In this document: piece by piece, positions 1 through 60,237 of the stretch
How the letters are laid out: each line of letters starts with the position of its first letter
How positions within the stretch are numbered: position 1 is the stretch's first letter
Origin: a virus
Lineage: Duplodnaviria > Caudoviricetes
Reading direction: 5' to 3' (one strand)
Virus record (IMG/VR): IMGVR_UViG_3300045110_000134
Coordinates: 1-60,237 of that record
DNA length: 60,237 nt
Program-made: the position numbers and the translations under genes
The notes under the pieces: model-generated
What the model was told of the DNA's origin: nothing
Database searches by the model: none
The model's input: only the letters and a program-made list of their open reading frames with translations

Positions 1-127
1 TTCTGAAAACAGTAGGACGTGATTTCAAGAAGGGTCTGAACTTTATCCTTCCGTGGGCAGAAGGCGCTGGCGAAGTAGCGGTGCGCCTCTTTGCTCCTAG
101 CCTTGGGCCGTTGTTTAACTCAACCGT
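1..127. repeat. Terminal direct repeat (assembly overlap of a circular or circularly permuted genome), copy 1
   Basis: Bases 1-127 are identical to 60111-60237; an ORF reads through the junction. Confidence 0.97.
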
Positions 128-365
128 TTCAGCAGTAGTTCTCGCGGAACAAAAAGCGGCGGCACTGGGTAAGCAGGATGGGAGTGGTCCGCAGAAACTA
201 GCAGACGTGTTGCAGTTGATGGAACCTGTGATTGCAGCAGCCTTAAAGGATGCAGGCAGGGATTCGAGTACGGCTGCGGTTACTCAGTATATCGAGTCCG
301 TCGTAGAGGTACTGAATGCAGCGCCGGCACCAGTAATGACTACTCCACCACCCCAAACACTCTAA
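1..365 (+). CDS. 3' part of junction-spanning lysis-region protein (LL-H holin-like); true start is ATG 60095
   Basis: Joined frame reads MSFIGFLKTVGRDFKKGLNFILPWAEGAGEVAVRLF...VVLAEQK...GSGPQKLADV; the V..AEQ...G.G..KL..V pattern resembles LL-H holins; follows the endolysin. Confidence 0.6.
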   Translation, partial: LKTVGRDFKKGLNFILPWAEGAGEVAVRLFAPSLGPLFNSTVSAVVLAEQKAAALGKQDGSGPQKLADVLQLMEPVIAAALKDAGRDSSTAAVTQYIESVVEVLNAAPAPVMTTPPPQTL

Positions 366-550
366 TGCCTTGGGAGCCCAAAGACGCGACACGACATACC
401 AAAAAGGCTCGCTCGGCACGATGCAAGCGGGCCTTCGCACACGCCAGCAACAGTGTGCTGAAGCGGACGGGGCATGAAGGGCGAGCAGTACGTGCGGGCA
501 ACGCAGCGGTCAACAAGTGCAACGCGAAACGGAAACGACTCAAACGGTGA
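365..550 (+). CDS. Small basic protein (MPW..., ChaB/DUF2188-like)
   Basis: TAATG coupling to the upstream gene; MPWEPKDA...AFAHASNSVL...EGRAVRAGNAAV; K/R-rich. Confidence 0.65.
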   Translation: MPWEPKDATRHTKKARSARCKRAFAHASNSVLKRTGHEGRAVRAGNAAVNKCNAKRKRLKR

Positions 551-553
551 CCT

Positions 554-709
554 ATGCCTCAGGGATTAGTGCGTGGCGGCAGGAAGAAGACTGCAAGGCG
601 GAAGCGCACAGTAAAAGAGGACCGCAACGAAATTCGAGGTCTCAGGAAAAGATATGGCGCCGACGACAGTTTTGAACTGAAGAGGGCGGCATACAAGAGA
701 AAGCGCTGA
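554..709 (+). CDS. 51-aa K/R-rich peptide (not in ORF track)
   Basis: ATG554 to TGA709: MPQGLVRGGRKKTARRKRTVKEDRNEIRGLRKRYGADDSFELKRAAYKRKR; fills the gap between neighbours. Confidence 0.6.
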   Translation: MPQGLVRGGRKKTARRKRTVKEDRNEIRGLRKRYGADDSFELKRAAYKRKR

Positions 710-718
710 AACGGTGAC

Positions 719-2035
719 ATGCCGCAATACCAATGGCTACGTTACGACACTGCACGGCGAGCGCTCGCACAGAGGCTCGCAGACCTTATCAATGCCTTCT
801 GGACGGATGCAGAGCTTGGCTACTACCTGGCGGAAGCGCTCCGGACCTGGAACGCTCTTACAGAGCAGTGGAATGCAGACTTTGCTTTTACGCCAACTTC
901 CGTTCCTTGGTACGATCTCTCCCGACTGCCCGGTTCCCCTCGACTCCGCACGCTGACTGACACCTACCTCTACACAGTCATGGAGTACCACCTACTTGAG
1001 CCTCCCTCGGGGGGAACGTGGACCGGGACAAGTCAGTACACCATTGCAGACCTCTCCGCGGCTCTTGAGGGAGCTCGGGATGAGATGATTCAGTCCTCGG
1101 GCTGCAACATCGCGCAGATGGGACCGCTACCCTCAGTCCCTAACACGCGCAGGATCTATCTTCCCGACTCGACGCTTGAGCCCAGGCGGGCGCGGTTCAT
1201 GCCAGATTCCGGACTGCCCAACACGATGACGCGGGAAGACAACCTCGCGTGGGACAGTTTTGAGCCAGACCACGCGCAGACTCCGCGCATCCCGCAGTCC
1301 TGGGGCGTAATCAGTGGTCCTCCGTTGGCCCTGGACGTTGACACAGGACCAAACGTTGCCGGCCGCTACGATGTCATTGCGCTCATGGCTGGGATTCCTT
1401 TCAATCCTCCGGTGAATACTCTGCTCGGGGTTCCGGATGACTGGTCCTGGCTGGCGAAGTGGGGCGCCCTGGCAGAACTTCTCGGGCGAGATTCAGAGGC
1501 TACCGATCGCGAGCGGGCAGCGTACTGCCAGAAGCGTTACGAGGATGGTCTCAAGATTATGCAGCAGTCGAACTGGCTGCTGACTGCGACCATCAACGGC
1601 ATCCCGGTAGATACTCCTTCCGTGCGCGAGCAGGATGGATACTCTCCTGAATGGCAGAACGACGGCACGGCTTGGCCTTCGATTGTGACCGCAGGCATGG
1701 ATTTATTGGCTCCGTGTCCGGTTGGCGGTTCGCCGCGCGGCGTGTCGCTGGTCTTGGTCGGTAATGCTCCGGTCCCGGTTGCCGATAATGACCTGGTTCA
1801 AATTTCAAAAGACGCATTCGATGTGGTGCTCGATTACGCGCAAGTGCTGGCCAGTTTCAAAATGGGCGGCACAGAGTTTTCGGATACGAAAGACCTGGAA
1901 AAGAATTTCTTCCGCTTTGCGGCAGAGACCAACAAGCGATTGGCGGCAATGGGATTGTTTAGGGACATGCTCGGGAGGGAAGGACGCCGACAAGACTCGG
2001 CACAACCACGTTCACGACCAACGACTGAGCGGTAG
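719..2035 (+). CDS. Tail adaptor/ring (head-to-tail connector-like) protein
   Basis: N-terminal RRALAQRLAD...FWTDAELGYYLAEALR pattern typical of adaptor proteins; precedes the nozzle gene. Confidence 0.65.
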   Translation: MPQYQWLRYDTARRALAQRLADLINAFWTDAELGYYLAEALRTWNALTEQWNADFAFTPTSVPWYDLSRLPGSPRLRTLTDTYLYTVMEYHLLEPPSGGTWTGTSQYTIADLSAALEGARDEMIQSSGCNIAQMGPLPSVPNTRRIYLPDSTLEPRRARFMPDSGLPNTMTREDNLAWDSFEPDHAQTPRIPQSWGVISGPPLALDVDTGPNVAGRYDVIALMAGIPFNPPVNTLLGVPDDWSWLAKWGALAELLGRDSEATDRERAAYCQKRYEDGLKIMQQSNWLLTATINGIPVDTPSVREQDGYSPEWQNDGTAWPSIVTAGMDLLAPCPVGGSPRGVSLVLVGNAPVPVADNDLVQISKDAFDVVLDYAQVLASFKMGGTEFSDTKDLEKNFFRFAAETNKRLAAMGLFRDMLGREGRRQDSAQPRSRPTTER

Positions 2036-2507
2036 AGACTGTGTAATTATGAGCCTTCAAAAACTCCATACGGGCAACAACGGCGTCCTGCTTGAGTCGG
2101 TAGGAGCCGATGTAATGATTCTTGTTGCCCATGTAGACTGCGGCAACCCAGCAGTTTCCGGAAGGATAAACACCCGCATAGCCAGATGTGTTCTTGGAGC
2201 GAATCCAGCGTCTCCTGTTTTGATTTTGGTCGCTACGGGTTGCCCAATGGCAGTTGCTTTTGGAATAACCCTTATTGTTGTTCATGCGATCAAGGGTTTT
2301 ACCAAGCGGCCTTTCCCCCATGTCGGCAAGGAACGCCTTAAACGATCTACGCCACCGTCTACAGACTGCGATGCCTCTAGCTCCGTAGTATTTGAAACTT
2401 TTATGCTTTGGGTTTTCGCAGCGCTGAATCATGTTCCAGTAGAGCGTGTAGAGGTTTCCTTGATGCTTGGCCTCGTAGGAATAGCCATGTTTCCATTTTC
2501 CAGCCAT
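1959..2507 (-). mobile_element. Free-standing HNH homing endonuclease with C-terminal AP2-like domain
   Basis: WxNMIQRCENP...YYGARGIAVC..W...F..DMGERP..TLDRMNNNKGYSKSNCHWAT..QNQNRR, then NTSGYAGV...W.A...IGSY; antisense to the late operon. Confidence 0.9.
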
Positions 2508-2514
2508 GCTGCGG

Positions 2515-2523
2515 AGTATACCA
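2515..2523 (-). promoter_or_regulatory. Extended -10 promoter, likely giving a leaderless HNH mRNA
   Basis: Minus strand TGgTATACT lies 7 nt before ATG 2507; no Shine-Dalgarno. Confidence 0.6.
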
Positions 2524-2548
2524 GAAGGTTGGGAAAGGACATTAAATA

Positions 2549-5410
2549 GTGGCACAGAAACCCTACGAGCGAGATCCCGACGCGAAACGGATGCCGTTCC
2601 ACGGCATGAATACTGTGCTGCCTCCGGACAGGTTGCCGGAAGGAAAGTACCCCTTCGCGCAGAACGTACGTGCTTACTTGCGGGATGCCATCCGGCCACG
2701 CGCTATGCAGGATTCCTCGATCGAGACTCTTCCCGGCCCGGTTTATAACATCCGGCGCCTGAACGATACGACCCCGGCCGGCCCCGTGGCAGGGTTCACT
2801 CTTATTGGTGGTGCGGCATCGAACCTCTACGCGGGCGTCGTCCAGGTAGATACCGGCTTTAGTGGCAACCCGCTCGCGATGGTTCCCTTTCGGCCGAATG
2901 CTTCCGTGCAACCTTGGATGTATGTGGGCGACTCGCTCAAAATGGACAAGGTGCGCTCGGACGGGCTCACTTACAAGGTGGGAATTAAGGAACCCCAGAC
3001 CGCACCTACGACAACCGCGGTCCCAGCGTCAGATTCTATTTCACTGATTGGGGCTGTCACTGCAACTTACTGGGGCGATTCCCCGCACTCAGGACCGACC
3101 GGAAACTACATCTGGAAATTCAGGACTGGTGGCGGCTCTGGTCCTATCCGCGCATCAACCGCGCCCAACGGAGTAACTACCGGAAACTCGCTCATCTTCG
3201 ACCAAGGAGCTATTGGGAGCCAGTCTGTCCCGATGGAGTGGACGCAGTACAACGCTTACTCGGGGACGGTCACTACGGCTGTTCCGGGTAACTCGGTTGG
3301 CTGGGTCAGTGGCGACGACTTTACTGGCCTGGTGGCCGGCGACAAGATTGTAATAAACGCTGTCACCTACACCATCGCGGCTTTTCCTCCTCCTACGAAC
3401 ACCGCGCTGCATGTGACAGTTAACCCTGGCACGCAGATTGACGTTCCCTACTCCGCGGCACAGCTTGGGTCAGCCATCCCAGTCTTCACGCCGGCACTCG
3501 AAAGCGAAGGCTACTCAGATTTCAACATGGTGGTGGAGGCGACTCTTTACATCCCGTCTCCGGGAAACTACACACTCAATCTGCAATCGAAGGATGAGGT
3601 TATCTGGGGACTGGGGAGTTCTGGTTCGCATACTCCAACCTGGCCGGCACCGACTGGTGGACAGGTTAAGAGCATTATGGGGCAGACCGTCACCGCACTG
3701 AACGGCTACCCACTCATGCCCAAGACGGTGACTCCGGACGGACAAGGGCAAGTAGACACAGGGAACATCGTTGTGACTTTCCCTGCGGCGGGGAACTATC
3801 CGATCGAGATTGACTACGACTTCTGGTATCACTCGGGCAGAATCCTGGTCATCAAGGAAAACGGAAACTTCATCCCTCCGATTCCTGCCTCGACCATTAC
3901 CGACGCGCAGTACCGCTACACCTATCGTTCCTCGGTCACGGGAGCAGTATCGAATCCTTCGCCGTCCTCGGCTGCGAATGCGCTCTCTGTCCTCTCGAAC
4001 ACAGTTACTCCGGTGCCTTCAACCGATCCCCAGGTAGACAAGATCGATTTCTACCGGAAGGACTCAGGACTGCTGAATTTCACCTATGTGGGCACGGGTC
4101 CAAACTCCGCTACCCCGTTTAAGGACACCCTGCTTGATGCAGACGTAATTGCGAATCCGGTTCTTGAGTTTGACAACTTCGAGCCGTTCCCCTCGATTGA
4201 CCTTCCGCGCAAAGGGATAGTGAATGTGTCCGGAGGAGTGGCGACCTGGGTTTCAGGTGACCAGTTCAACGTGCGCTGGCTGCCGGGTACGATCATCATT
4301 CTCGGGCCAACGTCTCCCACAGCTTCCGCGGTTGCCTACACGCTGAACACGCGCCCGACTTCTACGACGACACTGACGGCAACCAATGAAGAAATTCAAA
4401 ACGGTGTACCTGTTTCTATTCCTCTTGCTGACGGCACGGGCCTTACATACGAGATTGCGGAGCCAATCCTAGCCGCGCAGCCGATGCCGTTTATCTGGGG
4501 ACCGACTGACAACGTAGCGTTCATCTACGGATGTGGCGACCCTCTGCGTCCTGGCGTCCTGTACTGGACGAAAGGAAACAATCCGGACTCTGCTCCCGAC
4601 ACGAACCAGCAGGACGTTACCAGCCCAAGCGAGCCCCTGGTGAACGGCTTGATTGTGGATGGGCTCGGGTGGGTGGCATCTCCGGAGCGGGCCTGGTTAA
4701 TCTATCCCAACTTCTTCAATGCGCTCGCCACTGTGGATGGAACGATCGGTTCAACCTGGACCTTGCAGGAATCCAGCCTGAAGCGCGGCGTCTACATGCC
4801 TTGGGCATTGACCGTGGATGGTGGGCACAACGTTTTCTTCCGCGCCAAGGACGGAATCTACATTTCGCCCTACGGACAGGGCGGGGAGTCAATCACGGAT
4901 GCGGACTTGTTTAATATCTTCCCGCATGAAGGGGCACTCCCGCAGCCGGTTATCCGCGGAGGGTTCGTTGTCTATCCTCCGGACGACAGCAAGCCGGCTT
5001 CGCAGCGACTCAGCACGGGCGGCGGATACTTGTACTACGACTACCAGGACACCTTGGGGACGCAGAGAACCCTGGTGTTCGACATTGCAGGGAAGGGCTG
5101 GGTGTGGGACTTGTACGAGCATCCCGTGGTAACGCACACGGTTGAAGAAGGCGACAACATCAACGGAGTGCTGTGTGGATGCACGGATGGCACAGTGCGG
5201 CCCTTGGCAGACAGCACTTCCGAAAATGCGACTTGCGTTGTGCTGATGCCGTGCGACACTGCAGGAGACGTGCGGAGCCAAAAACACTGGGGCGATTTGT
5301 ACATTGAGGCGAACCCTCCTGATTCGATTGCTACGCAAAGTTCGCTGTTACTCGAAAGCGGGCTTGGCAGCATAGAGCTAGAGGATGGCTCGGGAGTAAT
5401 TCTTTTATAG
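2549..5410 (+). CDS. Tail nozzle/DNA-stabilisation protein (N-terminal part) with inserted PA14-like domain
   Basis: FHGMNT..PPD.LP..KYPFAQNVR start typical of podovirus nozzle proteins; beta-propeller-like segments; PA14-like FNMVVEATLYIPSPGNYTL...AGNYPIEIDY at about 3500-3870. Confidence 0.65.
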   Translation: MAQKPYERDPDAKRMPFHGMNTVLPPDRLPEGKYPFAQNVRAYLRDAIRPRAMQDSSIETLPGPVYNIRRLNDTTPAGPVAGFTLIGGAASNLYAGVVQVDTGFSGNPLAMVPFRPNASVQPWMYVGDSLKMDKVRSDGLTYKVGIKEPQTAPTTTAVPASDSISLIGAVTATYWGDSPHSGPTGNYIWKFRTGGGSGPIRASTAPNGVTTGNSLIFDQGAIGSQSVPMEWTQYNAYSGTVTTAVPGNSVGWVSGDDFTGLVAGDKIVINAVTYTIAAFPPPTNTALHVTVNPGTQIDVPYSAAQLGSAIPVFTPALESEGYSDFNMVVEATLYIPSPGNYTLNLQSKDEVIWGLGSSGSHTPTWPAPTGGQVKSIMGQTVTALNGYPLMPKTVTPDGQGQVDTGNIVVTFPAAGNYPIEIDYDFWYHSGRILVIKENGNFIPPIPASTITDAQYRYTYRSSVTGAVSNPSPSSAANALSVLSNTVTPVPSTDPQVDKIDFYRKDSGLLNFTYVGTGPNSATPFKDTLLDADVIANPVLEFDNFEPFPSIDLPRKGIVNVSGGVATWVSGDQFNVRWLPGTIIILGPTSPTASAVAYTLNTRPTSTTTLTATNEEIQNGVPVSIPLADGTGLTYEIAEPILAAQPMPFIWGPTDNVAFIYGCGDPLRPGVLYWTKGNNPDSAPDTNQQDVTSPSEPLVNGLIVDGLGWVASPERAWLIYPNFFNALATVDGTIGSTWTLQESSLKRGVYMPWALTVDGGHNVFFRAKDGIYISPYGQGGESITDADLFNIFPHEGALPQPVIRGGFVVYPPDDSKPASQRLSTGGGYLYYDYQDTLGTQRTLVFDIAGKGWVWDLYEHPVVTHTVEEGDNINGVLCGCTDGTVRPLADSTSENATCVVLMPCDTAGDVRSQKHWGDLYIEANPPDSIATQSSLLLESGLGSIELEDGSGVILL

Positions 5411-5421
5411 GGTGAGAACTT

Positions 5422-5949
5422 ATGCCAGATCAGAAAATTAGCCAGTTGACCGATGGCTCTCCTGCTCAGTCTACCGACCAAGTGCCTGTAGCTCGTAGCG
5501 GCTCCACACTGCGAGTCAATATGGGTACGATCGGAGCTATCCAAGTCGCAACCGTCACCCTAACATCGGCACAGTTGAAGGCATTGAGAGCAACCCCAGT
5601 GCAGCTAGTTGCTGCACCAGGGGCAGGAAAGGTAATTCAAGCCATCAGTTCGTTTTGGCAATACTCAGCAGGCGCAACTCCATATACCGTGCCCGATGGG
5701 AGCCTCGTTATCTACAACGCGACGGCCGGGTTAGTGCTGGGGGAACGTTTTACAGAAAATGCGGCAGGATTTTTAGATCAGGCAGCGTCACAAGTCCTTT
5801 TGCTAAATGCCGACAATACGCAGGCGCAGCCAGCGACTTCATTTGCGAATAAAGCGCTTTTGATCGCCAACAACGGTAGCGGCGAATGGACTGCTGGCGA
5901 CGGCACTGTGATTGTGACCGTGTACTACGCCGTGGTGACATTGAGTTAA
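5422..5949 (+). CDS. Small fibre/decoration protein with MPDQKISQL N-terminus
   Basis: MxDxKISQL motif seen at the start of phage fibre proteins; C-terminal domain paralogous to 6840-7493. Confidence 0.6.
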   Translation: MPDQKISQLTDGSPAQSTDQVPVARSGSTLRVNMGTIGAIQVATVTLTSAQLKALRATPVQLVAAPGAGKVIQAISSFWQYSAGATPYTVPDGSLVIYNATAGLVLGERFTENAAGFLDQAASQVLLLNADNTQAQPATSFANKALLIANNGSGEWTAGDGTVIVTVYYAVVTLS

Positions 5950-5952
5950 AAG

Positions 5953-6840
5953 ATGCCAGTCATCGCTGATTTGTCGCTAACAATCACGCCGGCCACAGCG
6001 CTTTACACGGCGCCCGTGAATGACGCAATCGTCAACGCTTACGAGTCCGTGCAGGAGGGGCGACATGCTATTGTTCTGGATTTCAATTCCGGGGGAGGGC
6101 TTTACTCCCGTGACCTGGGTACGATCTTTCAGTGGCCCGCGCAAGCTGGAACGGTTCTGTATGTATGGCAGCCGAGTATCATCGCTATGCCCGAAGGCAC
6201 CTACGGGCGAGCAACCGACTGGCTCGACTCAGGAGGAGCAAAGTTCATTCAGGGAGTCCTCATCGAAGCCGACTCCTTCAACACGCCCAAAACTTTCTTC
6301 CTACAAGATGCCGACACACTAGCGCTGCATCCTTTGAATGAGTGTCCTGCGACGTTCAACCAGCAGTCGGTCAAGGCTTTCAGTTGCGTTCCCTTTGTGG
6401 CGCACTCGGCGCGGGTGATTTCTACCGATGGAGTGGAGTGGAGAGTATGGACAACGAAACTGGTGGCTCAACCCTGGCCGGAGCTGTGTTTCAACTGGCA
6501 GACGGAAATGACGTCGCTAGGAATGATCGGGTGGGGGCATGTACGGGAGATGAATGTGCCGTATGTCTCGACCTCTGGGGTTACTCTTGTGCTGACTTTC
6601 GACGCATGGCCGACAATAACAATTCCCTTGCCTTCGACGGGTGGGCTGCAGGCCAAGACGAAAGTGACTCTGCCCGCAAACAAGTTCAAACTGGTTTCAC
6701 TCCAGACCTTCTCGGCCGGGGACCCTCACCGGATCTTCGCGGACGATTTGCAACTGAAGATTAAAGCTTGGGGCTCGACTGAGGCGTACCAGGTACTCCG
6801 TCCCTTCGGTGGGCCTTCCCGTGCGGGAGCCACGGTGTAA
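5953..6840 (+). CDS. Tail protein, probable C-terminal part of the nozzle
   Basis: Beta-rich repeats ATDWLDSGGAKFIQGV and WQTEMTSLG..GWGHVRE resemble the motif near the end of 2549-5410 (AGDVRSQKHWGDLYIE). Confidence 0.55.
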   Translation: MPVIADLSLTITPATALYTAPVNDAIVNAYESVQEGRHAIVLDFNSGGGLYSRDLGTIFQWPAQAGTVLYVWQPSIIAMPEGTYGRATDWLDSGGAKFIQGVLIEADSFNTPKTFFLQDADTLALHPLNECPATFNQQSVKAFSCVPFVAHSARVISTDGVEWRVWTTKLVAQPWPELCFNWQTEMTSLGMIGWGHVREMNVPYVSTSGVTLVLTFDAWPTITIPLPSTGGLQAKTKVTLPANKFKLVSLQTFSAGDPHRIFADDLQLKIKAWGSTEAYQVLRPFGGPSRAGATV

Positions 6841-7493
6841 TGCCGAACCAACCAACTTCATTCCGGTATCCTTTCTCGCTGCCGGCTGAAATTCATCCCG
6901 GAGTAAGAAACGCTCTGAGGCTGACTTACAACGGTGTCAAAGACCTGAACGATGCTATCCGGAAGCTGAACCAGAAAGTAAACACCAACACAGAGACAAT
7001 CACCAACGTTACCAATGTTGCGGCTGCGCCAGCCGTAACTCCTCCGCCCGCGCCTCCACCGCTGATTCAGTTGATTCAATTTACTCTGACATCCGCACAA
7101 GTCCTGGCGCTGAAAGCTACTCCGGTGCAGATCCTTAGCGCTCCCGGAGCCGGCGCCATGTACTTAGTCGGTGCCGTGGTTTACCAGTACAAGTTTGTGA
7201 CGACTCCCTACACGGTGAATGGAAGTGGCAACCAGTACCTATGCGTCTATGCGGGGACGCAGCCGGCGCTGGCCACTCTGGGACAGGCTTATGTCTATAT
7301 CAGTTCGACGGGGTTCATGGACCAGGGTGCGAGCCAGTTGTTTCAAGGTGCGGGTCTTGCTCGCGCTGCACAGACTGTGCTGGACAACGGAGCATTGTTT
7401 GTTTCGCTACCGTCCGATGCTACGGCGGAGTTGCTGGCCGGCGATGGCACTCTGACCGTCTCCGCCGAATACGCTACGGTGGCTTTGCAGTAG
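6840..7493 (+). CDS. Virion protein: coiled-coil, Pro linker, then beta domain paralogous to 5422-5949
   Basis: TLTSAQVLALKATPVQILSAPGAG...GFMDQ...AGDGTLTV matches the 5422 protein. Confidence 0.65.
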   Translation: MPNQPTSFRYPFSLPAEIHPGVRNALRLTYNGVKDLNDAIRKLNQKVNTNTETITNVTNVAAAPAVTPPPAPPPLIQLIQFTLTSAQVLALKATPVQILSAPGAGAMYLVGAVVYQYKFVTTPYTVNGSGNQYLCVYAGTQPALATLGQAYVYISSTGFMDQGASQLFQGAGLARAAQTVLDNGALFVSLPSDATAELLAGDGTLTVSAEYATVALQ

Positions 7494-7502
7494 GGAGGTA
7501 CA

Positions 7503-8174
7503 ATGTTCGCGGAGAACGCCATGAAACGGTGGTTGCACTACCTCTGGGAAAACGAAGACGGGTTCTTTGGCATCGGCCAAGGGCCAAGTCACGGAGAGAA
7601 GCAGCAGTTTTACGATATGTCGAACCTCGCAAACTTTGCTACGTCCAAGGGCGAGAGTGACATCAATAGCGCGGACAATTTCTGGAAGTCAATTCTCTCC
7701 GGAGATCCCAACAAGATTTCCAAGGTGCTCGGTCCTGCCATCTCCGGTATCAACAAGCGAGCCCAACAGCAGAAGAAGACGGCCGCGGAGTTTGGGAACC
7801 GCAGTGGCGGGACAAACGCAGCCCAGCAAGAGGCTGGGGACCAGGTGCGGAGCGAGTACGACACGATGGTTTCAGGATTGACCGGAGAGGCAGCATCGGC
7901 GCTCGGCGCGAGCGGGTCAAGTCTGCTGGCAGCCGGTGCGAGTGGGCACGAAGCGGCCTTCAGTGAAGCGAATACGATCCAGCAACAGCGGGCGGCGCAG
8001 TTGAACGACATCTTCAAAAGCATTACGTCGATCGCGAAAGCGTTTATCAACCCTGCGGAATCAACTAGCGGCGGCGGCGGCGGGGGGCTATTCAAAGGCG
8101 CTGCTGAGGGTGCGTTCAACAATCAGGTTCAACCTACGCTGGATACAAGCTACGCGGACCAGACGATTTCATAA
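7503..8174 (+). CDS. Ejection/internal virion protein 1 (P22 gp7-like position)
   Basis: GGAGG RBS; G/A/S/Q-rich, FGNRSGGTNAA; first of three genes after the tail genes. Confidence 0.55.
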   Translation: MFAENAMKRWLHYLWENEDGFFGIGQGPSHGEKQQFYDMSNLANFATSKGESDINSADNFWKSILSGDPNKISKVLGPAISGINKRAQQQKKTAAEFGNRSGGTNAAQQEAGDQVRSEYDTMVSGLTGEAASALGASGSSLLAAGASGHEAAFSEANTIQQQRAAQLNDIFKSITSIAKAFINPAESTSGGGGGGLFKGAAEGAFNNQVQPTLDTSYADQTIS

Positions 8175-8184
8175 AAGGAACCTA

Positions 8185-9594
8185 ATGGCACTCTTTGAGA
8201 ACCTGGTTGAAGGTTTCGCCAACGCAGCCGGGGATACCGGGACGGTTAACCAGATCGAGAAGCGCAAGTCTGACCGCGTGGCGACTCAGCATGAAGAGTT
8301 GGCCGCGCAGACGCAATCCATCCTGAACGACGTTGCAGGACTGCAGCAACAGCGCTCCACGCTTGACCCGAAACACCCGGAGTACAAGACTCAACTGGAA
8401 GCCAACGACAAGGCGCTGCACGAGGCGCGGCAGGCGCTTACCGATCTGTACCATCCGGAGCAGAATCCCGGAGCGCTCGCGCACCTGGGCGGATTCATTC
8501 GCCAGCATCTTTCCAAGAACAAGCCCCAAGTTACGCCGGCAGTGGCCAAGCAGAGTATGGCCAGCACGATCGCTGGGCTGGACAAGGCGGCGGCGGCTCC
8601 CAATGAGGCTGCGCGTATGCAAGCGGGGCTTGTCCCGAAAGCGGGCACCGCGAAACCAGAGATTGAGAACTGGGTTCCAACCAACGTAAAGTTTGCCGAT
8701 GGCACTGAGGTAACCCTGCAGCGCAATTCCCGAAGCGGAGAATGGACCGACCTGGCTGGCAACCCTGTACCGAAAGAGAAGCTATCCGGTGCGAGTGTTG
8801 CTCCCAAGCAGGCAGCAGCCAGCAATTCCAAGTTCAATCAAGAAGCGTCGGTTTACGTGAAGAAGTGGGGTAAGCCGGTGAATGAGTGGACCCCGGAACA
8901 ACTAACCTACTTCAATCAAAAGATGGCCTTCGACGCAAAGAACAGTCGCGAGTCCCGCACCATAAAGATCGTCAAGGACGAGTACGGAAACAATATCCCC
9001 GTGGAAGTTTCCACGGAGAGTGGGCCAACCAACGCTCCGGTTGAACCTGGATCGCTTCCCAGGACTCCAGCAGAGGCGCGGCAGCGTGTTGCGGCACCCA
9101 GCGCACACGTAGGCAGGGCGCTCGGGATTCAAAGCACAACCCCGGCCATGACCAAGGCGCAGACTGACTTTCAAGAGGCGACGAAGTTGGCCAGCGTTGC
9201 GGATCAGGTAGCGCAGAAGCCAAATGATGCCGTGAATCAAAAGCGGCTCGCGGTAGCACTCGAACGAGCCTCTGCCGGCCGGTTCACTACTCAAGCACTC
9301 GACTACATCATCAAGGCCGGGTGGGGTAACACAATCGAGGGGTGGGCGCTCAGTCCAACCACGGGTGCTCTCCCGCCTGATATTGTTCGGCAACTGGTGG
9401 CTGGCGCTCACGAAAACCTGAACGGCGCGAAGACTGCTCTCCAGGCTGCACACGGTCCTACTGCGAGTGGCTCTGCGGCGCCGTTCAAGGTTCCTGCGGG
9501 TGCTCCTGCGGCGCCGAAAGAAGATGGCCACAAACTCAAAGCGAATGGCCAAGTCATCGCGATTTCAAGGGGCGGCCAATGGGTGGCACCGTAA
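8185..9594 (+). CDS. Ejection/internal virion protein 2
   Basis: AAGGA RBS before ATG 8185 (MALFENLVEGF); helical, A/Q/K-rich. Confidence 0.55.
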   Translation: MALFENLVEGFANAAGDTGTVNQIEKRKSDRVATQHEELAAQTQSILNDVAGLQQQRSTLDPKHPEYKTQLEANDKALHEARQALTDLYHPEQNPGALAHLGGFIRQHLSKNKPQVTPAVAKQSMASTIAGLDKAAAAPNEAARMQAGLVPKAGTAKPEIENWVPTNVKFADGTEVTLQRNSRSGEWTDLAGNPVPKEKLSGASVAPKQAAASNSKFNQEASVYVKKWGKPVNEWTPEQLTYFNQKMAFDAKNSRESRTIKIVKDEYGNNIPVEVSTESGPTNAPVEPGSLPRTPAEARQRVAAPSAHVGRALGIQSTTPAMTKAQTDFQEATKLASVADQVAQKPNDAVNQKRLAVALERASAGRFTTQALDYIIKAGWGNTIEGWALSPTTGALPPDIVRQLVAGAHENLNGAKTALQAAHGPTASGSAAPFKVPAGAPAAPKEDGHKLKANGQVIAISRGGQWVAP

Positions 9595-11465
9595 CGCAGT
9601 TCTCAATCGAACCGCCAGATCAGACAGCAACTAAGTTCGAGGTTGAGCCTCCGTCTACCAGTGGCGAGGCTCCCGCGACTCCCGGCTTCCTGAAACAACT
9701 GATCGCACCTTACAACCCAGGCGCGGAAGACTTGAACCCTGCCCTACGCTTTCTTGACCAGGCGGGCGGAGCTCTCCTCGGGGCTGGGCCTGCTGTGTAC
9801 CACGCCTTCGCGGATGAGCCCACGGAAGAGGAGAACAAGAAGTTCAAGGGCGACACGGGTGGACTGAAGCGGGTAGGTCTCGGAATCCAGAGACTTGTGG
9901 TGGACCCGGTGGCCAGCGCAGCAGAGGACTACGCTTCGGGTAAGGTTACCCCGAAAGCGGCGCTCGATGTTCTGCCGGAAGCGCTCGGGGCTGGTACGGG
10001 GACGTTTGTGGCAAGTGAGGCTGGCGGACGCGCACTGTCGAAGGTAGGGGAGTTTCGTACCCAGATGGGCGGAGGTCCACAAGGCTTTGCTCGCAAGTTT
10101 ACCGGGGTAGAGTCTGCGCTGAAGGATGAGGTCACCAAGGCAGCCGAGAAGCAGGGTGTTGCGGAAGTGAAGCACGCAGAGGCTACGGGTGACGTGGCAG
10201 CGCGGCAGGACGTTGCGAAGAAGCTAGACCAGTCCAGCGTCAAACTGAGTAAGCACCTTGAGAGAGTAGAGAACTCGGTAGCCAAGGAAGCGGATGCCAA
10301 GTTTAAGGCGGTGCGCGAGAAGTTGGGAATTACCGAAGAGAATCCGGGTCCGGAAGTTCCTCCCGACCAAATGGTAGAGACTGTACGGGACATCGAAGAG
10401 AACGTCCTGCAAAACATTCCAGAGAATGTGAAGGAATTTCGGGCTGTCCTGGGGCACGGGGAAGAAGCGGCGCCTGGTATGCGTGCTGCGTTCAAGGAGG
10501 CCACCGGGAAAGAAGCGCTGGGAGGCAAGCCGTTTACTTGGGATGAACTCCAGTCGCTCAAGAGCCGGATTGACGCACGGTTACGAAAGTCGCGTGGCAT
10601 GAATGGAGATCTGAAGCGCGGATTGCGTCAACTGCGGGATCAGACGGTTGATGAAATGGGAGGTATCGCAGAACCGGCCGGCGCCAGCGATTTGTGGAAT
10701 GATGCGAGGGCCTTCTACCGCAACTACAAAACAGACTTTCACGAACCCACTGGTCCCTCTGGTTCCGGTTCTCCCGTGGCCAAGGCTCTTGACGCTGTAG
10801 ACCCGAAGATGATGCGCCAGCCGTTTACCGGGGCTGCGAACTCAAGCCTGGGCAATCGCGGAGTGGACATCCTTCGAAAATACCCGCAACATGGCGGGAA
10901 TGAAGCAGCGGCAGCAGTGGAAGAGATGCTTGGACACCATGAAAGCCTGCGACGGATGCCCGACAAAGCGGCGCCGAAACCTCTCCAGGCTCCCGTGGTA
11001 GATGCTTCCCTGGTAGCTCGCAAGGCGATAGCGCGGCGGGCGGCTCGCTGGGGAGACTTTAACGCTCGCGACATGGGCATCCTGGCCTCGGGTGGCCTCG
11101 GTGAATTGATTGGCGGTCTCTTCGGAGGGAACCTGATTGAGCGTGTAGGCGGCGCCTTGGCCGGCGTAGGGGCCTACGAAGGTGGGAAGTACGTCGGTTC
11201 CAGGCTTATGAATAAGCCAGAGGTCATCGAGTGGCTGTCCCGGACCCCTCCGGAAGAGATAGCGGCCATCAACAAGATCCCCGGCGCGGACAAGGTTAAG
11301 ATTATCAACGCGCTGACTGCACAGGCGGTAGGGTCCAAGGTGGAACTCTCCCCAGCGGCCAAGCAGTTACTCGGTCCCGCGAATGTAGCGCGGATCATGG
11401 GCGCCTCGGCCGGGATGTCTACCGTCCACAACCGCAAGGAAGCGCTCGAACTCATGGGCCGGTAA
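9579..11465 (+). CDS. Ejection/internal virion protein 3
   Basis: 628 aa, helical, with Gly-rich hydrophobic segments (ILASGGLGELIGGLFGG). Confidence 0.55.
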   Translation: MGGTVTQFSIEPPDQTATKFEVEPPSTSGEAPATPGFLKQLIAPYNPGAEDLNPALRFLDQAGGALLGAGPAVYHAFADEPTEEENKKFKGDTGGLKRVGLGIQRLVVDPVASAAEDYASGKVTPKAALDVLPEALGAGTGTFVASEAGGRALSKVGEFRTQMGGGPQGFARKFTGVESALKDEVTKAAEKQGVAEVKHAEATGDVAARQDVAKKLDQSSVKLSKHLERVENSVAKEADAKFKAVREKLGITEENPGPEVPPDQMVETVRDIEENVLQNIPENVKEFRAVLGHGEEAAPGMRAAFKEATGKEALGGKPFTWDELQSLKSRIDARLRKSRGMNGDLKRGLRQLRDQTVDEMGGIAEPAGASDLWNDARAFYRNYKTDFHEPTGPSGSGSPVAKALDAVDPKMMRQPFTGAANSSLGNRGVDILRKYPQHGGNEAAAAVEEMLGHHESLRRMPDKAAPKPLQAPVVDASLVARKAIARRAARWGDFNARDMGILASGGLGELIGGLFGGNLIERVGGALAGVGAYEGGKYVGSRLMNKPEVIEWLSRTPPEEIAAINKIPGADKVKIINALTAQAVGSKVELSPAAKQLLGPANVARIMGASAGMSTVHNRKEALELMGR

Positions 11466-11538
11466 CCCGAAGTGCCGAGATAGGGGGCAGGCATCCAAGT
11501 ACGCACTCGGGCCTGTACGTTGACGCGCCTGCCAACCC

Positions 11539-12528
11539 ATGATCACCCCTGAACTGCTAACAAACTACGAGACTTGCTCGCGCAAAGGGGCCTGGTCGCG
11601 TTCCTGGCAGCCTAGGAAGCTAACTATCACCCAGATGATGCAGGAAGCCATCCGGGAGGCTTTGCTGGCCCCAGAGGGCGACCCAGGCGAAATAGCGGGT
11701 AGCGCCATGCTCCAGTTAGCCCAGGACAGGGGTTTAGAGACCGAAACCCACAAAGTCTACGATTCCGTCATCCACCATGCCAACATCGCTGACCTGGTAG
11801 CGACCCTCCTCCGCAAGCCTGGGGAACCTCCCTGGCGCATCCCGGAATCTATGGATAACTGGATACCGGGGTGCTATCTGTCAGCCGGTGGGGATTTCCT
11901 GCGGCGGGTGGTGCTGGTAACGCATTGGAATGACGAACGCCATATCAGCGAGTGCCGATCCTGGTTCACCCTTGGCGAGCAGGCGCACTACGAGCTCCCG
12001 ATGCAGTTGGCTGTCATCATCCTCGGGCAGCAGAGGGACGGGCAGAGGATTGCGAGTCCGTGGGCTACCGGGTTCCTGCATCCTCTGAACCATGAACTGC
12101 GGTTCCGGAAGCGGGACAAGGGAGTACGGCAACCAGGGAACATCTTTGGTGAAACCTGGCAGCGGATACACCGCGAGGATCACGACGAAATCAGCCGGGA
12201 AACCTGGCTAGAATCTATGCTGAAGGATGACGTGCTCTACGAGGTCTGCTTCCGGGAAGATATTCCTCTTCCGAATCCGGCTCATCTTGTTCGAGTTCGG
12301 GACATGGCAAGTACAAAATTAGAAAGGCTTTACGGTCAGCGGGGAGTGCCGGAAGCGAATCTCTCATCATGTGACTGGCCTATCCCTTGCCCGTTCCGGA
12401 AGTGCTGTCACACGCTACCAGAGGCCCAGCCGGAAGAGAAGTACGGGTTTATCCAAATAGAGCGTCGTATCCCGCTCCCCAAGGTTGGCATCCCCACTTC
12501 TGTTGGAACACTGCCCGGTCCCGGTTAG
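11539..12528 (+). CDS. Cas4/AddB-like PD-(D/E)XK-fold protein with Fe-S cysteines; catalytic motif looks degenerate
   Basis: N-terminal YETCSRK and C-terminal SCDWPIPCPFRKCC bracket; no clear D...ExK. Confidence 0.6.
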   Translation: MITPELLTNYETCSRKGAWSRSWQPRKLTITQMMQEAIREALLAPEGDPGEIAGSAMLQLAQDRGLETETHKVYDSVIHHANIADLVATLLRKPGEPPWRIPESMDNWIPGCYLSAGGDFLRRVVLVTHWNDERHISECRSWFTLGEQAHYELPMQLAVIILGQQRDGQRIASPWATGFLHPLNHELRFRKRDKGVRQPGNIFGETWQRIHREDHDEISRETWLESMLKDDVLYEVCFREDIPLPNPAHLVRVRDMASTKLERLYGQRGVPEANLSSCDWPIPCPFRKCCHTLPEAQPEEKYGFIQIERRIPLPKVGIPTSVGTLPGPG

Positions 12529-13135
12529 CCTGTCCCTCAATCTCCGCACGCTCCTCTGGTGGAGCAAGGTTTAAGGTGGACGAACGCTCATGGAAGAATG
12601 GAACGTTCGCCTTCCACAGTGGCACCCCGGCCTTGTGCGCTCGAACGTGAAAGTCGTTGTCAGAAGCGTAGTGCTTCATGGTCTCGTCAAACGGTCCAAC
12701 CTTCTCCCAAACCTCACGCTTGATTAGGAATCCGGAGAAATCCGGGTGCGGGTGCAACTCTCCCATCGGCGCCGGCTCCGCAATCTGCTCCATCTTGTCC
12801 ACGGAGACTCCGGAGACGAACGGCTTGTCATAGGACAGCAGTTGTTTATAGAACCACAGAGGAAGTACGACATCATTGTTTATAACGAGAACGTAAGGTA
12901 CCTTCAAGTCTCCAAAGAGTGCATTCAACCCCAAATTCCACCCTTTGCTGACCCCTGCGTTATATTCAAAGGTGCCAAGCATTACGGCGCGCCCGGTGTA
13001 GATACACTCCCTAGTTCCGTCCGTGCTCCCGTTGTCTACCACGTAAAGCATGGACTCCGCATCGCGCATCACCGAAGCGGCCGCACGCATGGTGAGCGCG
13101 AGGTTGTTGCGGGTGAGCATCAAGACGGGGTTCAT
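12449..13135 (-). CDS. Glycosyltransferase family 2
   Basis: VVDNGSTDGT, NAGVSKGWNLGL, VINNDV, VGPFDE, SDNDFHVRA. Confidence 0.9.
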   Translation of the reverse strand: MNPVLMLTRNNLALTMRAAASVMRDAESMLYVVDNGSTDGTRECIYTGRAVMLGTFEYNAGVSKGWNLGLNALFGDLKVPYVLVINNDVVLPLWFYKQLLSYDKPFVSGVSVDKMEQIAEPAPMGELHPHPDFSGFLIKREVWEKVGPFDETMKHYASDNDFHVRAHKAGVPLWKANVPFFHERSSTLNLAPPEERAEIEGQANRDRAVFQQKWGCQPWGAGYDALFG

Positions 13136-13329
13136 TTCGCTCTCTTAACGTAGGAGGATGGATTGTCGCAATGCCTGTGTTCCATACGAACGCTACTCCC
13201 GTGGAAAACAAAGTGCCATTTGTCGTGTAGCTCAATCGGGCGCTTGCAACGAGCGCAGACCCGGACGCGCACAGTCGGAGTAATAGACTGCTTACACTCG
13301 GGACAACGGTTCACTCCATCACGCTCCAT
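13132..13329 (-). CDS. Small zinc-binding protein
   Basis: CPEC, CARC, HRHC; coupled to neighbours. Confidence 0.6.
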   Translation of the reverse strand: MERDGVNRCPECKQSITPTVRVRVCARCKRPIELHDKWHFVFHGSSVRMEHRHCDNPSSYVKRAK

Positions 13330-14375
13330 TCCTGCACGGCGTCGATGATCTTCTTTACATCCTCATCCGAAAGCCACCAACCCACAGGAATTGAGCACTG
13401 GTGATCGTTGAACTGCTTTACTCCCGGCAAGGGCTGTTCTATTGCTGTGAAAATCGGGTGTCGATCATTCCGGTTGTGAGTCCGCGCAGCCTGAATCCCG
13501 CGCTCTGCCATGTGCTTTACGAAGCCGTCGCGGTCGTCCACCATCACGTTGTACATCCAGCGGCTAGAAACGGCTATCGGGCGCTTCGCTAACTCCGCAT
13601 CGTCGTAAGCCAGAGCATGACGATGGTGCTGTCCTATGTTTTTCTGGACGTGGGGTAGGTTGGCCAGTCCGATCGAGGCTGCGATGTCCGTCATGTGAAA
13701 CTTGTACCCCTTCATGGTCACTTCCTGGTCGCAGCGGAAGCCTCCACCTTTGCGGTCCAGTCCACACCAGCGTTTCAGTGTAGCCACGTCGCGTACTAGT
13801 GGGTCCATGATCGAGATAGCCCCACCATCCCCCGTGGTCAAATGCTTGATGGCCTGGAACGAGTAGCAAACCAGATAGTCCCACTTGTCGGCGCCGCGGT
13901 TCGCTCCAAACGAGTGAGCAGCGTCCACAATCAACGTCGCGTGGTATTCGTCGGCCAGAGAGTGCAGGGCCGGGATGTCGCAGACCGTGCCCGCGTAGTC
14001 CACGCAGCAGATGGCAACCGTGCTCGGGTATTTCTTCAACAGTTTTTCAACAGAGTTTGGGTCGATCAATCCCGTGTCCGGGTAGACATCGGCCCAGAGG
14101 ATGTTCGCCCCCAGATGCGCGAGTGGGACGTTGGCGAGCAGGCAAGTCATGGGGGTCGCTATCACATAGTCCCCCGGCCTGATGCCGGCCAAGTCGTAGG
14201 CCAGCCAGAGCGCGGAGGTTCCAGAGTTTACGGTGACGTTGTTCCCGATCCAGGAGCCAAGCGCTACCTCGAACTCGTCTACCATTGGCCCCTGGCCGAT
14301 ACAGGACGAGCCCAGCGTAGTCGCAACCATTCCTGCCGCCTCTGGTGCAATGAAATGCTTGAAAAGCGGGATCAT
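13311..14375 (-). CDS. DegT/DnrJ/EryC1/StrS PLP-dependent sugar aminotransferase
   Basis: VNSGTSAL, IVDAAHSFGA, SFQAIKHLTTGDGG (PLP lysine), GYKFHMTDIAASIG. Confidence 0.93.
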   Translation of the reverse strand: MIPLFKHFIAPEAAGMVATTLGSSCIGQGPMVDEFEVALGSWIGNNVTVNSGTSALWLAYDLAGIRPGDYVIATPMTCLLANVPLAHLGANILWADVYPDTGLIDPNSVEKLLKKYPSTVAICCVDYAGTVCDIPALHSLADEYHATLIVDAAHSFGANRGADKWDYLVCYSFQAIKHLTTGDGGAISIMDPLVRDVATLKRWCGLDRKGGGFRCDQEVTMKGYKFHMTDIAASIGLANLPHVQKNIGQHHRHALAYDDAELAKRPIAVSSRWMYNVMVDDRDGFVKHMAERGIQAARTHNRNDRHPIFTAIEQPLPGVKQFNDHQCSIPVGWWLSDEDVKKIIDAVQEWSVME

Positions 14376-15022
14376 AACCCTCCGTTAACCTTCACAGTGG
14401 CGCCGGTCAGGTATTCGCACTCAATCAGGAACCGGCACGCTTCCGCCAGAGCTCCCACGGTTCCCAAATCCTGCAGCGGGATCTTGTCCACGATGGTCTG
14501 CAAGTGCTGTCCCGGCAACTGTGAAATCATGCCGCGGTTGAAGTATCCCAGTTCCAGGCAGTTCACTCGCGTACCCCACCCCGCGAACTCTTTGCTGGCT
14601 ACTCTGGTCAGTCCATTGAGCGCAGCCTTCGATGCGGAATAGACCGCCGTTCCTGCAGGGCCATCGCTTGCGGTCACAGAGGAAAACATGGTGAACGTTC
14701 CCCCGTGCGCCTTGTAAATCTCCCGTGCGTACTTCAGCATGAGGATGTTCGATACAAGGTTGACGCGCAGCATCCTGTTGATGTCGGAAACCTCCGTCTT
14801 GTGAATCATTCCGGAGATTGAGACCCCGGTTGCGTTAATGACGTGCAGCGGGCCATCGCACACGATGGTCTCAAAGAACAGCCGGATAGAAGCCTCGGAT
14901 TCCACATCGCAGTGCCGGCGCCCGATGGCCGATACTACCTGGGTGCCAGCGTAGATGCCGCAGAGCGCCTGGTGGAGAGGTTGACCGAGACCGCCTGTTA
15001 CTCCGCCCATGACCAGAATCAC
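14372..15022 (-). CDS. Short-chain dehydrogenase/reductase (FabG/PhaB-like)
   Basis: GTG start with GGAGG RBS overlapping the GNAT stop; GGVTGGLG, YSASKAAL (YxxxK), YLTGATVKVNGG. Confidence 0.88.
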   Translation of the reverse strand: MILVMGGVTGGLGQPLHQALCGIYAGTQVVSAIGRRHCDVESEASIRLFFETIVCDGPLHVINATGVSISGMIHKTEVSDINRMLRVNLVSNILMLKYAREIYKAHGGTFTMFSSVTASDGPAGTAVYSASKAALNGLTRVASKEFAGWGTRVNCLELGYFNRGMISQLPGQHLQTIVDKIPLQDLGTVGALAEACRFLIECEYLTGATVKVNGGL

Positions 15023-15531
15023 GTCAAGTCCTCCCTGAGCATTCCGAAGATGTGCCAGTTGTGCCACGCGCCGGCTCGCCATATATATCCGCGCAGCGTC
15101 CCCTCGGGACGGAATCCTGCTTCCTGGATGATCCTGGCGGCGGCTATGTTTGTGTCCAGGCACTCCGCGGTTACCCGGTGAAACCCTAACTCCTGAATCA
15201 CGTACTCGGCGCCAGAACGAAGGATTCTACGGCCGTATCCCTTCCCTGTGACCTCGGGCAGAACATCTGTCCCGGTCATCCGTGCTTCACTCATGGGGTA
15301 GTCCAGCCTGAACCGGAGCAGGCCCACCGTCTTGTCCACGTCTCCGACAACGTAAGCCTGGTTGAGATTATCGAGCGTCAAGTACCAGGCATCCTGGTTG
15401 TGAATGGTTTGTACGCTTCTGGGATCGCGCCAGCCGGAAGTGTTGCGGGGATCGTTTCGCATCTCGCGCAGCATGGCTAGATCGAACTCCTCTACTTCGC
15501 GGAAATGGAGACCGTTACGATGAAAGGCCAT
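15019..15531 (-). CDS. GNAT N-acyltransferase (RimJ/PseH-like)
   Basis: MRNDP, GKGYGRR, LGFHRV.AE....NIAA....AGFRPEGTLR. Confidence 0.88.
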   Translation of the reverse strand: MAFHRNGLHFREVEEFDLAMLREMRNDPRNTSGWRDPRSVQTIHNQDAWYLTLDNLNQAYVVGDVDKTVGLLRFRLDYPMSEARMTGTDVLPEVTGKGYGRRILRSGAEYVIQELGFHRVTAECLDTNIAAARIIQEAGFRPEGTLRGYIWRAGAWHNWHIFGMLREDLT

Positions 15532-15778
15532 TTAGCCTCTCAATCTCACGCTGCACGTACCATGCGGCCTTTTTCAAATCCTCAACCCCGTTCTTATGGT
15601 CCGCCCGCCACAGGTACTTCATCGCGTTCCCCACGTTGAACGTCATGTGCTCGACAACGGTAATACACTCGACTCCGGACGGGTGAGAGGTATAGTGCTT
15701 CGGGTGGTTGACGGTCTCTTGCACCCTCGGCACAGGGTTGTGCTCGGCACGATTTTTTGTTTCCCGCAATTTCTGCAT
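15515..15778 (-). CDS. DUF3310 (SaV-like) protein
   Basis: VNHPKHY...GVECI...FNVGNAMKYLWRADHKNGVEDLKKAAWYVQREI; start may be GTG near 15724. Confidence 0.9.
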   Translation of the reverse strand: MQKLRETKNRAEHNPVPRVQETVNHPKHYTSHPSGVECITVVEHMTFNVGNAMKYLWRADHKNGVEDLKKAAWYVQREIERLNGLSS

Positions 15779-15825
15779 AGACCTTCTGCCAGTTTACGTT
15801 TACGCCAACGCTGCTCTTTGGTCAT
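15643..15825 (-). CDS. Small zinc-finger protein overlapping DUF3310
   Basis: ATGA coupling to upstream GT; GLCRNCGK...LCRGC. Confidence 0.45.
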   Translation of the reverse strand: MTKEQRWRKRKLAEGLCRNCGKQKIVPSTTLCRGCKRPSTTRSTIPLTRPESSVLPLSST

Positions 15826-16547
15826 GGAACCCTTATCGGAAGTACATCCCTGAACTCTTTGTAGAGGTACAGATGCCACCACTGGTGCATCGCCGCATCG
15901 GAACCCCAGTTCGTCGTCGCAGCCCACGCCGGGTAATCAAACTTCCCGTCTCCGCGCACCCCGCCACTCGAATGCTCACAGTCGATACCGACCAGCCGTA
16001 CTTTCTTCTTGTGGCGTGCCGCCATCATGCAAATCCACATGTCGCTGCCGTGTGAAGGTGGCGCAAACATCGGCCATCCGCCTATCAGGTCTAGGAACGA
16101 TCGCCGCACGATCAGCGAGAAGCTGTCAATCATAGCCACGTCCATGCTCCCGGTGCAGCGCTGCCCGTGGTTGAACCAGTCGCGCATATTCGAGTAGCAG
16201 CCTCCGCGGGCCAACTGGCGGAAGTCGTAAGGGTCCACGTAGATGTTTGCACGGCCAAGTTCCTTCGCTCCGAAGAAGCTGACCAGGACTACGCTGGGGT
16301 CTTCAAACTCCTTGAGCACGCGCACGTCCCAGTCCCTTTCGCGAATGAACAGGTCGGAATGGAAGTACGCGATTACGTCCGCATAGGTTGATGCGTAAAA
16401 CTTCTGCACCTTCTGCAAGTAGCCGGCGTCCTCGCCTTCAATGGTAGCGTCAACCTCTACTGGCCAAAGTGTGTACTCAAGTGTCAGCCAAGACTCAACG
16501 GCCGCTTCGTGGCCTCCCGTGCTCGGGCACATGATGGCAAGTTTCAT
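15822..16547 (-). CDS. GT-A fold glycosyltransferase-like protein
   Basis: ATGA coupling; ADVIAYFHSDL, VAMIDSFSLIVRR, HGSDMWIC, CEHSSGG. Confidence 0.75.
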   Translation of the reverse strand: MKLAIMCPSTGGHEAAVESWLTLEYTLWPVEVDATIEGEDAGYLQKVQKFYASTYADVIAYFHSDLFIRERDWDVRVLKEFEDPSVVLVSFFGAKELGRANIYVDPYDFRQLARGGCYSNMRDWFNHGQRCTGSMDVAMIDSFSLIVRRSFLDLIGGWPMFAPPSHGSDMWICMMAARHKKKVRLVGIDCEHSSGGVRGDGKFDYPAWAATTNWGSDAAMHQWWHLYLYKEFRDVLPIRVP

Positions 16548-17734
16548 AGTCCCTTCCTGAACCACTCCGCCCAGCGCGACCAAAGATTGTTCCAGTCTAG
16601 ATGCTCGGGGAGTCTTACCTGGTTTGTAGCGTCCCATGTTTTGATGGTCTCTACCCAGTCTCCCCAAATAAACACGGGTCGGTAGCAGTTGTACGGAGTT
16701 TCCAGGTGAAAGCATTCCGGCTTAATCTTCATCCTGGAATCCAGGTGCTCCGCGGCACCTGCGTAGTCCCCGTGGAAGCATGGCACCCCGCACGCGAGCG
16801 ATTCAAAGATCGGGTAGCCAAACCCTTCCCCTAGCCCTATTCCCAGCGTGATGTCGCAAGCGCTGTAGCACTGCGCCATCTGCTCATCCGAAAGCGCGGC
16901 CACGGTCAGCGCATGGTTCTTGGTGCCGTAGTCATGAATCAGCGCCGGCAGTCCCCAGGAGTTTTCCAGCCTGTCAGTGTGAATCCAGGCCAGTATCTTC
17001 CCTTCCTTGGCTTGCGATAGCTCCGCGAGGATCTGGAACGCGAGACCGTAATCCTTTCGCAACTGATTGGTTGCCACGATGCCAACAACGTAGAAGTCGT
17101 CCGGGATAGACAGCCATTTACCAGCCTGGTTTCTCATCCCAATGCGCTCCCCAAATCCCGTGCGGGATTCTTTCTTGTTGTACGGATGGAACACGGAGGT
17201 ATCGAGACCGTGCGGAAGATTGGTCAAGGTTTCCAGTAGCGGCTTTTTCCACAAGGTACGGCGCAAGATGTCTTCTGACCATTTCGAGTACGCAAGCACC
17301 CTGTCATACCCCTCGATTGTGTGCTTTAGAACAACCGTAAGCCGGTCGTTCGGGCCAGTAGCGTCAATCGGGAAGTATCCCCACTTTTGGAAAGTGGCTT
17401 CCTTCAGGAACTTTTGCAGGACGGGATTCTCGCAATTCTCCGGACGCGCAAACCAGAGCAAGCGGCTCGCGTCCCAAATGGTCATTACGATTCCATTCTC
17501 TTCGCCGGCAAAGTCCTCCCAAACTTCCGGCAGGTTGTGGATGACCCAGTTGTGCATCTCCATGTTGTACTGATTGAACGGAAGTTTGCGCGAGTAGGGA
17601 CCGCCATACCCAAGAGTCGCAACCCGAAACTCGGGCAGGTGCTCTGCGATGCGCGTAGCGAGGTCTTTGGTAATCCTTCCCAGGCCAGTACCGGACGTAG
17701 GAGCGTCACTGATTATCAGAAGTGGAGTCGGCAT
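16544..17734 (-). CDS. Glycosyltransferase family 4 (GT-B)
   Basis: ISDAPTSGTGLGR, LPHGLDTSVFHP, NQLRKD, GEGFGYPIFESLACGVP. Confidence 0.9.
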   Translation of the reverse strand: MPTPLLIISDAPTSGTGLGRITKDLATRIAEHLPEFRVATLGYGGPYSRKLPFNQYNMEMHNWVIHNLPEVWEDFAGEENGIVMTIWDASRLLWFARPENCENPVLQKFLKEATFQKWGYFPIDATGPNDRLTVVLKHTIEGYDRVLAYSKWSEDILRRTLWKKPLLETLTNLPHGLDTSVFHPYNKKESRTGFGERIGMRNQAGKWLSIPDDFYVVGIVATNQLRKDYGLAFQILAELSQAKEGKILAWIHTDRLENSWGLPALIHDYGTKNHALTVAALSDEQMAQCYSACDITLGIGLGEGFGYPIFESLACGVPCFHGDYAGAAEHLDSRMKIKPECFHLETPYNCYRPVFIWGDWVETIKTWDATNQVRLPEHLDWNNLWSRWAEWFRKGL

Positions 17735-18136
17735 CTATCCTTTTGTTCCGATCGCGAAATCATCTGGCAAGGTCTCTTCTTCGCTCTGCGGTGCTGCTAC
17801 TGCGAGACGCTCCGGGATAATGCTTTTCACTTTGGACAGATCTACGTTCGAGTACCACTTGGCCAGTTCCTCAGGTGACAGGTTGGGAGGCGGGGACGGA
17901 GTGGGAGTATCCGTCCTTTCGGTGATCGGCCTAGCCTCCGACTCAAGGATTGCTTTCGGAGTCTCCCCAGGATGAAGCTGGTCATGCAGTGAACGAATGG
18001 TGCGCTCCAACTTGGGAATCTCCAAGTCGAGCGAGAGTAACTTGCTCTGCGCTGCGACACGCTCCGCCTTGGCCCTGGCAAGACGGTCCTGTGCCTCACG
18101 CAAGGCTCGGGCGAAGCTATTGGTGCGACGGGGCAT
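17735..18136 (-). CDS. Coiled-coil hypothetical protein
   Basis: Abuts neighbours; heptad pattern LDLEIPKLERTIRSL. Confidence 0.7.
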   Translation of the reverse strand: MPRRTNSFARALREAQDRLARAKAERVAAQSKLLSLDLEIPKLERTIRSLHDQLHPGETPKAILESEARPITERTDTPTPSPPPNLSPEELAKWYSNVDLSKVKSIIPERLAVAAPQSEEETLPDDFAIGTKG

Positions 18137-18364
18137 TTACTGAACCTGTTTTAACTGAAACCCTTGGCTAAGTAGCCACTGCTCAAGTCGAGCAAGGTTG
18201 TTGGCTACTGTCGGATTGTGCTCGTGTTCGAGAACCCAGCAGAGCGCGTCGGCTACAAATTCCAAGGGAGAACCCTCCTCACCTAACTGTTGGCGCAGAG
18301 TATCGTCCAACAAAACGCTGGTGATTAAGTCGTGCGCCCGCTGAATTTCCACTTCGGCCTTCAT
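18137..18364 (-). CDS. Hypothetical protein
   Basis: Abuts neighbours; ALCWVL motif. Confidence 0.7.
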   Translation of the reverse strand: MKAEVEIQRAHDLITSVLLDDTLRQQLGEEGSPLEFVADALCWVLEHEHNPTVANNLARLEQWLLSQGFQLKQVQ

Positions 18365-18365
18365 T

Positions 18366-19457
18366 TCAACCTACGTCCCAGTGCTCTTGCTCGGGCACCA
18401 GGGTTCCCTGCTGCTGTGCTGGTTTGTTGTCCACAAACGTCACGCCGGCCAGTTCTGTCACCTTCTCCAGCGAGCAGAACGTCTTATCTCCCTGCGTGCG
18501 CGTGGAGAACTGGCCCGTCATCATCTGCTTCGGCTTGAGGTACTGAAAGAGACTCTGGTGCCACACGTACATCTTCCAGTCCAAATTCTGGCGGTCGGTG
18601 ACCTCCAGGACCAAGTACGGCTTGGTTTCCTTCTTCGCATTAGGCTTCGTGTTCATCGCAGAGATGGCGTTGATTACTACAACGGTTTCAGTGAGGTTCA
18701 TGTCCGGGTCCGCTTTCTTCGCGTACTTGCAGTCTGCCTTGTGGCCGTTGACCACTCCACAGTCCCCGCACATGATGTCCTCCTTCGGAGACTGCTGCTC
18801 GGGCGCCGGCTGCTTCTTCGTGGGACAACTGGGCAGGTGACCACCGATAGCGTGGCACTGGTTGCACTTCACGTTTCCCACAGGCGCCGGGGCTTGCTTG
18901 CTTGCGCGAGGCTTGTTCTCCTTCGCCAGTTCTTCCTCCAGGTACAGGCCCGCCAATTGCTTCGGGAAAGCCTTCCTGATGGCCAGCCCCTCGGCGCACT
19001 TCCCTAACATGATGTGCGGCTTCGATCGCCACATGAACCCCTGCTTCTCGCCGGGGTAATACTCGTCGTAGCGAGCCGTCGCAGTGAAACTGCACTTCTC
19101 TTCGTGGACGAACTTCCAAATGGTGACCGTGGCAGCAATCGGTTTGTTCTCTGTGTCGTACTCAAACACGGGGTCATCGCTGCCCGCGTAATCATCCGTC
19201 TCGGCTGCTCGCGACCGGAGCAAGTCAACCGTGGTAACGAACGTGAGTTTCTTCTGGCCATCATCCGTGCGGAGGACTGGGACAATCAGCCCGTCGAGCG
19301 GGTGAACGCCCTGGCGCTGACAGTTGTAGAGGTAGACCGCAAACTGGTTGTCATCAAGACCCTTGGCCACGGTGTCGCGGGCAATCTTCACCTGCTCGGA
19401 CGTGATGGCCAAATCTTTTGGTTGTGCCGGGTGTACTGCGAGTGCTTCTGTACTCAT
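18366..19457 (-). CDS. bet: Bet/RecT-family single-strand annealing recombinase with Cys/His repeats and a C-terminal beta domain
   Basis: ARYDEY, MWRSKPHIMLGKCAEGLAIRKAFP..LAGLYLEEE; two CxxC...GH...C units. Confidence 0.88.
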   Translation of the reverse strand: MSTEALAVHPAQPKDLAITSEQVKIARDTVAKGLDDNQFAVYLYNCQRQGVHPLDGLIVPVLRTDDGQKKLTFVTTVDLLRSRAAETDDYAGSDDPVFEYDTENKPIAATVTIWKFVHEEKCSFTATARYDEYYPGEKQGFMWRSKPHIMLGKCAEGLAIRKAFPKQLAGLYLEEELAKENKPRASKQAPAPVGNVKCNQCHAIGGHLPSCPTKKQPAPEQQSPKEDIMCGDCGVVNGHKADCKYAKKADPDMNLTETVVVINAISAMNTKPNAKKETKPYLVLEVTDRQNLDWKMYVWHQSLFQYLKPKQMMTGQFSTRTQGDKTFCSLEKVTELAGVTFVDNKPAQQQGTLVPEQEHWDVG

Positions 19458-20164
19458 CTGGACCTCCCACTAATGATTGGATCGTTGTAGGGGACAATCC
19501 CCGGAATGTTGAGTGTGCCCTTGTCAGCTTTCGCCCTGGCATCAAGCGCGGACTGATTCGGGAGCACGTAGGTCACTGGCACGGTGCCCTTGGCGATGGC
19601 CGCGCAAAGTTTCTTCATGTCAGTAACGCGGGCCTTCCAATTCTCCCGCGTCCCGATCCCGGATGCCTTCTGGTACGTCGGCGCCACGGGTGGAGCAACC
19701 GCGGTTACAGGCGTATCCACGATTGCGGAGACTTCCTCCTCTGTCGCTCCGGACTGTTCAGCCATCGTAGCAATTCGGAGACGTTCTTCCTCCTCAACAA
19801 GCCGCGCAGCTTCTTCCGCCTCGCGCTGCTTCTGCTGGCGAATCTTCTCCTGTTCGGCATCCCATCTCGCAATCTCCAGTTTGACCTGGCGCTCGGCTTC
19901 TTCGAGAGGTTTGTCGCCTTCGGTAAACTTCTTCTGAATCGCCTGGTATGCGGCCCAGGCGGGATTCTTGACACTACTCCAATACTCAAGCCAACGTTTC
20001 CTGAATGGTTTGATCTGCTCAAGCAGTAGAGAGCAAGCAGTGTCGTATGTTGCTTGGTCAGTAATCCGAACGATCTTGGCTGACTCAATTACAGACAGTG
20101 CTTGCGTCTGCAGTTCCTGTTCTTGCGGCTCAGGCTTCCCGGAAATGTTCAACGTGTCCGGCAT
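19454..20164 (-). CDS. Coiled-coil recombination-region protein
   Basis: E/R-rich coil, GIGTRENWKARVTD...IPGI; lies between exonuclease and bet. Confidence 0.75.
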   Translation of the reverse strand: MPDTLNISGKPEPQEQELQTQALSVIESAKIVRITDQATYDTACSLLLEQIKPFRKRWLEYWSSVKNPAWAAYQAIQKKFTEGDKPLEEAERQVKLEIARWDAEQEKIRQQKQREAEEAARLVEEEERLRIATMAEQSGATEEEVSAIVDTPVTAVAPPVAPTYQKASGIGTRENWKARVTDMKKLCAAIAKGTVPVTYVLPNQSALDARAKADKGTLNIPGIVPYNDPIISGRSR

Positions 20165-20765
20165 CAGTCTCCCTCTTGGCTTTCATAAATCTTGCCCAGT
20201 CGTAATCGAAGGTCTGCGGCGGGAATTCTTTTACGGAGTAGGTGCCATCCGATCGCAACGCCAGCGCTATTCGGCGCACGTTCCTAGCCATCTGGTGATT
20301 CTCGTGAATTGTTCTCGCGTACGCAGCCAACTGGAAGCGCACCCAGTCCGGAATTTCTCCAGTCTTGAAATCAACAATCGCGCTGCTTCCAAACGGGTAT
20401 AGCGTGGTCGGCGGCAGTGCTCCGTAGCGGTCCATCGTGCCGGCGAATCCAAAATGCGAAATAAACTGCTTTTCAATATAGTTGCGGTCCGGAATAAACC
20501 CGCTCGCCTTCTTCCAGTCCTGGTACGCCTTCCGGTACGGTCGCAGGCGAATCGGCACCCTCCGCCAATCGAGTGCTCCCTCGTCCTCCAGTTGCAGCAA
20601 CCAGTGAACTGACGTCCCACGCTGCATTGACGCAATGCGAATCTCCTCTTCGACAAACGAGAAATCACAGATGCCCGCGTATGCGAGGATCTGTGTAACG
20701 GACGGGATAATCCTCCCTTGAACATCACGGTACTCATGTAATTCTCGATCGAAGAGGATGGTCAA
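20130..20765 (-). CDS. PD-(D/E)XK exonuclease
   Basis: IPSVTQIL, RGTSVH, GFAGTMDR, IVDFKTG, FQLAAY. Confidence 0.88.
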   Translation of the reverse strand: MTILFDRELHEYRDVQGRIIPSVTQILAYAGICDFSFVEEEIRIASMQRGTSVHWLLQLEDEGALDWRRVPIRLRPYRKAYQDWKKASGFIPDRNYIEKQFISHFGFAGTMDRYGALPPTTLYPFGSSAIVDFKTGEIPDWVRFQLAAYARTIHENHQMARNVRRIALALRSDGTYSVKEFPPQTFDYDWARFMKAKRETDAGHVEHFREA

Positions 20766-20926
20766 AACGAATCCCCAATGAACGTTGTGTTTCGTTCATC
20801 ATCCCACCAGACAGCCTTAGCCTCATGGTAAAGTCCGCCTTCTATCTGCGGCTTTTCCAGCACAAGGCGCACTAGGGAACCTGGTGGAGCCTCGGAAAGT
20901 TGTTTAATGATTTGCTCGACAGTCAT
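20762..20926 (-). CDS. Hypothetical protein (MTVEQIIKQL...)
   Basis: Common phage MTVxxLIxxL start; coupled to the exonuclease. Confidence 0.6.
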   Translation of the reverse strand: MTVEQIIKQLSEAPPGSLVRLVLEKPQIEGGLYHEAKAVWWDDERNTTFIGDSF

Positions 20927-20931
20927 TTGGG

Positions 20932-21132
20932 TTATTTGCCTTTTACGATGCGCTCGGCGCGGTCCTGGCAGAATCCGCAATAAACTTCAGTCTTTTTGCC
21001 GCGGTCTACAGTTTTCCAGCCAAGCATCTCCGCAATGGCCATAGTGTCATCACCCTTGCGGTGCTGCCTAATGTCAATCTGCTCGCCACACTCACCGTCA
21101 CAAGCGAGACTGTAGGTGGTTAGGATGCTCAT
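20932..21132 (-). CDS. Zinc-binding hypothetical protein
   Basis: CDGECG...GW...YCGFC. Confidence 0.65.
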   Translation of the reverse strand: MSILTTYSLACDGECGEQIDIRQHRKGDDTMAIAEMLGWKTVDRGKKTEVYCGFCQDRAERIVKGK

Positions 21133-21329
21133 CTGCGAAAGTTCTTAGCTTCGGGACAGTTCGCCCAGTGACTCTCTACGTTTCCGTCCGCATCTACGTC
21201 CATGGGCATCTTCTTGTTGCGGGGTGTGATCCACCATTCTATGGCGGCGCCACACCCCCGGCAGTTGGCCTGGTTGTCGAACTTGTAGCCAGCCTTCACA
21301 AGCTCGTCGGTGGTTTCTGGAAAGGGCAT
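21129..21329 (-). CDS. Zinc-binding hypothetical protein
   Basis: CRGCGAAIEWW.T...KKMPMD...SHWANCP. Confidence 0.75.
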   Translation of the reverse strand: MPFPETTDELVKAGYKFDNQANCRGCGAAIEWWITPRNKKMPMDVDADGNVESHWANCPEAKNFRR

Positions 21330-21331
21330 GG

Positions 21332-21718
21332 CTAGTCCGGTTGAGCCTCGGACTCTTCGGCTTGCTCTCCTGCCTCTACCGTTTCGGCTGGCGCGGATTC
21401 GTCCAGGTCCTCCTCTGGTCGCACGCGCACCTTTACGGTCTCCTCTTCCACCTGAACCTTAACCGAGATGCCGTTGCGTTTGTAATCTTTCAATCCCTTG
21501 GCGTGCATCAGGTCGAGCAGTTTCTTCTTTAGGTCTACTTCTTTTGTGGTGAGCTCCTGGCGCTCGTCCCGAATCTCGGCATAGTCCAGTGCAGCATTCT
21601 CAATCGCTGCAATCTTGACGTCTCCAACTCCAGGCAAGACCTCCTGGCGCGGGATGCGGCGCTTCTTTTCAACTGGCTTCTTGGCGGATTTCTTCTTTGC
21701 TGCCTTCTTCTTGGCCAT
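21332..21718 (-). CDS. Protein with histone-like K/A-rich N-terminus and acidic tail
   Basis: MAKKKAAKKKSAKK; AAGGA RBS. Confidence 0.75.
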   Translation of the reverse strand: MAKKKAAKKKSAKKPVEKKRRIPRQEVLPGVGDVKIAAIENAALDYAEIRDERQELTTKEVDLKKKLLDLMHAKGLKDYKRNGISVKVQVEEETVKVRVRPEEDLDESAPAETVEAGEQAEESEAQPD

Positions 21719-21720
21719 GA

Positions 21721-22140
21721 TTATCCTTTCAGGTTCCAGCGGTCTCCGGATTTTTCAATCAACTGTAAGTTTTTTAGGCGTGCGGTGGCCTCATCGAGCG
21801 TAGACCATCCGCTTTTGGTCGCTTGTCTCAACTGCGAACGACTGAGCGGGCCATGATCGAGGATTGCCTGGATCACACGAGACACGCATTTGTCCCTACC
21901 AAATTTCTCCATCCAGGCGGACCACTTTGGATCGAACTGCGGCGCCGCGGCGCCGGCTGGCATGGCTACCTCGTCCCCGCCCGCCATGCGTAAGCCCTGA
22001 CGGATGACTGCGATGGATTGCATCACGCGGGACAGTGCCTCCTGAACCTGGCGCTGATACTCCTCGAACTCCTCGCGTAGCTCCTGTAGACGGTCTACTG
22101 GTTGTTCGTACACCTGCCCCTCAAGCAGCGGTTGGGCCAT
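21721..22140 (-). CDS. Coiled-coil plus C-terminal winged-helix-like protein
   Basis: ILDHGPLSRSQLRQAT...TLDEATARLKNLQLIEKSGDRW; GGAGG RBS. Confidence 0.65.
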   Translation of the reverse strand: MAQPLLEGQVYEQPVDRLQELREEFEEYQRQVQEALSRVMQSIAVIRQGLRMAGGDEVAMPAGAAAPQFDPKWSAWMEKFGRDKCVSRVIQAILDHGPLSRSQLRQATKSGWSTLDEATARLKNLQLIEKSGDRWNLKG

Positions 22141-22741
22141 TGGCGTCCTCCGATGCTTTGGCTGCGAGTGCTGGCCGGAATCCGCGCCATGCCTGCTCGG
22201 TCATAGCCGGATCACCGCAGCGCTCAATCTGGCGCAGGGCAGACAGGGTAATCCGGATCGCATTCAGGTTATGGCGTACTTCTTTGAATTTGTCCGACGC
22301 CATCACGGATTCGTGCTCAACCAGGCGCTCCCCGCGAATCCAGCGGCGCCCCTGGTCTCGCAGCTTGGTCAGTTCGCGGAATCGGTCAATGTTTGGGGTT
22401 GGCGAGTCTGGTGCGACCTTGCGGGCCTTCTGCATGTACGCCCGGTCCAGGTCTTGAACGGTAGGAATTTCTCCGATGAATCCGAACTCGTCCTGCCAAG
22501 CGTAATCGTCCATCGGCTTGCGGGACATCCACACAGCTACGCCCGCGTCCTCATGACCAGGTGCATTGTGCGTGACGAGCCCGTAGGTAACCTTGGACAG
22601 CTTCATCTCGCGCTCCAGGGCGGATAGCGTGTCTCCGTAGGTCAGCTTCCAAGCGTTCTGTGGCTTACGGTCCTGGAAGCGGGTCCGTGGCCTGTCCGGT
22701 GGCCACTTCAACGGAGTCTCATTGAACAGTTCGAGAGTCAC
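22121..22741 (-). CDS. Phage J-domain-associated family protein with internal degenerate J domain
   Basis: PLKWPPDRPRT, DAGVAVW, NLNAIRITLSALRQIER; J-like LDRAYMQKARKVAPD...FREL. Confidence 0.6.
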   Translation of the reverse strand: MTLELFNETPLKWPPDRPRTRFQDRKPQNAWKLTYGDTLSALEREMKLSKVTYGLVTHNAPGHEDAGVAVWMSRKPMDDYAWQDEFGFIGEIPTVQDLDRAYMQKARKVAPDSPTPNIDRFRELTKLRDQGRRWIRGERLVEHESVMASDKFKEVRHNLNAIRITLSALRQIERCGDPAMTEQAWRGFRPALAAKASEDANGPTAA

Positions 22742-22890
22742 CTTGCCTCCAGTGCCTTCTCAATCAGCACCGCGGCCTGTTGCGTGGTGGACCGTCGCTC
22801 GGCGTTCGCGAGGACCTTGACTCGCTCAACTAGGTCACGGCGTACCCGGAGACGCCAAACGATTACCTCTTTGGGTTTCTTGGTTGCCAT
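22738..22890 (-). CDS. Arc-like ribbon-helix-helix regulator
   Basis: WRLRVRRDLVERVKVLANAERRSTTQQAAVLIEKAL. Confidence 0.75.
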   Translation of the reverse strand: MATKKPKEVIVWRLRVRRDLVERVKVLANAERRSTTQQAAVLIEKALEAR

Positions 22891-22901
22891 AGTGTAGGCA
22901 G

Positions 22902-22930
22902 GTTGTACCGCGAACGGCACAATCTGTCAA
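22902..22930 (-). promoter_or_regulatory. Sigma70-type promoter for the leftward recombination/sugar operon
   Basis: Minus strand TTGACA-17 nt-TACAAC, 11 nt upstream of the RHH ATG. Confidence 0.65.
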
Positions 22931-22937
22931 GCGTGGA

Positions 22938-23285
22938 TTATTTCTTACGCATGAACCCTGGCAACTCGCCACGGTCCTTCCGCGCCTGGGCGATAATCTT
23001 GCTAGCGACACTCCTCCGCCTTGCGGTCAAGCTCCTGTTCTGGCTGGCTATAGCAGTCGCAACCTTGAAGGGGAGTGCCAGCCGAACCACTGAACCAGCC
23101 TCGTCAACAGACTCGATGAAGATGCGGTCCCCATCCTCATGTCGAGCCGTTTGCACGATGAACGTCTCGCTGCGACCTGTCACACTCTCGATTACTTTGA
23201 TGGTTGAGGGTTTTGTCATCATCGCAGCTTGCTTCGATGAACCGTACAGCCTGTCGTATTTGCTGATAGTGTTGTCTTGATCCAC
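22938..23285 (-). CDS. Hypothetical protein
   Basis: GAGGAGG before GTG 23285; extended -10 TGgTAAAAT at 23314-23322. Confidence 0.65.
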   Translation of the reverse strand: MDQDNTISKYDRLYGSSKQAAMMTKPSTIKVIESVTGRSETFIVQTARHEDGDRIFIESVDEAGSVVRLALPFKVATAIASQNRSLTARRRSVASKIIAQARKDRGELPGFMRKK

Positions 23286-23424
23286 TTGTGCAATCCTCCT
23301 CGATTGCACCCCTATTTTACCAACCTGTGATTTACGCGATTCGCCTTTTAGCCAGTATCCATGCGGGTTTGACGCACTTGGCGTAGAGTGTTTTGCCTCT
23401 GAGAGAAATTAGGTGAGAGATTGG

Positions 23425-23490
23425 CGTGGAGTCTAGATGTGGATTTCCTGTGGAAAGTGTGTGGAAGTCTACGCCAGATTTATTTTTTTG
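23425..23490. other. Candidate replication origin element: DnaA-box-like 9-mers plus T-rich tract
   Basis: TGTGGATTT 23438, TGTGGAAAG 23449, TGTGGAAGT 23460 (11-bp period), then ATTTATTTTTTT; consensus box TTATACACA at 23774-23782. Confidence 0.45.
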
Positions 23491-23597
23491 CTGCTAAAGC
23501 CAACGCCCCCGGATTTGGTCCGAGGGCATGAAGAACAGCGTTGGCGCCGGGCAGGCAATGCGATAGTTTCAAAAGTGGGCACCCCCTGTCAAGGCCA

Positions 23598-23626
23598 TTG
23601 ACATTTGTACGCTCCGGGACTAAGGT
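23598..23626 (+). promoter_or_regulatory. Sigma70-type rightward promoter of the replication block
   Basis: TTGACA-17 nt-TAAGGT; back-to-back with a reverse TTGACA at 23587-23592. Confidence 0.7.
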
Positions 23627-23701
23627 GCTTTTCGTCTGACCTACCTTTTGTAAAACACTTCACTCGCTGTGCTGGGCAGGTAGTTCAAGACAAAAACCGA
23701 G

Positions 23702-23953
23702 GCTAGTCCTTCGCTCTTGCGAGTGAACAGTTGCTTCGCGGCACTGCTTGCTACTGGGAAAAAACGGGCCGCTTTATACACAGTTACCCTCGAAAAAGGT
23801 AGGGGGATGAATTCACCAAACGACAAAATCCGGGCAACGGGCTTGGTAGTTGATCCAGGCATACGACATACGTCCCGGTCCTACGGGTGCAGGCGGTAGC
23901 CTGTCTTCTACGTCGTCGTGTGTTCAAGAACTTACTGGGCTAGCGAAGCGAGA
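23702..23953 (+). ncRNA. Candidate structured leader or primer RNA
   Basis: Nested pairings 23702-09/23937-44, 23724-29/23921-26 and 23743-51/23889-97; local hairpins. Confidence 0.35.
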
Positions 23954-24005
23954 AGAGACAAATCCCCTAACACCCGAGGGGAATGTCGTTGTATTGGGAG
24001 AATTC

Positions 24006-24446
24006 ATGCTTATTGAGCGTATTTACGAGGCCTATCCGCGCCACGTCGGACGCCGGAAAGCGCTCCTCGAAATCGAACGAGCTCTCAGGCGGATCAGACA
24101 AGAGGCGCCAAACCTAAACAGCAAGTCGGACCTTGAAGTAGCCGAAATGATGATTAACACGGTCAAGATTTACGCGGCTTCCCCGGCCGGCAAGCGTCAG
24201 AGTTTCACTCCACACCCTACAACCTGGTTTCACCAATCGAGGTATCTGGATGACCCGGAAGAGTGGTTCCACGACAACTCAGGAACAAAGCAAGATGACA
24301 TTGCAAGGCGAAACACAGACACGCTCGCTGCTGTCTTTGGAAAACTGCCTGATGCGAACCGGACTTCTGTTTTCGCGCTCACTGACGGTGGAGGAGGCCC
24401 AGGTCTGGAAAGACTTCCTAAGCAGTTATCCCTCCTTGGCGATTGA
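24006..24446 (+). CDS. Replication initiator-like protein (C-terminal replisome-organiser domain only)
   Basis: GGAG RBS; YEAYPRHVGRRKAL...FTPHPTTWFHQSRYLDD. Confidence 0.7.
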   Translation: MLIERIYEAYPRHVGRRKALLEIERALRRIRQEAPNLNSKSDLEVAEMMINTVKIYAASPAGKRQSFTPHPTTWFHQSRYLDDPEEWFHDNSGTKQDDIARRNTDTLAAVFGKLPDANRTSVFALTDGGGGPGLERLPKQLSLLGD

Positions 24447-24714
24447 GTACGCATTCGAGAACTGGCAACGCAACGGCCACTACTTCCCCAAGCCGGCCCA
24501 GATCCTTGAACTCATCCGCGCCTACAGCATTGAGCATCGCAGCGATTACGTCCATCGCTACGAGCACCACGGGGAGGGCTATAGCGCTGCTGATGTAATT
24601 CTGCTCTGGAAGATTTTTCACGAAAAATATCCAGACCCGCTTACGAAATCCTTAACCTACGAACAACGACAGGACTTGATAGACGAACTTGACCGGCGCA
24701 AGGCGGCTGCATGA
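24295..24714 (+). CDS. Helicase loader/loader-inhibitor-like protein
   Basis: W..FL..YP...IEYAF..W......FPKPAQI pattern of genes following phage initiators; start uncertain. Confidence 0.55.
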   Translation: MTLQGETQTRSLLSLENCLMRTGLLFSRSLTVEEAQVWKDFLSSYPSLAIEYAFENWQRNGHYFPKPAQILELIRAYSIEHRSDYVHRYEHHGEGYSAADVILLWKIFHEKYPDPLTKSLTYEQRQDLIDELDRRKAAA

Positions 24715-25016
24715 CCGACGAAGAGATTTCCCGGCTGCTGCGCCGGCAGGGGTTCATGGTCCCAGTATGTTCGGTCGTGTTATGGGACAAGAAGTTTGTC
24801 CGTCCAGCCGTGGAACAGTGGTTGAAGTTCATTCATTCCGATCGCAGGGGACGCCCCACCTGGCGCCCCGCCATTTTGGAGAAATATCAATGGGTACAGC
24901 CAACGCACCAGAAATCAGAACCACCGAATTCAACCTTAGCCCACAAGATCGAGCAGAGGCCCGAGACTCATTCGTCCGCTCGTTTGAGAGGCAGTTCGCG
25001 GACTGGTCAGAAATAG
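24711..25016 (+). CDS. Hypothetical protein
   Basis: ATGA coupling; 3' end overlaps the next gene. Confidence 0.45.
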   Translation: MTDEEISRLLRRQGFMVPVCSVVLWDKKFVRPAVEQWLKFIHSDRRGRPTWRPAILEKYQWVQPTHQKSEPPNSTLAHKIEQRPETHSSARLRGSSRTGQK

Positions 25017-25465
25017 CCCGCGTCTGCTGCCAAGTGGAGCAGGACAAAGATTACCTACTGCTCGGGTTCCATTCGTTCGGTGCTTGGCTGATCGAGGCTG
25101 CTCCGCGGTCGAGGTCGTACATCTACCTGGTCATGGGACGCTACAAGGAACTTTCTCCAGACATATCGGACGCAGAACTGGCGGAGATCCCGCTCGAATC
25201 GGCCGGCGTACTGAAGCAACTGTCCTCGGGGGTGCGGCGCCAGTCCAAAGTTAGACAACAGGCCAAGGGTAAGGCGAGTGACTTGGTGGTTGCCATCCAG
25301 AAGGACTTTCCAGACCAGCACGTTGAGGGTATTGTGGAGCGGAAGTTAAAGTTCACGACGTCACAGTGGCAACGCATTGAACTGGCCTACGAAATCTTCA
25401 AAGTGCAAGATGAAAGCGCGAGTCTCGAAACGTTCATCGAGTGGCTGGTGAGTGAACGCTTTTGA
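24890..25465 (+). CDS. Hypothetical protein, possibly DNA-binding
   Basis: GGAG RBS before ATG 24890; LGFHSFGAWL...RSRSYIY motif. Confidence 0.7.
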   Translation: MGTANAPEIRTTEFNLSPQDRAEARDSFVRSFERQFADWSEIARVCCQVEQDKDYLLLGFHSFGAWLIEAAPRSRSYIYLVMGRYKELSPDISDAELAEIPLESAGVLKQLSSGVRRQSKVRQQAKGKASDLVVAIQKDFPDQHVEGIVERKLKFTTSQWQRIELAYEIFKVQDESASLETFIEWLVSERF

Positions 25466-25758
25466 TTAAGACCACCAAAGACGGCCGCACGATACGCGAG
25501 GGGAAGGACTACACCATTTTCCGCTGGCAACTCTGGGAGAGGCAGACGGTTGGAATGTGCGCCAGATGTCACAAGGGTACCAGCCTTAGCGCGGACCCTG
25601 AGGATTACAACTCGTTCCACGTTCATCACGTTAACGGCCGCGGAATGGGCGGAGGCAAGCGAGACGATACCTTTGAAGCTTGCGTAGGCTTGTGTGGCGC
25701 CTGCCACCGCAAGGAACACGGGCAAGGCTATAGCAACGTCACCGTGTCCGACTTGTAA
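25462..25758 (+). CDS. HNH endonuclease
   Basis: CARC...HVHHVNGRGMGGGKRDD...LCGACHRKEH. Confidence 0.85.
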   Translation: MIKTTKDGRTIREGKDYTIFRWQLWERQTVGMCARCHKGTSLSADPEDYNSFHVHHVNGRGMGGGKRDDTFEACVGLCGACHRKEHGQGYSNVTVSDL

Positions 25759-25967
25759 GGTTTGGTTTTCGTGGTCGCAGTGATCGTCACCGGGCCGGCC
25801 AGCGCGGAAGCATCTGCGGTAAATTTTCCGTGATCGTCAATCGCTCCATTGCCAGAACATTTCCAGGTAACTCCCTTTTTGGCTTTGTCGCCAGCTACGG
25901 CAGCGTCAAACTGGATAGAAGTGTTTTGCTCGAACTTTGCAGACTTGGGACTGATAGTTACGTTCAT
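25728..25967 (-). CDS. Stand-alone Ig-like (Big_2-type) domain protein
   Basis: AAGGAG RBS; VTISPKSA...QFDAAV...VTW...GAIDDHGKFTA...VTITAT. Confidence 0.7.
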   Translation of the reverse strand: MNVTISPKSAKFEQNTSIQFDAAVAGDKAKKGVTWKCSGNGAIDDHGKFTADASALAGPVTITATTKTKPYKSDTVTLL

Positions 25968-26039
25968 ATGGGGTTCTCCTTTAGAAAAATGCTACATTGG
26001 CTCTGAGTTCGAGACTGAGCAAAATTGCACGGAGGCAGA

Positions 26040-26537
26040 ATGGCTACTCCACAACAGAGAACTAGAGACAACCTGACGGCCCGCGGCTACCTGGTCGGAA
26101 CCGTGGAAGGCAAGAAGCGGTTCCCGGATCGCAAGAAGCACGCTTGCCGCGCCTGTGGCCATGTTCCGATGATTGAAATATCGGTAGACCTTTGGAGTGT
26201 CTTCGACATCGTGGCCATCTGTCCAGAATCCGGCCTTGCTGTAGATCCAATCGTGTTTGTCCAGACCACCAGCCGCGCCAACCATTCCACCAGGCGCAAC
26301 AAGATCCTGGGCAGCATGGAAGCCAAGTTAGTCCTGCTGTCGGGCGCTCGCATCCTGCTCCAGTCCTGGGCGCAAGACGATCGCGGGCGCTGGCATCCGT
26401 TTGACGAGTGGATAACTTTGAAGGAATTTGAATCGGCACACTTCTATCCCAACACAGTTGCGGAATTGCTAGAGATTCGGCGGAAGGAAAAGAAACCAGA
26501 CTTGCCGGCAGGATCTACGCTACCGCTTACGGTTTGA
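26040..26537 (+). CDS. PD-(D/E)XK Holliday junction resolvase-like nuclease
   Basis: GGAGG RBS; L.ARGYLV...DLWSVFDIVAI...FVQTTS. Confidence 0.65.
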   Translation: MATPQQRTRDNLTARGYLVGTVEGKKRFPDRKKHACRACGHVPMIEISVDLWSVFDIVAICPESGLAVDPIVFVQTTSRANHSTRRNKILGSMEAKLVLLSGARILLQSWAQDDRGRWHPFDEWITLKEFESAHFYPNTVAELLEIRRKEKKPDLPAGSTLPLTV

Positions 26538-26541
26538 CCTA

Positions 26542-27528
26542 CTACTTACCCAAGCGGGCTTGGGCGTATGCTTCGGCAAACTTCAGAACACTTCTACCCG
26601 ACAAGGTTGAGAAGGGATGATATTCCGGGTGGCCTTCCCAGAACTCCTCTGCGGACATAAACGCCCTCTCAGGCTGAGAGGCGGCTCTATTCGCACGCTT
26701 GCGAAATTCATATATAGCTGATTGCAGGGCTCGAAAGTGATCACTGAGCAAGTCGATGTCGGCGGTTTCACATCCATCAGTCGCAGCCTTCTGGTCATAC
26801 TCATTCCGCACTTTAAGATAGTTCTCGGCGGCGGTTGCCAAGTAGCCAGCATGTTCAATTGCGTAGTCTTGTGATGTGCGTGGCTCAGGCTGGGAGGCGG
26901 AGTCGGCCATTTTGTCCCATTGGTGAATTCCAGCGTGACCAAGAGGCAATGTGCAGCGAAATTTCCGTATGACTACTCCACACACAGGCTCCCTATTCGG
27001 CTCGGACGCGACTATCTCAGCATTTTCAATAGAATTGCTCTTAGCTAGGTCTCGAACTTTCGGTAGCGTGAGAGAACTCGGACCAACCTCCGGCTCGGAC
27101 GCGGCGGCTTCGAGAAGCGCCCTCCACTCACTGCAGCCGACTTTTTGGGTGTGCTTTCCGCCATGACCGTCTGCGAGTAGCCAACACGTCCCGAGAATCT
27201 CCTGTTCTTCCTGTGGCCCACCCTCCGGCGCTGCGGGGCGCACGGCCTCGGGATTCATGTAGGCGTGCATGACTTTGTGCCCTGTCCGATAGGTGCAGTG
27301 GCACTTCGTCAAATCCTGTGTGCATTCGCCGTGCTTGCCATCTCCGCACGCATCTGATACAGGCTCACCATGACGATGCTTATAGCCCTTTGAGAATGGC
27401 CCACCCTCCGGCGCTGCGGCCTCGGCATAGCCTTCGCGTTCTTCGTCTGACATCGGATGGCTCTCCTTGTAATCTGACCATTTCGTGTGACCCTCCGGCG
27501 CTGCGGGGCGCTGGAATGGATGCCACAT
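26542..27528 (-). CDS. Mosaic accessory protein built of modules separated by AAPEG/ASEP/ASQPE linkers
   Basis: Linker peptides encoded by near-identical DNA repeats; start uncertain. Confidence 0.6.
   Translation of the reverse strand: MWHPFQRPAAPEGHTKWSDYKESHPMSDEEREGYAEAAAPEGGPFSKGYKHRHGEPVSDACGDGKHGECTQDLTKCHCTYRTGHKVMHAYMNPEAVRPAAPEGGPQEEQEILGTCWLLADGHGGKHTQKVGCSEWRALLEAAASEPEVGPSSLTLPKVRDLAKSNSIENAEIVASEPNREPVCGVVIRKFRCTLPLGHAGIHQWDKMADSASQPEPRTSQDYAIEHAGYLATAAENYLKVRNEYDQKAATDGCETADIDLLSDHFRALQSAIYEFRKRANRAASQPERAFMSAEEFWEGHPEYHPFSTLSGRSVLKFAEAYAQARLGK
27214..27511. repeat. Three copies of an ACCCTCCGGCGCTGCGG core
   Basis: Copies at about 27220, 27403 and 27490; pairwise identity extends to 22-23 bp. 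Confidence 0.9.
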
Positions 27529-27778
27529 TCAGCACACAGTTCTTCAGTTGCCATGGCAAGCCAGAAAAGTCAGAGATACACGCTTATCCCGGCCCGTATG
27601 CTTACATTTGCCTTATGACCATTCGGTGTTGCGGGCGTGCGCGTAGCTCGTGTGGGAAGCACGCAATGCGCCCCAAACATCGGCTCGTATTTGGAACCAC
27701 ACACAATGCAGATACCTAGTTGCTCGCTGACATTGGTCATACTTCCTCCGTTGCGCCTTCAGTTGCCATTGCCCTTTC

Positions 27779-28095
27779 CCTCACTCGCGGTCTTCATCGC
27801 TTCACCGGCAGAAAGGCTCGCTTGGTCATCTCTTGCAGCCATGCGCTTACCTCCTCGTCTGCCAGCAACTGATAGGCTGTTTGTTTGTCGAGCGGATGCC
27901 CATTGACTGACACGAATTCCTCTAAGTGAACGATGATCGAGCCTAGCTTGATGAGCAGTGTAGCGTTCGGCTTCAATGGATCACTCGCGGTCTTCTCATC
28001 CTTATAACGCAAGCATTTTATGCAGCGAATGCAATTAGGACTATTGCCCCAGCCGCATTTGGGGCAACTCCATTCCTCACTCGCGGTCTTCATCG
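27779..28095. repeat. 21-bp direct repeat CCTCACTCGCGGTCTTCATCG bracketing one gene, with an internal 15-bp copy
   Basis: 27779-27799 and 28075-28095; TCACTCGCGGTCTTC at 27981-27995. Confidence 0.9.
27794..28093 (-). CDS. RanBP2-type zinc finger-like domain plus second module
   Basis: WSCPKCGWGN...CIKC; ATGA coupling. Confidence 0.65.
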   Translation of the reverse strand: MKTASEEWSCPKCGWGNSPNCIRCIKCLRYKDEKTASDPLKPNATLLIKLGSIIVHLEEFVSVNGHPLDKQTAYQLLADEEVSAWLQEMTKRAFLPVKR

Positions 28096-28461
28096 TCGTT
28101 TCCTCATCGTGGCAACCTTGCGCTCTACTGCGTGGTCAGACTCGATAAACAAGCCAGTAAGTTTCAGCAACTTAACAACCAGTTCGCCGGCCGGCGTGAG
28201 CTCGCAGTAGGCTGTCAACTCGTACACATTCATCCACTTTTTCAAGTCGCGCTTTGCCTTGCGCTGGATCAGTCCGCGCTTCGTGAGTGCATTTTCTGCT
28301 GCGATGAAGTTATCCGGCATGTGGATGTTGCCAAAGTTCCAACGGTCCCACACCACGTTATCCGCAACGGCACAAAGGAACTGCATCTGAACCTTGGTGA
28401 GTCCCAGGACAAAATTAGTCCGCATCACGTAACCCTTGAAATTGTCTTTCCAATCGTTCAC
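28090..28461 (-). CDS. Winged-helix-like hypothetical protein
   Basis: ALTKRGLI...ELTPAGELV. Confidence 0.65.
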   Translation of the reverse strand: MNDWKDNFKGYVMRTNFVLGLTKVQMQFLCAVADNVVWDRWNFGNIHMPDNFIAAENALTKRGLIQRKAKRDLKKWMNVYELTAYCELTPAGELVVKLLKLTGLFIESDHAVERKVATMRKRR

Positions 28462-28685
28462 AGTGGTCTCCTCGTCGGTTTCGGGATCGTCAACGGGATC
28501 GGCTTGGCCCCAGCCCGCCGCGGCGCCTTGTGATGCAGCTTCTTTGGTCTTCCCCTGGGCGCGAACCCTCTCCAGGTCCGCACCTTACACTTGGGGCAAC
28601 GCTGGGGCGGTTCCTTTGCGGTACTCGTCCATTCGTGCCCGCATCGTTCACAGATGCATAGTCTCGCTGTAACGGTAGCAATCAT
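28458..28685 (-). CDS. Zinc-ribbon protein with RGRP (AT-hook-like) tail
   Basis: CERCGHEW...PQRCPKCK..W...RGRPKK. Confidence 0.7.
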   Translation of the reverse strand: MIATVTARLCICERCGHEWTSTAKEPPQRCPKCKVRTWRGFAPRGRPKKLHHKAPRRAGAKPIPLTIPKPTRRPL

Positions 28686-29167
28686 CGAATGGCCACCAGG
28701 ACCGTTACCAGCACGATTAGAACAGCCATCGTCGCCATAACCCACTTACAAACGGTTTCCATGCGCTGCCGGCGCAGTTTCTTCTTGCAGGCTTCGTTCT
28801 GAATCCAACCCATCTGGGACCAGGCTATCTCTCGTTCCCAGTCTGGAATGGTGCGCTTCGTGCCCTGGTGCCGTCCAAGGATCTTAGTCACTGCATCGTC
28901 TACCTCGGTTACTTCCCGGCCCACTGCTGCTGTTAGGCGGCAGTTGTCGCACAAGCAACACTCCGGGTGCGGCCATTGCTGAATCTCTGCATCTAGTTTG
29001 GCGTTCTCTTCCGCGTAAGATTGCTTCCGCTGTGGGAACTTGTCCTCGTCAATCTCGGGCTCGTAGTCGTCTTCCCGTCGTTCGTTCTTATTAAACTGGT
29101 CTTCACCGTAATGCCCGGTGATGTAGTTGTCTAAGTCGTTTCTCTGTCGGTCGTTAAGCCAAGTCAT
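28682..29167 (-). CDS. Hypothetical protein with C-terminal transmembrane helix
   Basis: AGGAG RBS; LDNYITGHYGEDQF; C-terminal WVMATMAVLIVLVTVLVAIR. Confidence 0.7.
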   Translation of the reverse strand: MTWLNDRQRNDLDNYITGHYGEDQFNKNERREDDYEPEIDEDKFPQRKQSYAEENAKLDAEIQQWPHPECCLCDNCRLTAAVGREVTEVDDAVTKILGRHQGTKRTIPDWEREIAWSQMGWIQNEACKKKLRRQRMETVCKWVMATMAVLIVLVTVLVAIR

Positions 29168-29244
29168 TCTATTTCTCCTGATAATGTCATCGGTCGTAGT
29201 CCTCCACTGCAGGCCAGTGCTCCGACACCGGCCAACTAGCAAGA

Positions 29245-29475
29245 CTAGGCCGCTTTTCGTCCGCCTCGGATTAGTCTCCAGCGTTTGCGCTGCGCTACCG
29301 CAATCCTGTGGCGTGCAGCCTGGGACATGCGGCGCCGCGGTTTCGGTTCGAGTTCTGGGATCGTCTTATCCGGGATCGTCTTAGTCCCTAGGTCGCTTAG
29401 GTCGTCCAAAAGATCAGCCGCCTGCAAGACCTTGGCTGCGTATTCGCGTAACTGCTTTGTAACTAGTTGCATCAT
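29245..29475 (-). CDS. Small basic protein with MSxAARxRIAxAQRKRW tail
   Basis: GGAGG RBS; motif recalled as common in Acidobacteriota proteins. Confidence 0.7.
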   Translation of the reverse strand: MMQLVTKQLREYAAKVLQAADLLDDLSDLGTKTIPDKTIPELEPKPRRRMSQAARHRIAVAQRKRWRLIRGGRKAA

Positions 29476-29575
29476 CGTGTCGCCTCCAGGTTGAGAGATT
29501 GCCGGGTTACGTACCGGCCCTCGGTACCATCCGAGACGTTCTCGCGGAGGAGGAAATCTACTCCGGGGAGAGAAT

Positions 29576-30139
29576 CTAGTCGCCAAAATAAAACTGCTGC
29601 GCGTATCGCAACATCACAGCGTCATCGGCGGAATCTGTGTAAGCCTCTGTCCAAGGTTTGAACCAGTCCTGATACTCGAATCGCGCCTTGCATGGCTGTT
29701 TGTAGCGGTCGAGTTCTCCAACGATGCGCGCTGCAGGCCCACCAGTTGTGAGCAGGATTGCAAACTCGCAGTCCTGGGTGTCAATGTCATCACTGCCGGG
29801 TGTGTGCCAGTCGGATCGGACCTCTACCGAAAGCGCATCTTCTTGAATTCGTTCCCTTGCGCGTTCCTCATCGTGCCAGGATTCCGGCTCGTCTGAATCT
29901 TTGCCCTCGGTGCATTCCGTGGTTCCCGCGCCTTTACAGGTTTTGCAATCTTCTTCCTCGTTGTTTACCGCTGTGTCCGCCTTCCCTGTGCCGGCGCAAT
30001 CGGTGCATTCCATTTCGCCGTTGCACTCGCCGGCGTGTTCTAGCGCTTCCACCATTTCGCGGATATTGGAAATTGCTATCTTGGCGTAGTCGTTGGCTTG
30101 GGTTTGGAAATCCTTCTCTTGTTCTTTTACTTTCGGCAT
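29576..30139 (-). CDS. Hypothetical protein with DnaJ-type CxxCxGxG zinc insert
   Basis: GAGGAG RBS before ATG 30139; CTDCAGTG, CKTCKGAG; ILLTTGGPAARI...YQDW; frame open upstream to GTG 30364. Confidence 0.7.
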   Translation of the reverse strand: MPKVKEQEKDFQTQANDYAKIAISNIREMVEALEHAGECNGEMECTDCAGTGKADTAVNNEEEDCKTCKGAGTTECTEGKDSDEPESWHDEERARERIQEDALSVEVRSDWHTPGSDDIDTQDCEFAILLTTGGPAARIVGELDRYKQPCKARFEYQDWFKPWTEAYTDSADDAVMLRYAQQFYFGD

Positions 30140-30356
30140 GTTCGTCTCCTCTGCCTCTGGTAGAGGCTTGGTTTTATCGGCCTTCTTGTTCAGCCCGCAT
30201 GGTGCCGTAGCAGGCAAGCGGACCCGGAAGGCCAAGGTGTCAAAGTCGCGTCCAATCTCTAGTTCTAAGTCGCGTTGCGCGTCCCATGACTCTTCTAGCT
30301 TTTGGACTGCCAGCTTGAGCAGTCTCACCATTTCAGGGGTAATCTTCTGTTTGCGT

Positions 30357-30455
30357 TTAGCCACGGCCCACCCCTGTCACGTACCAGTACACAGGCACGA
30401 TTACGATTACAGCGAAAATGCAGAGTGCAATAGCGGCTACCTGTTGGATTGACAT
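30357..30455 (-). CDS. 32-aa single-pass membrane peptide (not in ORF track)
   Basis: GAGGA RBS; MSIQQVAAIALCIFAVIVIVPVYWYVTGVGRG. Confidence 0.55.
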   Translation of the reverse strand: MSIQQVAAIALCIFAVIVIVPVYWYVTGVGRG

Positions 30456-30514
30456 AATTTCCTCTCGATGCTGGTTGCATCAATGGCCAGTCTGCGAACT
30501 GGCCAATGTCGCAA

Positions 30515-31369
30515 CTAGGCTGCTAACGTCCCAGTCTTCAGTGCTTCCATTCTCTCCGCCAGTTGCCACAGTGCGCGGTTAAGCCGGACATCCTGGTCAA
30601 TGCCCTTGACTTCGCGGGTGCTGACCAGCCTGGGGCGTCGGTTCTCAGGGGTACGCGGTTGACGTGCGGACAATCCACCTTTAATCACGTTTTCCTGCAC
30701 CTTGTTGAAGGTGCGCCACAGGTCCGGAGAGTTATCTCCGCCTCTGCGAGTCCAGAGCAACTGACTGGCTGTAATCGGGGTGTCTACGCGACCCTCGGAA
30801 TCAGCGAACCGGAGAGTATGGGCAGCTTCAGCGAATGCGTTCTGCTCACCACTGGTCAGCTGTAGCGACTGCCAACGGTTCACAGTATCCAAGACTCGCG
30901 GCGCCTGCCGGACAATCTGGTCCGACGCTTCCACCACCGCATCGATGATATTGCCCTTGTGTTGGACGTGTACGCTGGCAACCTCGGAATCAGATACCAT
31001 CGCACCATTCCCGCAGATAAATCGCCACAACCCCAGCATGAGGCGGTAAGCGCTCGTCCCATCATGTGCGTTGACCAGCACCACTTCTGGGACCACTTCG
31101 CCCACCACCGCGGCGCGTTCCATGTCAGCCATTCTGCGGAAGCGCAGCATGTGCTTGGTGAACTCCTTCCGCGAGAGGTCCCTGGATCGGGACTGGGAAG
31201 CACTAAACGGAAAGAACCCCGCCCGCTCCATACCCTTGATTACGTCTAAGGTCGGAATGTAGGTATAGCGGTCTGAGCGGCTTTCATGGGGTTGCAACGC
31301 CAGGGCGGAAGGAGCAAGGTGTCCAATAGCTTCAATGGTGAGCGGTTGCGAGTTACGCGAGATATACAT
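30515..31369 (-). CDS. DUF932/DUF945 family protein
   Basis: HESRSDRYTYIPT, FTKHMLRFR, LVNAHDGTSAY, RFICGNG, DLWRTFNKVQENVIKGG, LNRALW. Confidence 0.9.
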   Translation of the reverse strand: MYISRNSQPLTIEAIGHLAPSALALQPHESRSDRYTYIPTLDVIKGMERAGFFPFSASQSRSRDLSRKEFTKHMLRFRRMADMERAAVVGEVVPEVVLVNAHDGTSAYRLMLGLWRFICGNGAMVSDSEVASVHVQHKGNIIDAVVEASDQIVRQAPRVLDTVNRWQSLQLTSGEQNAFAEAAHTLRFADSEGRVDTPITASQLLWTRRGGDNSPDLWRTFNKVQENVIKGGLSARQPRTPENRRPRLVSTREVKGIDQDVRLNRALWQLAERMEALKTGTLAA

Positions 31370-31403
31370 GGTTTCCTCTTTGGTCGCTGGTAGCGACTGG
31401 CCC

Positions 31404-31432
31404 ACCATGTCATACTAGTATGAACCTGTCAA
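31404..31432 (-). promoter_or_regulatory. Leftward promoter with palindromic operator
   Basis: Reverse TTGACA at 31427-31432; perfect 14-bp palindrome TCATACTAGTATGA at 31410-31423 in the spacer; -10 weak. Confidence 0.55.
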
Positions 31433-31565
31433 GAGAATAATTCGGTAAGCGTTGCTCGAATTTCTCTAGCGCATCTAGAGCGGATTAGGTTCCAAAGCCT
31501 CTCACTAACCTCTAACTAACTTCAACCTCTCCTCCTGGTCACCCGGCTTTACTCCCAGGCGCTTC

Positions 31566-31613
31566 CACACCTTACTGTGTCCCCACCCTCACACCTTACT
31601 GTGTGTCCCCACC
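31566..31613. repeat. Tandem duplication CACACCTTACTGTGT(GT)CCCCACC
   Basis: Copies start at 31566 and 31590. Confidence 0.85.
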
Positions 31614-31999
31614 ACTCCCCGCCTGGACTCGCCAGAAATCTCTCCCCCAGGTCACCACTCAGCCCTCTGAATCCCTTCCCAGGAATTCAGCAGGACGGTG
31701 CAAACACCTTTTAGAATCAGCCTGTTATTCGCCAGTCGTTGCATTGTCCGTTAATCCGCACCTGATCTGCGGGCGATTGTCCAGTGATCTGCTCTGGGAG
31801 CCTGGGAATAGGCGGCCTATGGTATCAATTCAGGTATCACACAACAGCCAAGTGCAGCACTATCAACAACTGGCGGAGAGGGCGTTATTCTCCTCGCGGC
31901 CTATAGTCGGCCCAGGGAAGTTGTCCGCCCCCCCCTCCCCCCTCCGCGAGCAGTAGCGCATTTCCCCCGCTCTGATTTTACTGATAAAAAATTGAAAAA

Positions 32000-32067
32000 G
32001 GTAAAGGTAACCAAGGTAACCGAATTAACTTGACAGAGGCAGGGTAACCGGGGTAAACAAGGTAACC
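32000..32067 (+). promoter_or_regulatory. Rightward promoter flanked by 9-bp-period GGTAA(C/A)C operator repeats
   Basis: Repeats at 32006, 32015, 32043, 32052, 32061; TTGACA at 32030-32035. Confidence 0.7.
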
Positions 32068-32068
32068 G

Positions 32069-32515
32069 ATGGACATGAATATCAAGGGGGTAGATCCTGG
32101 GGTGCTGCAGGCTGTAAAGGTAGAGGCAGCGCGGAGGGGGATGACGTTGAAGGCGTTTGTGGTGGGGGTATTGGAGAATGAGGTAGGAGGGGGTGATGGA
32201 TCTAGGGAAGCTGGCGGAGTTAAGTCATCACAGGAAGTGTCTAGAGTGCGGGGCGGAGTTCGAATCAAACGAGAAAGAAAGCGCGCTGGTGCAGTTCGCG
32301 GACCACAGCACGATACACAACCCGACACCGGAGCAGTGGGCGGAGGCATACGAGCGGATACAGGCGGGGAAGGAAAGGGTGAAGGAGCGAAGTTAGCGAC
32401 GAAGTACGATGGGAGTCCGGACACCTGCCCGCGCTGCCGGGTTCAGTTGGAAGTTGCGAGTGGGAGTAAGACGAAGTGCCCGAGATGTGGGGAGACGTAC
32501 CGGAGGATGGTATGA
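32069..32515 (+). CDS. Ribbon-helix-helix protein with low-complexity middle and C-terminal zinc ribbon
   Basis: MNIKGVDPGVLQAVKVEAARRGMTLKAFVVGVLENEV; CPRC...CPRCG. Confidence 0.7.
   Translation: MDMNIKGVDPGVLQAVKVEAARRGMTLKAFVVGVLENEVGGGDGSREAGGVKSSQEVSRVRGGVRIKRERKRAGAVRGPQHDTQPDTGAVGGGIRADTGGEGKGEGAKLATKYDGSPDTCPRCRVQLEVASGSKTKCPRCGETYRRMV
32196..32396 (+). CDS. C2H2-like zinc protein nested in an alternative frame
   Basis: AGGAGG RBS; KCLECGAEF...FADHSTIH. Confidence 0.6.
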   Translation: MDLGKLAELSHHRKCLECGAEFESNEKESALVQFADHSTIHNPTPEQWAEAYERIQAGKERVKERS

Positions 32516-32778
32516 CGAATTTCGAGGTTTGGTTTGGGATGGTGGAGATGTTGATGGGGGTGGAGGGGTGTCTTGTCCTGGGGTCGCGGGAGGAGCGGTC
32601 GGTGGGGGAGTTGATAGAGGACCGGCTAGGGTACGGGGTGAGTTACCGGGTGGAGGGGGAAGCGACGGCCGGGGATGCGTTAAGGCAGCTGAATTTGATT
32701 GAGGCTTATGCGGGGTGCAAGCTGCAAGTTCCGGAAGAGCCGCGGCACTTTTACAAGACCAGGATGGTAACGAATTGA
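32512..32778 (+). CDS. Hypothetical protein
   Basis: GGAGG RBS; ATGA coupling. Confidence 0.55.
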   Translation: MTNFEVWFGMVEMLMGVEGCLVLGSREERSVGELIEDRLGYGVSYRVEGEATAGDALRQLNLIEAYAGCKLQVPEEPRHFYKTRMVTN

Positions 32779-33059
32779 AAGCCCTGGACGGAAAATTTGG
32801 GATTCGGGAAGATGGCAGGATTGCGAACCTGGTATCGGGGGAACTGATACCCGAAGATGAACCGCTGTTCCTGCTTCGCGGCCGAGACATCGTGGCGCAC
32901 ACTGCCCTAACCGCGTACCTATCGGAATGCGAGGAGTACGGTTGCAACGAACTCCACTTGGCCGGGATTAACAAGGTGCGGGAAAACTTTCGACGCTTTG
33001 CTATTGAGCACACCGACCGCATGAAGCAGCCGGGGATTACGGGGCACCTGAAACTATGA
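32775..33059 (+). CDS. Small phage protein of the IPEDEPxFxLRxxD family
   Basis: TTGA coupling; IPEDEPLFLLRGRDIVA..AL.AY. Confidence 0.65.
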   Translation: MKALDGKFGIREDGRIANLVSGELIPEDEPLFLLRGRDIVAHTALTAYLSECEEYGCNELHLAGINKVRENFRRFAIEHTDRMKQPGITGHLKL

Positions 33060-33151
33060 GGTCGGAAGAGATAGCGGCGCTCTGGTACGGGGCTTTGTTG
33101 CTGCTGGTGGCGATAGCGTTTATGGCGCACCGGCTGTGGGTGGGGTTGTGA
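33056..33151 (+). CDS. 31-aa membrane peptide (not in ORF track)
   Basis: ATGA coupling; MRSEEIAALWYGALLLLVAIAFMAHRLWVGL. Confidence 0.5.
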   Translation: MRSEEIAALWYGALLLLVAIAFMAHRLWVGL

Positions 33152-33213
33152 TGGAATGGTGGGATGAGGTCAACCTTGATCCGGAAGTGCAGAAGGAACG
33201 GAGCAGTGAGGAT

Positions 33214-33372
33214 ATGAGCCAGAGACCCCAGATCCAGTTACGCTTTCGCGACCAGGCGCAGCACGAGCGGATCCGGAAAGAGGCGGAGGTTGCCGGGGTG
33301 TCGTTGAACGAGTACATTCTCAGGAAACTGGAAAGTCCAAAGTTGGACCTCTCAAGAAGGAAAGTCTCGTGA
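33214..33372 (+). CDS. Ribbon-helix-helix (HicB/Arc-like) regulator
   Basis: QIQLRF...HERIRKEAEVAGVSLNEYILRKL; start could be 33151. Confidence 0.7.
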   Translation: MSQRPQIQLRFRDQAQHERIRKEAEVAGVSLNEYILRKLESPKLDLSRRKVS

Positions 33373-33518
33373 AGGTCATGGAACCGCAAACCTGCAGCAA
33401 GTGTGGCGTGCCTGTGGCCAACATGCGCTATGATGCGGTGCTTGATGTGCTGGTATTCAAGTGCCAGCGCTGCAATTACGAGTGGATCGTCCCACCTCTG
33501 AAAAAGGGCAAGCCATGA
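33369..33518 (+). CDS. 49-aa zinc ribbon (not in ORF track)
   Basis: GTGA/ATGA coupling at both ends; CSKCG...KCQRCNYEW. Confidence 0.6.
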   Translation: MKVMEPQTCSKCGVPVANMRYDAVLDVLVFKCQRCNYEWIVPPLKKGKP

Positions 33519-34018
33519 GCATCTTTGCCTTCATCTGCAAGCACTGCGGACCCAGCGAGAAACCCTGCGAGCACGCAATGGAGTTGATCGAGTTAAAGTT
33601 CCTGCGTGATCTACAGGAAGACATGCGGCATTGCTGCAAGCTGGTGGAAGCGATGCTGCTCGAAATTCTTCATAGGCTACCTGTCCCCAAGTCGGCCACA
33701 CTCAGGTTGATTTCTGGAGGCACCATGCCAGCAACAATCCTTGTAGGCGGAACAGCGAATTCACTGTTCCAAGAGTGGACAGGTCCGAACGGCACAGGAA
33801 CAGTGGTTCCGAATGCTGGCGCACCTGCCTTCGTGTCCGATAACCCGGCTGTCGCTACCGTGGACCCGTCAACCGGGGTAGCGACCGGAGTAAGCGCGGG
33901 AGTTGCCAACATCACTGGAACCGATCCGGTTAACAGTCTCACGGCCACGGACGTACTGACGGTGAATGCGGTCGCGCAGCCGGCTGTGAGTGCGACGTTG
34001 ACCTTAACCCCAAACTAG
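33515..34018 (+). CDS. Ig-like (Big_2) protein with internal in-frame start at 33725
   Basis: SDNPAVATVDPSTGVATGVSAGVANIT; GGAGG RBS before ATG 33725. Confidence 0.75.
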   Translation: MSIFAFICKHCGPSEKPCEHAMELIELKFLRDLQEDMRHCCKLVEAMLLEILHRLPVPKSATLRLISGGTMPATILVGGTANSLFQEWTGPNGTGTVVPNAGAPAFVSDNPAVATVDPSTGVATGVSAGVANITGTDPVNSLTATDVLTVNAVAQPAVSATLTLTPN

Positions 34019-34032
34019 TTGAGGGTGCGGAC

Positions 34033-34101
34033 ATGGCGACAGTAGAACAGCGCTTGGATTCTTTGGAATCCCGGCTCGCGAAACTGGAAGCCGCACCCTG
34101 A
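34033..34101 (+). CDS. 22-aa coiled-coil peptide
   Basis: GAGG RBS; MATVEQRLDSLESRLAKLEAAP. Confidence 0.45.
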   Translation: MATVEQRLDSLESRLAKLEAAP

Positions 34102-34142
34102 AAATACTTAAACCCTAAACTGAAGCTGTATACCCTAGGGTT

Positions 34143-34331
34143 GCGGGAGGGGGAAATGAGACGAAGTGCCAACCTGGACGGTACTCGGATTCTCCTCCCG
34201 CCGTGCGATTGAAGACTCCATGCAGTGAGGGGAAGACCTCGTAAGGACTGGGAGCGAAGCGAGAGTCTTCCTAAGCGCTGTACGCGAATAAGCGAGCAGG
34301 CTGAGATGGCACCCTTACTGCACGCTCCCGG
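34143..34331 (+). ncRNA. Candidate structured non-coding RNA
   Basis: Stems 34143-54/34191-201, 34221-31/34312-22 and 34231-37/34265-71, plus alternative or pseudoknot pairings; strand inferred from context. Confidence 0.5.
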
Positions 34332-34346
34332 TTTTCTGGACAAACT

Positions 34347-34667
34347 ATGAAACCTATATTCTATGTACTCTGGCTCCCGTTCCTGATGGCATCCGCGCTT
34401 TGGCTGTCGAGCCAGTCGAAAGACGTCAAACCCACCCTCACCGACCAACAGAAGCTAGAAATAAGGAGTGCCCAGGTCCAGTTATACCAGGCTAAGGAAG
34501 TGTTGGAGTCTACCCCCCAGTTCAAAGCGTTCCAGAACGCGCAGAACCATTTGAACGAAACTGCTCTGCGGATTCAGCGCGAATCGAAGGTTGATCCGAA
34601 GCAGTGGACCCTGGGACAGGATCTTGAGTACGTGGCCGTCCCACAACCAGCACCGGAGAAAAAATAA
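34347..34667 (+). CDS. Exported or membrane-anchored coiled-coil protein
   Basis: Hydrophobic N-terminus MKPIFYVLWLPFLMASALWLS followed by a Q/E/K-rich helix. Confidence 0.7.
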   Translation: MKPIFYVLWLPFLMASALWLSSQSKDVKPTLTDQQKLEIRSAQVQLYQAKEVLESTPQFKAFQNAQNHLNETALRIQRESKVDPKQWTLGQDLEYVAVPQPAPEKK

Positions 34668-34894
34668 TGCCACCATCTGCATTTACCGATGAGCAAATTG
34701 ACGAGATGTTCACCTACCACAACGATCCTGCCAAGCTGCCGCACTACCAGGCCGTGAATGATGCAGCTAAGGCACTGTTTCGGACCATACAGGAACACTG
34801 TCCAGCTTCCCCTGATCGCTCCGCAGCTTTCCGCCTGGTTCGCGAGGCCCGCATGACAGCCAACGCAGCCATTGCGTTAGACGGGAAATACTAA
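34667..34894 (+). CDS. Acb2/Tad1-like helical hairpin protein (candidate nucleotide-signal sponge)
   Basis: FTYH...Y..V...AK.L...I...CP.S.DRS.A...VREARM.ANAAIA. Confidence 0.7.
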   Translation: MPPSAFTDEQIDEMFTYHNDPAKLPHYQAVNDAAKALFRTIQEHCPASPDRSAAFRLVREARMTANAAIALDGKY

Positions 34895-35274
34895 TGAACA
34901 TCGAACAAGTGGCCCGTATCGCGCACGAAACCAACCGCGCTTACTGCGCCTCGATCGGGGACTACAGCCAACCCTTGTGGGAGGACGCTCCGGAGTGGCA
35001 GAAGAGCTCCGCGCTCAAGGGAGTCAATTTCCATCTCGACATTCTGGAGAAGGGCTCTCTTCCTTCGCCGGCAGCGAGCCATGAGTCCTGGCTGCGAGAG
35101 AAGAAGGCGCAGGGTTGGAAGTACGGCAAGGAAAAAAATCCAGAGAAGAAAGAGCATCCCTGCTGCGTTCCCTACGATGAGCTCCCACCAGAGCAGCGCA
35201 TGAAGGATTTTCTGTTCTTAGCCATTGTTGAGGCGTTTTACGCAGCAGAAGCCAAGACCACGGTGGTGCGCTGA
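34894..35274 (+). CDS. RyR-domain protein
   Basis: ASHESWLREKKAQGWKYG..K....KEHPCCVPYDELPPEQRMKD. Confidence 0.85.
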   Translation: MNIEQVARIAHETNRAYCASIGDYSQPLWEDAPEWQKSSALKGVNFHLDILEKGSLPSPAASHESWLREKKAQGWKYGKEKNPEKKEHPCCVPYDELPPEQRMKDFLFLAIVEAFYAAEAKTTVVR

Positions 35275-35654
35275 TGGCAGAACGCATCCTCCCCGAAAAC
35301 TTGAGCGGCCGTGAAATCAGGATCGCGGTAGCCGACCAGATCGCGGAACAGTTGGCTCGCGACGGATACCTGAACGAGACGCATTCCTACAGCCACTACA
35401 CCGTCAAGGCAACCGTCCACATCGAGTGCTTCGATCTGGGCACGGCTTACAAGGTGGATATGCCCGTGTCCGCGGCGCCGGTTGTGGATGAAGAGAACGC
35501 AGCCCTGGACGAGTTCGATATGCAGTTGAATGAGGAAGCCAAAGACCCCAACACGGTGCGCGAGGAGACGGGACAACCCTTACACGCGCTCACCAAGGAT
35601 GCGGACGGCAACCCGGAAATCAAGAGCGTTAAGTATCCGCGTAGGAAGAGATGA
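35274..35654 (+). CDS. Hypothetical protein
   Basis: Coupled at both ends. Confidence 0.7.
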   Translation: MAERILPENLSGREIRIAVADQIAEQLARDGYLNETHSYSHYTVKATVHIECFDLGTAYKVDMPVSAAPVVDEENAALDEFDMQLNEEAKDPNTVREETGQPLHALTKDADGNPEIKSVKYPRRKR

Positions 35655-35983
35655 GCACAGACCTCATCGAATCCTTCGACCGCGATACCCGCGCCATGGA
35701 GCGGTTAGCCACTGCCTTTGAAGCGATTGCATTAACTTTGGCACAGTTCTACGACAAGATGTATCCTCCGAAGCATGAACCCCGCGACGTCACCCTTACG
35801 AGAATCCCGACCGAAGAAGACAAAATCCGGGAAGCGCAAGGGAGCACGCAAGAGACAACTGACCAATGGCTTGATATTGGCCCAAGGGAACGAGCCCTGC
35901 TTGAAAATCCCCCAGCCAAGAAAACCCGAAGGGCGCCCCGGAGAGTCACGCCAGCAGGCAGCGTTAGTCCGATTAAAAGTTAG
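35651..35983 (+). CDS. Hypothetical protein
   Basis: ATGA coupling; AMERLATAFEAIA coil. Confidence 0.6.
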   Translation: MSTDLIESFDRDTRAMERLATAFEAIALTLAQFYDKMYPPKHEPRDVTLTRIPTEEDKIREAQGSTQETTDQWLDIGPRERALLENPPAKKTRRAPRRVTPAGSVSPIKS

Positions 35984-36539
35984 CCCGCAAGAACTCGCGG
36001 AAGTTCGCGACATCACTACAGTCTTGAAGGGTATCCCGCACTGGCGCAAGACGGCACTTGAAGCTATGCGCTTTTCCGAGAATCCTATCGTGCGGAAGTT
36101 TCTCGCTCGCTACAACCAGGTTCCCGTGGGCGACCAGAAGCATCTCCCCTTTGAAGCAATCGCGCTCGCAGCCGACATCGAGCCGGCGTACCTGCTGGGC
36201 GAGATCCTGCTGGCCATGAGCGAACTAAGCCATGCCTCGGTTAAGGTTATCGGCATCAATCGCCATCCCGAAGTGATGAAGAAGACGGTTGAGCGAGCGC
36301 TGAAAGATGAGGGCTTCCGCGAACGCGAACTGGTACACAGTATGCTGGGTGCGCTCCCACAGAAGGGTGGGTCCATCTTTATCGGGAAATACTTTGGCGG
36401 CAAGGGTGATCCGGAGGAGCCGGCAGAGACGGCGCCCACAAAGTTTGAAGACGATCTGGACGTGATCTTCCCCGACGTATCGTTGATGCAGGAGCGGGTG
36501 CAACCTCTGCGGCAGAAACTTTTGGAGACGCGCAAGTGA
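35775..36539 (+). CDS. Probable terminase small subunit
   Basis: Position upstream of terL; HTH-like FEAIALAADIEP; start uncertain. Confidence 0.45.
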   Translation: MNPATSPLRESRPKKTKSGKRKGARKRQLTNGLILAQGNEPCLKIPQPRKPEGRPGESRQQAALVRLKVSPQELAEVRDITTVLKGIPHWRKTALEAMRFSENPIVRKFLARYNQVPVGDQKHLPFEAIALAADIEPAYLLGEILLAMSELSHASVKVIGINRHPEVMKKTVERALKDEGFRERELVHSMLGALPQKGGSIFIGKYFGGKGDPEEPAETAPTKFEDDLDVIFPDVSLMQERVQPLRQKLLETRK

Positions 36540-36712
36540 GAGACCCGACCACAATGACGCGGGAAGAAAGAGACGCGCTCCCGTGGGCTACCCCGGAGCA
36601 GGTGGAAGAAGTTGCTAAACTGATGATGTCATGGCGACCTGAACAGTTAGACGACCTCAAGCAGCGCATGGCCACGCTCCGCGCCGAAGGCAAATGTACT
36701 CCGAAAAAATAA
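36536..36712 (+). CDS. 58-aa hypothetical protein
   Basis: GTGA coupling; fills the gap before terL. Confidence 0.45.
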   Translation: MRDPTTMTREERDALPWATPEQVEEVAKLMMSWRPEQLDDLKQRMATLRAEGKCTPKK

Positions 36713-38832
36713 TCATCCAGAACCTCGAACTGTTCGCAGCCCGCGAACGCTGGATGCCGGTCTACCACTCCATTGAAGAAATCGAGCAGTTCAAGGTCTA
36801 CGTCAATTCCATCATTCACCACGACAATAAGGGCCGCAACAATTACTACGACCTGAAAAAGGAAATCTCCGCCAATCGCGCCAAGGAAATCCGGCGCTGG
36901 GTAGAGAACGAGCAAGTGCTCTGCATGTTCGACTCGGCCTACTTTGAGTCACGCTACGCTTGGGTATGCGATGAAAAAGGCGACATCTACAAGTTCAAAA
37001 ACAGGAAGTCGCAAGAAGTCTATGACAACGTGCTCGCGGACTTTGACGAACAACAGGTCTCAATCGAGTTACTCATCCTTAAAGCGCGGCAGTTGGGAGT
37101 TACCACCAAAACGGCGCTGAAGTTTCTCCACCGCATGTTGTTTCTCCCTCACACCCAGGCAGTCATGGGCTCGGTGAATGACGAGAAATCAGAACTCATT
37201 ACGCGCATCATCGAAACCTGCATTGAGCGGCTTCCCTGGTGGCTGATTCCGGAGAGGACCACTGACCGCATTAAGATGATAGGATTCATCAACGGCTCAA
37301 TTCTATCCGTGCAGTCCGGTCACCAGGCTACAGGTATCGCGCAAGGCTGGACTCCGACCTGCGTACACGTCTCCGAAATTGGAGACATCCCCAACCCTAA
37401 GAAGACGATCGAGGAAGGACTACTGCGTGCCACTCACTCTTCACGAAAGCTTTACATGGTCCTTGAAGGGACAGGAAATGGAAACACCGGCTGGCAGGCC
37501 GACAAGTGGCGGTCCAGTAAAGCTGGTTGGCCCTTGGGGAAGTCTCGTTTTTTCCCGTTCTTCATCAACTGGCCAATGGCTCCTGATTTGTACCCTGAGC
37601 CCGACTGGTTACGAAAGTATCCCGTCCCGGCTGGATTCAAGCCTCTGGAAGCCACAAGGAAGCACGTCCTACGTTGCGAACTATTCATACGCAACACTCC
37701 TTACCTTGCGAAAGTTGTTGGACGAGATTGGCGAATGCCCATCGAGCAGCAGTGGTTCTGGCAGTTCAACTACCTCGAACACGTAGAGACCCACACCCAG
37801 AAAGTCTGGTTCGCGCAGATGCCTGCGGACGACTACGAAGCCCTGCAAGGGGCAAACGACCTGGTGTTTGACACCATCGTGATTGACACCCTGAGAAAAG
37901 AGCGGCCGAAGACCTACACCGCTTACGCCATCACCGGAGACTCGATTGATGACGGCTTCGAGCCCTTGGAGAGCGAAATCGACTACAACAAGGAGCGCAT
38001 CCGTGTCTCCTGGCACTCGCACCGCAACCAGCGATTCGAGTGGCTGATGATTCCCCTACTACCCTTTGACGAAGAGGACGAACGCAAGGCGCTCGACAAG
38101 GTACTGATCTTTGAGGAACCCAATGCGCGGCCGGGACACATCGGTGAATTAGAAGACTACTCAATGGGAATCGACACGGCAGACGGTCTGGGGAACGAAG
38201 ACGAGGACGCGACGGTAATTTCCGGGACCAGGAACATGAAAGGCGAGCAGTGCGATGAGCAGGTATTCGAGCTCGCGTCCAAACGCATGAACGCTCCCCA
38301 GGCGGTCGGCTTCGCAGCGTGCCTTGCAGCTTGGTACGGAATGCGGACCATCGACCAGCGCGGCGTGAAGTTGGCCATTGAGCAGCGCGAGCGTCCCGGC
38401 GACGATTGCCAGTTGCAGTTGAAGCTGATGGGATTCAATTACCACCACGTTGACATCCCTTACGACTCGAAAATTATCAAAGAGAACCGCGGCAACAAAG
38501 AGGGTATCTACATGCGGCCCTGGACCCGCGGGCAAATCATCACGCGCTTTCTCGACGCAGTGAAAGACGGATGGTACAAGGCGAAATCCCCGCTGTTGAT
38601 TGAAGAGTTGGCCTCCCTCGAGCGCAAACTTAAAAAAGGGAAGTCGCGAGTGGAGCACCAGGCGGGCAAGCACGATGACCGGGTTCTCGCGGCGGCGCAC
38701 TCCTACTGGACTCGGCACCACTTAGACGATTTATCCACGCGCTCGACCCGGCGCTATTCTCCTCCCACGCAGAAACTTCCGGATATCGATAGGTCATTTG
38801 CTACAATCGCGCAGATGTCAGTAGGTGACTAA
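36694..38832 (+). CDS. terL: Terminase large subunit
   Basis: Walker A ILKARQLGVTT, Walker B VHVSE, VLEGTGNG coupling motif, nuclease MGIDTADG and HDDRV. Confidence 0.92.
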   Translation: MYSEKIIIQNLELFAARERWMPVYHSIEEIEQFKVYVNSIIHHDNKGRNNYYDLKKEISANRAKEIRRWVENEQVLCMFDSAYFESRYAWVCDEKGDIYKFKNRKSQEVYDNVLADFDEQQVSIELLILKARQLGVTTKTALKFLHRMLFLPHTQAVMGSVNDEKSELITRIIETCIERLPWWLIPERTTDRIKMIGFINGSILSVQSGHQATGIAQGWTPTCVHVSEIGDIPNPKKTIEEGLLRATHSSRKLYMVLEGTGNGNTGWQADKWRSSKAGWPLGKSRFFPFFINWPMAPDLYPEPDWLRKYPVPAGFKPLEATRKHVLRCELFIRNTPYLAKVVGRDWRMPIEQQWFWQFNYLEHVETHTQKVWFAQMPADDYEALQGANDLVFDTIVIDTLRKERPKTYTAYAITGDSIDDGFEPLESEIDYNKERIRVSWHSHRNQRFEWLMIPLLPFDEEDERKALDKVLIFEEPNARPGHIGELEDYSMGIDTADGLGNEDEDATVISGTRNMKGEQCDEQVFELASKRMNAPQAVGFAACLAAWYGMRTIDQRGVKLAIEQRERPGDDCQLQLKLMGFNYHHVDIPYDSKIIKENRGNKEGIYMRPWTRGQIITRFLDAVKDGWYKAKSPLLIEELASLERKLKKGKSRVEHQAGKHDDRVLAAAHSYWTRHHLDDLSTRSTRRYSPPTQKLPDIDRSFATIAQMSVGD

Positions 38833-39257
38833 TGCCTTCAGGACTGATTCTCCCGCGACACCTTGTACAGATGGAAAAGCCGGTGGTCTTTTGGCATAGT
38901 CCAAAGTTAGACCACATCATGCTCCCGGCCTCGCCCATAGCCCCTCCCCCCACGGGCTACCAGCGCATCGAATGTCGCCACGCGCACGAAGTAGATACCT
39001 GGAGCGGGCGCTTGCGAGCCCAGGAAAAGCGCTATTTTGAGATGACCGACCTGGAACGCTTTGAGTATGAAGGCAAGATCCAGTCGCACATCATCGAAGA
39101 GATGGAAAAGTGCCTTGCGAACTCGAACGACTCGCGCAACAAGCAGTTCATGGAGTGGTTCATTAAAAAAGCCAAAGCGCAGCGCGACTCCCGGCGACCG
39201 CCGAAGGCTCCCGAAACACACATGGCGTGTGAGGCAGAGGACGGAGTAGCCAGTTGA
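38832..39257 (+). CDS. Hypothetical protein
   Basis: TAATG coupling to terL. Confidence 0.7.
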   Translation: MPSGLILPRHLVQMEKPVVFWHSPKLDHIMLPASPIAPPPTGYQRIECRHAHEVDTWSGRLRAQEKRYFEMTDLERFEYEGKIQSHIIEEMEKCLANSNDSRNKQFMEWFIKKAKAQRDSRRPPKAPETHMACEAEDGVAS

Positions 39258-39409
39258 AAGTCCATATTGATTACGATTACGAGCAAAACAAGCCGATTGT
39301 CTGCTTAGAACCGGAAAACGAGGCGGAGACCCTGGAGCTAGAATTGGTGGCCAGTTTCGATACTGCCAGTTTCCGTATAATTTTGGACGAGGCAGAGGTC
39401 TCCTCTTGA
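39254..39409 (+). CDS. 51-aa acidic protein
   Basis: TTGA coupling at both ends. Confidence 0.4.
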   Translation: MKVHIDYDYEQNKPIVCLEPENEAETLELELVASFDTASFRIILDEAEVSS

Positions 39410-41499
39410 GCACGCAAGTCATCATGCGGCCGGTGGCGGAATCGAAACGCGTCGGCATGTCGGACTGGCAGTGCCCGCCGTTCTGGGACAAGCACCGCAT
39501 TGTCCCGTGGGTGGACGAGCAGATCGAAGAAGGCGAAGGCTGGCTTGAAAGCCAGATGGCGTATCAGCAGTTAGGAAAGAACCTCCGCATCTTCGACGCT
39601 GTTTTCGAGGATAAAACCAAGTCCACCCTCCTTTCTAACGGGCTGAAGTACGACATCCGAAAGTTCGTTGAGACTATCTCCGAAGTTGAAGAAATTGGCA
39701 CCTACGGCTCCGATGCCGTGCAGTACAAGTCCTACGCCACGATCGAAAACAAACTAGCCAAGGCCATCTATCAGGAATCTTTCTTCCCTGGCCAGATTCG
39801 CAAGGTGTTGCAGTACGCAACCGTTATGGGGCGCGGGTATCTCTGGCCTAAGTGCCGCTCTGGAAACTACGGTTACGGGGAACGCAAGATTGAGTTTGAG
39901 CCGCTGGGTCCGATCGACCTGGTGCCGGTGCAGATTCCGGATACCAATGATGTGCAAGGCGCCTACGCGAACACGGCGTACAAGTACATGCCGATCGCGG
40001 AAGCCCACGCACGCTTCCCGCTGTTTCAGTCGCAGTTAGTTCCCGTCTCAACCCAGAGTTATCGCTCTCGCGTGCAGGCGCGGAGAGTGGACTACACGGA
40101 GAAAATCCGCGGAGGACCGCAAGCTCGCAACTGGGGCAACCTTTACTGCGAAATCCGCTATACCTTCGTCCGGGATATTTCTCCCAACCGTACCAAATAC
40201 GTTCTGCCGATGGGAGACATTGGGAGCACCTGGTTCTACAAGGTTCCTTACTTGGGCATGCAAATTCCCGCAGGGATACGCGCCGGCCAGATGACCACGC
40301 GGGAGGCGACGGTTGAAGATTGCCTCATCTATCCCTACCTGAGACTCATCATCACCAGTCGTGGAATCAAGATGCCGCTCTACGATGGACCGGCTTTTGA
40401 CTGGCATGGCGAGATGCCGTTTGTGCAGTACGACGTGGATGACTGGGCCTGGGAAGGGATGGGGCGCTCGCTGGTGCAGGATGTGGGCTCCGTCGAAACT
40501 ACCAAGCGCAAAATTGAGCGCAAGATGGATCAGGTCATCACGACCACACTCAATCCGCCTCTCGGCTACGATCGCAACGCGGTGCAAGGCCCAAAGATTG
40601 AAAACTTCGATATTTTCGAGCAGGACATGCGGGCCGGCATGGATGGGGAGCCGAAGAAGACCCTGCAATCACTCCTGCCGGAAGAGGTCCGCGTAGAAGA
40701 AATTCACTTCCGCTTTATCGAGTACCTGGCGAACATGCGAAAAGAGCAGTTGGGCATCAACGACATCGGCAACCTGGCGAACATGAAGCTCAACCTGCAG
40801 GGCGAGAGTCTGGAAAAAGCACTGGAACCTGTAGGACCGATCGCCAAAGGCATCGCAAGCGGCATGGAGCGCTCCAACGCAAAGATTGCCTACATGCTGA
40901 AATTTATGATTCCGCAGTATTACAACACTGCGCGAATCATTCAGTACATTGGACCCGACAACATCACCCAGCAGGTGCTCGACTACGATCCTACTTCCCT
41001 GATTCCGGGACACATGCCGGATGAGTACGTGAACGGCGACGTTCCGATGGAAGGTGAAGGGGAAAACATCCGCATCAAGAAGTCGCAGTACGACCAGGTA
41101 GCGCGAGCTCGCTGGTTCGCCAAGAACATCCGGTTGATTTCCGTTCCCAATACCTTGCTGAAGATTACGGCCATGCAGGAGCAACTAAAGTGGCTGTCGC
41201 TGAAAAAGCAAGGCGCTCCGATCGCGTGGGCTACCGTGCTGCAAAAAGTTGGAATGGACAATTACGGAGAAGTGAAAGGGAACACGGAGCGCGAGAAGTA
41301 CATCAACGAACAAATTGAGGACTTGAAGCTGCAGGCGGAAGCGGCGCAGTACATGATGGCGCTCGGACTCGAACCGCAAGGCGGAGGTCCGGGACAAGGT
41401 AAGGGTGGTGGCCGTCCTAACTCGAACAAGAAGCCGGCCAAGGCCGCGCAAAAAGGTGGAGCAGGCGGCGAGCCTCGCACCACGGTAAAAACCTCATAG
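39406..41499 (+). CDS. Portal protein
   Basis: About 700 aa directly after terL; ATVMGRGY, GEMPFVQY...WEGMGRSLV; G/K-rich tail. Confidence 0.8.
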   Translation: MSTQVIMRPVAESKRVGMSDWQCPPFWDKHRIVPWVDEQIEEGEGWLESQMAYQQLGKNLRIFDAVFEDKTKSTLLSNGLKYDIRKFVETISEVEEIGTYGSDAVQYKSYATIENKLAKAIYQESFFPGQIRKVLQYATVMGRGYLWPKCRSGNYGYGERKIEFEPLGPIDLVPVQIPDTNDVQGAYANTAYKYMPIAEAHARFPLFQSQLVPVSTQSYRSRVQARRVDYTEKIRGGPQARNWGNLYCEIRYTFVRDISPNRTKYVLPMGDIGSTWFYKVPYLGMQIPAGIRAGQMTTREATVEDCLIYPYLRLIITSRGIKMPLYDGPAFDWHGEMPFVQYDVDDWAWEGMGRSLVQDVGSVETTKRKIERKMDQVITTTLNPPLGYDRNAVQGPKIENFDIFEQDMRAGMDGEPKKTLQSLLPEEVRVEEIHFRFIEYLANMRKEQLGINDIGNLANMKLNLQGESLEKALEPVGPIAKGIASGMERSNAKIAYMLKFMIPQYYNTARIIQYIGPDNITQQVLDYDPTSLIPGHMPDEYVNGDVPMEGEGENIRIKKSQYDQVARARWFAKNIRLISVPNTLLKITAMQEQLKWLSLKKQGAPIAWATVLQKVGMDNYGEVKGNTEREKYINEQIEDLKLQAEAAQYMMALGLEPQGGGPGQGKGGGRPNSNKKPAKAAQKGGAGGEPRTTVKTS

Positions 41500-41509
41500 G
41501 AGACTCACG

Positions 41510-41755
41510 ATGGACAATCAGGAAATTGAACTTGAAGGCGACTTGCAGGATTACATCGTGACCGAAACTGTCTTCAATTCTGGGAGCACGGTTTCCGACA
41601 TCGAAGCGTTCCTGAAAAAGCGCAAAACCACAGGAAAAATCATAGTGGAACGCAACATGTCGCAGGGCGGAAGTCAGACCATCAAGGTCATCGAGCGGAC
41701 TCGTCTCAAGGACGGAGAAGCGGAGAAAGTACGGTCGGTTCTCGGCTGGGAATAA
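41510..41755 (+). CDS. Hypothetical protein
   Basis: AGGAG RBS; TGKIIVERNMSQGG. Confidence 0.7.
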   Translation: MDNQEIELEGDLQDYIVTETVFNSGSTVSDIEAFLKKRKTTGKIIVERNMSQGGSQTIKVIERTRLKDGEAEKVRSVLGWE

Positions 41756-41764
41756 ATTATTTCT

Positions 41765-41794
41765 TTGACACGAGTACAGCGAACAGCGTATAGA
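41765..41794 (+). promoter_or_regulatory. Promoter of the head operon
   Basis: TTGACA 41765-70 and TATAGA 41789-94 (18-nt spacer); A/T-rich upstream. Confidence 0.55.
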
Positions 41795-41837
41795 CCTTAA
41801 CGAGAGAGATTCGATACACGCCTTCGGGATAGTGAAT

Positions 41838-41874
41838 CGGCTCAAGTCTGAAACGGCTTGAGCCGTTTTCCTTT
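41838..41874 (+). terminator. Intrinsic terminator/attenuator-like hairpin
   Basis: CGGCTCAAGT/GCTTGAGCCG stem followed by TTTTCCTTT. Confidence 0.6.
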
Positions 41875-41886
41875 CCAGGAGGCAAT

Positions 41887-41994
41887 ATGGCAAGACGCGG
41901 TAAGAAGCACACGAAGATTGTCAGTGGCCACAAGGGTCACATGGGCAAGAAACGTCATGGCCGGCGACACAAAGGTGGACGGCGTAAGCGCTAG
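41887..41994 (+). CDS. 35-aa protamine-like peptide (not in ORF track)
   Basis: AGGAGG RBS; MARRGKKHTKIVSGHKGHMGKKRHGRRHKGGRRKR. Confidence 0.7.
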   Translation: MARRGKKHTKIVSGHKGHMGKKRHGRRHKGGRRKR

Positions 41995-41996
41995 AA

Positions 41997-42257
41997 ATGG
42001 CAGCCGGCCCCACACCCGATCCAACCCAAGGTGGAGCACCATCCCCTGATGCCGGTGGTGGCGCTCCGTCCGGGGCTCCCGCCTCTCCCGAGATGATGAT
42101 GCTCTCCAAGCTGTACCAGGCTTGCCAAGGGCTCGCTCGGCAGAACCCGATCCTATCCGCAGGACTCACCAAAGCAGCCGAAGGCATTCAAGAAGCGCAG
42201 ACCGCGCTAGTTTCGCAACCGGCACCGCAGCCGGCCAGTTCAAATCCTCCTGTGTAA
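41997..42257 (+). CDS. Pro/Ala/Gly-rich head-region protein
   Basis: Located between the basic peptide and the scaffold gene. Confidence 0.7.
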   Translation: MAAGPTPDPTQGGAPSPDAGGGAPSGAPASPEMMMLSKLYQACQGLARQNPILSAGLTKAAEGIQEAQTALVSQPAPQPASSNPPV

Positions 42258-42267
42258 AGAAGGCACC

Positions 42268-43092
42268 ATGAAAACAGTTGCCGAGATTCTGAAAGAGACC
42301 GGATTGACCGATGAGCAAATCGCAGCTATCGACGCGAAAGCATTGACCGGGTTTACCACCATCCTTTCCACCGCAGAGCAGGCCAGAGAAAAAGCGGAAC
42401 TCGCGCAACGTGCTACCAGCGAAAAGTTTGAGACCGAAATCAACCCCGCGCTCAATCAGTGGGCGAATGAGAAGGGTGCCTACGAAACCAAGTTCGCTGC
42501 ATATAAGGCGGCGCTGAAGGCAGCAGAAGAGGGCGGCTACACCATTCCGCCAATGCTCAAGGAAGCGACCGTAACCCCGACTCCGGCACGCGCCGAAGAT
42601 GGAAAGTTTGTCGCCGGTTCCACCGGCAGCCCGGAATTTGTGGGCAAGTTGAAAGACGAAATCGGGAGCGCCTTCGGCTTCGTGGCCGATGTGACCTGGA
42701 AGTACCGCACCCTGTACGGCGCCGAGATGCCGGATTCTCCCACCGCAATCATTCGCGAAGCGACCGCGCAGCGCATGAATCCCGCGGACTACGCAGCCAA
42801 GAAATACGACTTTGCCGGCAAGGAAGCTGCAAAGCGGGCTGCGGACCAGAAGGCGCACGATGACGCTATCCGCAAAGAAGTGGAAGAGAAGAAGGACCGC
42901 GAGTGGTCGGAGAAGATGAGCAGCAACCCCGATTTGCGCCGCGGAGAAATCTCCGGATTCTCGCAACTCTCCAAGGCGGTAGATGCCAAAGAGCGGCCGA
43001 ATCCGTTGGGTATGACTCGCGAGGAGCGGCACAGAGCGACTTCGCAGGCGATTCAAAAAGACATTGCGGCTAACGCCGAAGCAGTTCATTAA
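42268..43092 (+). CDS. Capsid scaffolding protein
   Basis: Helical, charged, directly upstream of the capsid gene; RAEDGKFV motif. Confidence 0.7.
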   Translation: MKTVAEILKETGLTDEQIAAIDAKALTGFTTILSTAEQAREKAELAQRATSEKFETEINPALNQWANEKGAYETKFAAYKAALKAAEEGGYTIPPMLKEATVTPTPARAEDGKFVAGSTGSPEFVGKLKDEIGSAFGFVADVTWKYRTLYGAEMPDSPTAIIREATAQRMNPADYAAKKYDFAGKEAAKRAADQKAHDDAIRKEVEEKKDREWSEKMSSNPDLRRGEISGFSQLSKAVDAKERPNPLGMTREERHRATSQAIQKDIAANAEAVH

Positions 43093-43107
43093 ACGGGAGA
43101 GGGACCA

Positions 43108-44430
43108 ATGCTAATAAAATTCCTACTGTTAACGCTGGCGAGGTTGTTCCAACTGAATTTCGCGTTCCTTACGGACCCGCTCTATTCAGAAATTGATGCG
43201 ACCAACCTGGAAAGCGTTCGCAAGAACGTGGTGTTCGACAATCTCTTTGTGGACACTCCGTTTCAGGCCAAGTTGCGGAAGTCCGGCGTCCTCGATCCCT
43301 TCCTGGGTGGTTCTGGGATGTTTGAGGGATTCATCTACGGGCGCGTGCAGGGTTCGGCCCTGGCTCCCGGTTCGACTGTCACGGTGACTCGCCAGCAGAC
43401 CAACACGGGCATGAAGTTTCTCCCTAAAGCCTATGCGACCTGGGTTCCCTTGGACGACTGGGAACTGGATGACGGCAGCGGTACGGGCGGAGTGGTTAAC
43501 TCCGGTCCCGCCATGATCGCGAATCAGTACCAAATCCTCATGGAAAACATGACGATGACGATGAATACCATGATCGAGATGGACTCGTTCCGTCACGGTC
43601 AGCCAGCAGGGACGGGTGTTTCGGACAACCGCTCGCTCAACACGAACGGCCTGGATGAAGGATTAAACAACGGAATCGACCCCTCCCCCTTTGGCAACAT
43701 CTACGGCACCTACGGTGGCGACACGCGCAACGGTGTCATCGGACCAGCGTTGAACTCGACCCCGCTCTGGCTCGGTGGAACTGTTGCCGGCGCTTCAACC
43801 TCTTCGCTTGCGACCAACGGCGCCGGACAGATTGACGTCAACGCTTTGACTCGCCTCTGGGCGCAGTGCGTGGTGACTGGCGGCAAGCCGGATATGGGCA
43901 TCACCAACGTGTTCGGGTTCACCGCAATCGTCAACGCTCTCGACGCGCAGCGGCGCAACACGAACATGCAAACGTTTGACATCGGGTACACCGGGGTAGC
44001 GTTCAACGGGATGGAACTCTATCCTGACCCGCTCGCACCTTCGGCCTTGGCACAGGATTTCCTGTCACTGGCTCCGACTGGCGGCAAGGCAGGGAACAAC
44101 AACCTGCAGGACGGCTCGGGCAGCAACACGACTACCTCGACCCTGGTTACTCCGCAGTATGTCAATGCGGCCGGAACGAACGTTTCCACGTCTCCGACCG
44201 GGAGTAACTTCCCCTCGAATGCGACTTGCACCGTAGGCGAAGTGCTCTACTTCCTGGAATCGGGTAGCTTCAAGCTCCGTCCGACTGACAAGAAGGGTTG
44301 GGACTTCGGACTCCGCAGGGCTCCGATGCCGAACAACGTTTCTATGGACGCACTCTTCATGCGCCTGGGAACCAATCTGTACAACGTCATGCCACGTCAC
44401 AACGCCGTGGCACTCGGATTCAGCGCGTAA
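43108..44430 (+). CDS. Major capsid protein with hydrophobic N-terminal extension
   Basis: Position after scaffold; VFDNLFVDTPF, PDMGIT, GYTGVAFNGMELYPD, NLYNVMPRHNA. Confidence 0.85.
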   Translation: MLIKFLLLTLARLFQLNFAFLTDPLYSEIDATNLESVRKNVVFDNLFVDTPFQAKLRKSGVLDPFLGGSGMFEGFIYGRVQGSALAPGSTVTVTRQQTNTGMKFLPKAYATWVPLDDWELDDGSGTGGVVNSGPAMIANQYQILMENMTMTMNTMIEMDSFRHGQPAGTGVSDNRSLNTNGLDEGLNNGIDPSPFGNIYGTYGGDTRNGVIGPALNSTPLWLGGTVAGASTSSLATNGAGQIDVNALTRLWAQCVVTGGKPDMGITNVFGFTAIVNALDAQRRNTNMQTFDIGYTGVAFNGMELYPDPLAPSALAQDFLSLAPTGGKAGNNNLQDGSGSNTTTSTLVTPQYVNAAGTNVSTSPTGSNFPSNATCTVGEVLYFLESGSFKLRPTDKKGWDFGLRRAPMPNNVSMDALFMRLGTNLYNVMPRHNAVALGFSA

Positions 44431-44491
44431 TGGTGTAGTAACGCAGTAAAAACTAGCGGCACAGGCGTACTCGACGCCGGGAGAATAAAGC

Positions 44492-45190
44492 ATGAAACCG
44501 TGGTCAAAAATTATTGAGCAGTATCTTGCAGAGGGACGCACAGTTTCAGGCGGACTTCCCTTTCAACCAATCGTTCCAACTTGGCTGGCGCTCAATGCCG
44601 CTAACGACACTTCCGCTTCTTACTTCACCGACCTTCGCACTGGGCAACCAGTCAACGCGGGCGGTCTGAATATCGGAGACTACTTCGACCTCACCAACCC
44701 AGAGGCGAACGACCTCTCCTACTCGACCAACGGCGTTCTGTACGCAGGACGCTATCGCCGGGTCCAGGTAGACTCTGGCGCAACCGCATCGAACGTCAAG
44801 ACCGGCACTATCGGCTTGATGCCTTCGCTGGCTGTGTCCTCGCTCAACAAGTACGGCACGCGCAATCCACCGATGAACATTGTCACCAGTTATGACCAGG
44901 GTATCGGTCTCGCGAACTCGCTGCGCCCGGTTGTGTTCCTGAACTCCATCACTCCCGGCAACTACGGGTTCGTGCAGGAACTCGGCGTGGCCACGATCCT
45001 GTTCGGCGCTACCCTGACCGGAACCCCGGCCATCGGTGGAGTCATCAACTCGGTCACTCTTGGAGTGGGGGATGCTCCTGCGAGCGCCACTGCGATCGTG
45101 CGAACCTCTGTCGGAATCGCGATTGACCTTCCGGCAGCGGGCCAGAAATCGCGGGTACTGTTGCAGTACGTGCCAGTGGTCCAAGGGTAA
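44492..45190 (+). CDS. Capsid cement/decoration protein
   Basis: Follows the capsid gene; GRYRRVQVD, ITPGNYGFVQELGVA. Confidence 0.65.
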   Translation: MKPWSKIIEQYLAEGRTVSGGLPFQPIVPTWLALNAANDTSASYFTDLRTGQPVNAGGLNIGDYFDLTNPEANDLSYSTNGVLYAGRYRRVQVDSGATASNVKTGTIGLMPSLAVSSLNKYGTRNPPMNIVTSYDQGIGLANSLRPVVFLNSITPGNYGFVQELGVATILFGATLTGTPAIGGVINSVTLGVGDAPASATAIVRTSVGIAIDLPAAGQKSRVLLQYVPVVQG

Positions 45191-45199
45191 GGGGGAGCA

Positions 45200-45556
45200 A
45201 TGCAACTTACACTGTTCAAGGGCTACCCGGATTATGTCGGCAAAAGGCAAATCTTTTGCGGCACTGGCGCTGGCCCTTCGTCCTACGCGGTAAAGACTGG
45301 CTCCGGGACAGCGGCCAGTCCAAATGGCGGCGGAGATGTAATCACTTATCCGCCGTTCCAGAACTACATCGACAACGTTTTCCCGGCAATGTCATTGAGC
45401 GGGACTTACATTGTCTATCCTTATCCCGTCGCGCTCGGCCAGAGACAGGTTTGGGCGTTGATGTGGGTCACGCGAGCGACTGGTGCGGAAGTTTCTGCCG
45501 CAACCGATCTATCGGCGGAGAAAGTCGTACTTAGCGGATTCGGAGGAGTTTACTAA
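45200..45556 (+). CDS. Small virion structural protein
   Basis: GGAG RBS; GPSSY...GGD...GAEVSAATDLS. Confidence 0.65.
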   Translation: MQLTLFKGYPDYVGKRQIFCGTGAGPSSYAVKTGSGTAASPNGGGDVITYPPFQNYIDNVFPAMSLSGTYIVYPYPVALGQRQVWALMWVTRATGAEVSAATDLSAEKVVLSGFGGVY

Positions 45557-45578
45557 GTAGGGCGCGGATTTCCCCGAT

Positions 45579-45615
45579 TGGCGTCTCTCTGTGAAAGGGG
45601 GACGCCATAATTTTT
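45579..45615 (+). terminator. Intrinsic terminator after the head genes
   Basis: TGGCGTCTCTCT/AGGGGGACGCCA stem then TAATTTTT. Confidence 0.65.
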
Positions 45616-45626
45616 AGGAGTAAAAG

Positions 45627-46631
45627 ATGTCGCTAAACTCGATGATCCAGGAAATGCTTCTGGAAGTACCGGGGATAGCCTCGTCGCAGGCGAAAATCTA
45701 TATCAACCGCGCACTCGGGCTAATCTATGACGCGCAGATGTGGTCCTGGCAGCTGCAAGAGTCCGGTTGGCTGACTCCTGGCCTGCAGTTCCCTGTTCCT
45801 GGCAGTCCGGGAAACAGCCTGGGAAGCGTCAGTGTTACGGCTTTCTCTCCCCTGGTAACTCCCAGCACTTCCGCAAAAGCAGCATGGCTCGCTTATACCG
45901 GGATGCCGCTATTCACCCAGTTCCAGTTCCGAAGTCCCTTCTACTCGCTGTACAACATCATCGCGATTAACCCCGTCACCGGGGTACTCACCCTGGATCG
46001 CCCGTGGATGGAACCGACCGACGCGAGCGCGGCTTACATGATCTACCAGGCGTACTTTCCCGTGCCCGTCCCTGATTTCAAAAGATTCCTCTCAGCGCGG
46101 GATACCACAAACAACTGGCCGATGGACTATTGGAGTTTGAGCCAGAAGGATCTTGCGGTGAAGGATGCGGAGCGGACCATCTTTGATGATCCCAACTACA
46201 TCGTTCCTTACCAGGTAGACCAGCGAACGAATAGCGCGACCTTGGGAAACATGCTGTACGAACTCTGGCCTCAACCTATGAGCCAGTTGCCCTACAGCTA
46301 CCAGTACCTACGCCGCGGGCCACTCTTGCAGGGTCCCAATGACGCGGTGCCCTACCCGCTCACAGAGGAATGCGTTTTGTGGCGGGCCAAGCAGGTTGCG
46401 TTCATGTCGAAAGAAGCGTCGAAGGGTGAGGACATGCAGCGCGGGCAGGGCGCGGACTGGAAGTTTTTGATTCAGGAAGCGGAAGACCAGTTCGTGAAGA
46501 CTCTCAAGCCGGTCAAGGACCGCGACAGTGATCTTGTGAGTTTGTACTACCAGCGTTACCGTCCGGACTTCTACAACAATGGGGAGCCGTTCGCCACAGA
46601 CACAGGACAGTTGAATATCGGGAGGTTCTAA
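45627..46631 (+). CDS. Head-to-tail adaptor/ring protein
   Basis: MSLNSMIQEML...IYINRAL..IY....WSW; YELWPQP. Confidence 0.7.
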   Translation: MSLNSMIQEMLLEVPGIASSQAKIYINRALGLIYDAQMWSWQLQESGWLTPGLQFPVPGSPGNSLGSVSVTAFSPLVTPSTSAKAAWLAYTGMPLFTQFQFRSPFYSLYNIIAINPVTGVLTLDRPWMEPTDASAAYMIYQAYFPVPVPDFKRFLSARDTTNNWPMDYWSLSQKDLAVKDAERTIFDDPNYIVPYQVDQRTNSATLGNMLYELWPQPMSQLPYSYQYLRRGPLLQGPNDAVPYPLTEECVLWRAKQVAFMSKEASKGEDMQRGQGADWKFLIQEAEDQFVKTLKPVKDRDSDLVSLYYQRYRPDFYNNGEPFATDTGQLNIGRF

Positions 46632-47057
46632 ATGTTAGCAGCGCTGCCACCAGTTCTACCGGGGATTTACCCAGGCGCCGGCCAAGCATCTTTACTGCGG
46701 GCGAACTCTCAACAATGGCTCTTTCAGCAGCAACTCATCATCGCGGGCCAGTCAAGCATCGCGGTCCAGTTGGAACGGATCAAGATGTCGTACTTCTATC
46801 CCTTCGGCTGCTCGCTGCAAATCTTCTTCACGAACATATCTCTCGCGGCCGCTGATCCCGGAGCCTTTGAAGTAGACGCGCAGACCTCCGACATCGACCG
46901 GGAGGACCAATACTGCACCACCACGGGCCTAACTGCGGTGAGTGCCAGCAATTTTGCCGGCCGGATTGAACTCCCCTGGCTGTGGGCGAAGTTCATCCGC
47001 GTGAACGTCAAGACTCTGACCAACGGGGTCTACTCGAATGTCTTGGTGACTCGATGA
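46632..47057 (+). CDS. Small beta-sandwich virion protein without signal peptide
   Basis: FEVDAQTSD...AKFIRVNV; immediately precedes the fibre cluster. Confidence 0.6.
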   Translation: MLAALPPVLPGIYPGAGQASLLRANSQQWLFQQQLIIAGQSSIAVQLERIKMSYFYPFGCSLQIFFTNISLAAADPGAFEVDAQTSDIDREDQYCTTTGLTAVSASNFAGRIELPWLWAKFIRVNVKTLTNGVYSNVLVTR

Positions 47058-48010
47058 GACGCCTACTGTTGCTCCTTCTATTGCTCGCTCCGTGCGTCCA
47101 CGCGCAAGTGGTCGGGCCGGGGTTTGTGGATTACGTGACCTCGGCGCCTTCGGGGGCGTGCTCTCAGGGCCAGCACCTACAGGTAGTGCTCGGCTCGGGG
47201 GACATCTACACCTGTCAGAGTGGCACTTGGACGAAATCTGGCGGAAGCGGGGTCGGCTCGGTCACTAGCGTCTCCTTTACTGGTGGGCTGATTTCCGTAG
47301 CAAATCCGACGACGACGCCCGCGCTCACTGTTGCGGGAACCTCTGGCGGCATCCCGTATTTTTCTGGTGCAGCGACGTGGGCATCTTCTGGCGCCTTAAC
47401 TCAGCACGCCATTGTTCTTGGTGGCGGGGCGGGCGCAACTCCAACGGTTGTAGCCAGTCTTGGAACGTCGGCCACGCTTCTCCACGGCGCGGCTGCTGGC
47501 GACCCTACATTCTCTGCAGTGAACCTGGCTACCGATGTCACTGGCCAGCTTCCTATCGCTGCGGTTGGCAGTGCCGGCCTGAGCGGAACGTCCCCAATGG
47601 CCATCGCATCAACCGGGGCCATCTCGATTAACGCGAACGGAATTACTGCCAGCCAGCTTGCGACCCAGTACGCAATCCTTCGCTGCTATCCGGGCCTGGG
47701 GGACGGGCTGAATGCAATCAGCGCCGGCACCTACCTTCAGACCAACTGCTACAACAACTCCGGAGTGACGTGGACGATTACGCGCATCGGGTGCTTCACC
47801 GACAATTCCGGCACGTCTACCCTGAATGCCACAAACGGCGCCGCAACTGCGCTGCTGACCGGCGCGGTGACCTGTACGACTGCGGCGGGCGGAGCGGCCG
47901 GAACACAGAGCGCGACTACCACGATCGCCAACGGGGATGTCATCAAGTTCACGTTTGTTGCAGATGGGACCAGCAAGCAGACGGGATGGTTTGTAAGTTT
48001 GACCCAGTGA
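47054..48010 (+). CDS. Signal-peptide-bearing fibre protein A1
   Basis: MRRLLLLLLLLAPCVHA|Q; APSGAC...IYTCQSGTW; GSVTSV shaft; C-terminal GDVIKF...GTSKQ domain. Confidence 0.75.
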   Translation: MRRLLLLLLLLAPCVHAQVVGPGFVDYVTSAPSGACSQGQHLQVVLGSGDIYTCQSGTWTKSGGSGVGSVTSVSFTGGLISVANPTTTPALTVAGTSGGIPYFSGAATWASSGALTQHAIVLGGGAGATPTVVASLGTSATLLHGAAAGDPTFSAVNLATDVTGQLPIAAVGSAGLSGTSPMAIASTGAISINANGITASQLATQYAILRCYPGLGDGLNAISAGTYLQTNCYNNSGVTWTITRIGCFTDNSGTSTLNATNGAATALLTGAVTCTTAAGGAAGTQSATTTIANGDVIKFTFVADGTSKQTGWFVSLTQ

Positions 48011-49632
48011 AAATCCTCAGACTACTTTCGCTGCTGGCGCTCCTCTCCGTCGCTGCGTGGGGACAGTTGACGACTGCTGACCAGATTCCCACTGTACGGC
48101 AGTCCATCCAAACCAACAGTTCCAACACCGCGGTTTACCCAAAGAACGTAGTCTCGGGCAACCTCCTGGTTGCCATGTTCCACACTCGCGCCAACATCAC
48201 GACTCCGACTGTGGCTGACACGCTAACCTCGACTTGGACCCTGAGAGTTACGCAGGGAACAACGAATAGCTGGCTTTACATCTGGACTGCACTGGCGAAC
48301 GGCTCCGGGGCAGACACGATCACGGTCACGCAGTCTGGCGGGACGAATACGAAAACGGCTGGTATCGAGGTTTCCAACTGCACCGAAACTGTGGACACTT
48401 CTGCCACGGCAACGACTGCGCCATCGAGCAGCCTGGTCACGTTTCCCAACATCACCACGTCAAAGTACCGGGATTTCGTACTCGACACGCTCACGGGATT
48501 TAGCGGTGTCACAAGCCCCAATATCAACGCGGCTTACACCTATGCGGTCATTAGTGGTTCAACCACGGGCGACAACATTTATATGTCGTACACGATCACT
48601 GGCGACCCTGGGACGGTGACTGGCCCCACGGTCTCGACAGGAAACAGCGTTGCCTCCGAGGGTGTGCTGGCGCTGCGCTCGACTACGAACCTGACAGTTT
48701 CGACCGCAGCTATCCCTGATGCGGTCAGTGGCACTGCTTACAGCTTTCAGATGCAGGCCACAGGCGGCGGCGGTACGAATGTTTGGACCACGACTGCGGG
48801 AAATCTTCCGTGCGGACTCTCGCTTTCATCTGCCGGGGTTATCTCGGGGACGCCGACTTGTTCCAATGGAAACACGATTACGTTCAAGGTGACTGATACC
48901 GCGGCGGCGACTGCAACCAAGAATCTCACGATTCAAGTAGCCAACTCGACTGCCACGGTAGCGCGGTTGCAGGGGCATTCCAGCACTGCCAGCAACACCA
49001 ACGTATTCGGAAGCAACGTTACCAGCGGCAGCTTAATCCTGGTCACCATTGGGCTCAAGAACAACTGGGACACAGTGACACTCACTGACAGTTTGAGTAC
49101 GGTGTACGTGGAAGTGCCGGGAGCGGTTCTCGCCAATATCGGCGCCTCGCTCAACCAGTTCGCCAAGGTGTACTGGGGATTCGCACCCAGCGGCGGAGCA
49201 GATACGGTGACCTCGCTAGGTTCTGCTGCCGCGGTGAATACTTTTCTGGCGGAAGAGTTTTCCAATGTTCAGCACATTTTCGATACGGGCGTACTCTCAC
49301 AGATAAACTCGACCGCAGGAGGCTCTCCGACCTCGGGGAACATAACCGCACCGATCGCGGAGACGCTTTTTACGGTGGGGAATCCGTCAACGGCCGGCGC
49401 GACCATCTCTGTCAATTCTCCGTTTACTGGCGGATTGAATGCGAGCGATGCCAACGTGCGTCTGCAGAGCGGTTACGAGGTTGCTGCAGCCTCGGGTACG
49501 CAATCTTCTGTTTTCACGGTGAGCAGCAACACGTCGAACGACTGGGCCGTGATGCTGATGGGGTTCCGGCCAACGACTAGCGGGACTGCTCCTGCCAGTG
49601 GCGCAGGAATCAGGCATGGGGTGACATTTTGA
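48007..49632 (+). CDS. Signal-peptide-bearing adhesin B1 (two related beta domains around a putative Ig domain)
   Basis: MKILRLLSLLALLSVAAWG|Q; NVVSGNLLV and NVTSGSLILV repeats; GNLPCGLSLSSAGVISGTPT; ends GIRHGVTF. Confidence 0.75.
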   Translation: MKILRLLSLLALLSVAAWGQLTTADQIPTVRQSIQTNSSNTAVYPKNVVSGNLLVAMFHTRANITTPTVADTLTSTWTLRVTQGTTNSWLYIWTALANGSGADTITVTQSGGTNTKTAGIEVSNCTETVDTSATATTAPSSSLVTFPNITTSKYRDFVLDTLTGFSGVTSPNINAAYTYAVISGSTTGDNIYMSYTITGDPGTVTGPTVSTGNSVASEGVLALRSTTNLTVSTAAIPDAVSGTAYSFQMQATGGGGTNVWTTTAGNLPCGLSLSSAGVISGTPTCSNGNTITFKVTDTAAATATKNLTIQVANSTATVARLQGHSSTASNTNVFGSNVTSGSLILVTIGLKNNWDTVTLTDSLSTVYVEVPGAVLANIGASLNQFAKVYWGFAPSGGADTVTSLGSAAAVNTFLAEEFSNVQHIFDTGVLSQINSTAGGSPTSGNITAPIAETLFTVGNPSTAGATISVNSPFTGGLNASDANVRLQSGYEVAAASGTQSSVFTVSSNTSNDWAVMLMGFRPTTSGTAPASGAGIRHGVTF

Positions 49633-51362
49633 TAAGAAAACTGATTTTCCTGCTCGCGCTGCTCTCGGCTCCCGCTTTCGCGCAATCTCTGGCCGGCGTG
49701 AACTACGACTGTCAAATTGGTGGACAGCAAGCCTTGACCTCGGGGCTTCCCTCGACCGCAACACAGCAGATAGGGACCACGAACGTAAACGCAGGCGCCG
49801 GGGTGCAAGCGTCCTTTCCGTCCTGCATTGTGACGGTCTATGCGACGGGGACGGTAAACAAGGCCAGCATCTTCTCCGACAACAACCCTTCACCTACGGT
49901 TTTGGTCAATCCTTTCGTAGCCAACACGGATGGCAGCTTTACTTTCTTCGTCGCGCAAGGAGCGTGCTACGACATCACCATGTCCAGCGGTACTACCCCG
50001 CTACCCTACAACCGGACACTGACTGATGTTTGCGAAGGGACGGGCTCGGGCGGCGGCGGCAGCGCGAATCTAAGCGGAACACTGAATCACATCGTAAAGT
50101 TCACTAGCCCAACTAGCGGTGGGGACTCGGAAGGAATCTCTACCGGACTGGTTCCTACTTCATGGCCTCTCGGTCTGGATCTTGTCCAGGCGCCTTTGGA
50201 GTTTGACTACACGAACTCCAGTTCCCCCGGAACCACGCAATACCTTCTGGTCAGCCTCAATGCCAGCAACCAAGCCAGAAATTCACAGCCTACTGATGCC
50301 AACAATCTTTTGGGAGTGGCAGATGCCGGCGCCGGAACCACTGGCACGGTCTCAGTCGCCGTGCTCGGAATCATTCCCTGCACGTTCGACAATACGACTG
50401 CGATAAACGACTACGTGGTACTCGGTTCGGGGTCTCAGTGTCACGATGCGGGCGCGACGGAGCCAGTTGCGGTGCAAAACGTTGCTCGCGTGCAGTCGGT
50501 CAACGCTGGCGCAGGCACAAATGCGACTATCAGGATCGGGCTGCCAGATGTAGTGGCACCGCAGACGACAGGCGGAAGCGGGACCGTCTCGCCATGCGCC
50601 ACGGTGGGAGCCATCGCGTACTACGCAGCCACGGGGAACGTGGTCAGCTGCGACCCGCTATTTACGACAGATGGGGCGGGTAACTTCAGCGCGGTGAGTG
50701 GGACGTTCTCAGGATCGAACGCCGGGTACGTCTCCTTTGGGCAAGGTACGGTCCCGACTATTTCGGTAGCGAACTCAGCCTACCTCTACGCTTCTACTGC
50801 CATCGCAACAGCCTTTGGAACAGCGCTTCCCGCTGCACCAGGGACCGCAGGACAGGTTCTAACGATTCTGGCTGCTCCAGACGCCACGCACATCACAACT
50901 TCGTGGCAAACGGCTTCTGGGCCTTCCGCGGCCAGCCTCCGGAGAGTGTGCGCCTTGGTCTTTGGGGCGGAGAATGCTTCTTCTGCTCTGGCAGATGGCG
51001 ACATCGCTCCCCAAAAAGAGCAGTGCCAAGTTCCCTACGCTGCCACGGTCAGCGAAATTGATGTGACCGCGGACGCGGGAACTCCCAACGTGGTTGTCGG
51101 TATCCGACACTGCACTGCGAGTCCGTGCGCGTCGAACTTCACTATTACGAACCTGGTTTCCGGAGCTCTGGCAACCGCAGCAGCCGGTGCGCCGGCATGT
51201 TCCAAGACGGGTGCGACGACAGGGTTTGATACCTTCACGACTTGCTCGGCTACGCTGCAAAACACTGGGATTCTGCCGGGAGATTACATCGAGACGGTTT
51301 CAGCAACGGCCGGGGGAACCGCGAAGCGCTTCTCGGTCATGGTACATTTCTCCGTCAACTGA
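49629..51362 (+). CDS. Signal-peptide-bearing fibre protein A2 with tailspike head-binding-like N-domain
   Basis: MIRKLIFLLALLSAPAFA|Q; VTVYATGT..KASIFSD...NPFVANTDGSFTFF..QG.YDI; C-terminal GDYIE...GTAKR domain. Confidence 0.75.
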   Translation: MIRKLIFLLALLSAPAFAQSLAGVNYDCQIGGQQALTSGLPSTATQQIGTTNVNAGAGVQASFPSCIVTVYATGTVNKASIFSDNNPSPTVLVNPFVANTDGSFTFFVAQGACYDITMSSGTTPLPYNRTLTDVCEGTGSGGGGSANLSGTLNHIVKFTSPTSGGDSEGISTGLVPTSWPLGLDLVQAPLEFDYTNSSSPGTTQYLLVSLNASNQARNSQPTDANNLLGVADAGAGTTGTVSVAVLGIIPCTFDNTTAINDYVVLGSGSQCHDAGATEPVAVQNVARVQSVNAGAGTNATIRIGLPDVVAPQTTGGSGTVSPCATVGAIAYYAATGNVVSCDPLFTTDGAGNFSAVSGTFSGSNAGYVSFGQGTVPTISVANSAYLYASTAIATAFGTALPAAPGTAGQVLTILAAPDATHITTSWQTASGPSAASLRRVCALVFGAENASSALADGDIAPQKEQCQVPYAATVSEIDVTADAGTPNVVVGIRHCTASPCASNFTITNLVSGALATAAAGAPACSKTGATTGFDTFTTCSATLQNTGILPGDYIETVSATAGGTAKRFSVMVHFSVN

Positions 51363-51363
51363 A

Positions 51364-52095
51364 ATGCGCAAGCTACTCTTCATTCTCGCGCTGCTGTGTT
51401 CCTCGGCCTGGGCTGTGGTGCCCGTCCGCACCTGTACGGCTTCGGGCGCGGCGCCTGGTCCGGTTACCTGCAACATCACTGTGGCGGCGCACCATCTGGT
51501 CACTACCACAATCTTTACCAGCCAAGACACCAACGTTCTCAGTTACAGCGACACGCTCGGAAATTCTTATTCTCAAAACCCTTTTACCGGATGCTACCCA
51601 GGCAGTTTCACTCCCTGCAACGCAGGTGTGGCGGCGGCGCAGTCCTACTCCATCACCTTCGCCTCGCAAAGCAGTGTCATTTTCTATATCAGCACGGGGA
51701 CATTCGCGGGCGTGGTCACATTCAGCGTCTCGGGAGGGGTGGGCACGGACAAGATTTACTCGGCAGAATACTCTCAGGACATTATCGCGCTGGACGCAGG
51801 GACACAGACCGGCACCACGATTACCACGACCGGGGCGAACGATTTGATTGTTGTGATGACGGGCGATTCGGGGGTGACAACCTGCAGCGCGATTACGCCG
51901 GCTGCGGGGTTCACTCTGGAATTTAGCCAGAACGCATCCTGCAAAAGCTACTCTGATCGAATCAACCTTCCTCCGGGAAGCTACTCTTACAAGACAACCC
52001 TAACCGGCAACGCGGTTCCTGGTTGGACTGCGGTTGCCTTCGGTGTGGCGCCGTTCGTTTCTAGCGCAGTACGCCATGCAAGGAACATCTATTGA
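51364..52095 (+). CDS. Signal-peptide-bearing adhesin B2
   Basis: MRKLLFILALLCSSAWA|V; SDTLGNSY and ITTTGANDLIV resemble B1 domains; ends AVRHARNIY. Confidence 0.75.
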   Translation: MRKLLFILALLCSSAWAVVPVRTCTASGAAPGPVTCNITVAAHHLVTTTIFTSQDTNVLSYSDTLGNSYSQNPFTGCYPGSFTPCNAGVAAAQSYSITFASQSSVIFYISTGTFAGVVTFSVSGGVGTDKIYSAEYSQDIIALDAGTQTGTTITTTGANDLIVVMTGDSGVTTCSAITPAAGFTLEFSQNASCKSYSDRINLPPGSYSYKTTLTGNAVPGWTAVAFGVAPFVSSAVRHARNIY

Positions 52096-55000
52096 TTCAA
52101 CGCGCCATTCTCGCGGCAGCGCTGCTGGCCAGTCCTCTTTCTGCCCAGTTGTTTGTCTCACCCACTGGATCAAGCACGTCTAACTGCACTTCGGCTGCTC
52201 CCTGCACGATCGCCCGCGCAGATGTCGTGGCAACTCCGGGGGTGACCATCAATGTAGCTCCCGGAAATTACACGGGCGGGATTGTAACGCACACTGCAGG
52301 CACGGCAAACTCGCGCATCGTGTGGCTTTCAACTACCAAGTGGGGAGCGAAGTTAGTAGGAGTGGGTTCGCAGTTTGGCGTGTGGGCTGTTTGGGGCTCG
52401 TTCGTTGACATCAACGGCTTTGACATGACCACGAACGGTTCGTTTGGGACTTGCCTGGGAATCATCGGCCTTCAGCAGACGCCTTCCCCGGCTGTGGGCG
52501 TACACATCATCGGAAATAATTGCCACGACATCGAGAACAACCCAGCAACCAGCGGCACCTGCGTTCCCACGGGCGCATTCAGTGACGGGACGGGTGGGAG
52601 CGACGACTGGTTTATCGGAAACGTAATCCGGCATGCTGGATGGCCAGACCCCACTACGGGCAGTCATTGCATCGACGTTCACGGCATCTACACAACCGGG
52701 GTTCGGCAAGTCCTGGAAAACAACGTTATCTCGGGTGTCTCCGGTTGGGGCATCCAAATGCGTAACTCCGGTGACCTCACGAGCGGTTACTGCTGCAACG
52801 TCATTTCCGGAAACACGATTTTCAACAACAACGGTGGGATTGTAATTGACGAAACCGGCAACACGGCTCGGGCTGTGCTCGACTTTGTGACCATGAGCAA
52901 CAACGTAGTCGTGAACAACGGTCCAGGGTCCGGGCTAGGTGGATCGGGTACGTGGGGGGTCAACTACTTTCACTTGACCGGGAAAAATTGGGTAGTCAAC
53001 AACAACCTGATTTACGGCAACAAGGGTCCAGGAGGGATCGCTGGGGACCAGGCGCATCACGGTCAGCTTTGCGGCCAGAACGCAAGCGGTGGCACCCCGG
53101 TAGTTGGCGTTGCTATCACTGGCACTGACGGAAATGGTGATGCTGGAGGATGTCCGCAGAATCTCCCAAGAACGGATAGTGGCGGGGCGACGGCAACCTT
53201 TATAAACTTCCAGACCGATACCAACACTGCGCCAGCGGCAAGTTATGACGTAAACAACTACAAACTGAACGGAAGTACGCCAACCCGTGCGATTCAGGGC
53301 GGCGCTAGTCCAACCAGTTGCGCTATCCCCCCTGGCCTTACTCCTTGCGCTCCGCCTGTAGACTTCGCAGGGACGGTGCGGACCCTTCCATACGACATTG
53401 GGGCCTGGGCATTCACTTCTGGCGGAGTCCCGATTGTCAACTTCAGTCCTTCCCCGCTCAATTTCGGAACGATACCTGTAAGTACATCGCAGGCTCTCAC
53501 GGCCACGTTGGCCAACACGGGTGCCGCGGTACTAAACATCACCGCATCGACCATCGCCGGGACGAACCAGGCGGATTACAAGATCACCAGCAAGACGTGC
53601 GGAGCGACTCTTGGCGCGGGCTCAAACTGCACGTTCCTCATCACATTTACGCCTTCGGCTGCCGGGGTACGTTCTGCGAGTCTGACGCTGACCACGAATG
53701 CAGCCGGCTCTCCACAGCAGTTGCCCTTAACAGGCACGGGAGGGACTGTAGGGGTAACTTTCAATCCGACATCTCTAACGTTTGGCGTGACTGCTCCCGG
53801 CAGTTGCAGTGCAAACCAGACCTACACCGTGAGCAGCACGGGAACGACAGCACTGGCCTTAAACGGAGCAACCTTCACTGGGGCGAACTCGGGGGAGTTT
53901 GCTTTTGGTGGCACGGGGACGTGCAATCAGCCGGGTTCGGTTCCACCGGGCGGATCTTGCACTATCAGCATCAAGTTCTGTCCAGCAAGCGGAGGTAGTA
54001 AGTCGGCCACGGTCTCCCAAAGTACGAATGCTCCCGGCTCGCCACAACTCGAACCGCTCTCAGGTACAGGTGGCACGTCAACGGCTACGCTTCTTCCGGC
54101 AACGTTTGCTTACGGGAATGTGCAGGTAGGGACCAGCCTCTCGCACAACTTTGTTTTCACCAACACGGGAACACTCACCCTTACCGGAATTTCCGTTTCA
54201 ATCACGGGCGCGACGGGTTCCTACACGCAAACCAACAACTGTCCTGCGAGTCTGGCGCCTGCCGGAAACTGTACGATCGCGGCGGTATTCAAGCCTGCAA
54301 CGGGCGGGCTGCTGAATGCTTCACTAAACGTTGCATCGAGCGCAGTTCCTTCTCCGACAACCGCGGCCTTGAGTGGCACGGGCACAGTGCCAGCAACCAT
54401 CTCGCTCTCGCCGGCGAGTGTTCCCTTTGTGGACACCCTGGTGGGGAATTTCTCTGCTGTGACGAATGTGGTGGCGACCAACACGGGCGCTTCGACGGTG
54501 AACATCTCCGGAGTGTCGGTCGTCGGCACCAATCCGGGAGACTTTACGGCTGGCGAGTGCGCGTCTACATTCACCGGCTTTACCGACAACTTCAACACCG
54601 GAACCCTAAGTTCTAGCTGGCAGAAGGATTCAGGGACAGCCCCGCAAAATGGCGCCACAAACGTTGCCTCATTCTCGACGGCCAACGTAGATCTCACAAA
54701 CGGAATGCTTGGGCTGAAATTGACGCAGAGCATCGTAGGTGGCGTGGCTACTTCAGTGGGCGCGGAGGTTCGCTCAACTACTGCATTCGGCTTCGGAACC
54801 TACAGGTGGTCAACCCGGATGGGGTCTACTGCGACCTCGCCACTTACTACCGGGACGGTTCCCACGGGGCAAGTGTCATCGAACTTCATTCTGAATAGCT
54901 CGACGGCTAACCCATATACCGAAATAGACTCTCCGGAGGTTACAGGGAACCAGCCCAACCTGGCGCAGTGGACAACCTGGACGACGACCAGTCTTAACAC

Positions 55001-58000
55001 TTCCACATCCACTGCGATTGCTAACCCGGAACTAGCGTTCCATCTTTACCAGTTCAAGTGGACTGCTTCCTCGGCGGCGTTCTCGATTGATGGAACGCCG
55101 GCTTCCACGATCACCACGAATATCCCTACCGCCAACGGCAACCCTATGATGAATTTGTGGGGAACGAACAACGCAGGATTCGGTGGTGCGGCTACGGTAG
55201 GGACACGGTGGATGTTTGTAAAGGCGTTCTCTTTCTCGCCGGCAGGGGTCTCAAGTCTGGCGCCTGGTGCATCCTGCGCGATTCCGGTTTATTTCAGCCC
55301 GCAATCCACGGGAACCAAATCAGCCATTCTTTCGGTAGCGGACAGTGCATCGGGGAGCCCGCACCAGGCCTCCTTGAGCGGCAACGGAACCGCTGCGAGT
55401 CCCAGCCTCTCTCCCACGAGCCATGACTACGGGAACCAGCCCGTAGGGTCCGCGACGACTCCATTTAACTTCCAGTGGTCAAATACCGGCACCGGCCCGA
55501 TGCCCTGGTCGGTTTCCCTGACGGGCGCGAACCCTGCAGACTTCATTCTTGGGGCAAACAGCATTCCGAATCCGCTTCCCGCAGGACAGAGCGGACTTCT
55601 CCCGGTGTCCTTCAAGCCGACGACCTCCGGAGCTCGCGCCGCCACCTTAAATCTCGCCACGGGAGCGGGTGGCGCTGCGACCGCGGGACCATGCAACCTG
55701 AATGCGACGACTGCGACGTTCGCGGCCCAGTTAGCGGCAGCGACTCCTGGACAGGTGCTCTGCTTGGCGACTGGGAATTACGGTTCGTTCGCTGGTGTTG
55801 CCAAGGCGAGCCCAGGCGTGACCATTGCCGCACAATCTGGCGCAACTCCGACGATGTTCATTGCGATTCACCAACTTGTCCCCGTTGCTGCCTTTCTAAC
55901 ATTCGACGGGATTACCTTCAGCGGTGGGGATCTGTCTGGGCCGGCGCATGACCTAACCTTCCGAAACAGCCGCTTTAGCGACAAACTGAACGTCTACGCA
56001 GGGGCCAACAACAACGCTTGCTCTAACTGTCCCGCGATGAACAACAACAACATCGTGTTCGATAACGACCTGTTCGATATGTCGGCAAACCAGAGCGGCG
56101 CAGGAGGATTTGAAGGACGATTCAACATCCTTGGCAACACTCTGCCTGCTGGCGTGACCGTCAGAAATTCTAAATTCACGACGGGTTGTGCGGACGGCAT
56201 CCAGTCGGTCGGTGGTGGTGGTAATGGCTACACGATTGGTCCGGGGAACGAATTCTTCAATCTCAAGCAAGGAAGCTGCGGACCACACGTAGACTCGATT
56301 CAATTCGTTGGAAGTTCATCCCCAGGCCCGGTCATTACTGGTAATTATTTCCACGATGATTCGGATGGCATCGTCGCCTTCGATAACGCGAATTCTGCCA
56401 CGATCACCAGCAACGTGATTGCGAACGTGGATCAGTTCGCAATCCTGCTCGCGGGCTTCGATAGTGTGTCTGTGGTATCGAACAACACGGTTCCAAACGG
56501 GGACATCTTCTGCGGATACACGCATCAAGGCAATGCCTGTCAAGCGCAGATTAGAAACAACATTACGGGAGACTTCAATCAAGGCGGGACTACGATTGCG
56601 GGGTCTACCGGCACAAACCCGAGTTTCTTCGACTACAACCTTTGCACGTCTAGTTGCGCTATCCCTGGCGCGTTGCCTACTCCGATTTCAGCAGGCGCTC
56701 ACAGTCTGAGCGGCACCGCCACATTCGTAGGAGGAGCGAGCCCGACCACGTATGCCGGGTATCTACTGACCTCTGGGTCAATCGGACACAACGCCGGCAG
56801 CGACGGCAAGGATATGGGGATTGCACCGAATCAAGGTGGAACCCTGAGTACAGCCAGTTTGACGGGTACGGGAGTAGTCACGGCGCCGGCCGTCTGTCTG
56901 AGCACGACCAGCGTTGATTTTGGAAATCAGCCTGTCAATTCAACTTCTAATGCCACGCCGATTGTGGTAACCAACTGCGGTACGGCTGCTTTGACGAGCG
57001 TGGTAGTTACTCCCACGGGAAACTTTACCCAGACAAATGACTTCAGTGTGAGCGTAGCGGTTGGGGGACATTTCACGATTCAGGGCAAGTTTGCTCCTCT
57101 GTCCGCGGGCGCCCTAACTGGGAACTTCTCGATCGCGTCGAACGCGGCGTCGAGTCCGAATGTAGTAAGCCTGAAAGGATTCGGGACACAGAGCGGGGCT
57201 ACGATCAGTCCAGGGTCAATCTCTTTTGGTCACATCACAGTAGGACAGCAATCTTCACCGACGCAGGTAACGGTCACCAACACCAGCAATATCACGCTCC
57301 CTGTCAGTGCGACGACGATTACTGGGACGGGTGCTACGCAGTTCGTCTCGGGCAGTTGTCCTGCAAATCTCGCTGCAGGCGGGTCCTGCCAGTATTCGGT
57401 TGTCTTCGCGCCACAGGGAGCACTCGCGTTCACGGCAACACTCAATCAGGCTTTCGGGAATGGAGTTGCAACCCAGACCATACCCTTGAGCGGGACTGGG
57501 GACGCTCCGGTTCCAACGCTCTCGCTTACGCCATCATCCCTGGATTACGGGAATGTCCAGCAGGGCACTCCGTCACAGGTGAAGACGATCACCCTACTAA
57601 ACACAAGCCTAACGTCGCTCACCCTCACGTCCGTGCTTCCGACCGGCGCGAATGCGGCCGACGTAGCGGTAACGAGTCACTGCGGCGCGACTCCGGTGAC
57701 GATCGCAGCCGGCACGCAATGTACGGTGGACGTAACGGTGACTCCCAGCACCACGTCCGCGGAGACCGCAGCGGTGACGTTCACATCGAATGCAGCCAGT
57801 AGTCCGGACAGTGTAGGTATCACAGTGACAGGTACAGCGGTCCCTGTCCCGCGGGTGCTCTTGAGTCCTTCAAGCCTTTCATTCTCTCCGCCAAGCATTC
57901 AAACAACGACCGTTTCGGCGGCGCAGGATGTGGTGGCCAACAATATCGGGAACGCGAACCTGCTGGTATCGAATGTGGCTCTCGCGGGGGCGAACCAGGC

Positions 58001-58613
58001 CGACTTTAGCTTGACCACAAACTGCGGGACGGTAACTCCGGGGAGCAACTGCAAGGCGACGGTGAATTGCACTCCCTTGCTGGGTCACATCGGATCACTC
58101 ACGGCCTCGGTGGTCTTCACTGACAACGCAGCCGGCAGCCCTCGCAGTGCTGCACTGACTTGTACAGCGTTCGATGGCCAGCCAATCATCACGCTCGGCA
58201 TCTCAAAGATTGATTTTGGGAATCAGACGGTTGGGACAACCAGCAACCCGCTGACATTCATCGTCTCCAATACGGGACAGGCCACAGCTTCAGGGCTGGC
58301 TATCACGACCTCGGGAGACTTTGCGGTAAGCGGAGCATGTGGGGCAACGCTGGCAGCCGGCGCGAACTGCTCCGAACAGGTAACCTTCACTCCACTGATT
58401 CTTTGTGGCCAGTTCGATCCAAACAATCCGGCGACCTGCATCAGCAACGTGCATCTCGGGCAGATTTCCGTGGTCTCGAACACGTCGAACAGTCCGCAGA
58501 TAATCACGCTGCAAGGTACAGCGGTTCCAGTTCCGCCTCCACCTGGGCCAGTGAAAGTCACAATGGGCGGCGTCCTGCACTTAGGTGGTCATCTTGTAGC
58601 GGGGGTTCAATAA
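52092..58613 (+). CDS. Giant exported adhesin/depolymerase: two beta-helices, GH16-like domain, many choice-of-anchor-D Ig repeats
   Basis: MIQRAILAAALLASPLSA|Q; FVSPTGS...APC.TI..A; repeated SP.SL.FG...TNTG...C...L..G..C...F.P; EIDSPE motif at 54921-54938. Confidence 0.85.
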   Translation: MIQRAILAAALLASPLSAQLFVSPTGSSTSNCTSAAPCTIARADVVATPGVTINVAPGNYTGGIVTHTAGTANSRIVWLSTTKWGAKLVGVGSQFGVWAVWGSFVDINGFDMTTNGSFGTCLGIIGLQQTPSPAVGVHIIGNNCHDIENNPATSGTCVPTGAFSDGTGGSDDWFIGNVIRHAGWPDPTTGSHCIDVHGIYTTGVRQVLENNVISGVSGWGIQMRNSGDLTSGYCCNVISGNTIFNNNGGIVIDETGNTARAVLDFVTMSNNVVVNNGPGSGLGGSGTWGVNYFHLTGKNWVVNNNLIYGNKGPGGIAGDQAHHGQLCGQNASGGTPVVGVAITGTDGNGDAGGCPQNLPRTDSGGATATFINFQTDTNTAPAASYDVNNYKLNGSTPTRAIQGGASPTSCAIPPGLTPCAPPVDFAGTVRTLPYDIGAWAFTSGGVPIVNFSPSPLNFGTIPVSTSQALTATLANTGAAVLNITASTIAGTNQADYKITSKTCGATLGAGSNCTFLITFTPSAAGVRSASLTLTTNAAGSPQQLPLTGTGGTVGVTFNPTSLTFGVTAPGSCSANQTYTVSSTGTTALALNGATFTGANSGEFAFGGTGTCNQPGSVPPGGSCTISIKFCPASGGSKSATVSQSTNAPGSPQLEPLSGTGGTSTATLLPATFAYGNVQVGTSLSHNFVFTNTGTLTLTGISVSITGATGSYTQTNNCPASLAPAGNCTIAAVFKPATGGLLNASLNVASSAVPSPTTAALSGTGTVPATISLSPASVPFVDTLVGNFSAVTNVVATNTGASTVNISGVSVVGTNPGDFTAGECASTFTGFTDNFNTGTLSSSWQKDSGTAPQNGATNVASFSTANVDLTNGMLGLKLTQSIVGGVATSVGAEVRSTTAFGFGTYRWSTRMGSTATSPLTTGTVPTGQVSSNFILNSSTANPYTEIDSPEVTGNQPNLAQWTTWTTTSLNTSTSTAIANPELAFHLYQFKWTASSAAFSIDGTPASTITTNIPTANGNPMMNLWGTNNAGFGGAATVGTRWMFVKAFSFSPAGVSSLAPGASCAIPVYFSPQSTGTKSAILSVADSASGSPHQASLSGNGTAASPSLSPTSHDYGNQPVGSATTPFNFQWSNTGTGPMPWSVSLTGANPADFILGANSIPNPLPAGQSGLLPVSFKPTTSGARAATLNLATGAGGAATAGPCNLNATTATFAAQLAAATPGQVLCLATGNYGSFAGVAKASPGVTIAAQSGATPTMFIAIHQLVPVAAFLTFDGITFSGGDLSGPAHDLTFRNSRFSDKLNVYAGANNNACSNCPAMNNNNIVFDNDLFDMSANQSGAGGFEGRFNILGNTLPAGVTVRNSKFTTGCADGIQSVGGGGNGYTIGPGNEFFNLKQGSCGPHVDSIQFVGSSSPGPVITGNYFHDDSDGIVAFDNANSATITSNVIANVDQFAILLAGFDSVSVVSNNTVPNGDIFCGYTHQGNACQAQIRNNITGDFNQGGTTIAGSTGTNPSFFDYNLCTSSCAIPGALPTPISAGAHSLSGTATFVGGASPTTYAGYLLTSGSIGHNAGSDGKDMGIAPNQGGTLSTASLTGTGVVTAPAVCLSTTSVDFGNQPVNSTSNATPIVVTNCGTAALTSVVVTPTGNFTQTNDFSVSVAVGGHFTIQGKFAPLSAGALTGNFSIASNAASSPNVVSLKGFGTQSGATISPGSISFGHITVGQQSSPTQVTVTNTSNITLPVSATTITGTGATQFVSGSCPANLAAGGSCQYSVVFAPQGALAFTATLNQAFGNGVATQTIPLSGTGDAPVPTLSLTPSSLDYGNVQQGTPSQVKTITLLNTSLTSLTLTSVLPTGANAADVAVTSHCGATPVTIAAGTQCTVDVTVTPSTTSAETAAVTFTSNAASSPDSVGITVTGTAVPVPRVLLSPSSLSFSPPSIQTTTVSAAQDVVANNIGNANLLVSNVALAGANQADFSLTTNCGTVTPGSNCKATVNCTPLLGHIGSLTASVVFTDNAAGSPRSAALTCTAFDGQPIITLGISKIDFGNQTVGTTSNPLTFIVSNTGQATASGLAITTSGDFAVSGACGATLAAGANCSEQVTFTPLILCGQFDPNNPATCISNVHLGQISVVSNTSNSPQIITLQGTAVPVPPPPGPVKVTMGGVLHLGGHLVAGVQ

Positions 58614-59110
58614 TGGACATCAAGGTTGGGGCGCTATGGCTGAATCCAACGTTTTTACTGTTCTGCATGTTCTACCTCGGAGTGTTCCTGCGCTTCTTCG
58701 TGCGCTCAGTAAAGGCTGTACGCAGTCCCTTACGTAGTTACCCTACCCGCTTCTCCTTTTTCAAAACCAACTGGGACATCTTTTTAATCCGGACTGTGCT
58801 GTTCAATACACCTTTGTTTGTGTTGTGGCTTTATCATCCTGACCTGGCGGTAAAGGGCCTGCTGTGGATGCATGTCCCGGAGGGGATTGCGACGTGGGTG
58901 ATTGTTCCGCCGACCATCCTTTCGGCCGGTGGATTCGGGACGGTCGTAGACCTGGCGATTGACCAGGTACAAATCAGGATCGCCACGAACCCGCCTACGT
59001 GGTTACCTGACCAGCTGAAGGGAGAAATTCCTTCCTACGATGCCAGCGCGGTTGACATCAGCAAGATGGCGGATAAACGTGTAGAAGCACCCCAAAAAGG
59101 AGACGACTAA
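58613..59110 (+). CDS. Multi-pass membrane protein (lysis cassette)
   Basis: TAATG coupling at 58613; several hydrophobic segments. Confidence 0.65.
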   Translation: MDIKVGALWLNPTFLLFCMFYLGVFLRFFVRSVKAVRSPLRSYPTRFSFFKTNWDIFLIRTVLFNTPLFVLWLYHPDLAVKGLLWMHVPEGIATWVIVPPTILSAGGFGTVVDLAIDQVQIRIATNPPTWLPDQLKGEIPSYDASAVDISKMADKRVEAPQKGDD

Positions 59111-59338
59111 ATGATCTACCTACTGGCTGATTCTCTCGGAGCGTTCAACTTCTTCCACTTTATTTTTGGGTTCATTCTTGTTTGTTGCGCTATTGCCATC
59201 GTCATCATCCTGGTGAAATGGCTGGCGGGGCTGGCAGGGGTAACAATTCCTCCTCCCCTCATGCTGGTTGGAGGCATCTTAATGTTCGTGCTCCTGCTCA
59301 TGCTTTTATTGAATTACTCAGGTTTACGCATTTGGTAG
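59111..59338 (+). CDS. Two-TM holin-like protein
   Basis: AGGAG RBS; two long hydrophobic helices split by IPPP. Confidence 0.6.
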   Translation: MIYLLADSLGAFNFFHFIFGFILVCCAIAIVIILVKWLAGLAGVTIPPPLMLVGGILMFVLLLMLLLNYSGLRIW

Positions 59339-59359
59339 TCTGGAAAAGAGGATTTTGAT

Positions 59360-59587
59360 GTGGTGGAAGTATCTAACGGGGAGTTTAACGAGTGGTTACG
59401 TCTTGCAATTGCTGGGCTCGCTGTTATTGCTTGGTATCTGTTTAGACGTGCTGTGGCACAACTGGATGAGGACCAAAAGGAGACGGCGAGAGAAGTTACA
59501 AAACTTAGAGATCTTGTCATGCAACTACTTACCCGAGATCGACTCCGCCGTCTTGCAGACTACGAGAGAGACGAGCGGGACCAATAA
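59360..59587 (+). CDS. One-TM plus coiled-coil protein (holin/antiholin-like)
   Basis: WLRLAIAGLAVIAWYLFRR followed by a charged coil; directly before the endolysin. Confidence 0.6.
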   Translation: MVEVSNGEFNEWLRLAIAGLAVIAWYLFRRAVAQLDEDQKETAREVTKLRDLVMQLLTRDRLRRLADYERDERDQ

Positions 59588-59609
59588 GAAAGGGCTCCTG
59601 CACTAGAAA

Positions 59610-60098
59610 ATGGACGCTATTTCGGAGGCAAGGCTGCGAGAAGTTCATCCCCAACTCGCAAGAAAGATAAGACAAATGGCCGACGTTGTTGCTCTCGATC
59701 GGCCTCCTGTAACTCTGCGGGTGACGCAGGGACTCCGGACTTGGATGGAGCAAGAACGGCTTTTCGCCCAAGGCCGCAGCGCACCTGGAAAAATAGTGAC
59801 CAATGCCGAACCTGGGCATAGCTGGCATCAATTCGGGCTTGCAGTTGACGTAGTTCCACTCGGTCTTGACGGTCAGCCTGACTGGAATACAGAACATCCC
59901 ATATGGCGGCGGCTAGTTGCCGTTGGGACTGGCCTAGGGCTTGTAGAAGGCGCCCAATTTCGTTCATTTCCGGACTACCCCCATTTCCAGTTAACGGGTA
60001 AACTCCCTGTGTCCCCTGATATTGAAGTTAGAGAGTCATTCGGTCAATCAGGTATCCAAGGTATCTGGAAAGAAACTGGTTTGGAGGAGAGCGCATGA
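59610..60098 (+). CDS. Endolysin, M15 family (L-Ala-D-Glu peptidase-like)
   Basis: VTQGLRT..EQ..LFAQGR..PG.IVTNA..G.SWHQFGLAVD...DYPHFQ. Confidence 0.92.
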   Translation: MDAISEARLREVHPQLARKIRQMADVVALDRPPVTLRVTQGLRTWMEQERLFAQGRSAPGKIVTNAEPGHSWHQFGLAVDVVPLGLDGQPDWNTEHPIWRRLVAVGTGLGLVEGAQFRSFPDYPHFQLTGKLPVSPDIEVRESFGQSGIQGIWKETGLEESA

Positions 60099-60237
60099 GT
60101 TTTATAGGTTTTCTGAAAACAGTAGGACGTGATTTCAAGAAGGGTCTGAACTTTATCCTTCCGTGGGCAGAAGGCGCTGGCGAAGTAGCGGTGCGCCTCT
60201 TTGCTCCTAGCCTTGGGCCGTTGTTTAACTCAACCGT
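60095..60237 (+). CDS. 5' part of the junction-spanning protein (continues to 365)
   Basis: GGAGGAG RBS; ATGA overlap with the endolysin stop. Confidence 0.75.
   Translation, partial: MSFIGFLKTVGRDFKKGLNFILPWAEGAGEVAVRLFAPSLGPLFNST
60111..60237. repeat. Terminal direct repeat, copy 2
   Basis: Identical to 1-127. Confidence 0.97.

Follow-up and report, generated by a model that had tools for sequence, protein, structure and literature searches.

Five consecutive tail genes of the soil phage analysed here carry export signals, which suggests that their products exit the cytoplasm and join the virion only around lysis. The window, that is, the whole stretch of 60,237 nucleotides that was analysed (IMG/VR record IMGVR_UViG_3300045110_000134), is a complete podovirus genome of ~60.1 kb with a 127-bp terminal overlap and a unit genome of 60,110 bp, in which no tRNAs were found. 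The source phage is lytic and tailed and has an HK97-type capsid, and its head and tail proteins are without leaders. The five genes, named here by their first positions, are predicted to encode a tailspike whose head-binding domain is of the classical type (49629), three fibre/adhesin proteins of smaller size (47054, 48007, and 51364), and a 2173-aa protein (52092). For the proposal that they constitute a receptor-binding appendage module with cleavable Sec/signal-peptidase-I leaders that is exported and docks around lysis, we consider the chances evenly balanced. By textbook, tailed-phage assembly is wholly cytoplasmic; to our knowledge, no well-studied tailed phage has tail proteins that join the virion from outside the cytoplasm around lysis, and we know of no precedent in tailed phages for assembly after compartment mixing. 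In the open-access and bioRxiv literature, supplements aside, we found no published account of a tailed phage whose tail fibres bear Sec leaders.

Leaders and gene order in the fibre module

Leaders were called with our own n/h/c rule (not SignalP), scanning every in-frame start of greedy ORFs of at least 70 aa. The rule flags 5/5 genes of the module vs. 1/63 other ORFs, in agreement with the original prediction that all five carry Sec-type leaders. The sole other flagged ORF owes its call to an internal TTG in a 125-aa ORF and was judged spurious, and by the same rule no credible gene elsewhere in the genome opens with a comparable leader. All five genes lie on the plus strand, and the leaders comprise residues 1-17 of fibre protein A (318 aa; 47054..48010; predicted site VHA|Q), residues 1-19 of fibre/adhesin protein B (541 aa; 48007..49632; AWG|Q), residues 1-18 of tailspike-like protein C (577 aa; 49629..51362; AFA|Q), residues 1-17 of small fibre-module protein D (243 aa; 51364..52095; AWA|V), and residues 1-18 of giant protein E (2173 aa; 52092..58613; LSA|Q). 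Each has the basic n-region (R or K within the first 2-5 residues, 5/5 genes), hydrophobic core, and AxA-like site that had been claimed; the h-region cores are 12-13 residues long, with best 12-residue Kyte-Doolittle means of 2.2-3.1, the type I criterion being an uncharged segment that spans about 7-15 residues and falls short of a TM anchor in length. Scans with the generally known motif patterns found no lipobox and no Tat motif (S/T-RR-x-F-L-K-like) in the five proteins. Also as predicted, the five proteins contain no second hydrophobic segment of TM strength past the leader and are rich in Ser, Thr, and Gly (S+T+G = 34-41%). The results support the view that the predicted leaders are real, canonical, and, by the n/h/c rule, conserved in homologues.

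The corrected starts that had been proposed were recovered in every case: 47054 is an ATG that overlaps the stop of 46632-47057 (ATGA), 48007 is a GTG that overlaps the stop at 48010, 49629 is a TTG that overlaps the stop at 49632, 51364 is an ATG 1 nt past the stop at 51362, and 52092 is a TTG that overlaps the stop at 52095. A leader also results if 48007 is started at the ATG that lies seven codons farther upstream (47986); its start is thus ambiguous, its leader is not. The block makes up 19.2% of the 60,110-bp unit genome (~19% had been estimated) and occupies the expected fibre position, between the 45627 tail protein plus 46632 and the lysis genes (58619-60098).

Upstream of the module, 45627..46631 (+) encodes a conserved 334-aa tail protein, a homologue of Tunturi_1 gp11 'tail protein', and 46632..47057 (+) encodes a conserved 141-aa protein that has no leader and precedes leader-bearing genes in most related contigs. 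Two further leaderless proteins are a 438-aa protein with a Pfam SU10_adaptor domain (719..2035, +) and, after it, a 953-aa protein conserved with Tunturi_1 gp31 (2549-5410). The look-alikes of 45627 found by a language model are SU10-adaptor clusters (a lead only), and this hint is unconfirmed, because hhalign of the 334-aa family vs. the 438-aa family returned a probability of 0.1%. Searches of the PDB gave chance antibody matches only for 45627 and chance matches only for profiles A5 and A6; genome contigs scanned with the 334-aa protein yielded no prophage relative. Pfam and PHROGs gave no match for 47054, 49629, and 51364, nor for most other virion genes, and fibre- or spike-like family matches are absent from all genes of the genome outside the five-gene block. 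A complex prediction for the 334-aa and 438-aa proteins with the mature 49629 N-domain, for which controls were not run, scored 0.00 and gives no verdict.

Leaders, predicted cleavage sites, and cysteines in related phages

A survey of related phages, a comparison suggested alongside the original prediction, shows that leaders recur in the same gene slot across 26 related viral contigs. Leaders are present in 36/48 fibre-slot ORFs of at least 200 aa vs. 16/283 other ORFs of these contigs (Fisher p=2e-25), and the trait is kept by position although the proteins themselves differ. Among relatives of 49629, 37/49 have a leader. The head-binding-domain family comprises >6,000 protein clusters at 50% identity; in the best 146 of these, 117/146 representatives have a leader by the strict rule and most of the remainder by eye, that is, nearly all of the 146 examined. 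When 133 family members were aligned on a conserved Cys, with no cleavage rule applied, positions -22..-15 formed an L-rich core, A/S/P occupied -14..-11, and the Ala at -10 and -8, which stand at -3 and -1 of the predicted site, preceded N/Q.

The only cultured relatives among 50,697 phage records are Tunturi_1 and Tunturi_2 (PP887698, PP885685), which have the same gene order, a gp12 with the same N-domain, and leaders on gp12, gp13, gp14, gp16, and gp17, but core proteins only about 27-28% identical to those of the window phage. The rule flags 8/105 annotated CDS of Tunturi_1, namely these five contiguous fibre genes, two lipobox proteins, and a single TM protein. In Tunturi_3, an unrelated podovirus of the same host strain, 0/28 structural-module CDS have a leader; the trait is therefore not a host artefact. 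The terms 'signal peptide' and 'mass spectrometry' are absent from the main text of the paper describing the Tunturi phages (PMC11924767), which reports no proteomics. The leader is a clade-wide trait, on our reading a lineage trait of Tunturi-1-like podoviruses of Acidobacteriota (Terriglobia). A phage sugar-modification cluster, considered as a clade trait tied to the leaders, was rejected, its DegT gene being present in only 1/5 related genomes.

With sites curated by eye, Gln occupies the predicted +1 position in 4/5 window genes and 37/41 clade genes; in a 400-kb sample of a Tunturiibacter chromosome, a noisy rule places Gln there in 11/52 leader-like ORFs, vs. a Gln background of 4.8%. 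PMC5837995 describes a 'Q-rule' (+1 Gln, pyroglutamate) as Bacteroidetes-specific, and 'Q-rule' genes of Porphyromonas gingivalis phages, according to PMC10367356, likewise expose +1 Gln. A plant-type glutaminyl cyclase (PF05096) was not found in one Tunturiibacter genome. At +1 to +3 past the predicted cleavage site, 4/5 window genes have GTG or TTG, and 11/41 clade genes have a start-like codon vs. 13.5% of control windows (p=0.017). A general dual-start isoform design is unsupported, because these 11 cases are a minority of the 41 genes and most of them share one homologous 'QVV' N-terminus.

The mature proteins of 47054, 48007, 49629, 51364, and 52092 contain 6, 3, 14, 6, and 46 Cys, so that the paired Cys claimed for all five hold for four only, 48007 having three. 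Cys enrichment tracks the leader, a correlation that the data support: Cys accounts for 1.5-2.7% of residues, mostly in even numbers, in leader-bearing fibres vs. 0-0.85% in the leaderless Tunturi_3 fibres of similar composition, a 3-10 times excess in the same host. All 117 of the 146 representatives that pass the rule have both conserved Cys, and one or both are missing in four representatives in which the domain starts at residue 3-6, as well as in leaderless L010 and L022. By our count, six head-binding-domain variants are truly leaderless (L010, L022, P0104, P0108, P0163, and P0183), and L033 is a counter-example, with a leader and without the Cys pair. The leaderless, Cys-less variants may go back to only two or three lineages, which leaves few independent events behind the co-variation. 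The argument is weakened by the 47054 C-terminal domain, in which all four Cys are kept in 18/18 relatives that start with Met and are not flagged by the leader rule, some dozen of which look truly leaderless to the eye; Cys-rich distal domains can thus evidently be made without a leader.

Domain organisation of the module proteins

In the 577-aa protein of 49629, the head-binding (particle-binding) domain, assigned by profile and fold (49695..50030, +), ends near residue 135; a Gly linker then leads to a beta domain in the middle of the chain and to a jelly-roll knob at the C-terminus (436-577); in the model, a low-confidence extension after the leader contains Cys28. The resemblance of its N-domain to podovirus tailspike head-binding domains, noted in the original prediction, proved to include profile homology: N-domain profile A4 matches the Pan3 'Tail spike protein' N-terminus with E=3.4e-7 and 2.8e-6 and the Pam1 'Tailspike head-binding domain' with E=0.0074. 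Fold comparison gives Z of 8.9/8.8 to Pan3/Pam1 and 6.5-7.1 to P22/Sf6 over 73-83 residues, a range that the tool's own note calls middling, for a stretch with model pLDDT of 60-86. These domain-level matches came from a second-look comparison and not from Foldseek, which found nothing at E<=0.001 in the PDB with the 577-aa model; phmmer with full-length 49629 vs. PDB sequences found no match.

Residues of about 59-141 of 49629 thus match Pan3 (9vyg/9vyh) and Pam1 (7eeq) by profile and fold, and, at these middling scores, may share the fold of P22 gp9 and Sf6 gp14. As in podovirus spikes, the domain is N-terminal and variable distal parts follow; unlike in those spikes, it is preceded by a Sec-type leader of 18 residues and an extension of roughly 40 residues with a conserved Cys, whose partner Cys lies in the first strand. 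In Pan3, the matched stretch starts at chain residue 19-20, leaving no room for a leader. The spikes of P22 and Sf6 are made and attached in the cytoplasm. Within the fibre module, no other piece is as well conserved across the clade as the head-binding domain; N, middle, and C parts are reshuffled between the 49 relatives, and the domain is joined to differing distal parts in 16 contig genes. This homology argues that the module consists of virion receptor-binding proteins and not of cargo.

In 47054, the mature protein opens with a small module with two Cys (QVVGPG...) that is also present in other contigs, and the C-terminal domain (about residues 200-318) is common to >100 other fibre-like proteins. 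The 48007 protein has a He_PIG Ig-like domain at residues 230-311; the 51364 protein has six Cys and no family match. The 52092 protein has a beta-helix-type N-terminus directly after the leader, HYDIN/ASH Ig-like repeats, a second Beta_helix at 1354-1507, and a conserved C-terminal tail (PPPPGPVKVTMGG...GVQ). Pfam GH16 (PF00722) matches residues 861-1023 with 49.3 bits vs. a cut-off of 22, and the protein's single ExDxxE, which we take to be the GH16 catalytic motif, lies inside this domain at residues 944-949. With its Ig, GH16, and beta-helix parts, the protein has the look of an enzyme that hydrolyses polysaccharides; an N-terminal anchor domain was not recognised in it.

Proposed assembly route and alternative explanations

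From the sequence, we infer export, cleavage, disulphide formation, and the time and place of docking as follows. Each of the five proteins would be made as a pre-protein with a cleavable Sec/signal-peptidase-I leader; late in infection, the pre-proteins would cross the inner membrane and be cleaved at AxA|Q. Folding and oxidation of the mature proteins would take place in the periplasm; in the cytoplasm, heads and tails would meanwhile be assembled without fibres. Holin-type proteins would then permeabilise the inner membrane, the leaderless endolysin would act, and periplasm and cytoplasm would mix inside the still-confined cell. The head-binding domain of 49629 would serve to dock the spikes on the tail, the remaining proteins would attach to 49629 or to the tail itself, and a plausible pay-off would be that a periplasmic or surface enzyme strips receptor polysaccharide off the dying cell. 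The lysis block (58619..60098, +) encodes four proteins: one with three TM segments (58619-59110, +), one with two (59111-59338, +), one that combines an N-terminal TM segment with a charged helix (59360-59587, +), and an M15/VanY endolysin that has no leader (59610-60098, +); we count its holin-like TM proteins and leaderless endolysin in favour of this route. That a large soil-phage lineage sends all its receptor-binding appendages through host Sec and attaches spikes outside the cytoplasm at holin/lysis mixing is a generalisation we advance tentatively, its chances falling just short of even.

It seems hardly credible that the leaders are chance hydrophobic N-termini or products of wrong start codons. 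Although 3/5 genes start with GTG or TTG and the ORFs can be extended farther upstream, the enrichment of leaders in the fibre slot, here and in relatives, speaks against an artefact, as do public independent gene calls and the deposited Tunturi_1 annotation, which begin the homologues at the leader. Assembly could instead be cytoplasmic as usual, with the leader inefficient, retained, or otherwise used, either through dual localisation (only a fraction being exported, with a cytoplasmic precursor pool entering virions and the exported pool acting on the cell envelope) or through a hydrophobic N-terminus that tethers the proteins at the membrane until lysis. We regard this as unlikely. Sister phages with leaderless head-binding domains indicate that docking needs no export in itself, apparently leaderless fibres also have the conserved-Cys distal domains, and GTG or TTG follows the predicted site in 4/5 window genes; against this stand the restriction of start-like codons to a minority of clade genes, mostly with the 'QVV' N-terminus, the Cys content that follows the leader, and the Ala at -3 and -1 and Gln at +1 kept at a fixed distance from the domain, a conserved c-region hard to explain unless the site is cut.

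A different possibility is that the five proteins are exported non-virion enzymes or adhesins that remodel the infected-cell surface or matrix, serving release, exclusion of other phages, or community effects, with the true receptor-binding proteins elsewhere. The 2173-aa protein, whose beta-helix begins where the leader ends and whose set of domains is that of glycanases secreted by bacteria, fits such a role, 47054, 48007, and 51364 have no demonstrated anchor domain, and the authors of PMC10367356 read leader-bearing genes of P. gingivalis phages as host-surface modifiers. This explanation is decidedly unlikely in view of the bona fide tailspike head-binding domain of 49629, the absence of fibre- or spike-like family matches from the rest of the genome, the position of the genes within the structural operon with overlapping stop and start codons, the domain shuffling with leaderless tail fibres that is typical of receptor-binding proteins, and the leaderless version in L010 directly after an adaptor-like gene. 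Taken protein by protein, cell-surface decoration is less likely for 49629 and possible for the other four.

The proposed export and late docking can be set beside other viral uses of host membranes. Ff pIII and pVIII and spike proteins of membrane-containing viruses have signal peptides and are routed through host membrane machinery, but filamentous virions assemble at or in the membrane and are extruded, whereas the window phage is lytic and tailed. Acidianus two-tailed virus has a morphogenetic step outside the cytoplasm (extracellular tail growth); it is archaeal and non-Caudoviricetes and is not known to use Sec leaders on fibres. Lambda Lom/Bor, T5 Llp, and Sec/SAR endolysins use host Sec, as do the products of the P. 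gingivalis phage genes; all of these are small proteins that are non-structural or act in lysis, whereas here a whole receptor-binding module, 19% of the genome, is concerned.

If true, the proposed route would be the first assembly pathway of a tailed phage to be split between compartments and would provide a periplasmic pool of receptor-destroying enzyme before release. If the leaders work, part of the virion would be matured by host export, signal-peptidase, and disulphide machinery, assembly would gain a new checkpoint and would newly depend on the host's Sec, LepB, and Dsb; there would be a new explanation for Cys-rich fibres of soil phages that resemble bacterial adhesins, and annotation pipelines that discard leader-bearing genes as 'not structural' would warrant caution. 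The hosts belong to Acidobacteriota, an abundant, little-studied soil phylum, and the trait is directly testable because Tunturi_1, Tunturi_2, and their host are in culture. In engineering, receptor-binding proteins might accordingly be provided in trans from the periplasm.

Leaders on the fibre genes of the phage and its relatives

The original prediction held that five consecutive fibre genes, with starts corrected to 47054, 48007, 49629, 51364 and 52092, all encode Sec/signal-peptidase-I-type signal peptides (leaders), and the results confirm this observation. The proposed starts are present as claimed, in ATGA, GTGA or TTGA overlaps or behind a 1-nt gap. A home-made leader rule, requiring net positive charge ahead of nine uncharged residues whose hydropathy averages at least 2.0, followed by small residues at −3/−1, flags 5 of 5 fibre genes and 1 of 63 other greedy ORFs of at least 70 aa for which every in-frame start was tried, the single flagged non-fibre ORF being an internal TTG within a 125-aa ORF. 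The leaders are 17–19 residues long, with cores of 12–13 residues, and the alternative ATG seven codons upstream of 48007 still yields a leader. A motif search shows no lipobox in any of the five leaders, a search for Tat motifs in the five found none, and no segment of membrane-anchor strength lies downstream of the leader in any of the five proteins. The mature proteins are 34–41% Ser+Thr+Gly, as rich in these residues as had been suggested, with only 4–8% charged residues, and the fibre block takes up 19.2% of the genome, matching the earlier estimate. The accompanying claim of paired Cys in every protein stands for four of them (6, 14, 6 and 46 Cys in mature 47054, 49629, 51364 and 52092) but fails for 48007, which has an odd number, 3.

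The leaders are also conserved in related phages, where the original prediction had proposed to look for them. In 26 related viral contigs, retrieved with the 334-aa protein (45627–46631) encoded just upstream of the fibre genes, we defined the fibre slot as the large ORFs between the 334-aa gene and the adaptor (719–2035) and 953-aa (2549–5410) genes. Leaders are found in 36 of 48 fibre-slot ORFs of at least 200 aa vs. 16 of 283 other ORFs of at least 110 aa when both sets are scanned liberally from any start (Fisher p=2e-25); the 36 is a lower bound, since an earlier form of the rule had picked up some of the 12 misses. Among 49 relatives retrieved with 49629, the rule detects a leader in 37 (in two cases after an internal Met), 3 have one by eye, 4 are 5'-truncated gene calls and 5 are ambiguous. 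In the deposited annotation of the cultured phage Tunturi_1, 8 of 105 tested CDS are flagged (one origin-crossing CDS left out): five are contiguous (gp12, gp13, gp14, gp16 and gp17) and occupy the same slot as the window genes, and the others comprise a pair of lipobox proteins and a TM protein. Tunturi_3, an unrelated podovirus of the same host strain, has a leader on 0 of 28 structural-module CDS, indicating that the trait is a property of the phage lineage, not of the host, and that the rule is not prone to false calls on fibre proteins. The main text of the Tunturi phage paper does not contain the terms 'signal peptide', 'mass spectrometry' or 'SDS-PAGE', and proteomics is listed there as future work (PMC11924767).

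The Tunturi_1 lipobox proteins, gp78 (annotated 'tail protein') and gp43, are encoded among early genes (loci L037, record 53744–54946, − strand, and L028 39529–39912) and have lipoprotein-type signals with a lipobox Cys; they are candidates for a role as surface or exclusion lipoproteins, not as components of the tail.

A tailspike head-binding domain behind the leader

The original remark that the mature N-terminal domain (N-domain) of 49629 resembles podovirus tailspike head-binding domains is settled by sequence-profile matches. Built from 17 sequences covering the mature N-domain, a profile scores E=3.4e-7 and 2.8e-6 against the 'Tail spike protein' of cyanopodophage Pan3; with Pam1, the match is to the chain named 'Tailspike head-binding domain', at E=0.0074. 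On the strength of these matches, we conclude that 49629 is very probably a tailspike-type virion protein. The matched stretch in Pan3 begins at chain residue 19–20, too close to the N-terminus for a leader to fit, whereas in 49629 a leader stands ahead of the domain. An AlphaFold2 model of 49629 (39-row alignment, mean pLDDT 68) comprises a helical leader, a low-confidence stretch at 15–63, a beta domain to ~135 and a confident C-terminal jelly roll. Foldseek returned no match to the model at E<=0.001; VIA comparison of residues 59–141 gave Z values, middling when taken alone, of 8.9 with the Pan3 tail-complex chain (rmsd 3.1, 74 residues), 8.8 with Pam1, 6.5–7.1 with the P22 tailspike N-terminal domain and 6.7 with Sf6 gp14N.

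Of all pieces of the fibre module, the N-domain is the one conserved most widely in related contigs, and it is joined to differing distal parts in 16 genes, Tunturi_1 gp12 among them; across the 49 relatives of 49629 (320–1009 aa), N-terminal (1–145), middle (150–430) and C-terminal (436–577) parts are shuffled. The C-terminal knob of 49629 resembles fibre-tip and XepA/YomS-type jelly rolls (Z 7.5–8.5), and the C-terminal domain of 47054 is common to >100 fibre-like proteins with varied N-termini. The 2173-aa product of 52092 has, by its predicted domains, the make-up of a depolymerase-type spike, with two beta-helix regions, Ig-like repeats and a GH16 domain in which the ExDxxE motif is intact; a search for an anchor domain in this protein found none recognisable. 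Its C-terminus (58545–58613) is a poly-Pro stretch followed by the tail GP[VI]KVTMGG..[LI]GG..V.GVQ, which is kept in the relative P0318 (1549 aa; otherwise 43% identical, in the N-part), is absent from all other fetched loci and proteins, and could be an attachment or sorting tag.

Within the N-domain family, leader and conserved Cys tend to go together. An N-domain profile without any leader residues, run against 1.84 billion representatives, matched 6,183 proteins at E<=0.001, of which 2,723 pass E<=1e-10. Four of the best 150 of the 6,183 were already known to bear leaders; among the other 146, 117 pass the leader rule, all with both conserved Cys, and 25 fail it with both Cys present; by eye, in most of these the called start is wrong and precedes a complete leader, or the call begins inside the leader. 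In the remaining 4 the domain begins at residue 3–6, and one or both Cys are missing in all (VA, VA, SA, AC). Loss of one or both Cys also marks two leaderless contig genes with the head-binding domain, L010:14406–15968 (both lost; directly after an adaptor-like gene) and L022:11424–14219 (first lost). Together with the four family proteins just described (P0104, P0108, P0163 and P0183), they probably stand for no more than two or three lineages. The converse fails, contig L033 having a leader and no Cys pair. When 133 members are aligned on the conserved Cys, with no cleavage rule, L/I/V/F occupy −22 to −15, A/S/P −14 to −11 and Ala −10 and −8, followed by N/Q, a profile that reads as the usual signal-peptidase-I layout, with constant spacing to the domain.

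Residues around the predicted cleavage site and the proposed route of assembly

The residue at +1 is Gln in four of the five window genes (+1 codons 47105, 48064, 49683 and 52146) and in 37 of 41 clade genes (loci L001–L028), a count that is partly circular because clade cleavage sites were curated by eye. In a 400-kb sample taken evenly from a Tunturiibacter gelidiferens chromosome, +1 Gln occurs in 11 of 52 leader-like ORFs vs. a 4.8% Gln background, so that the phage leaders look like the host's own. This habit resembles the 'Q-rule', here outside Bacteroidetes; that rule has been described as Bacteroidetes-specific (PMC5837995). The PF05096 cyclase was not found in the Tunturiibacter genome examined.

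Leader-bearing fibres (47054, 49629, 51364 and 52092; Tunturi_1 gp12, 13, 14 and 17) contain 1.5–2.7% Cys, and 8 of 10 mature leader-bearing proteins have even Cys counts; the leaderless fibres of Tunturi_3, of the same low-charge, Ser/Thr/Gly-rich composition, contain 0–0.85%. The four Cys of the 47054 C-terminal domain persist in 75 of 77 relatives with a leader and also in 18 of 18 Met-initiated relatives failing the rule, about a dozen of which look truly leaderless by eye. A leader is therefore evidently not needed to produce a Cys-rich distal domain, and the originally proposed disulphide argument is not general.

The best supported of the readings, at about even odds, is that the whole receptor-binding module is Sec-exported, cut, periplasmically folded and then added to cytoplasm-built particles. 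The module would leave the cytoplasm via Sec, its leaders would be cut at AxA|Q and its proteins would fold in the periplasm; particles would be built in the cytoplasm, and spikes and fibres would be added once holin-type proteins open the inner membrane, the same opening that would let the leaderless endolysin through. P22 tailspikes can join finished heads in vitro, which makes late docking biochemically plausible. Assembly in the cytoplasm, with a leader that is inefficient, retained or dual-purpose, we hold to be a good deal less probable. In one version of this reading, an internal start would give a leaderless isoform. Four window genes have GTG or TTG within +1 to +3 of the predicted site (at +1 to +2: 47108, 48067, 51415–51420 and 52149), but across the clade start-like codons occur there in only 11 of 41 genes, compared with 13.5% of control windows (p=0.017), the majority of the 11 sharing one homologous N-terminus. 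A dual-start leaderless isoform is thus rejected as a general design.

That the five proteins are secreted cargo and not virion parts is more doubtful still, being unlikely for 49629, with its tailspike-type domain, and possible for the other four; that the leaders are an artefact is scarcely credible. Known leader-bearing phage genes encode accessory or lysis proteins, and leader-bearing virion proteins are known from filamentous and membrane-containing viruses. Sec leaders on tailed-phage tail fibres are not described in the full texts covered by our literature search. Tailspikes and fibres with head-binding domains are a known kind, here bearing export signals across the whole module; should export and late docking hold true, the route of assembly would itself be new.

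Genome, relatives and host

The 60,237-base window opens and closes with the same 127 bases, and the record is classed as a virus contig with direct terminal repeats, indicating one complete phage genome of ~60.1 kb. It has ~57% GC, and a tRNA search of the genome found none. Encoded proteins include a large terminase (36694–38832; PHROG matches), a 697-aa protein matching the Tunturi_1 portal region (39406–41499), an HK97-type major head protein (43108–44430; phrog_9953) and a 438-aa protein with a Pfam SU10_adaptor domain (719–2035); the lysis block (58619–60098) encodes a 3-TM protein, a 2-TM protein and the leaderless M15/VanY endolysin. The 334-aa protein is adaptor-like by a language-model atlas only, and its family shows no detectable homology to the 438-aa family (hhalign probability 0.1%). 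A RecT-family recombinase and a DUF932 protein (18366–19457 and 30515–31408, − strand) are ordinary phage genes of the early/middle region.

Of 50,697 phage records, only those of Tunturi_1 and Tunturi_2 belong to cultured relatives. Both are podoviruses that infect Tunturiibacter psychrotolerans (Acidobacteriota) and have the gene order of the window; their counterparts of the head protein and of the 334-aa tail protein are ~27–28% identical to those of the window. Given these relatives and the shared gene order, the host is most likely a member of the Terriglobia, in agreement with chromosomal fibre N-domain homologues in Granulicella, Tunturiibacter gelidiferens and a Terriglobales MAG. An N-domain of the Acidobacteria-phage type is also encoded on L034 and L035, contigs binned as 'Candidatus Saccharibacteria' MAGs, which may be mis-binned phage contigs.

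A sugar-modification cluster on the − strand (12449–17734) comprises a GT2 (12449–13135), a DegT/DnrJ aminotransferase (13311–14375), a short-chain dehydrogenase (14372–15163), a GT-like protein (15822–16715) and a GT1 (16544–17734), and may serve host surface polysaccharide modification or protein glycosylation. The DegT gene is present in one of five related genomes, and the cluster is thus not tied to the leaders.
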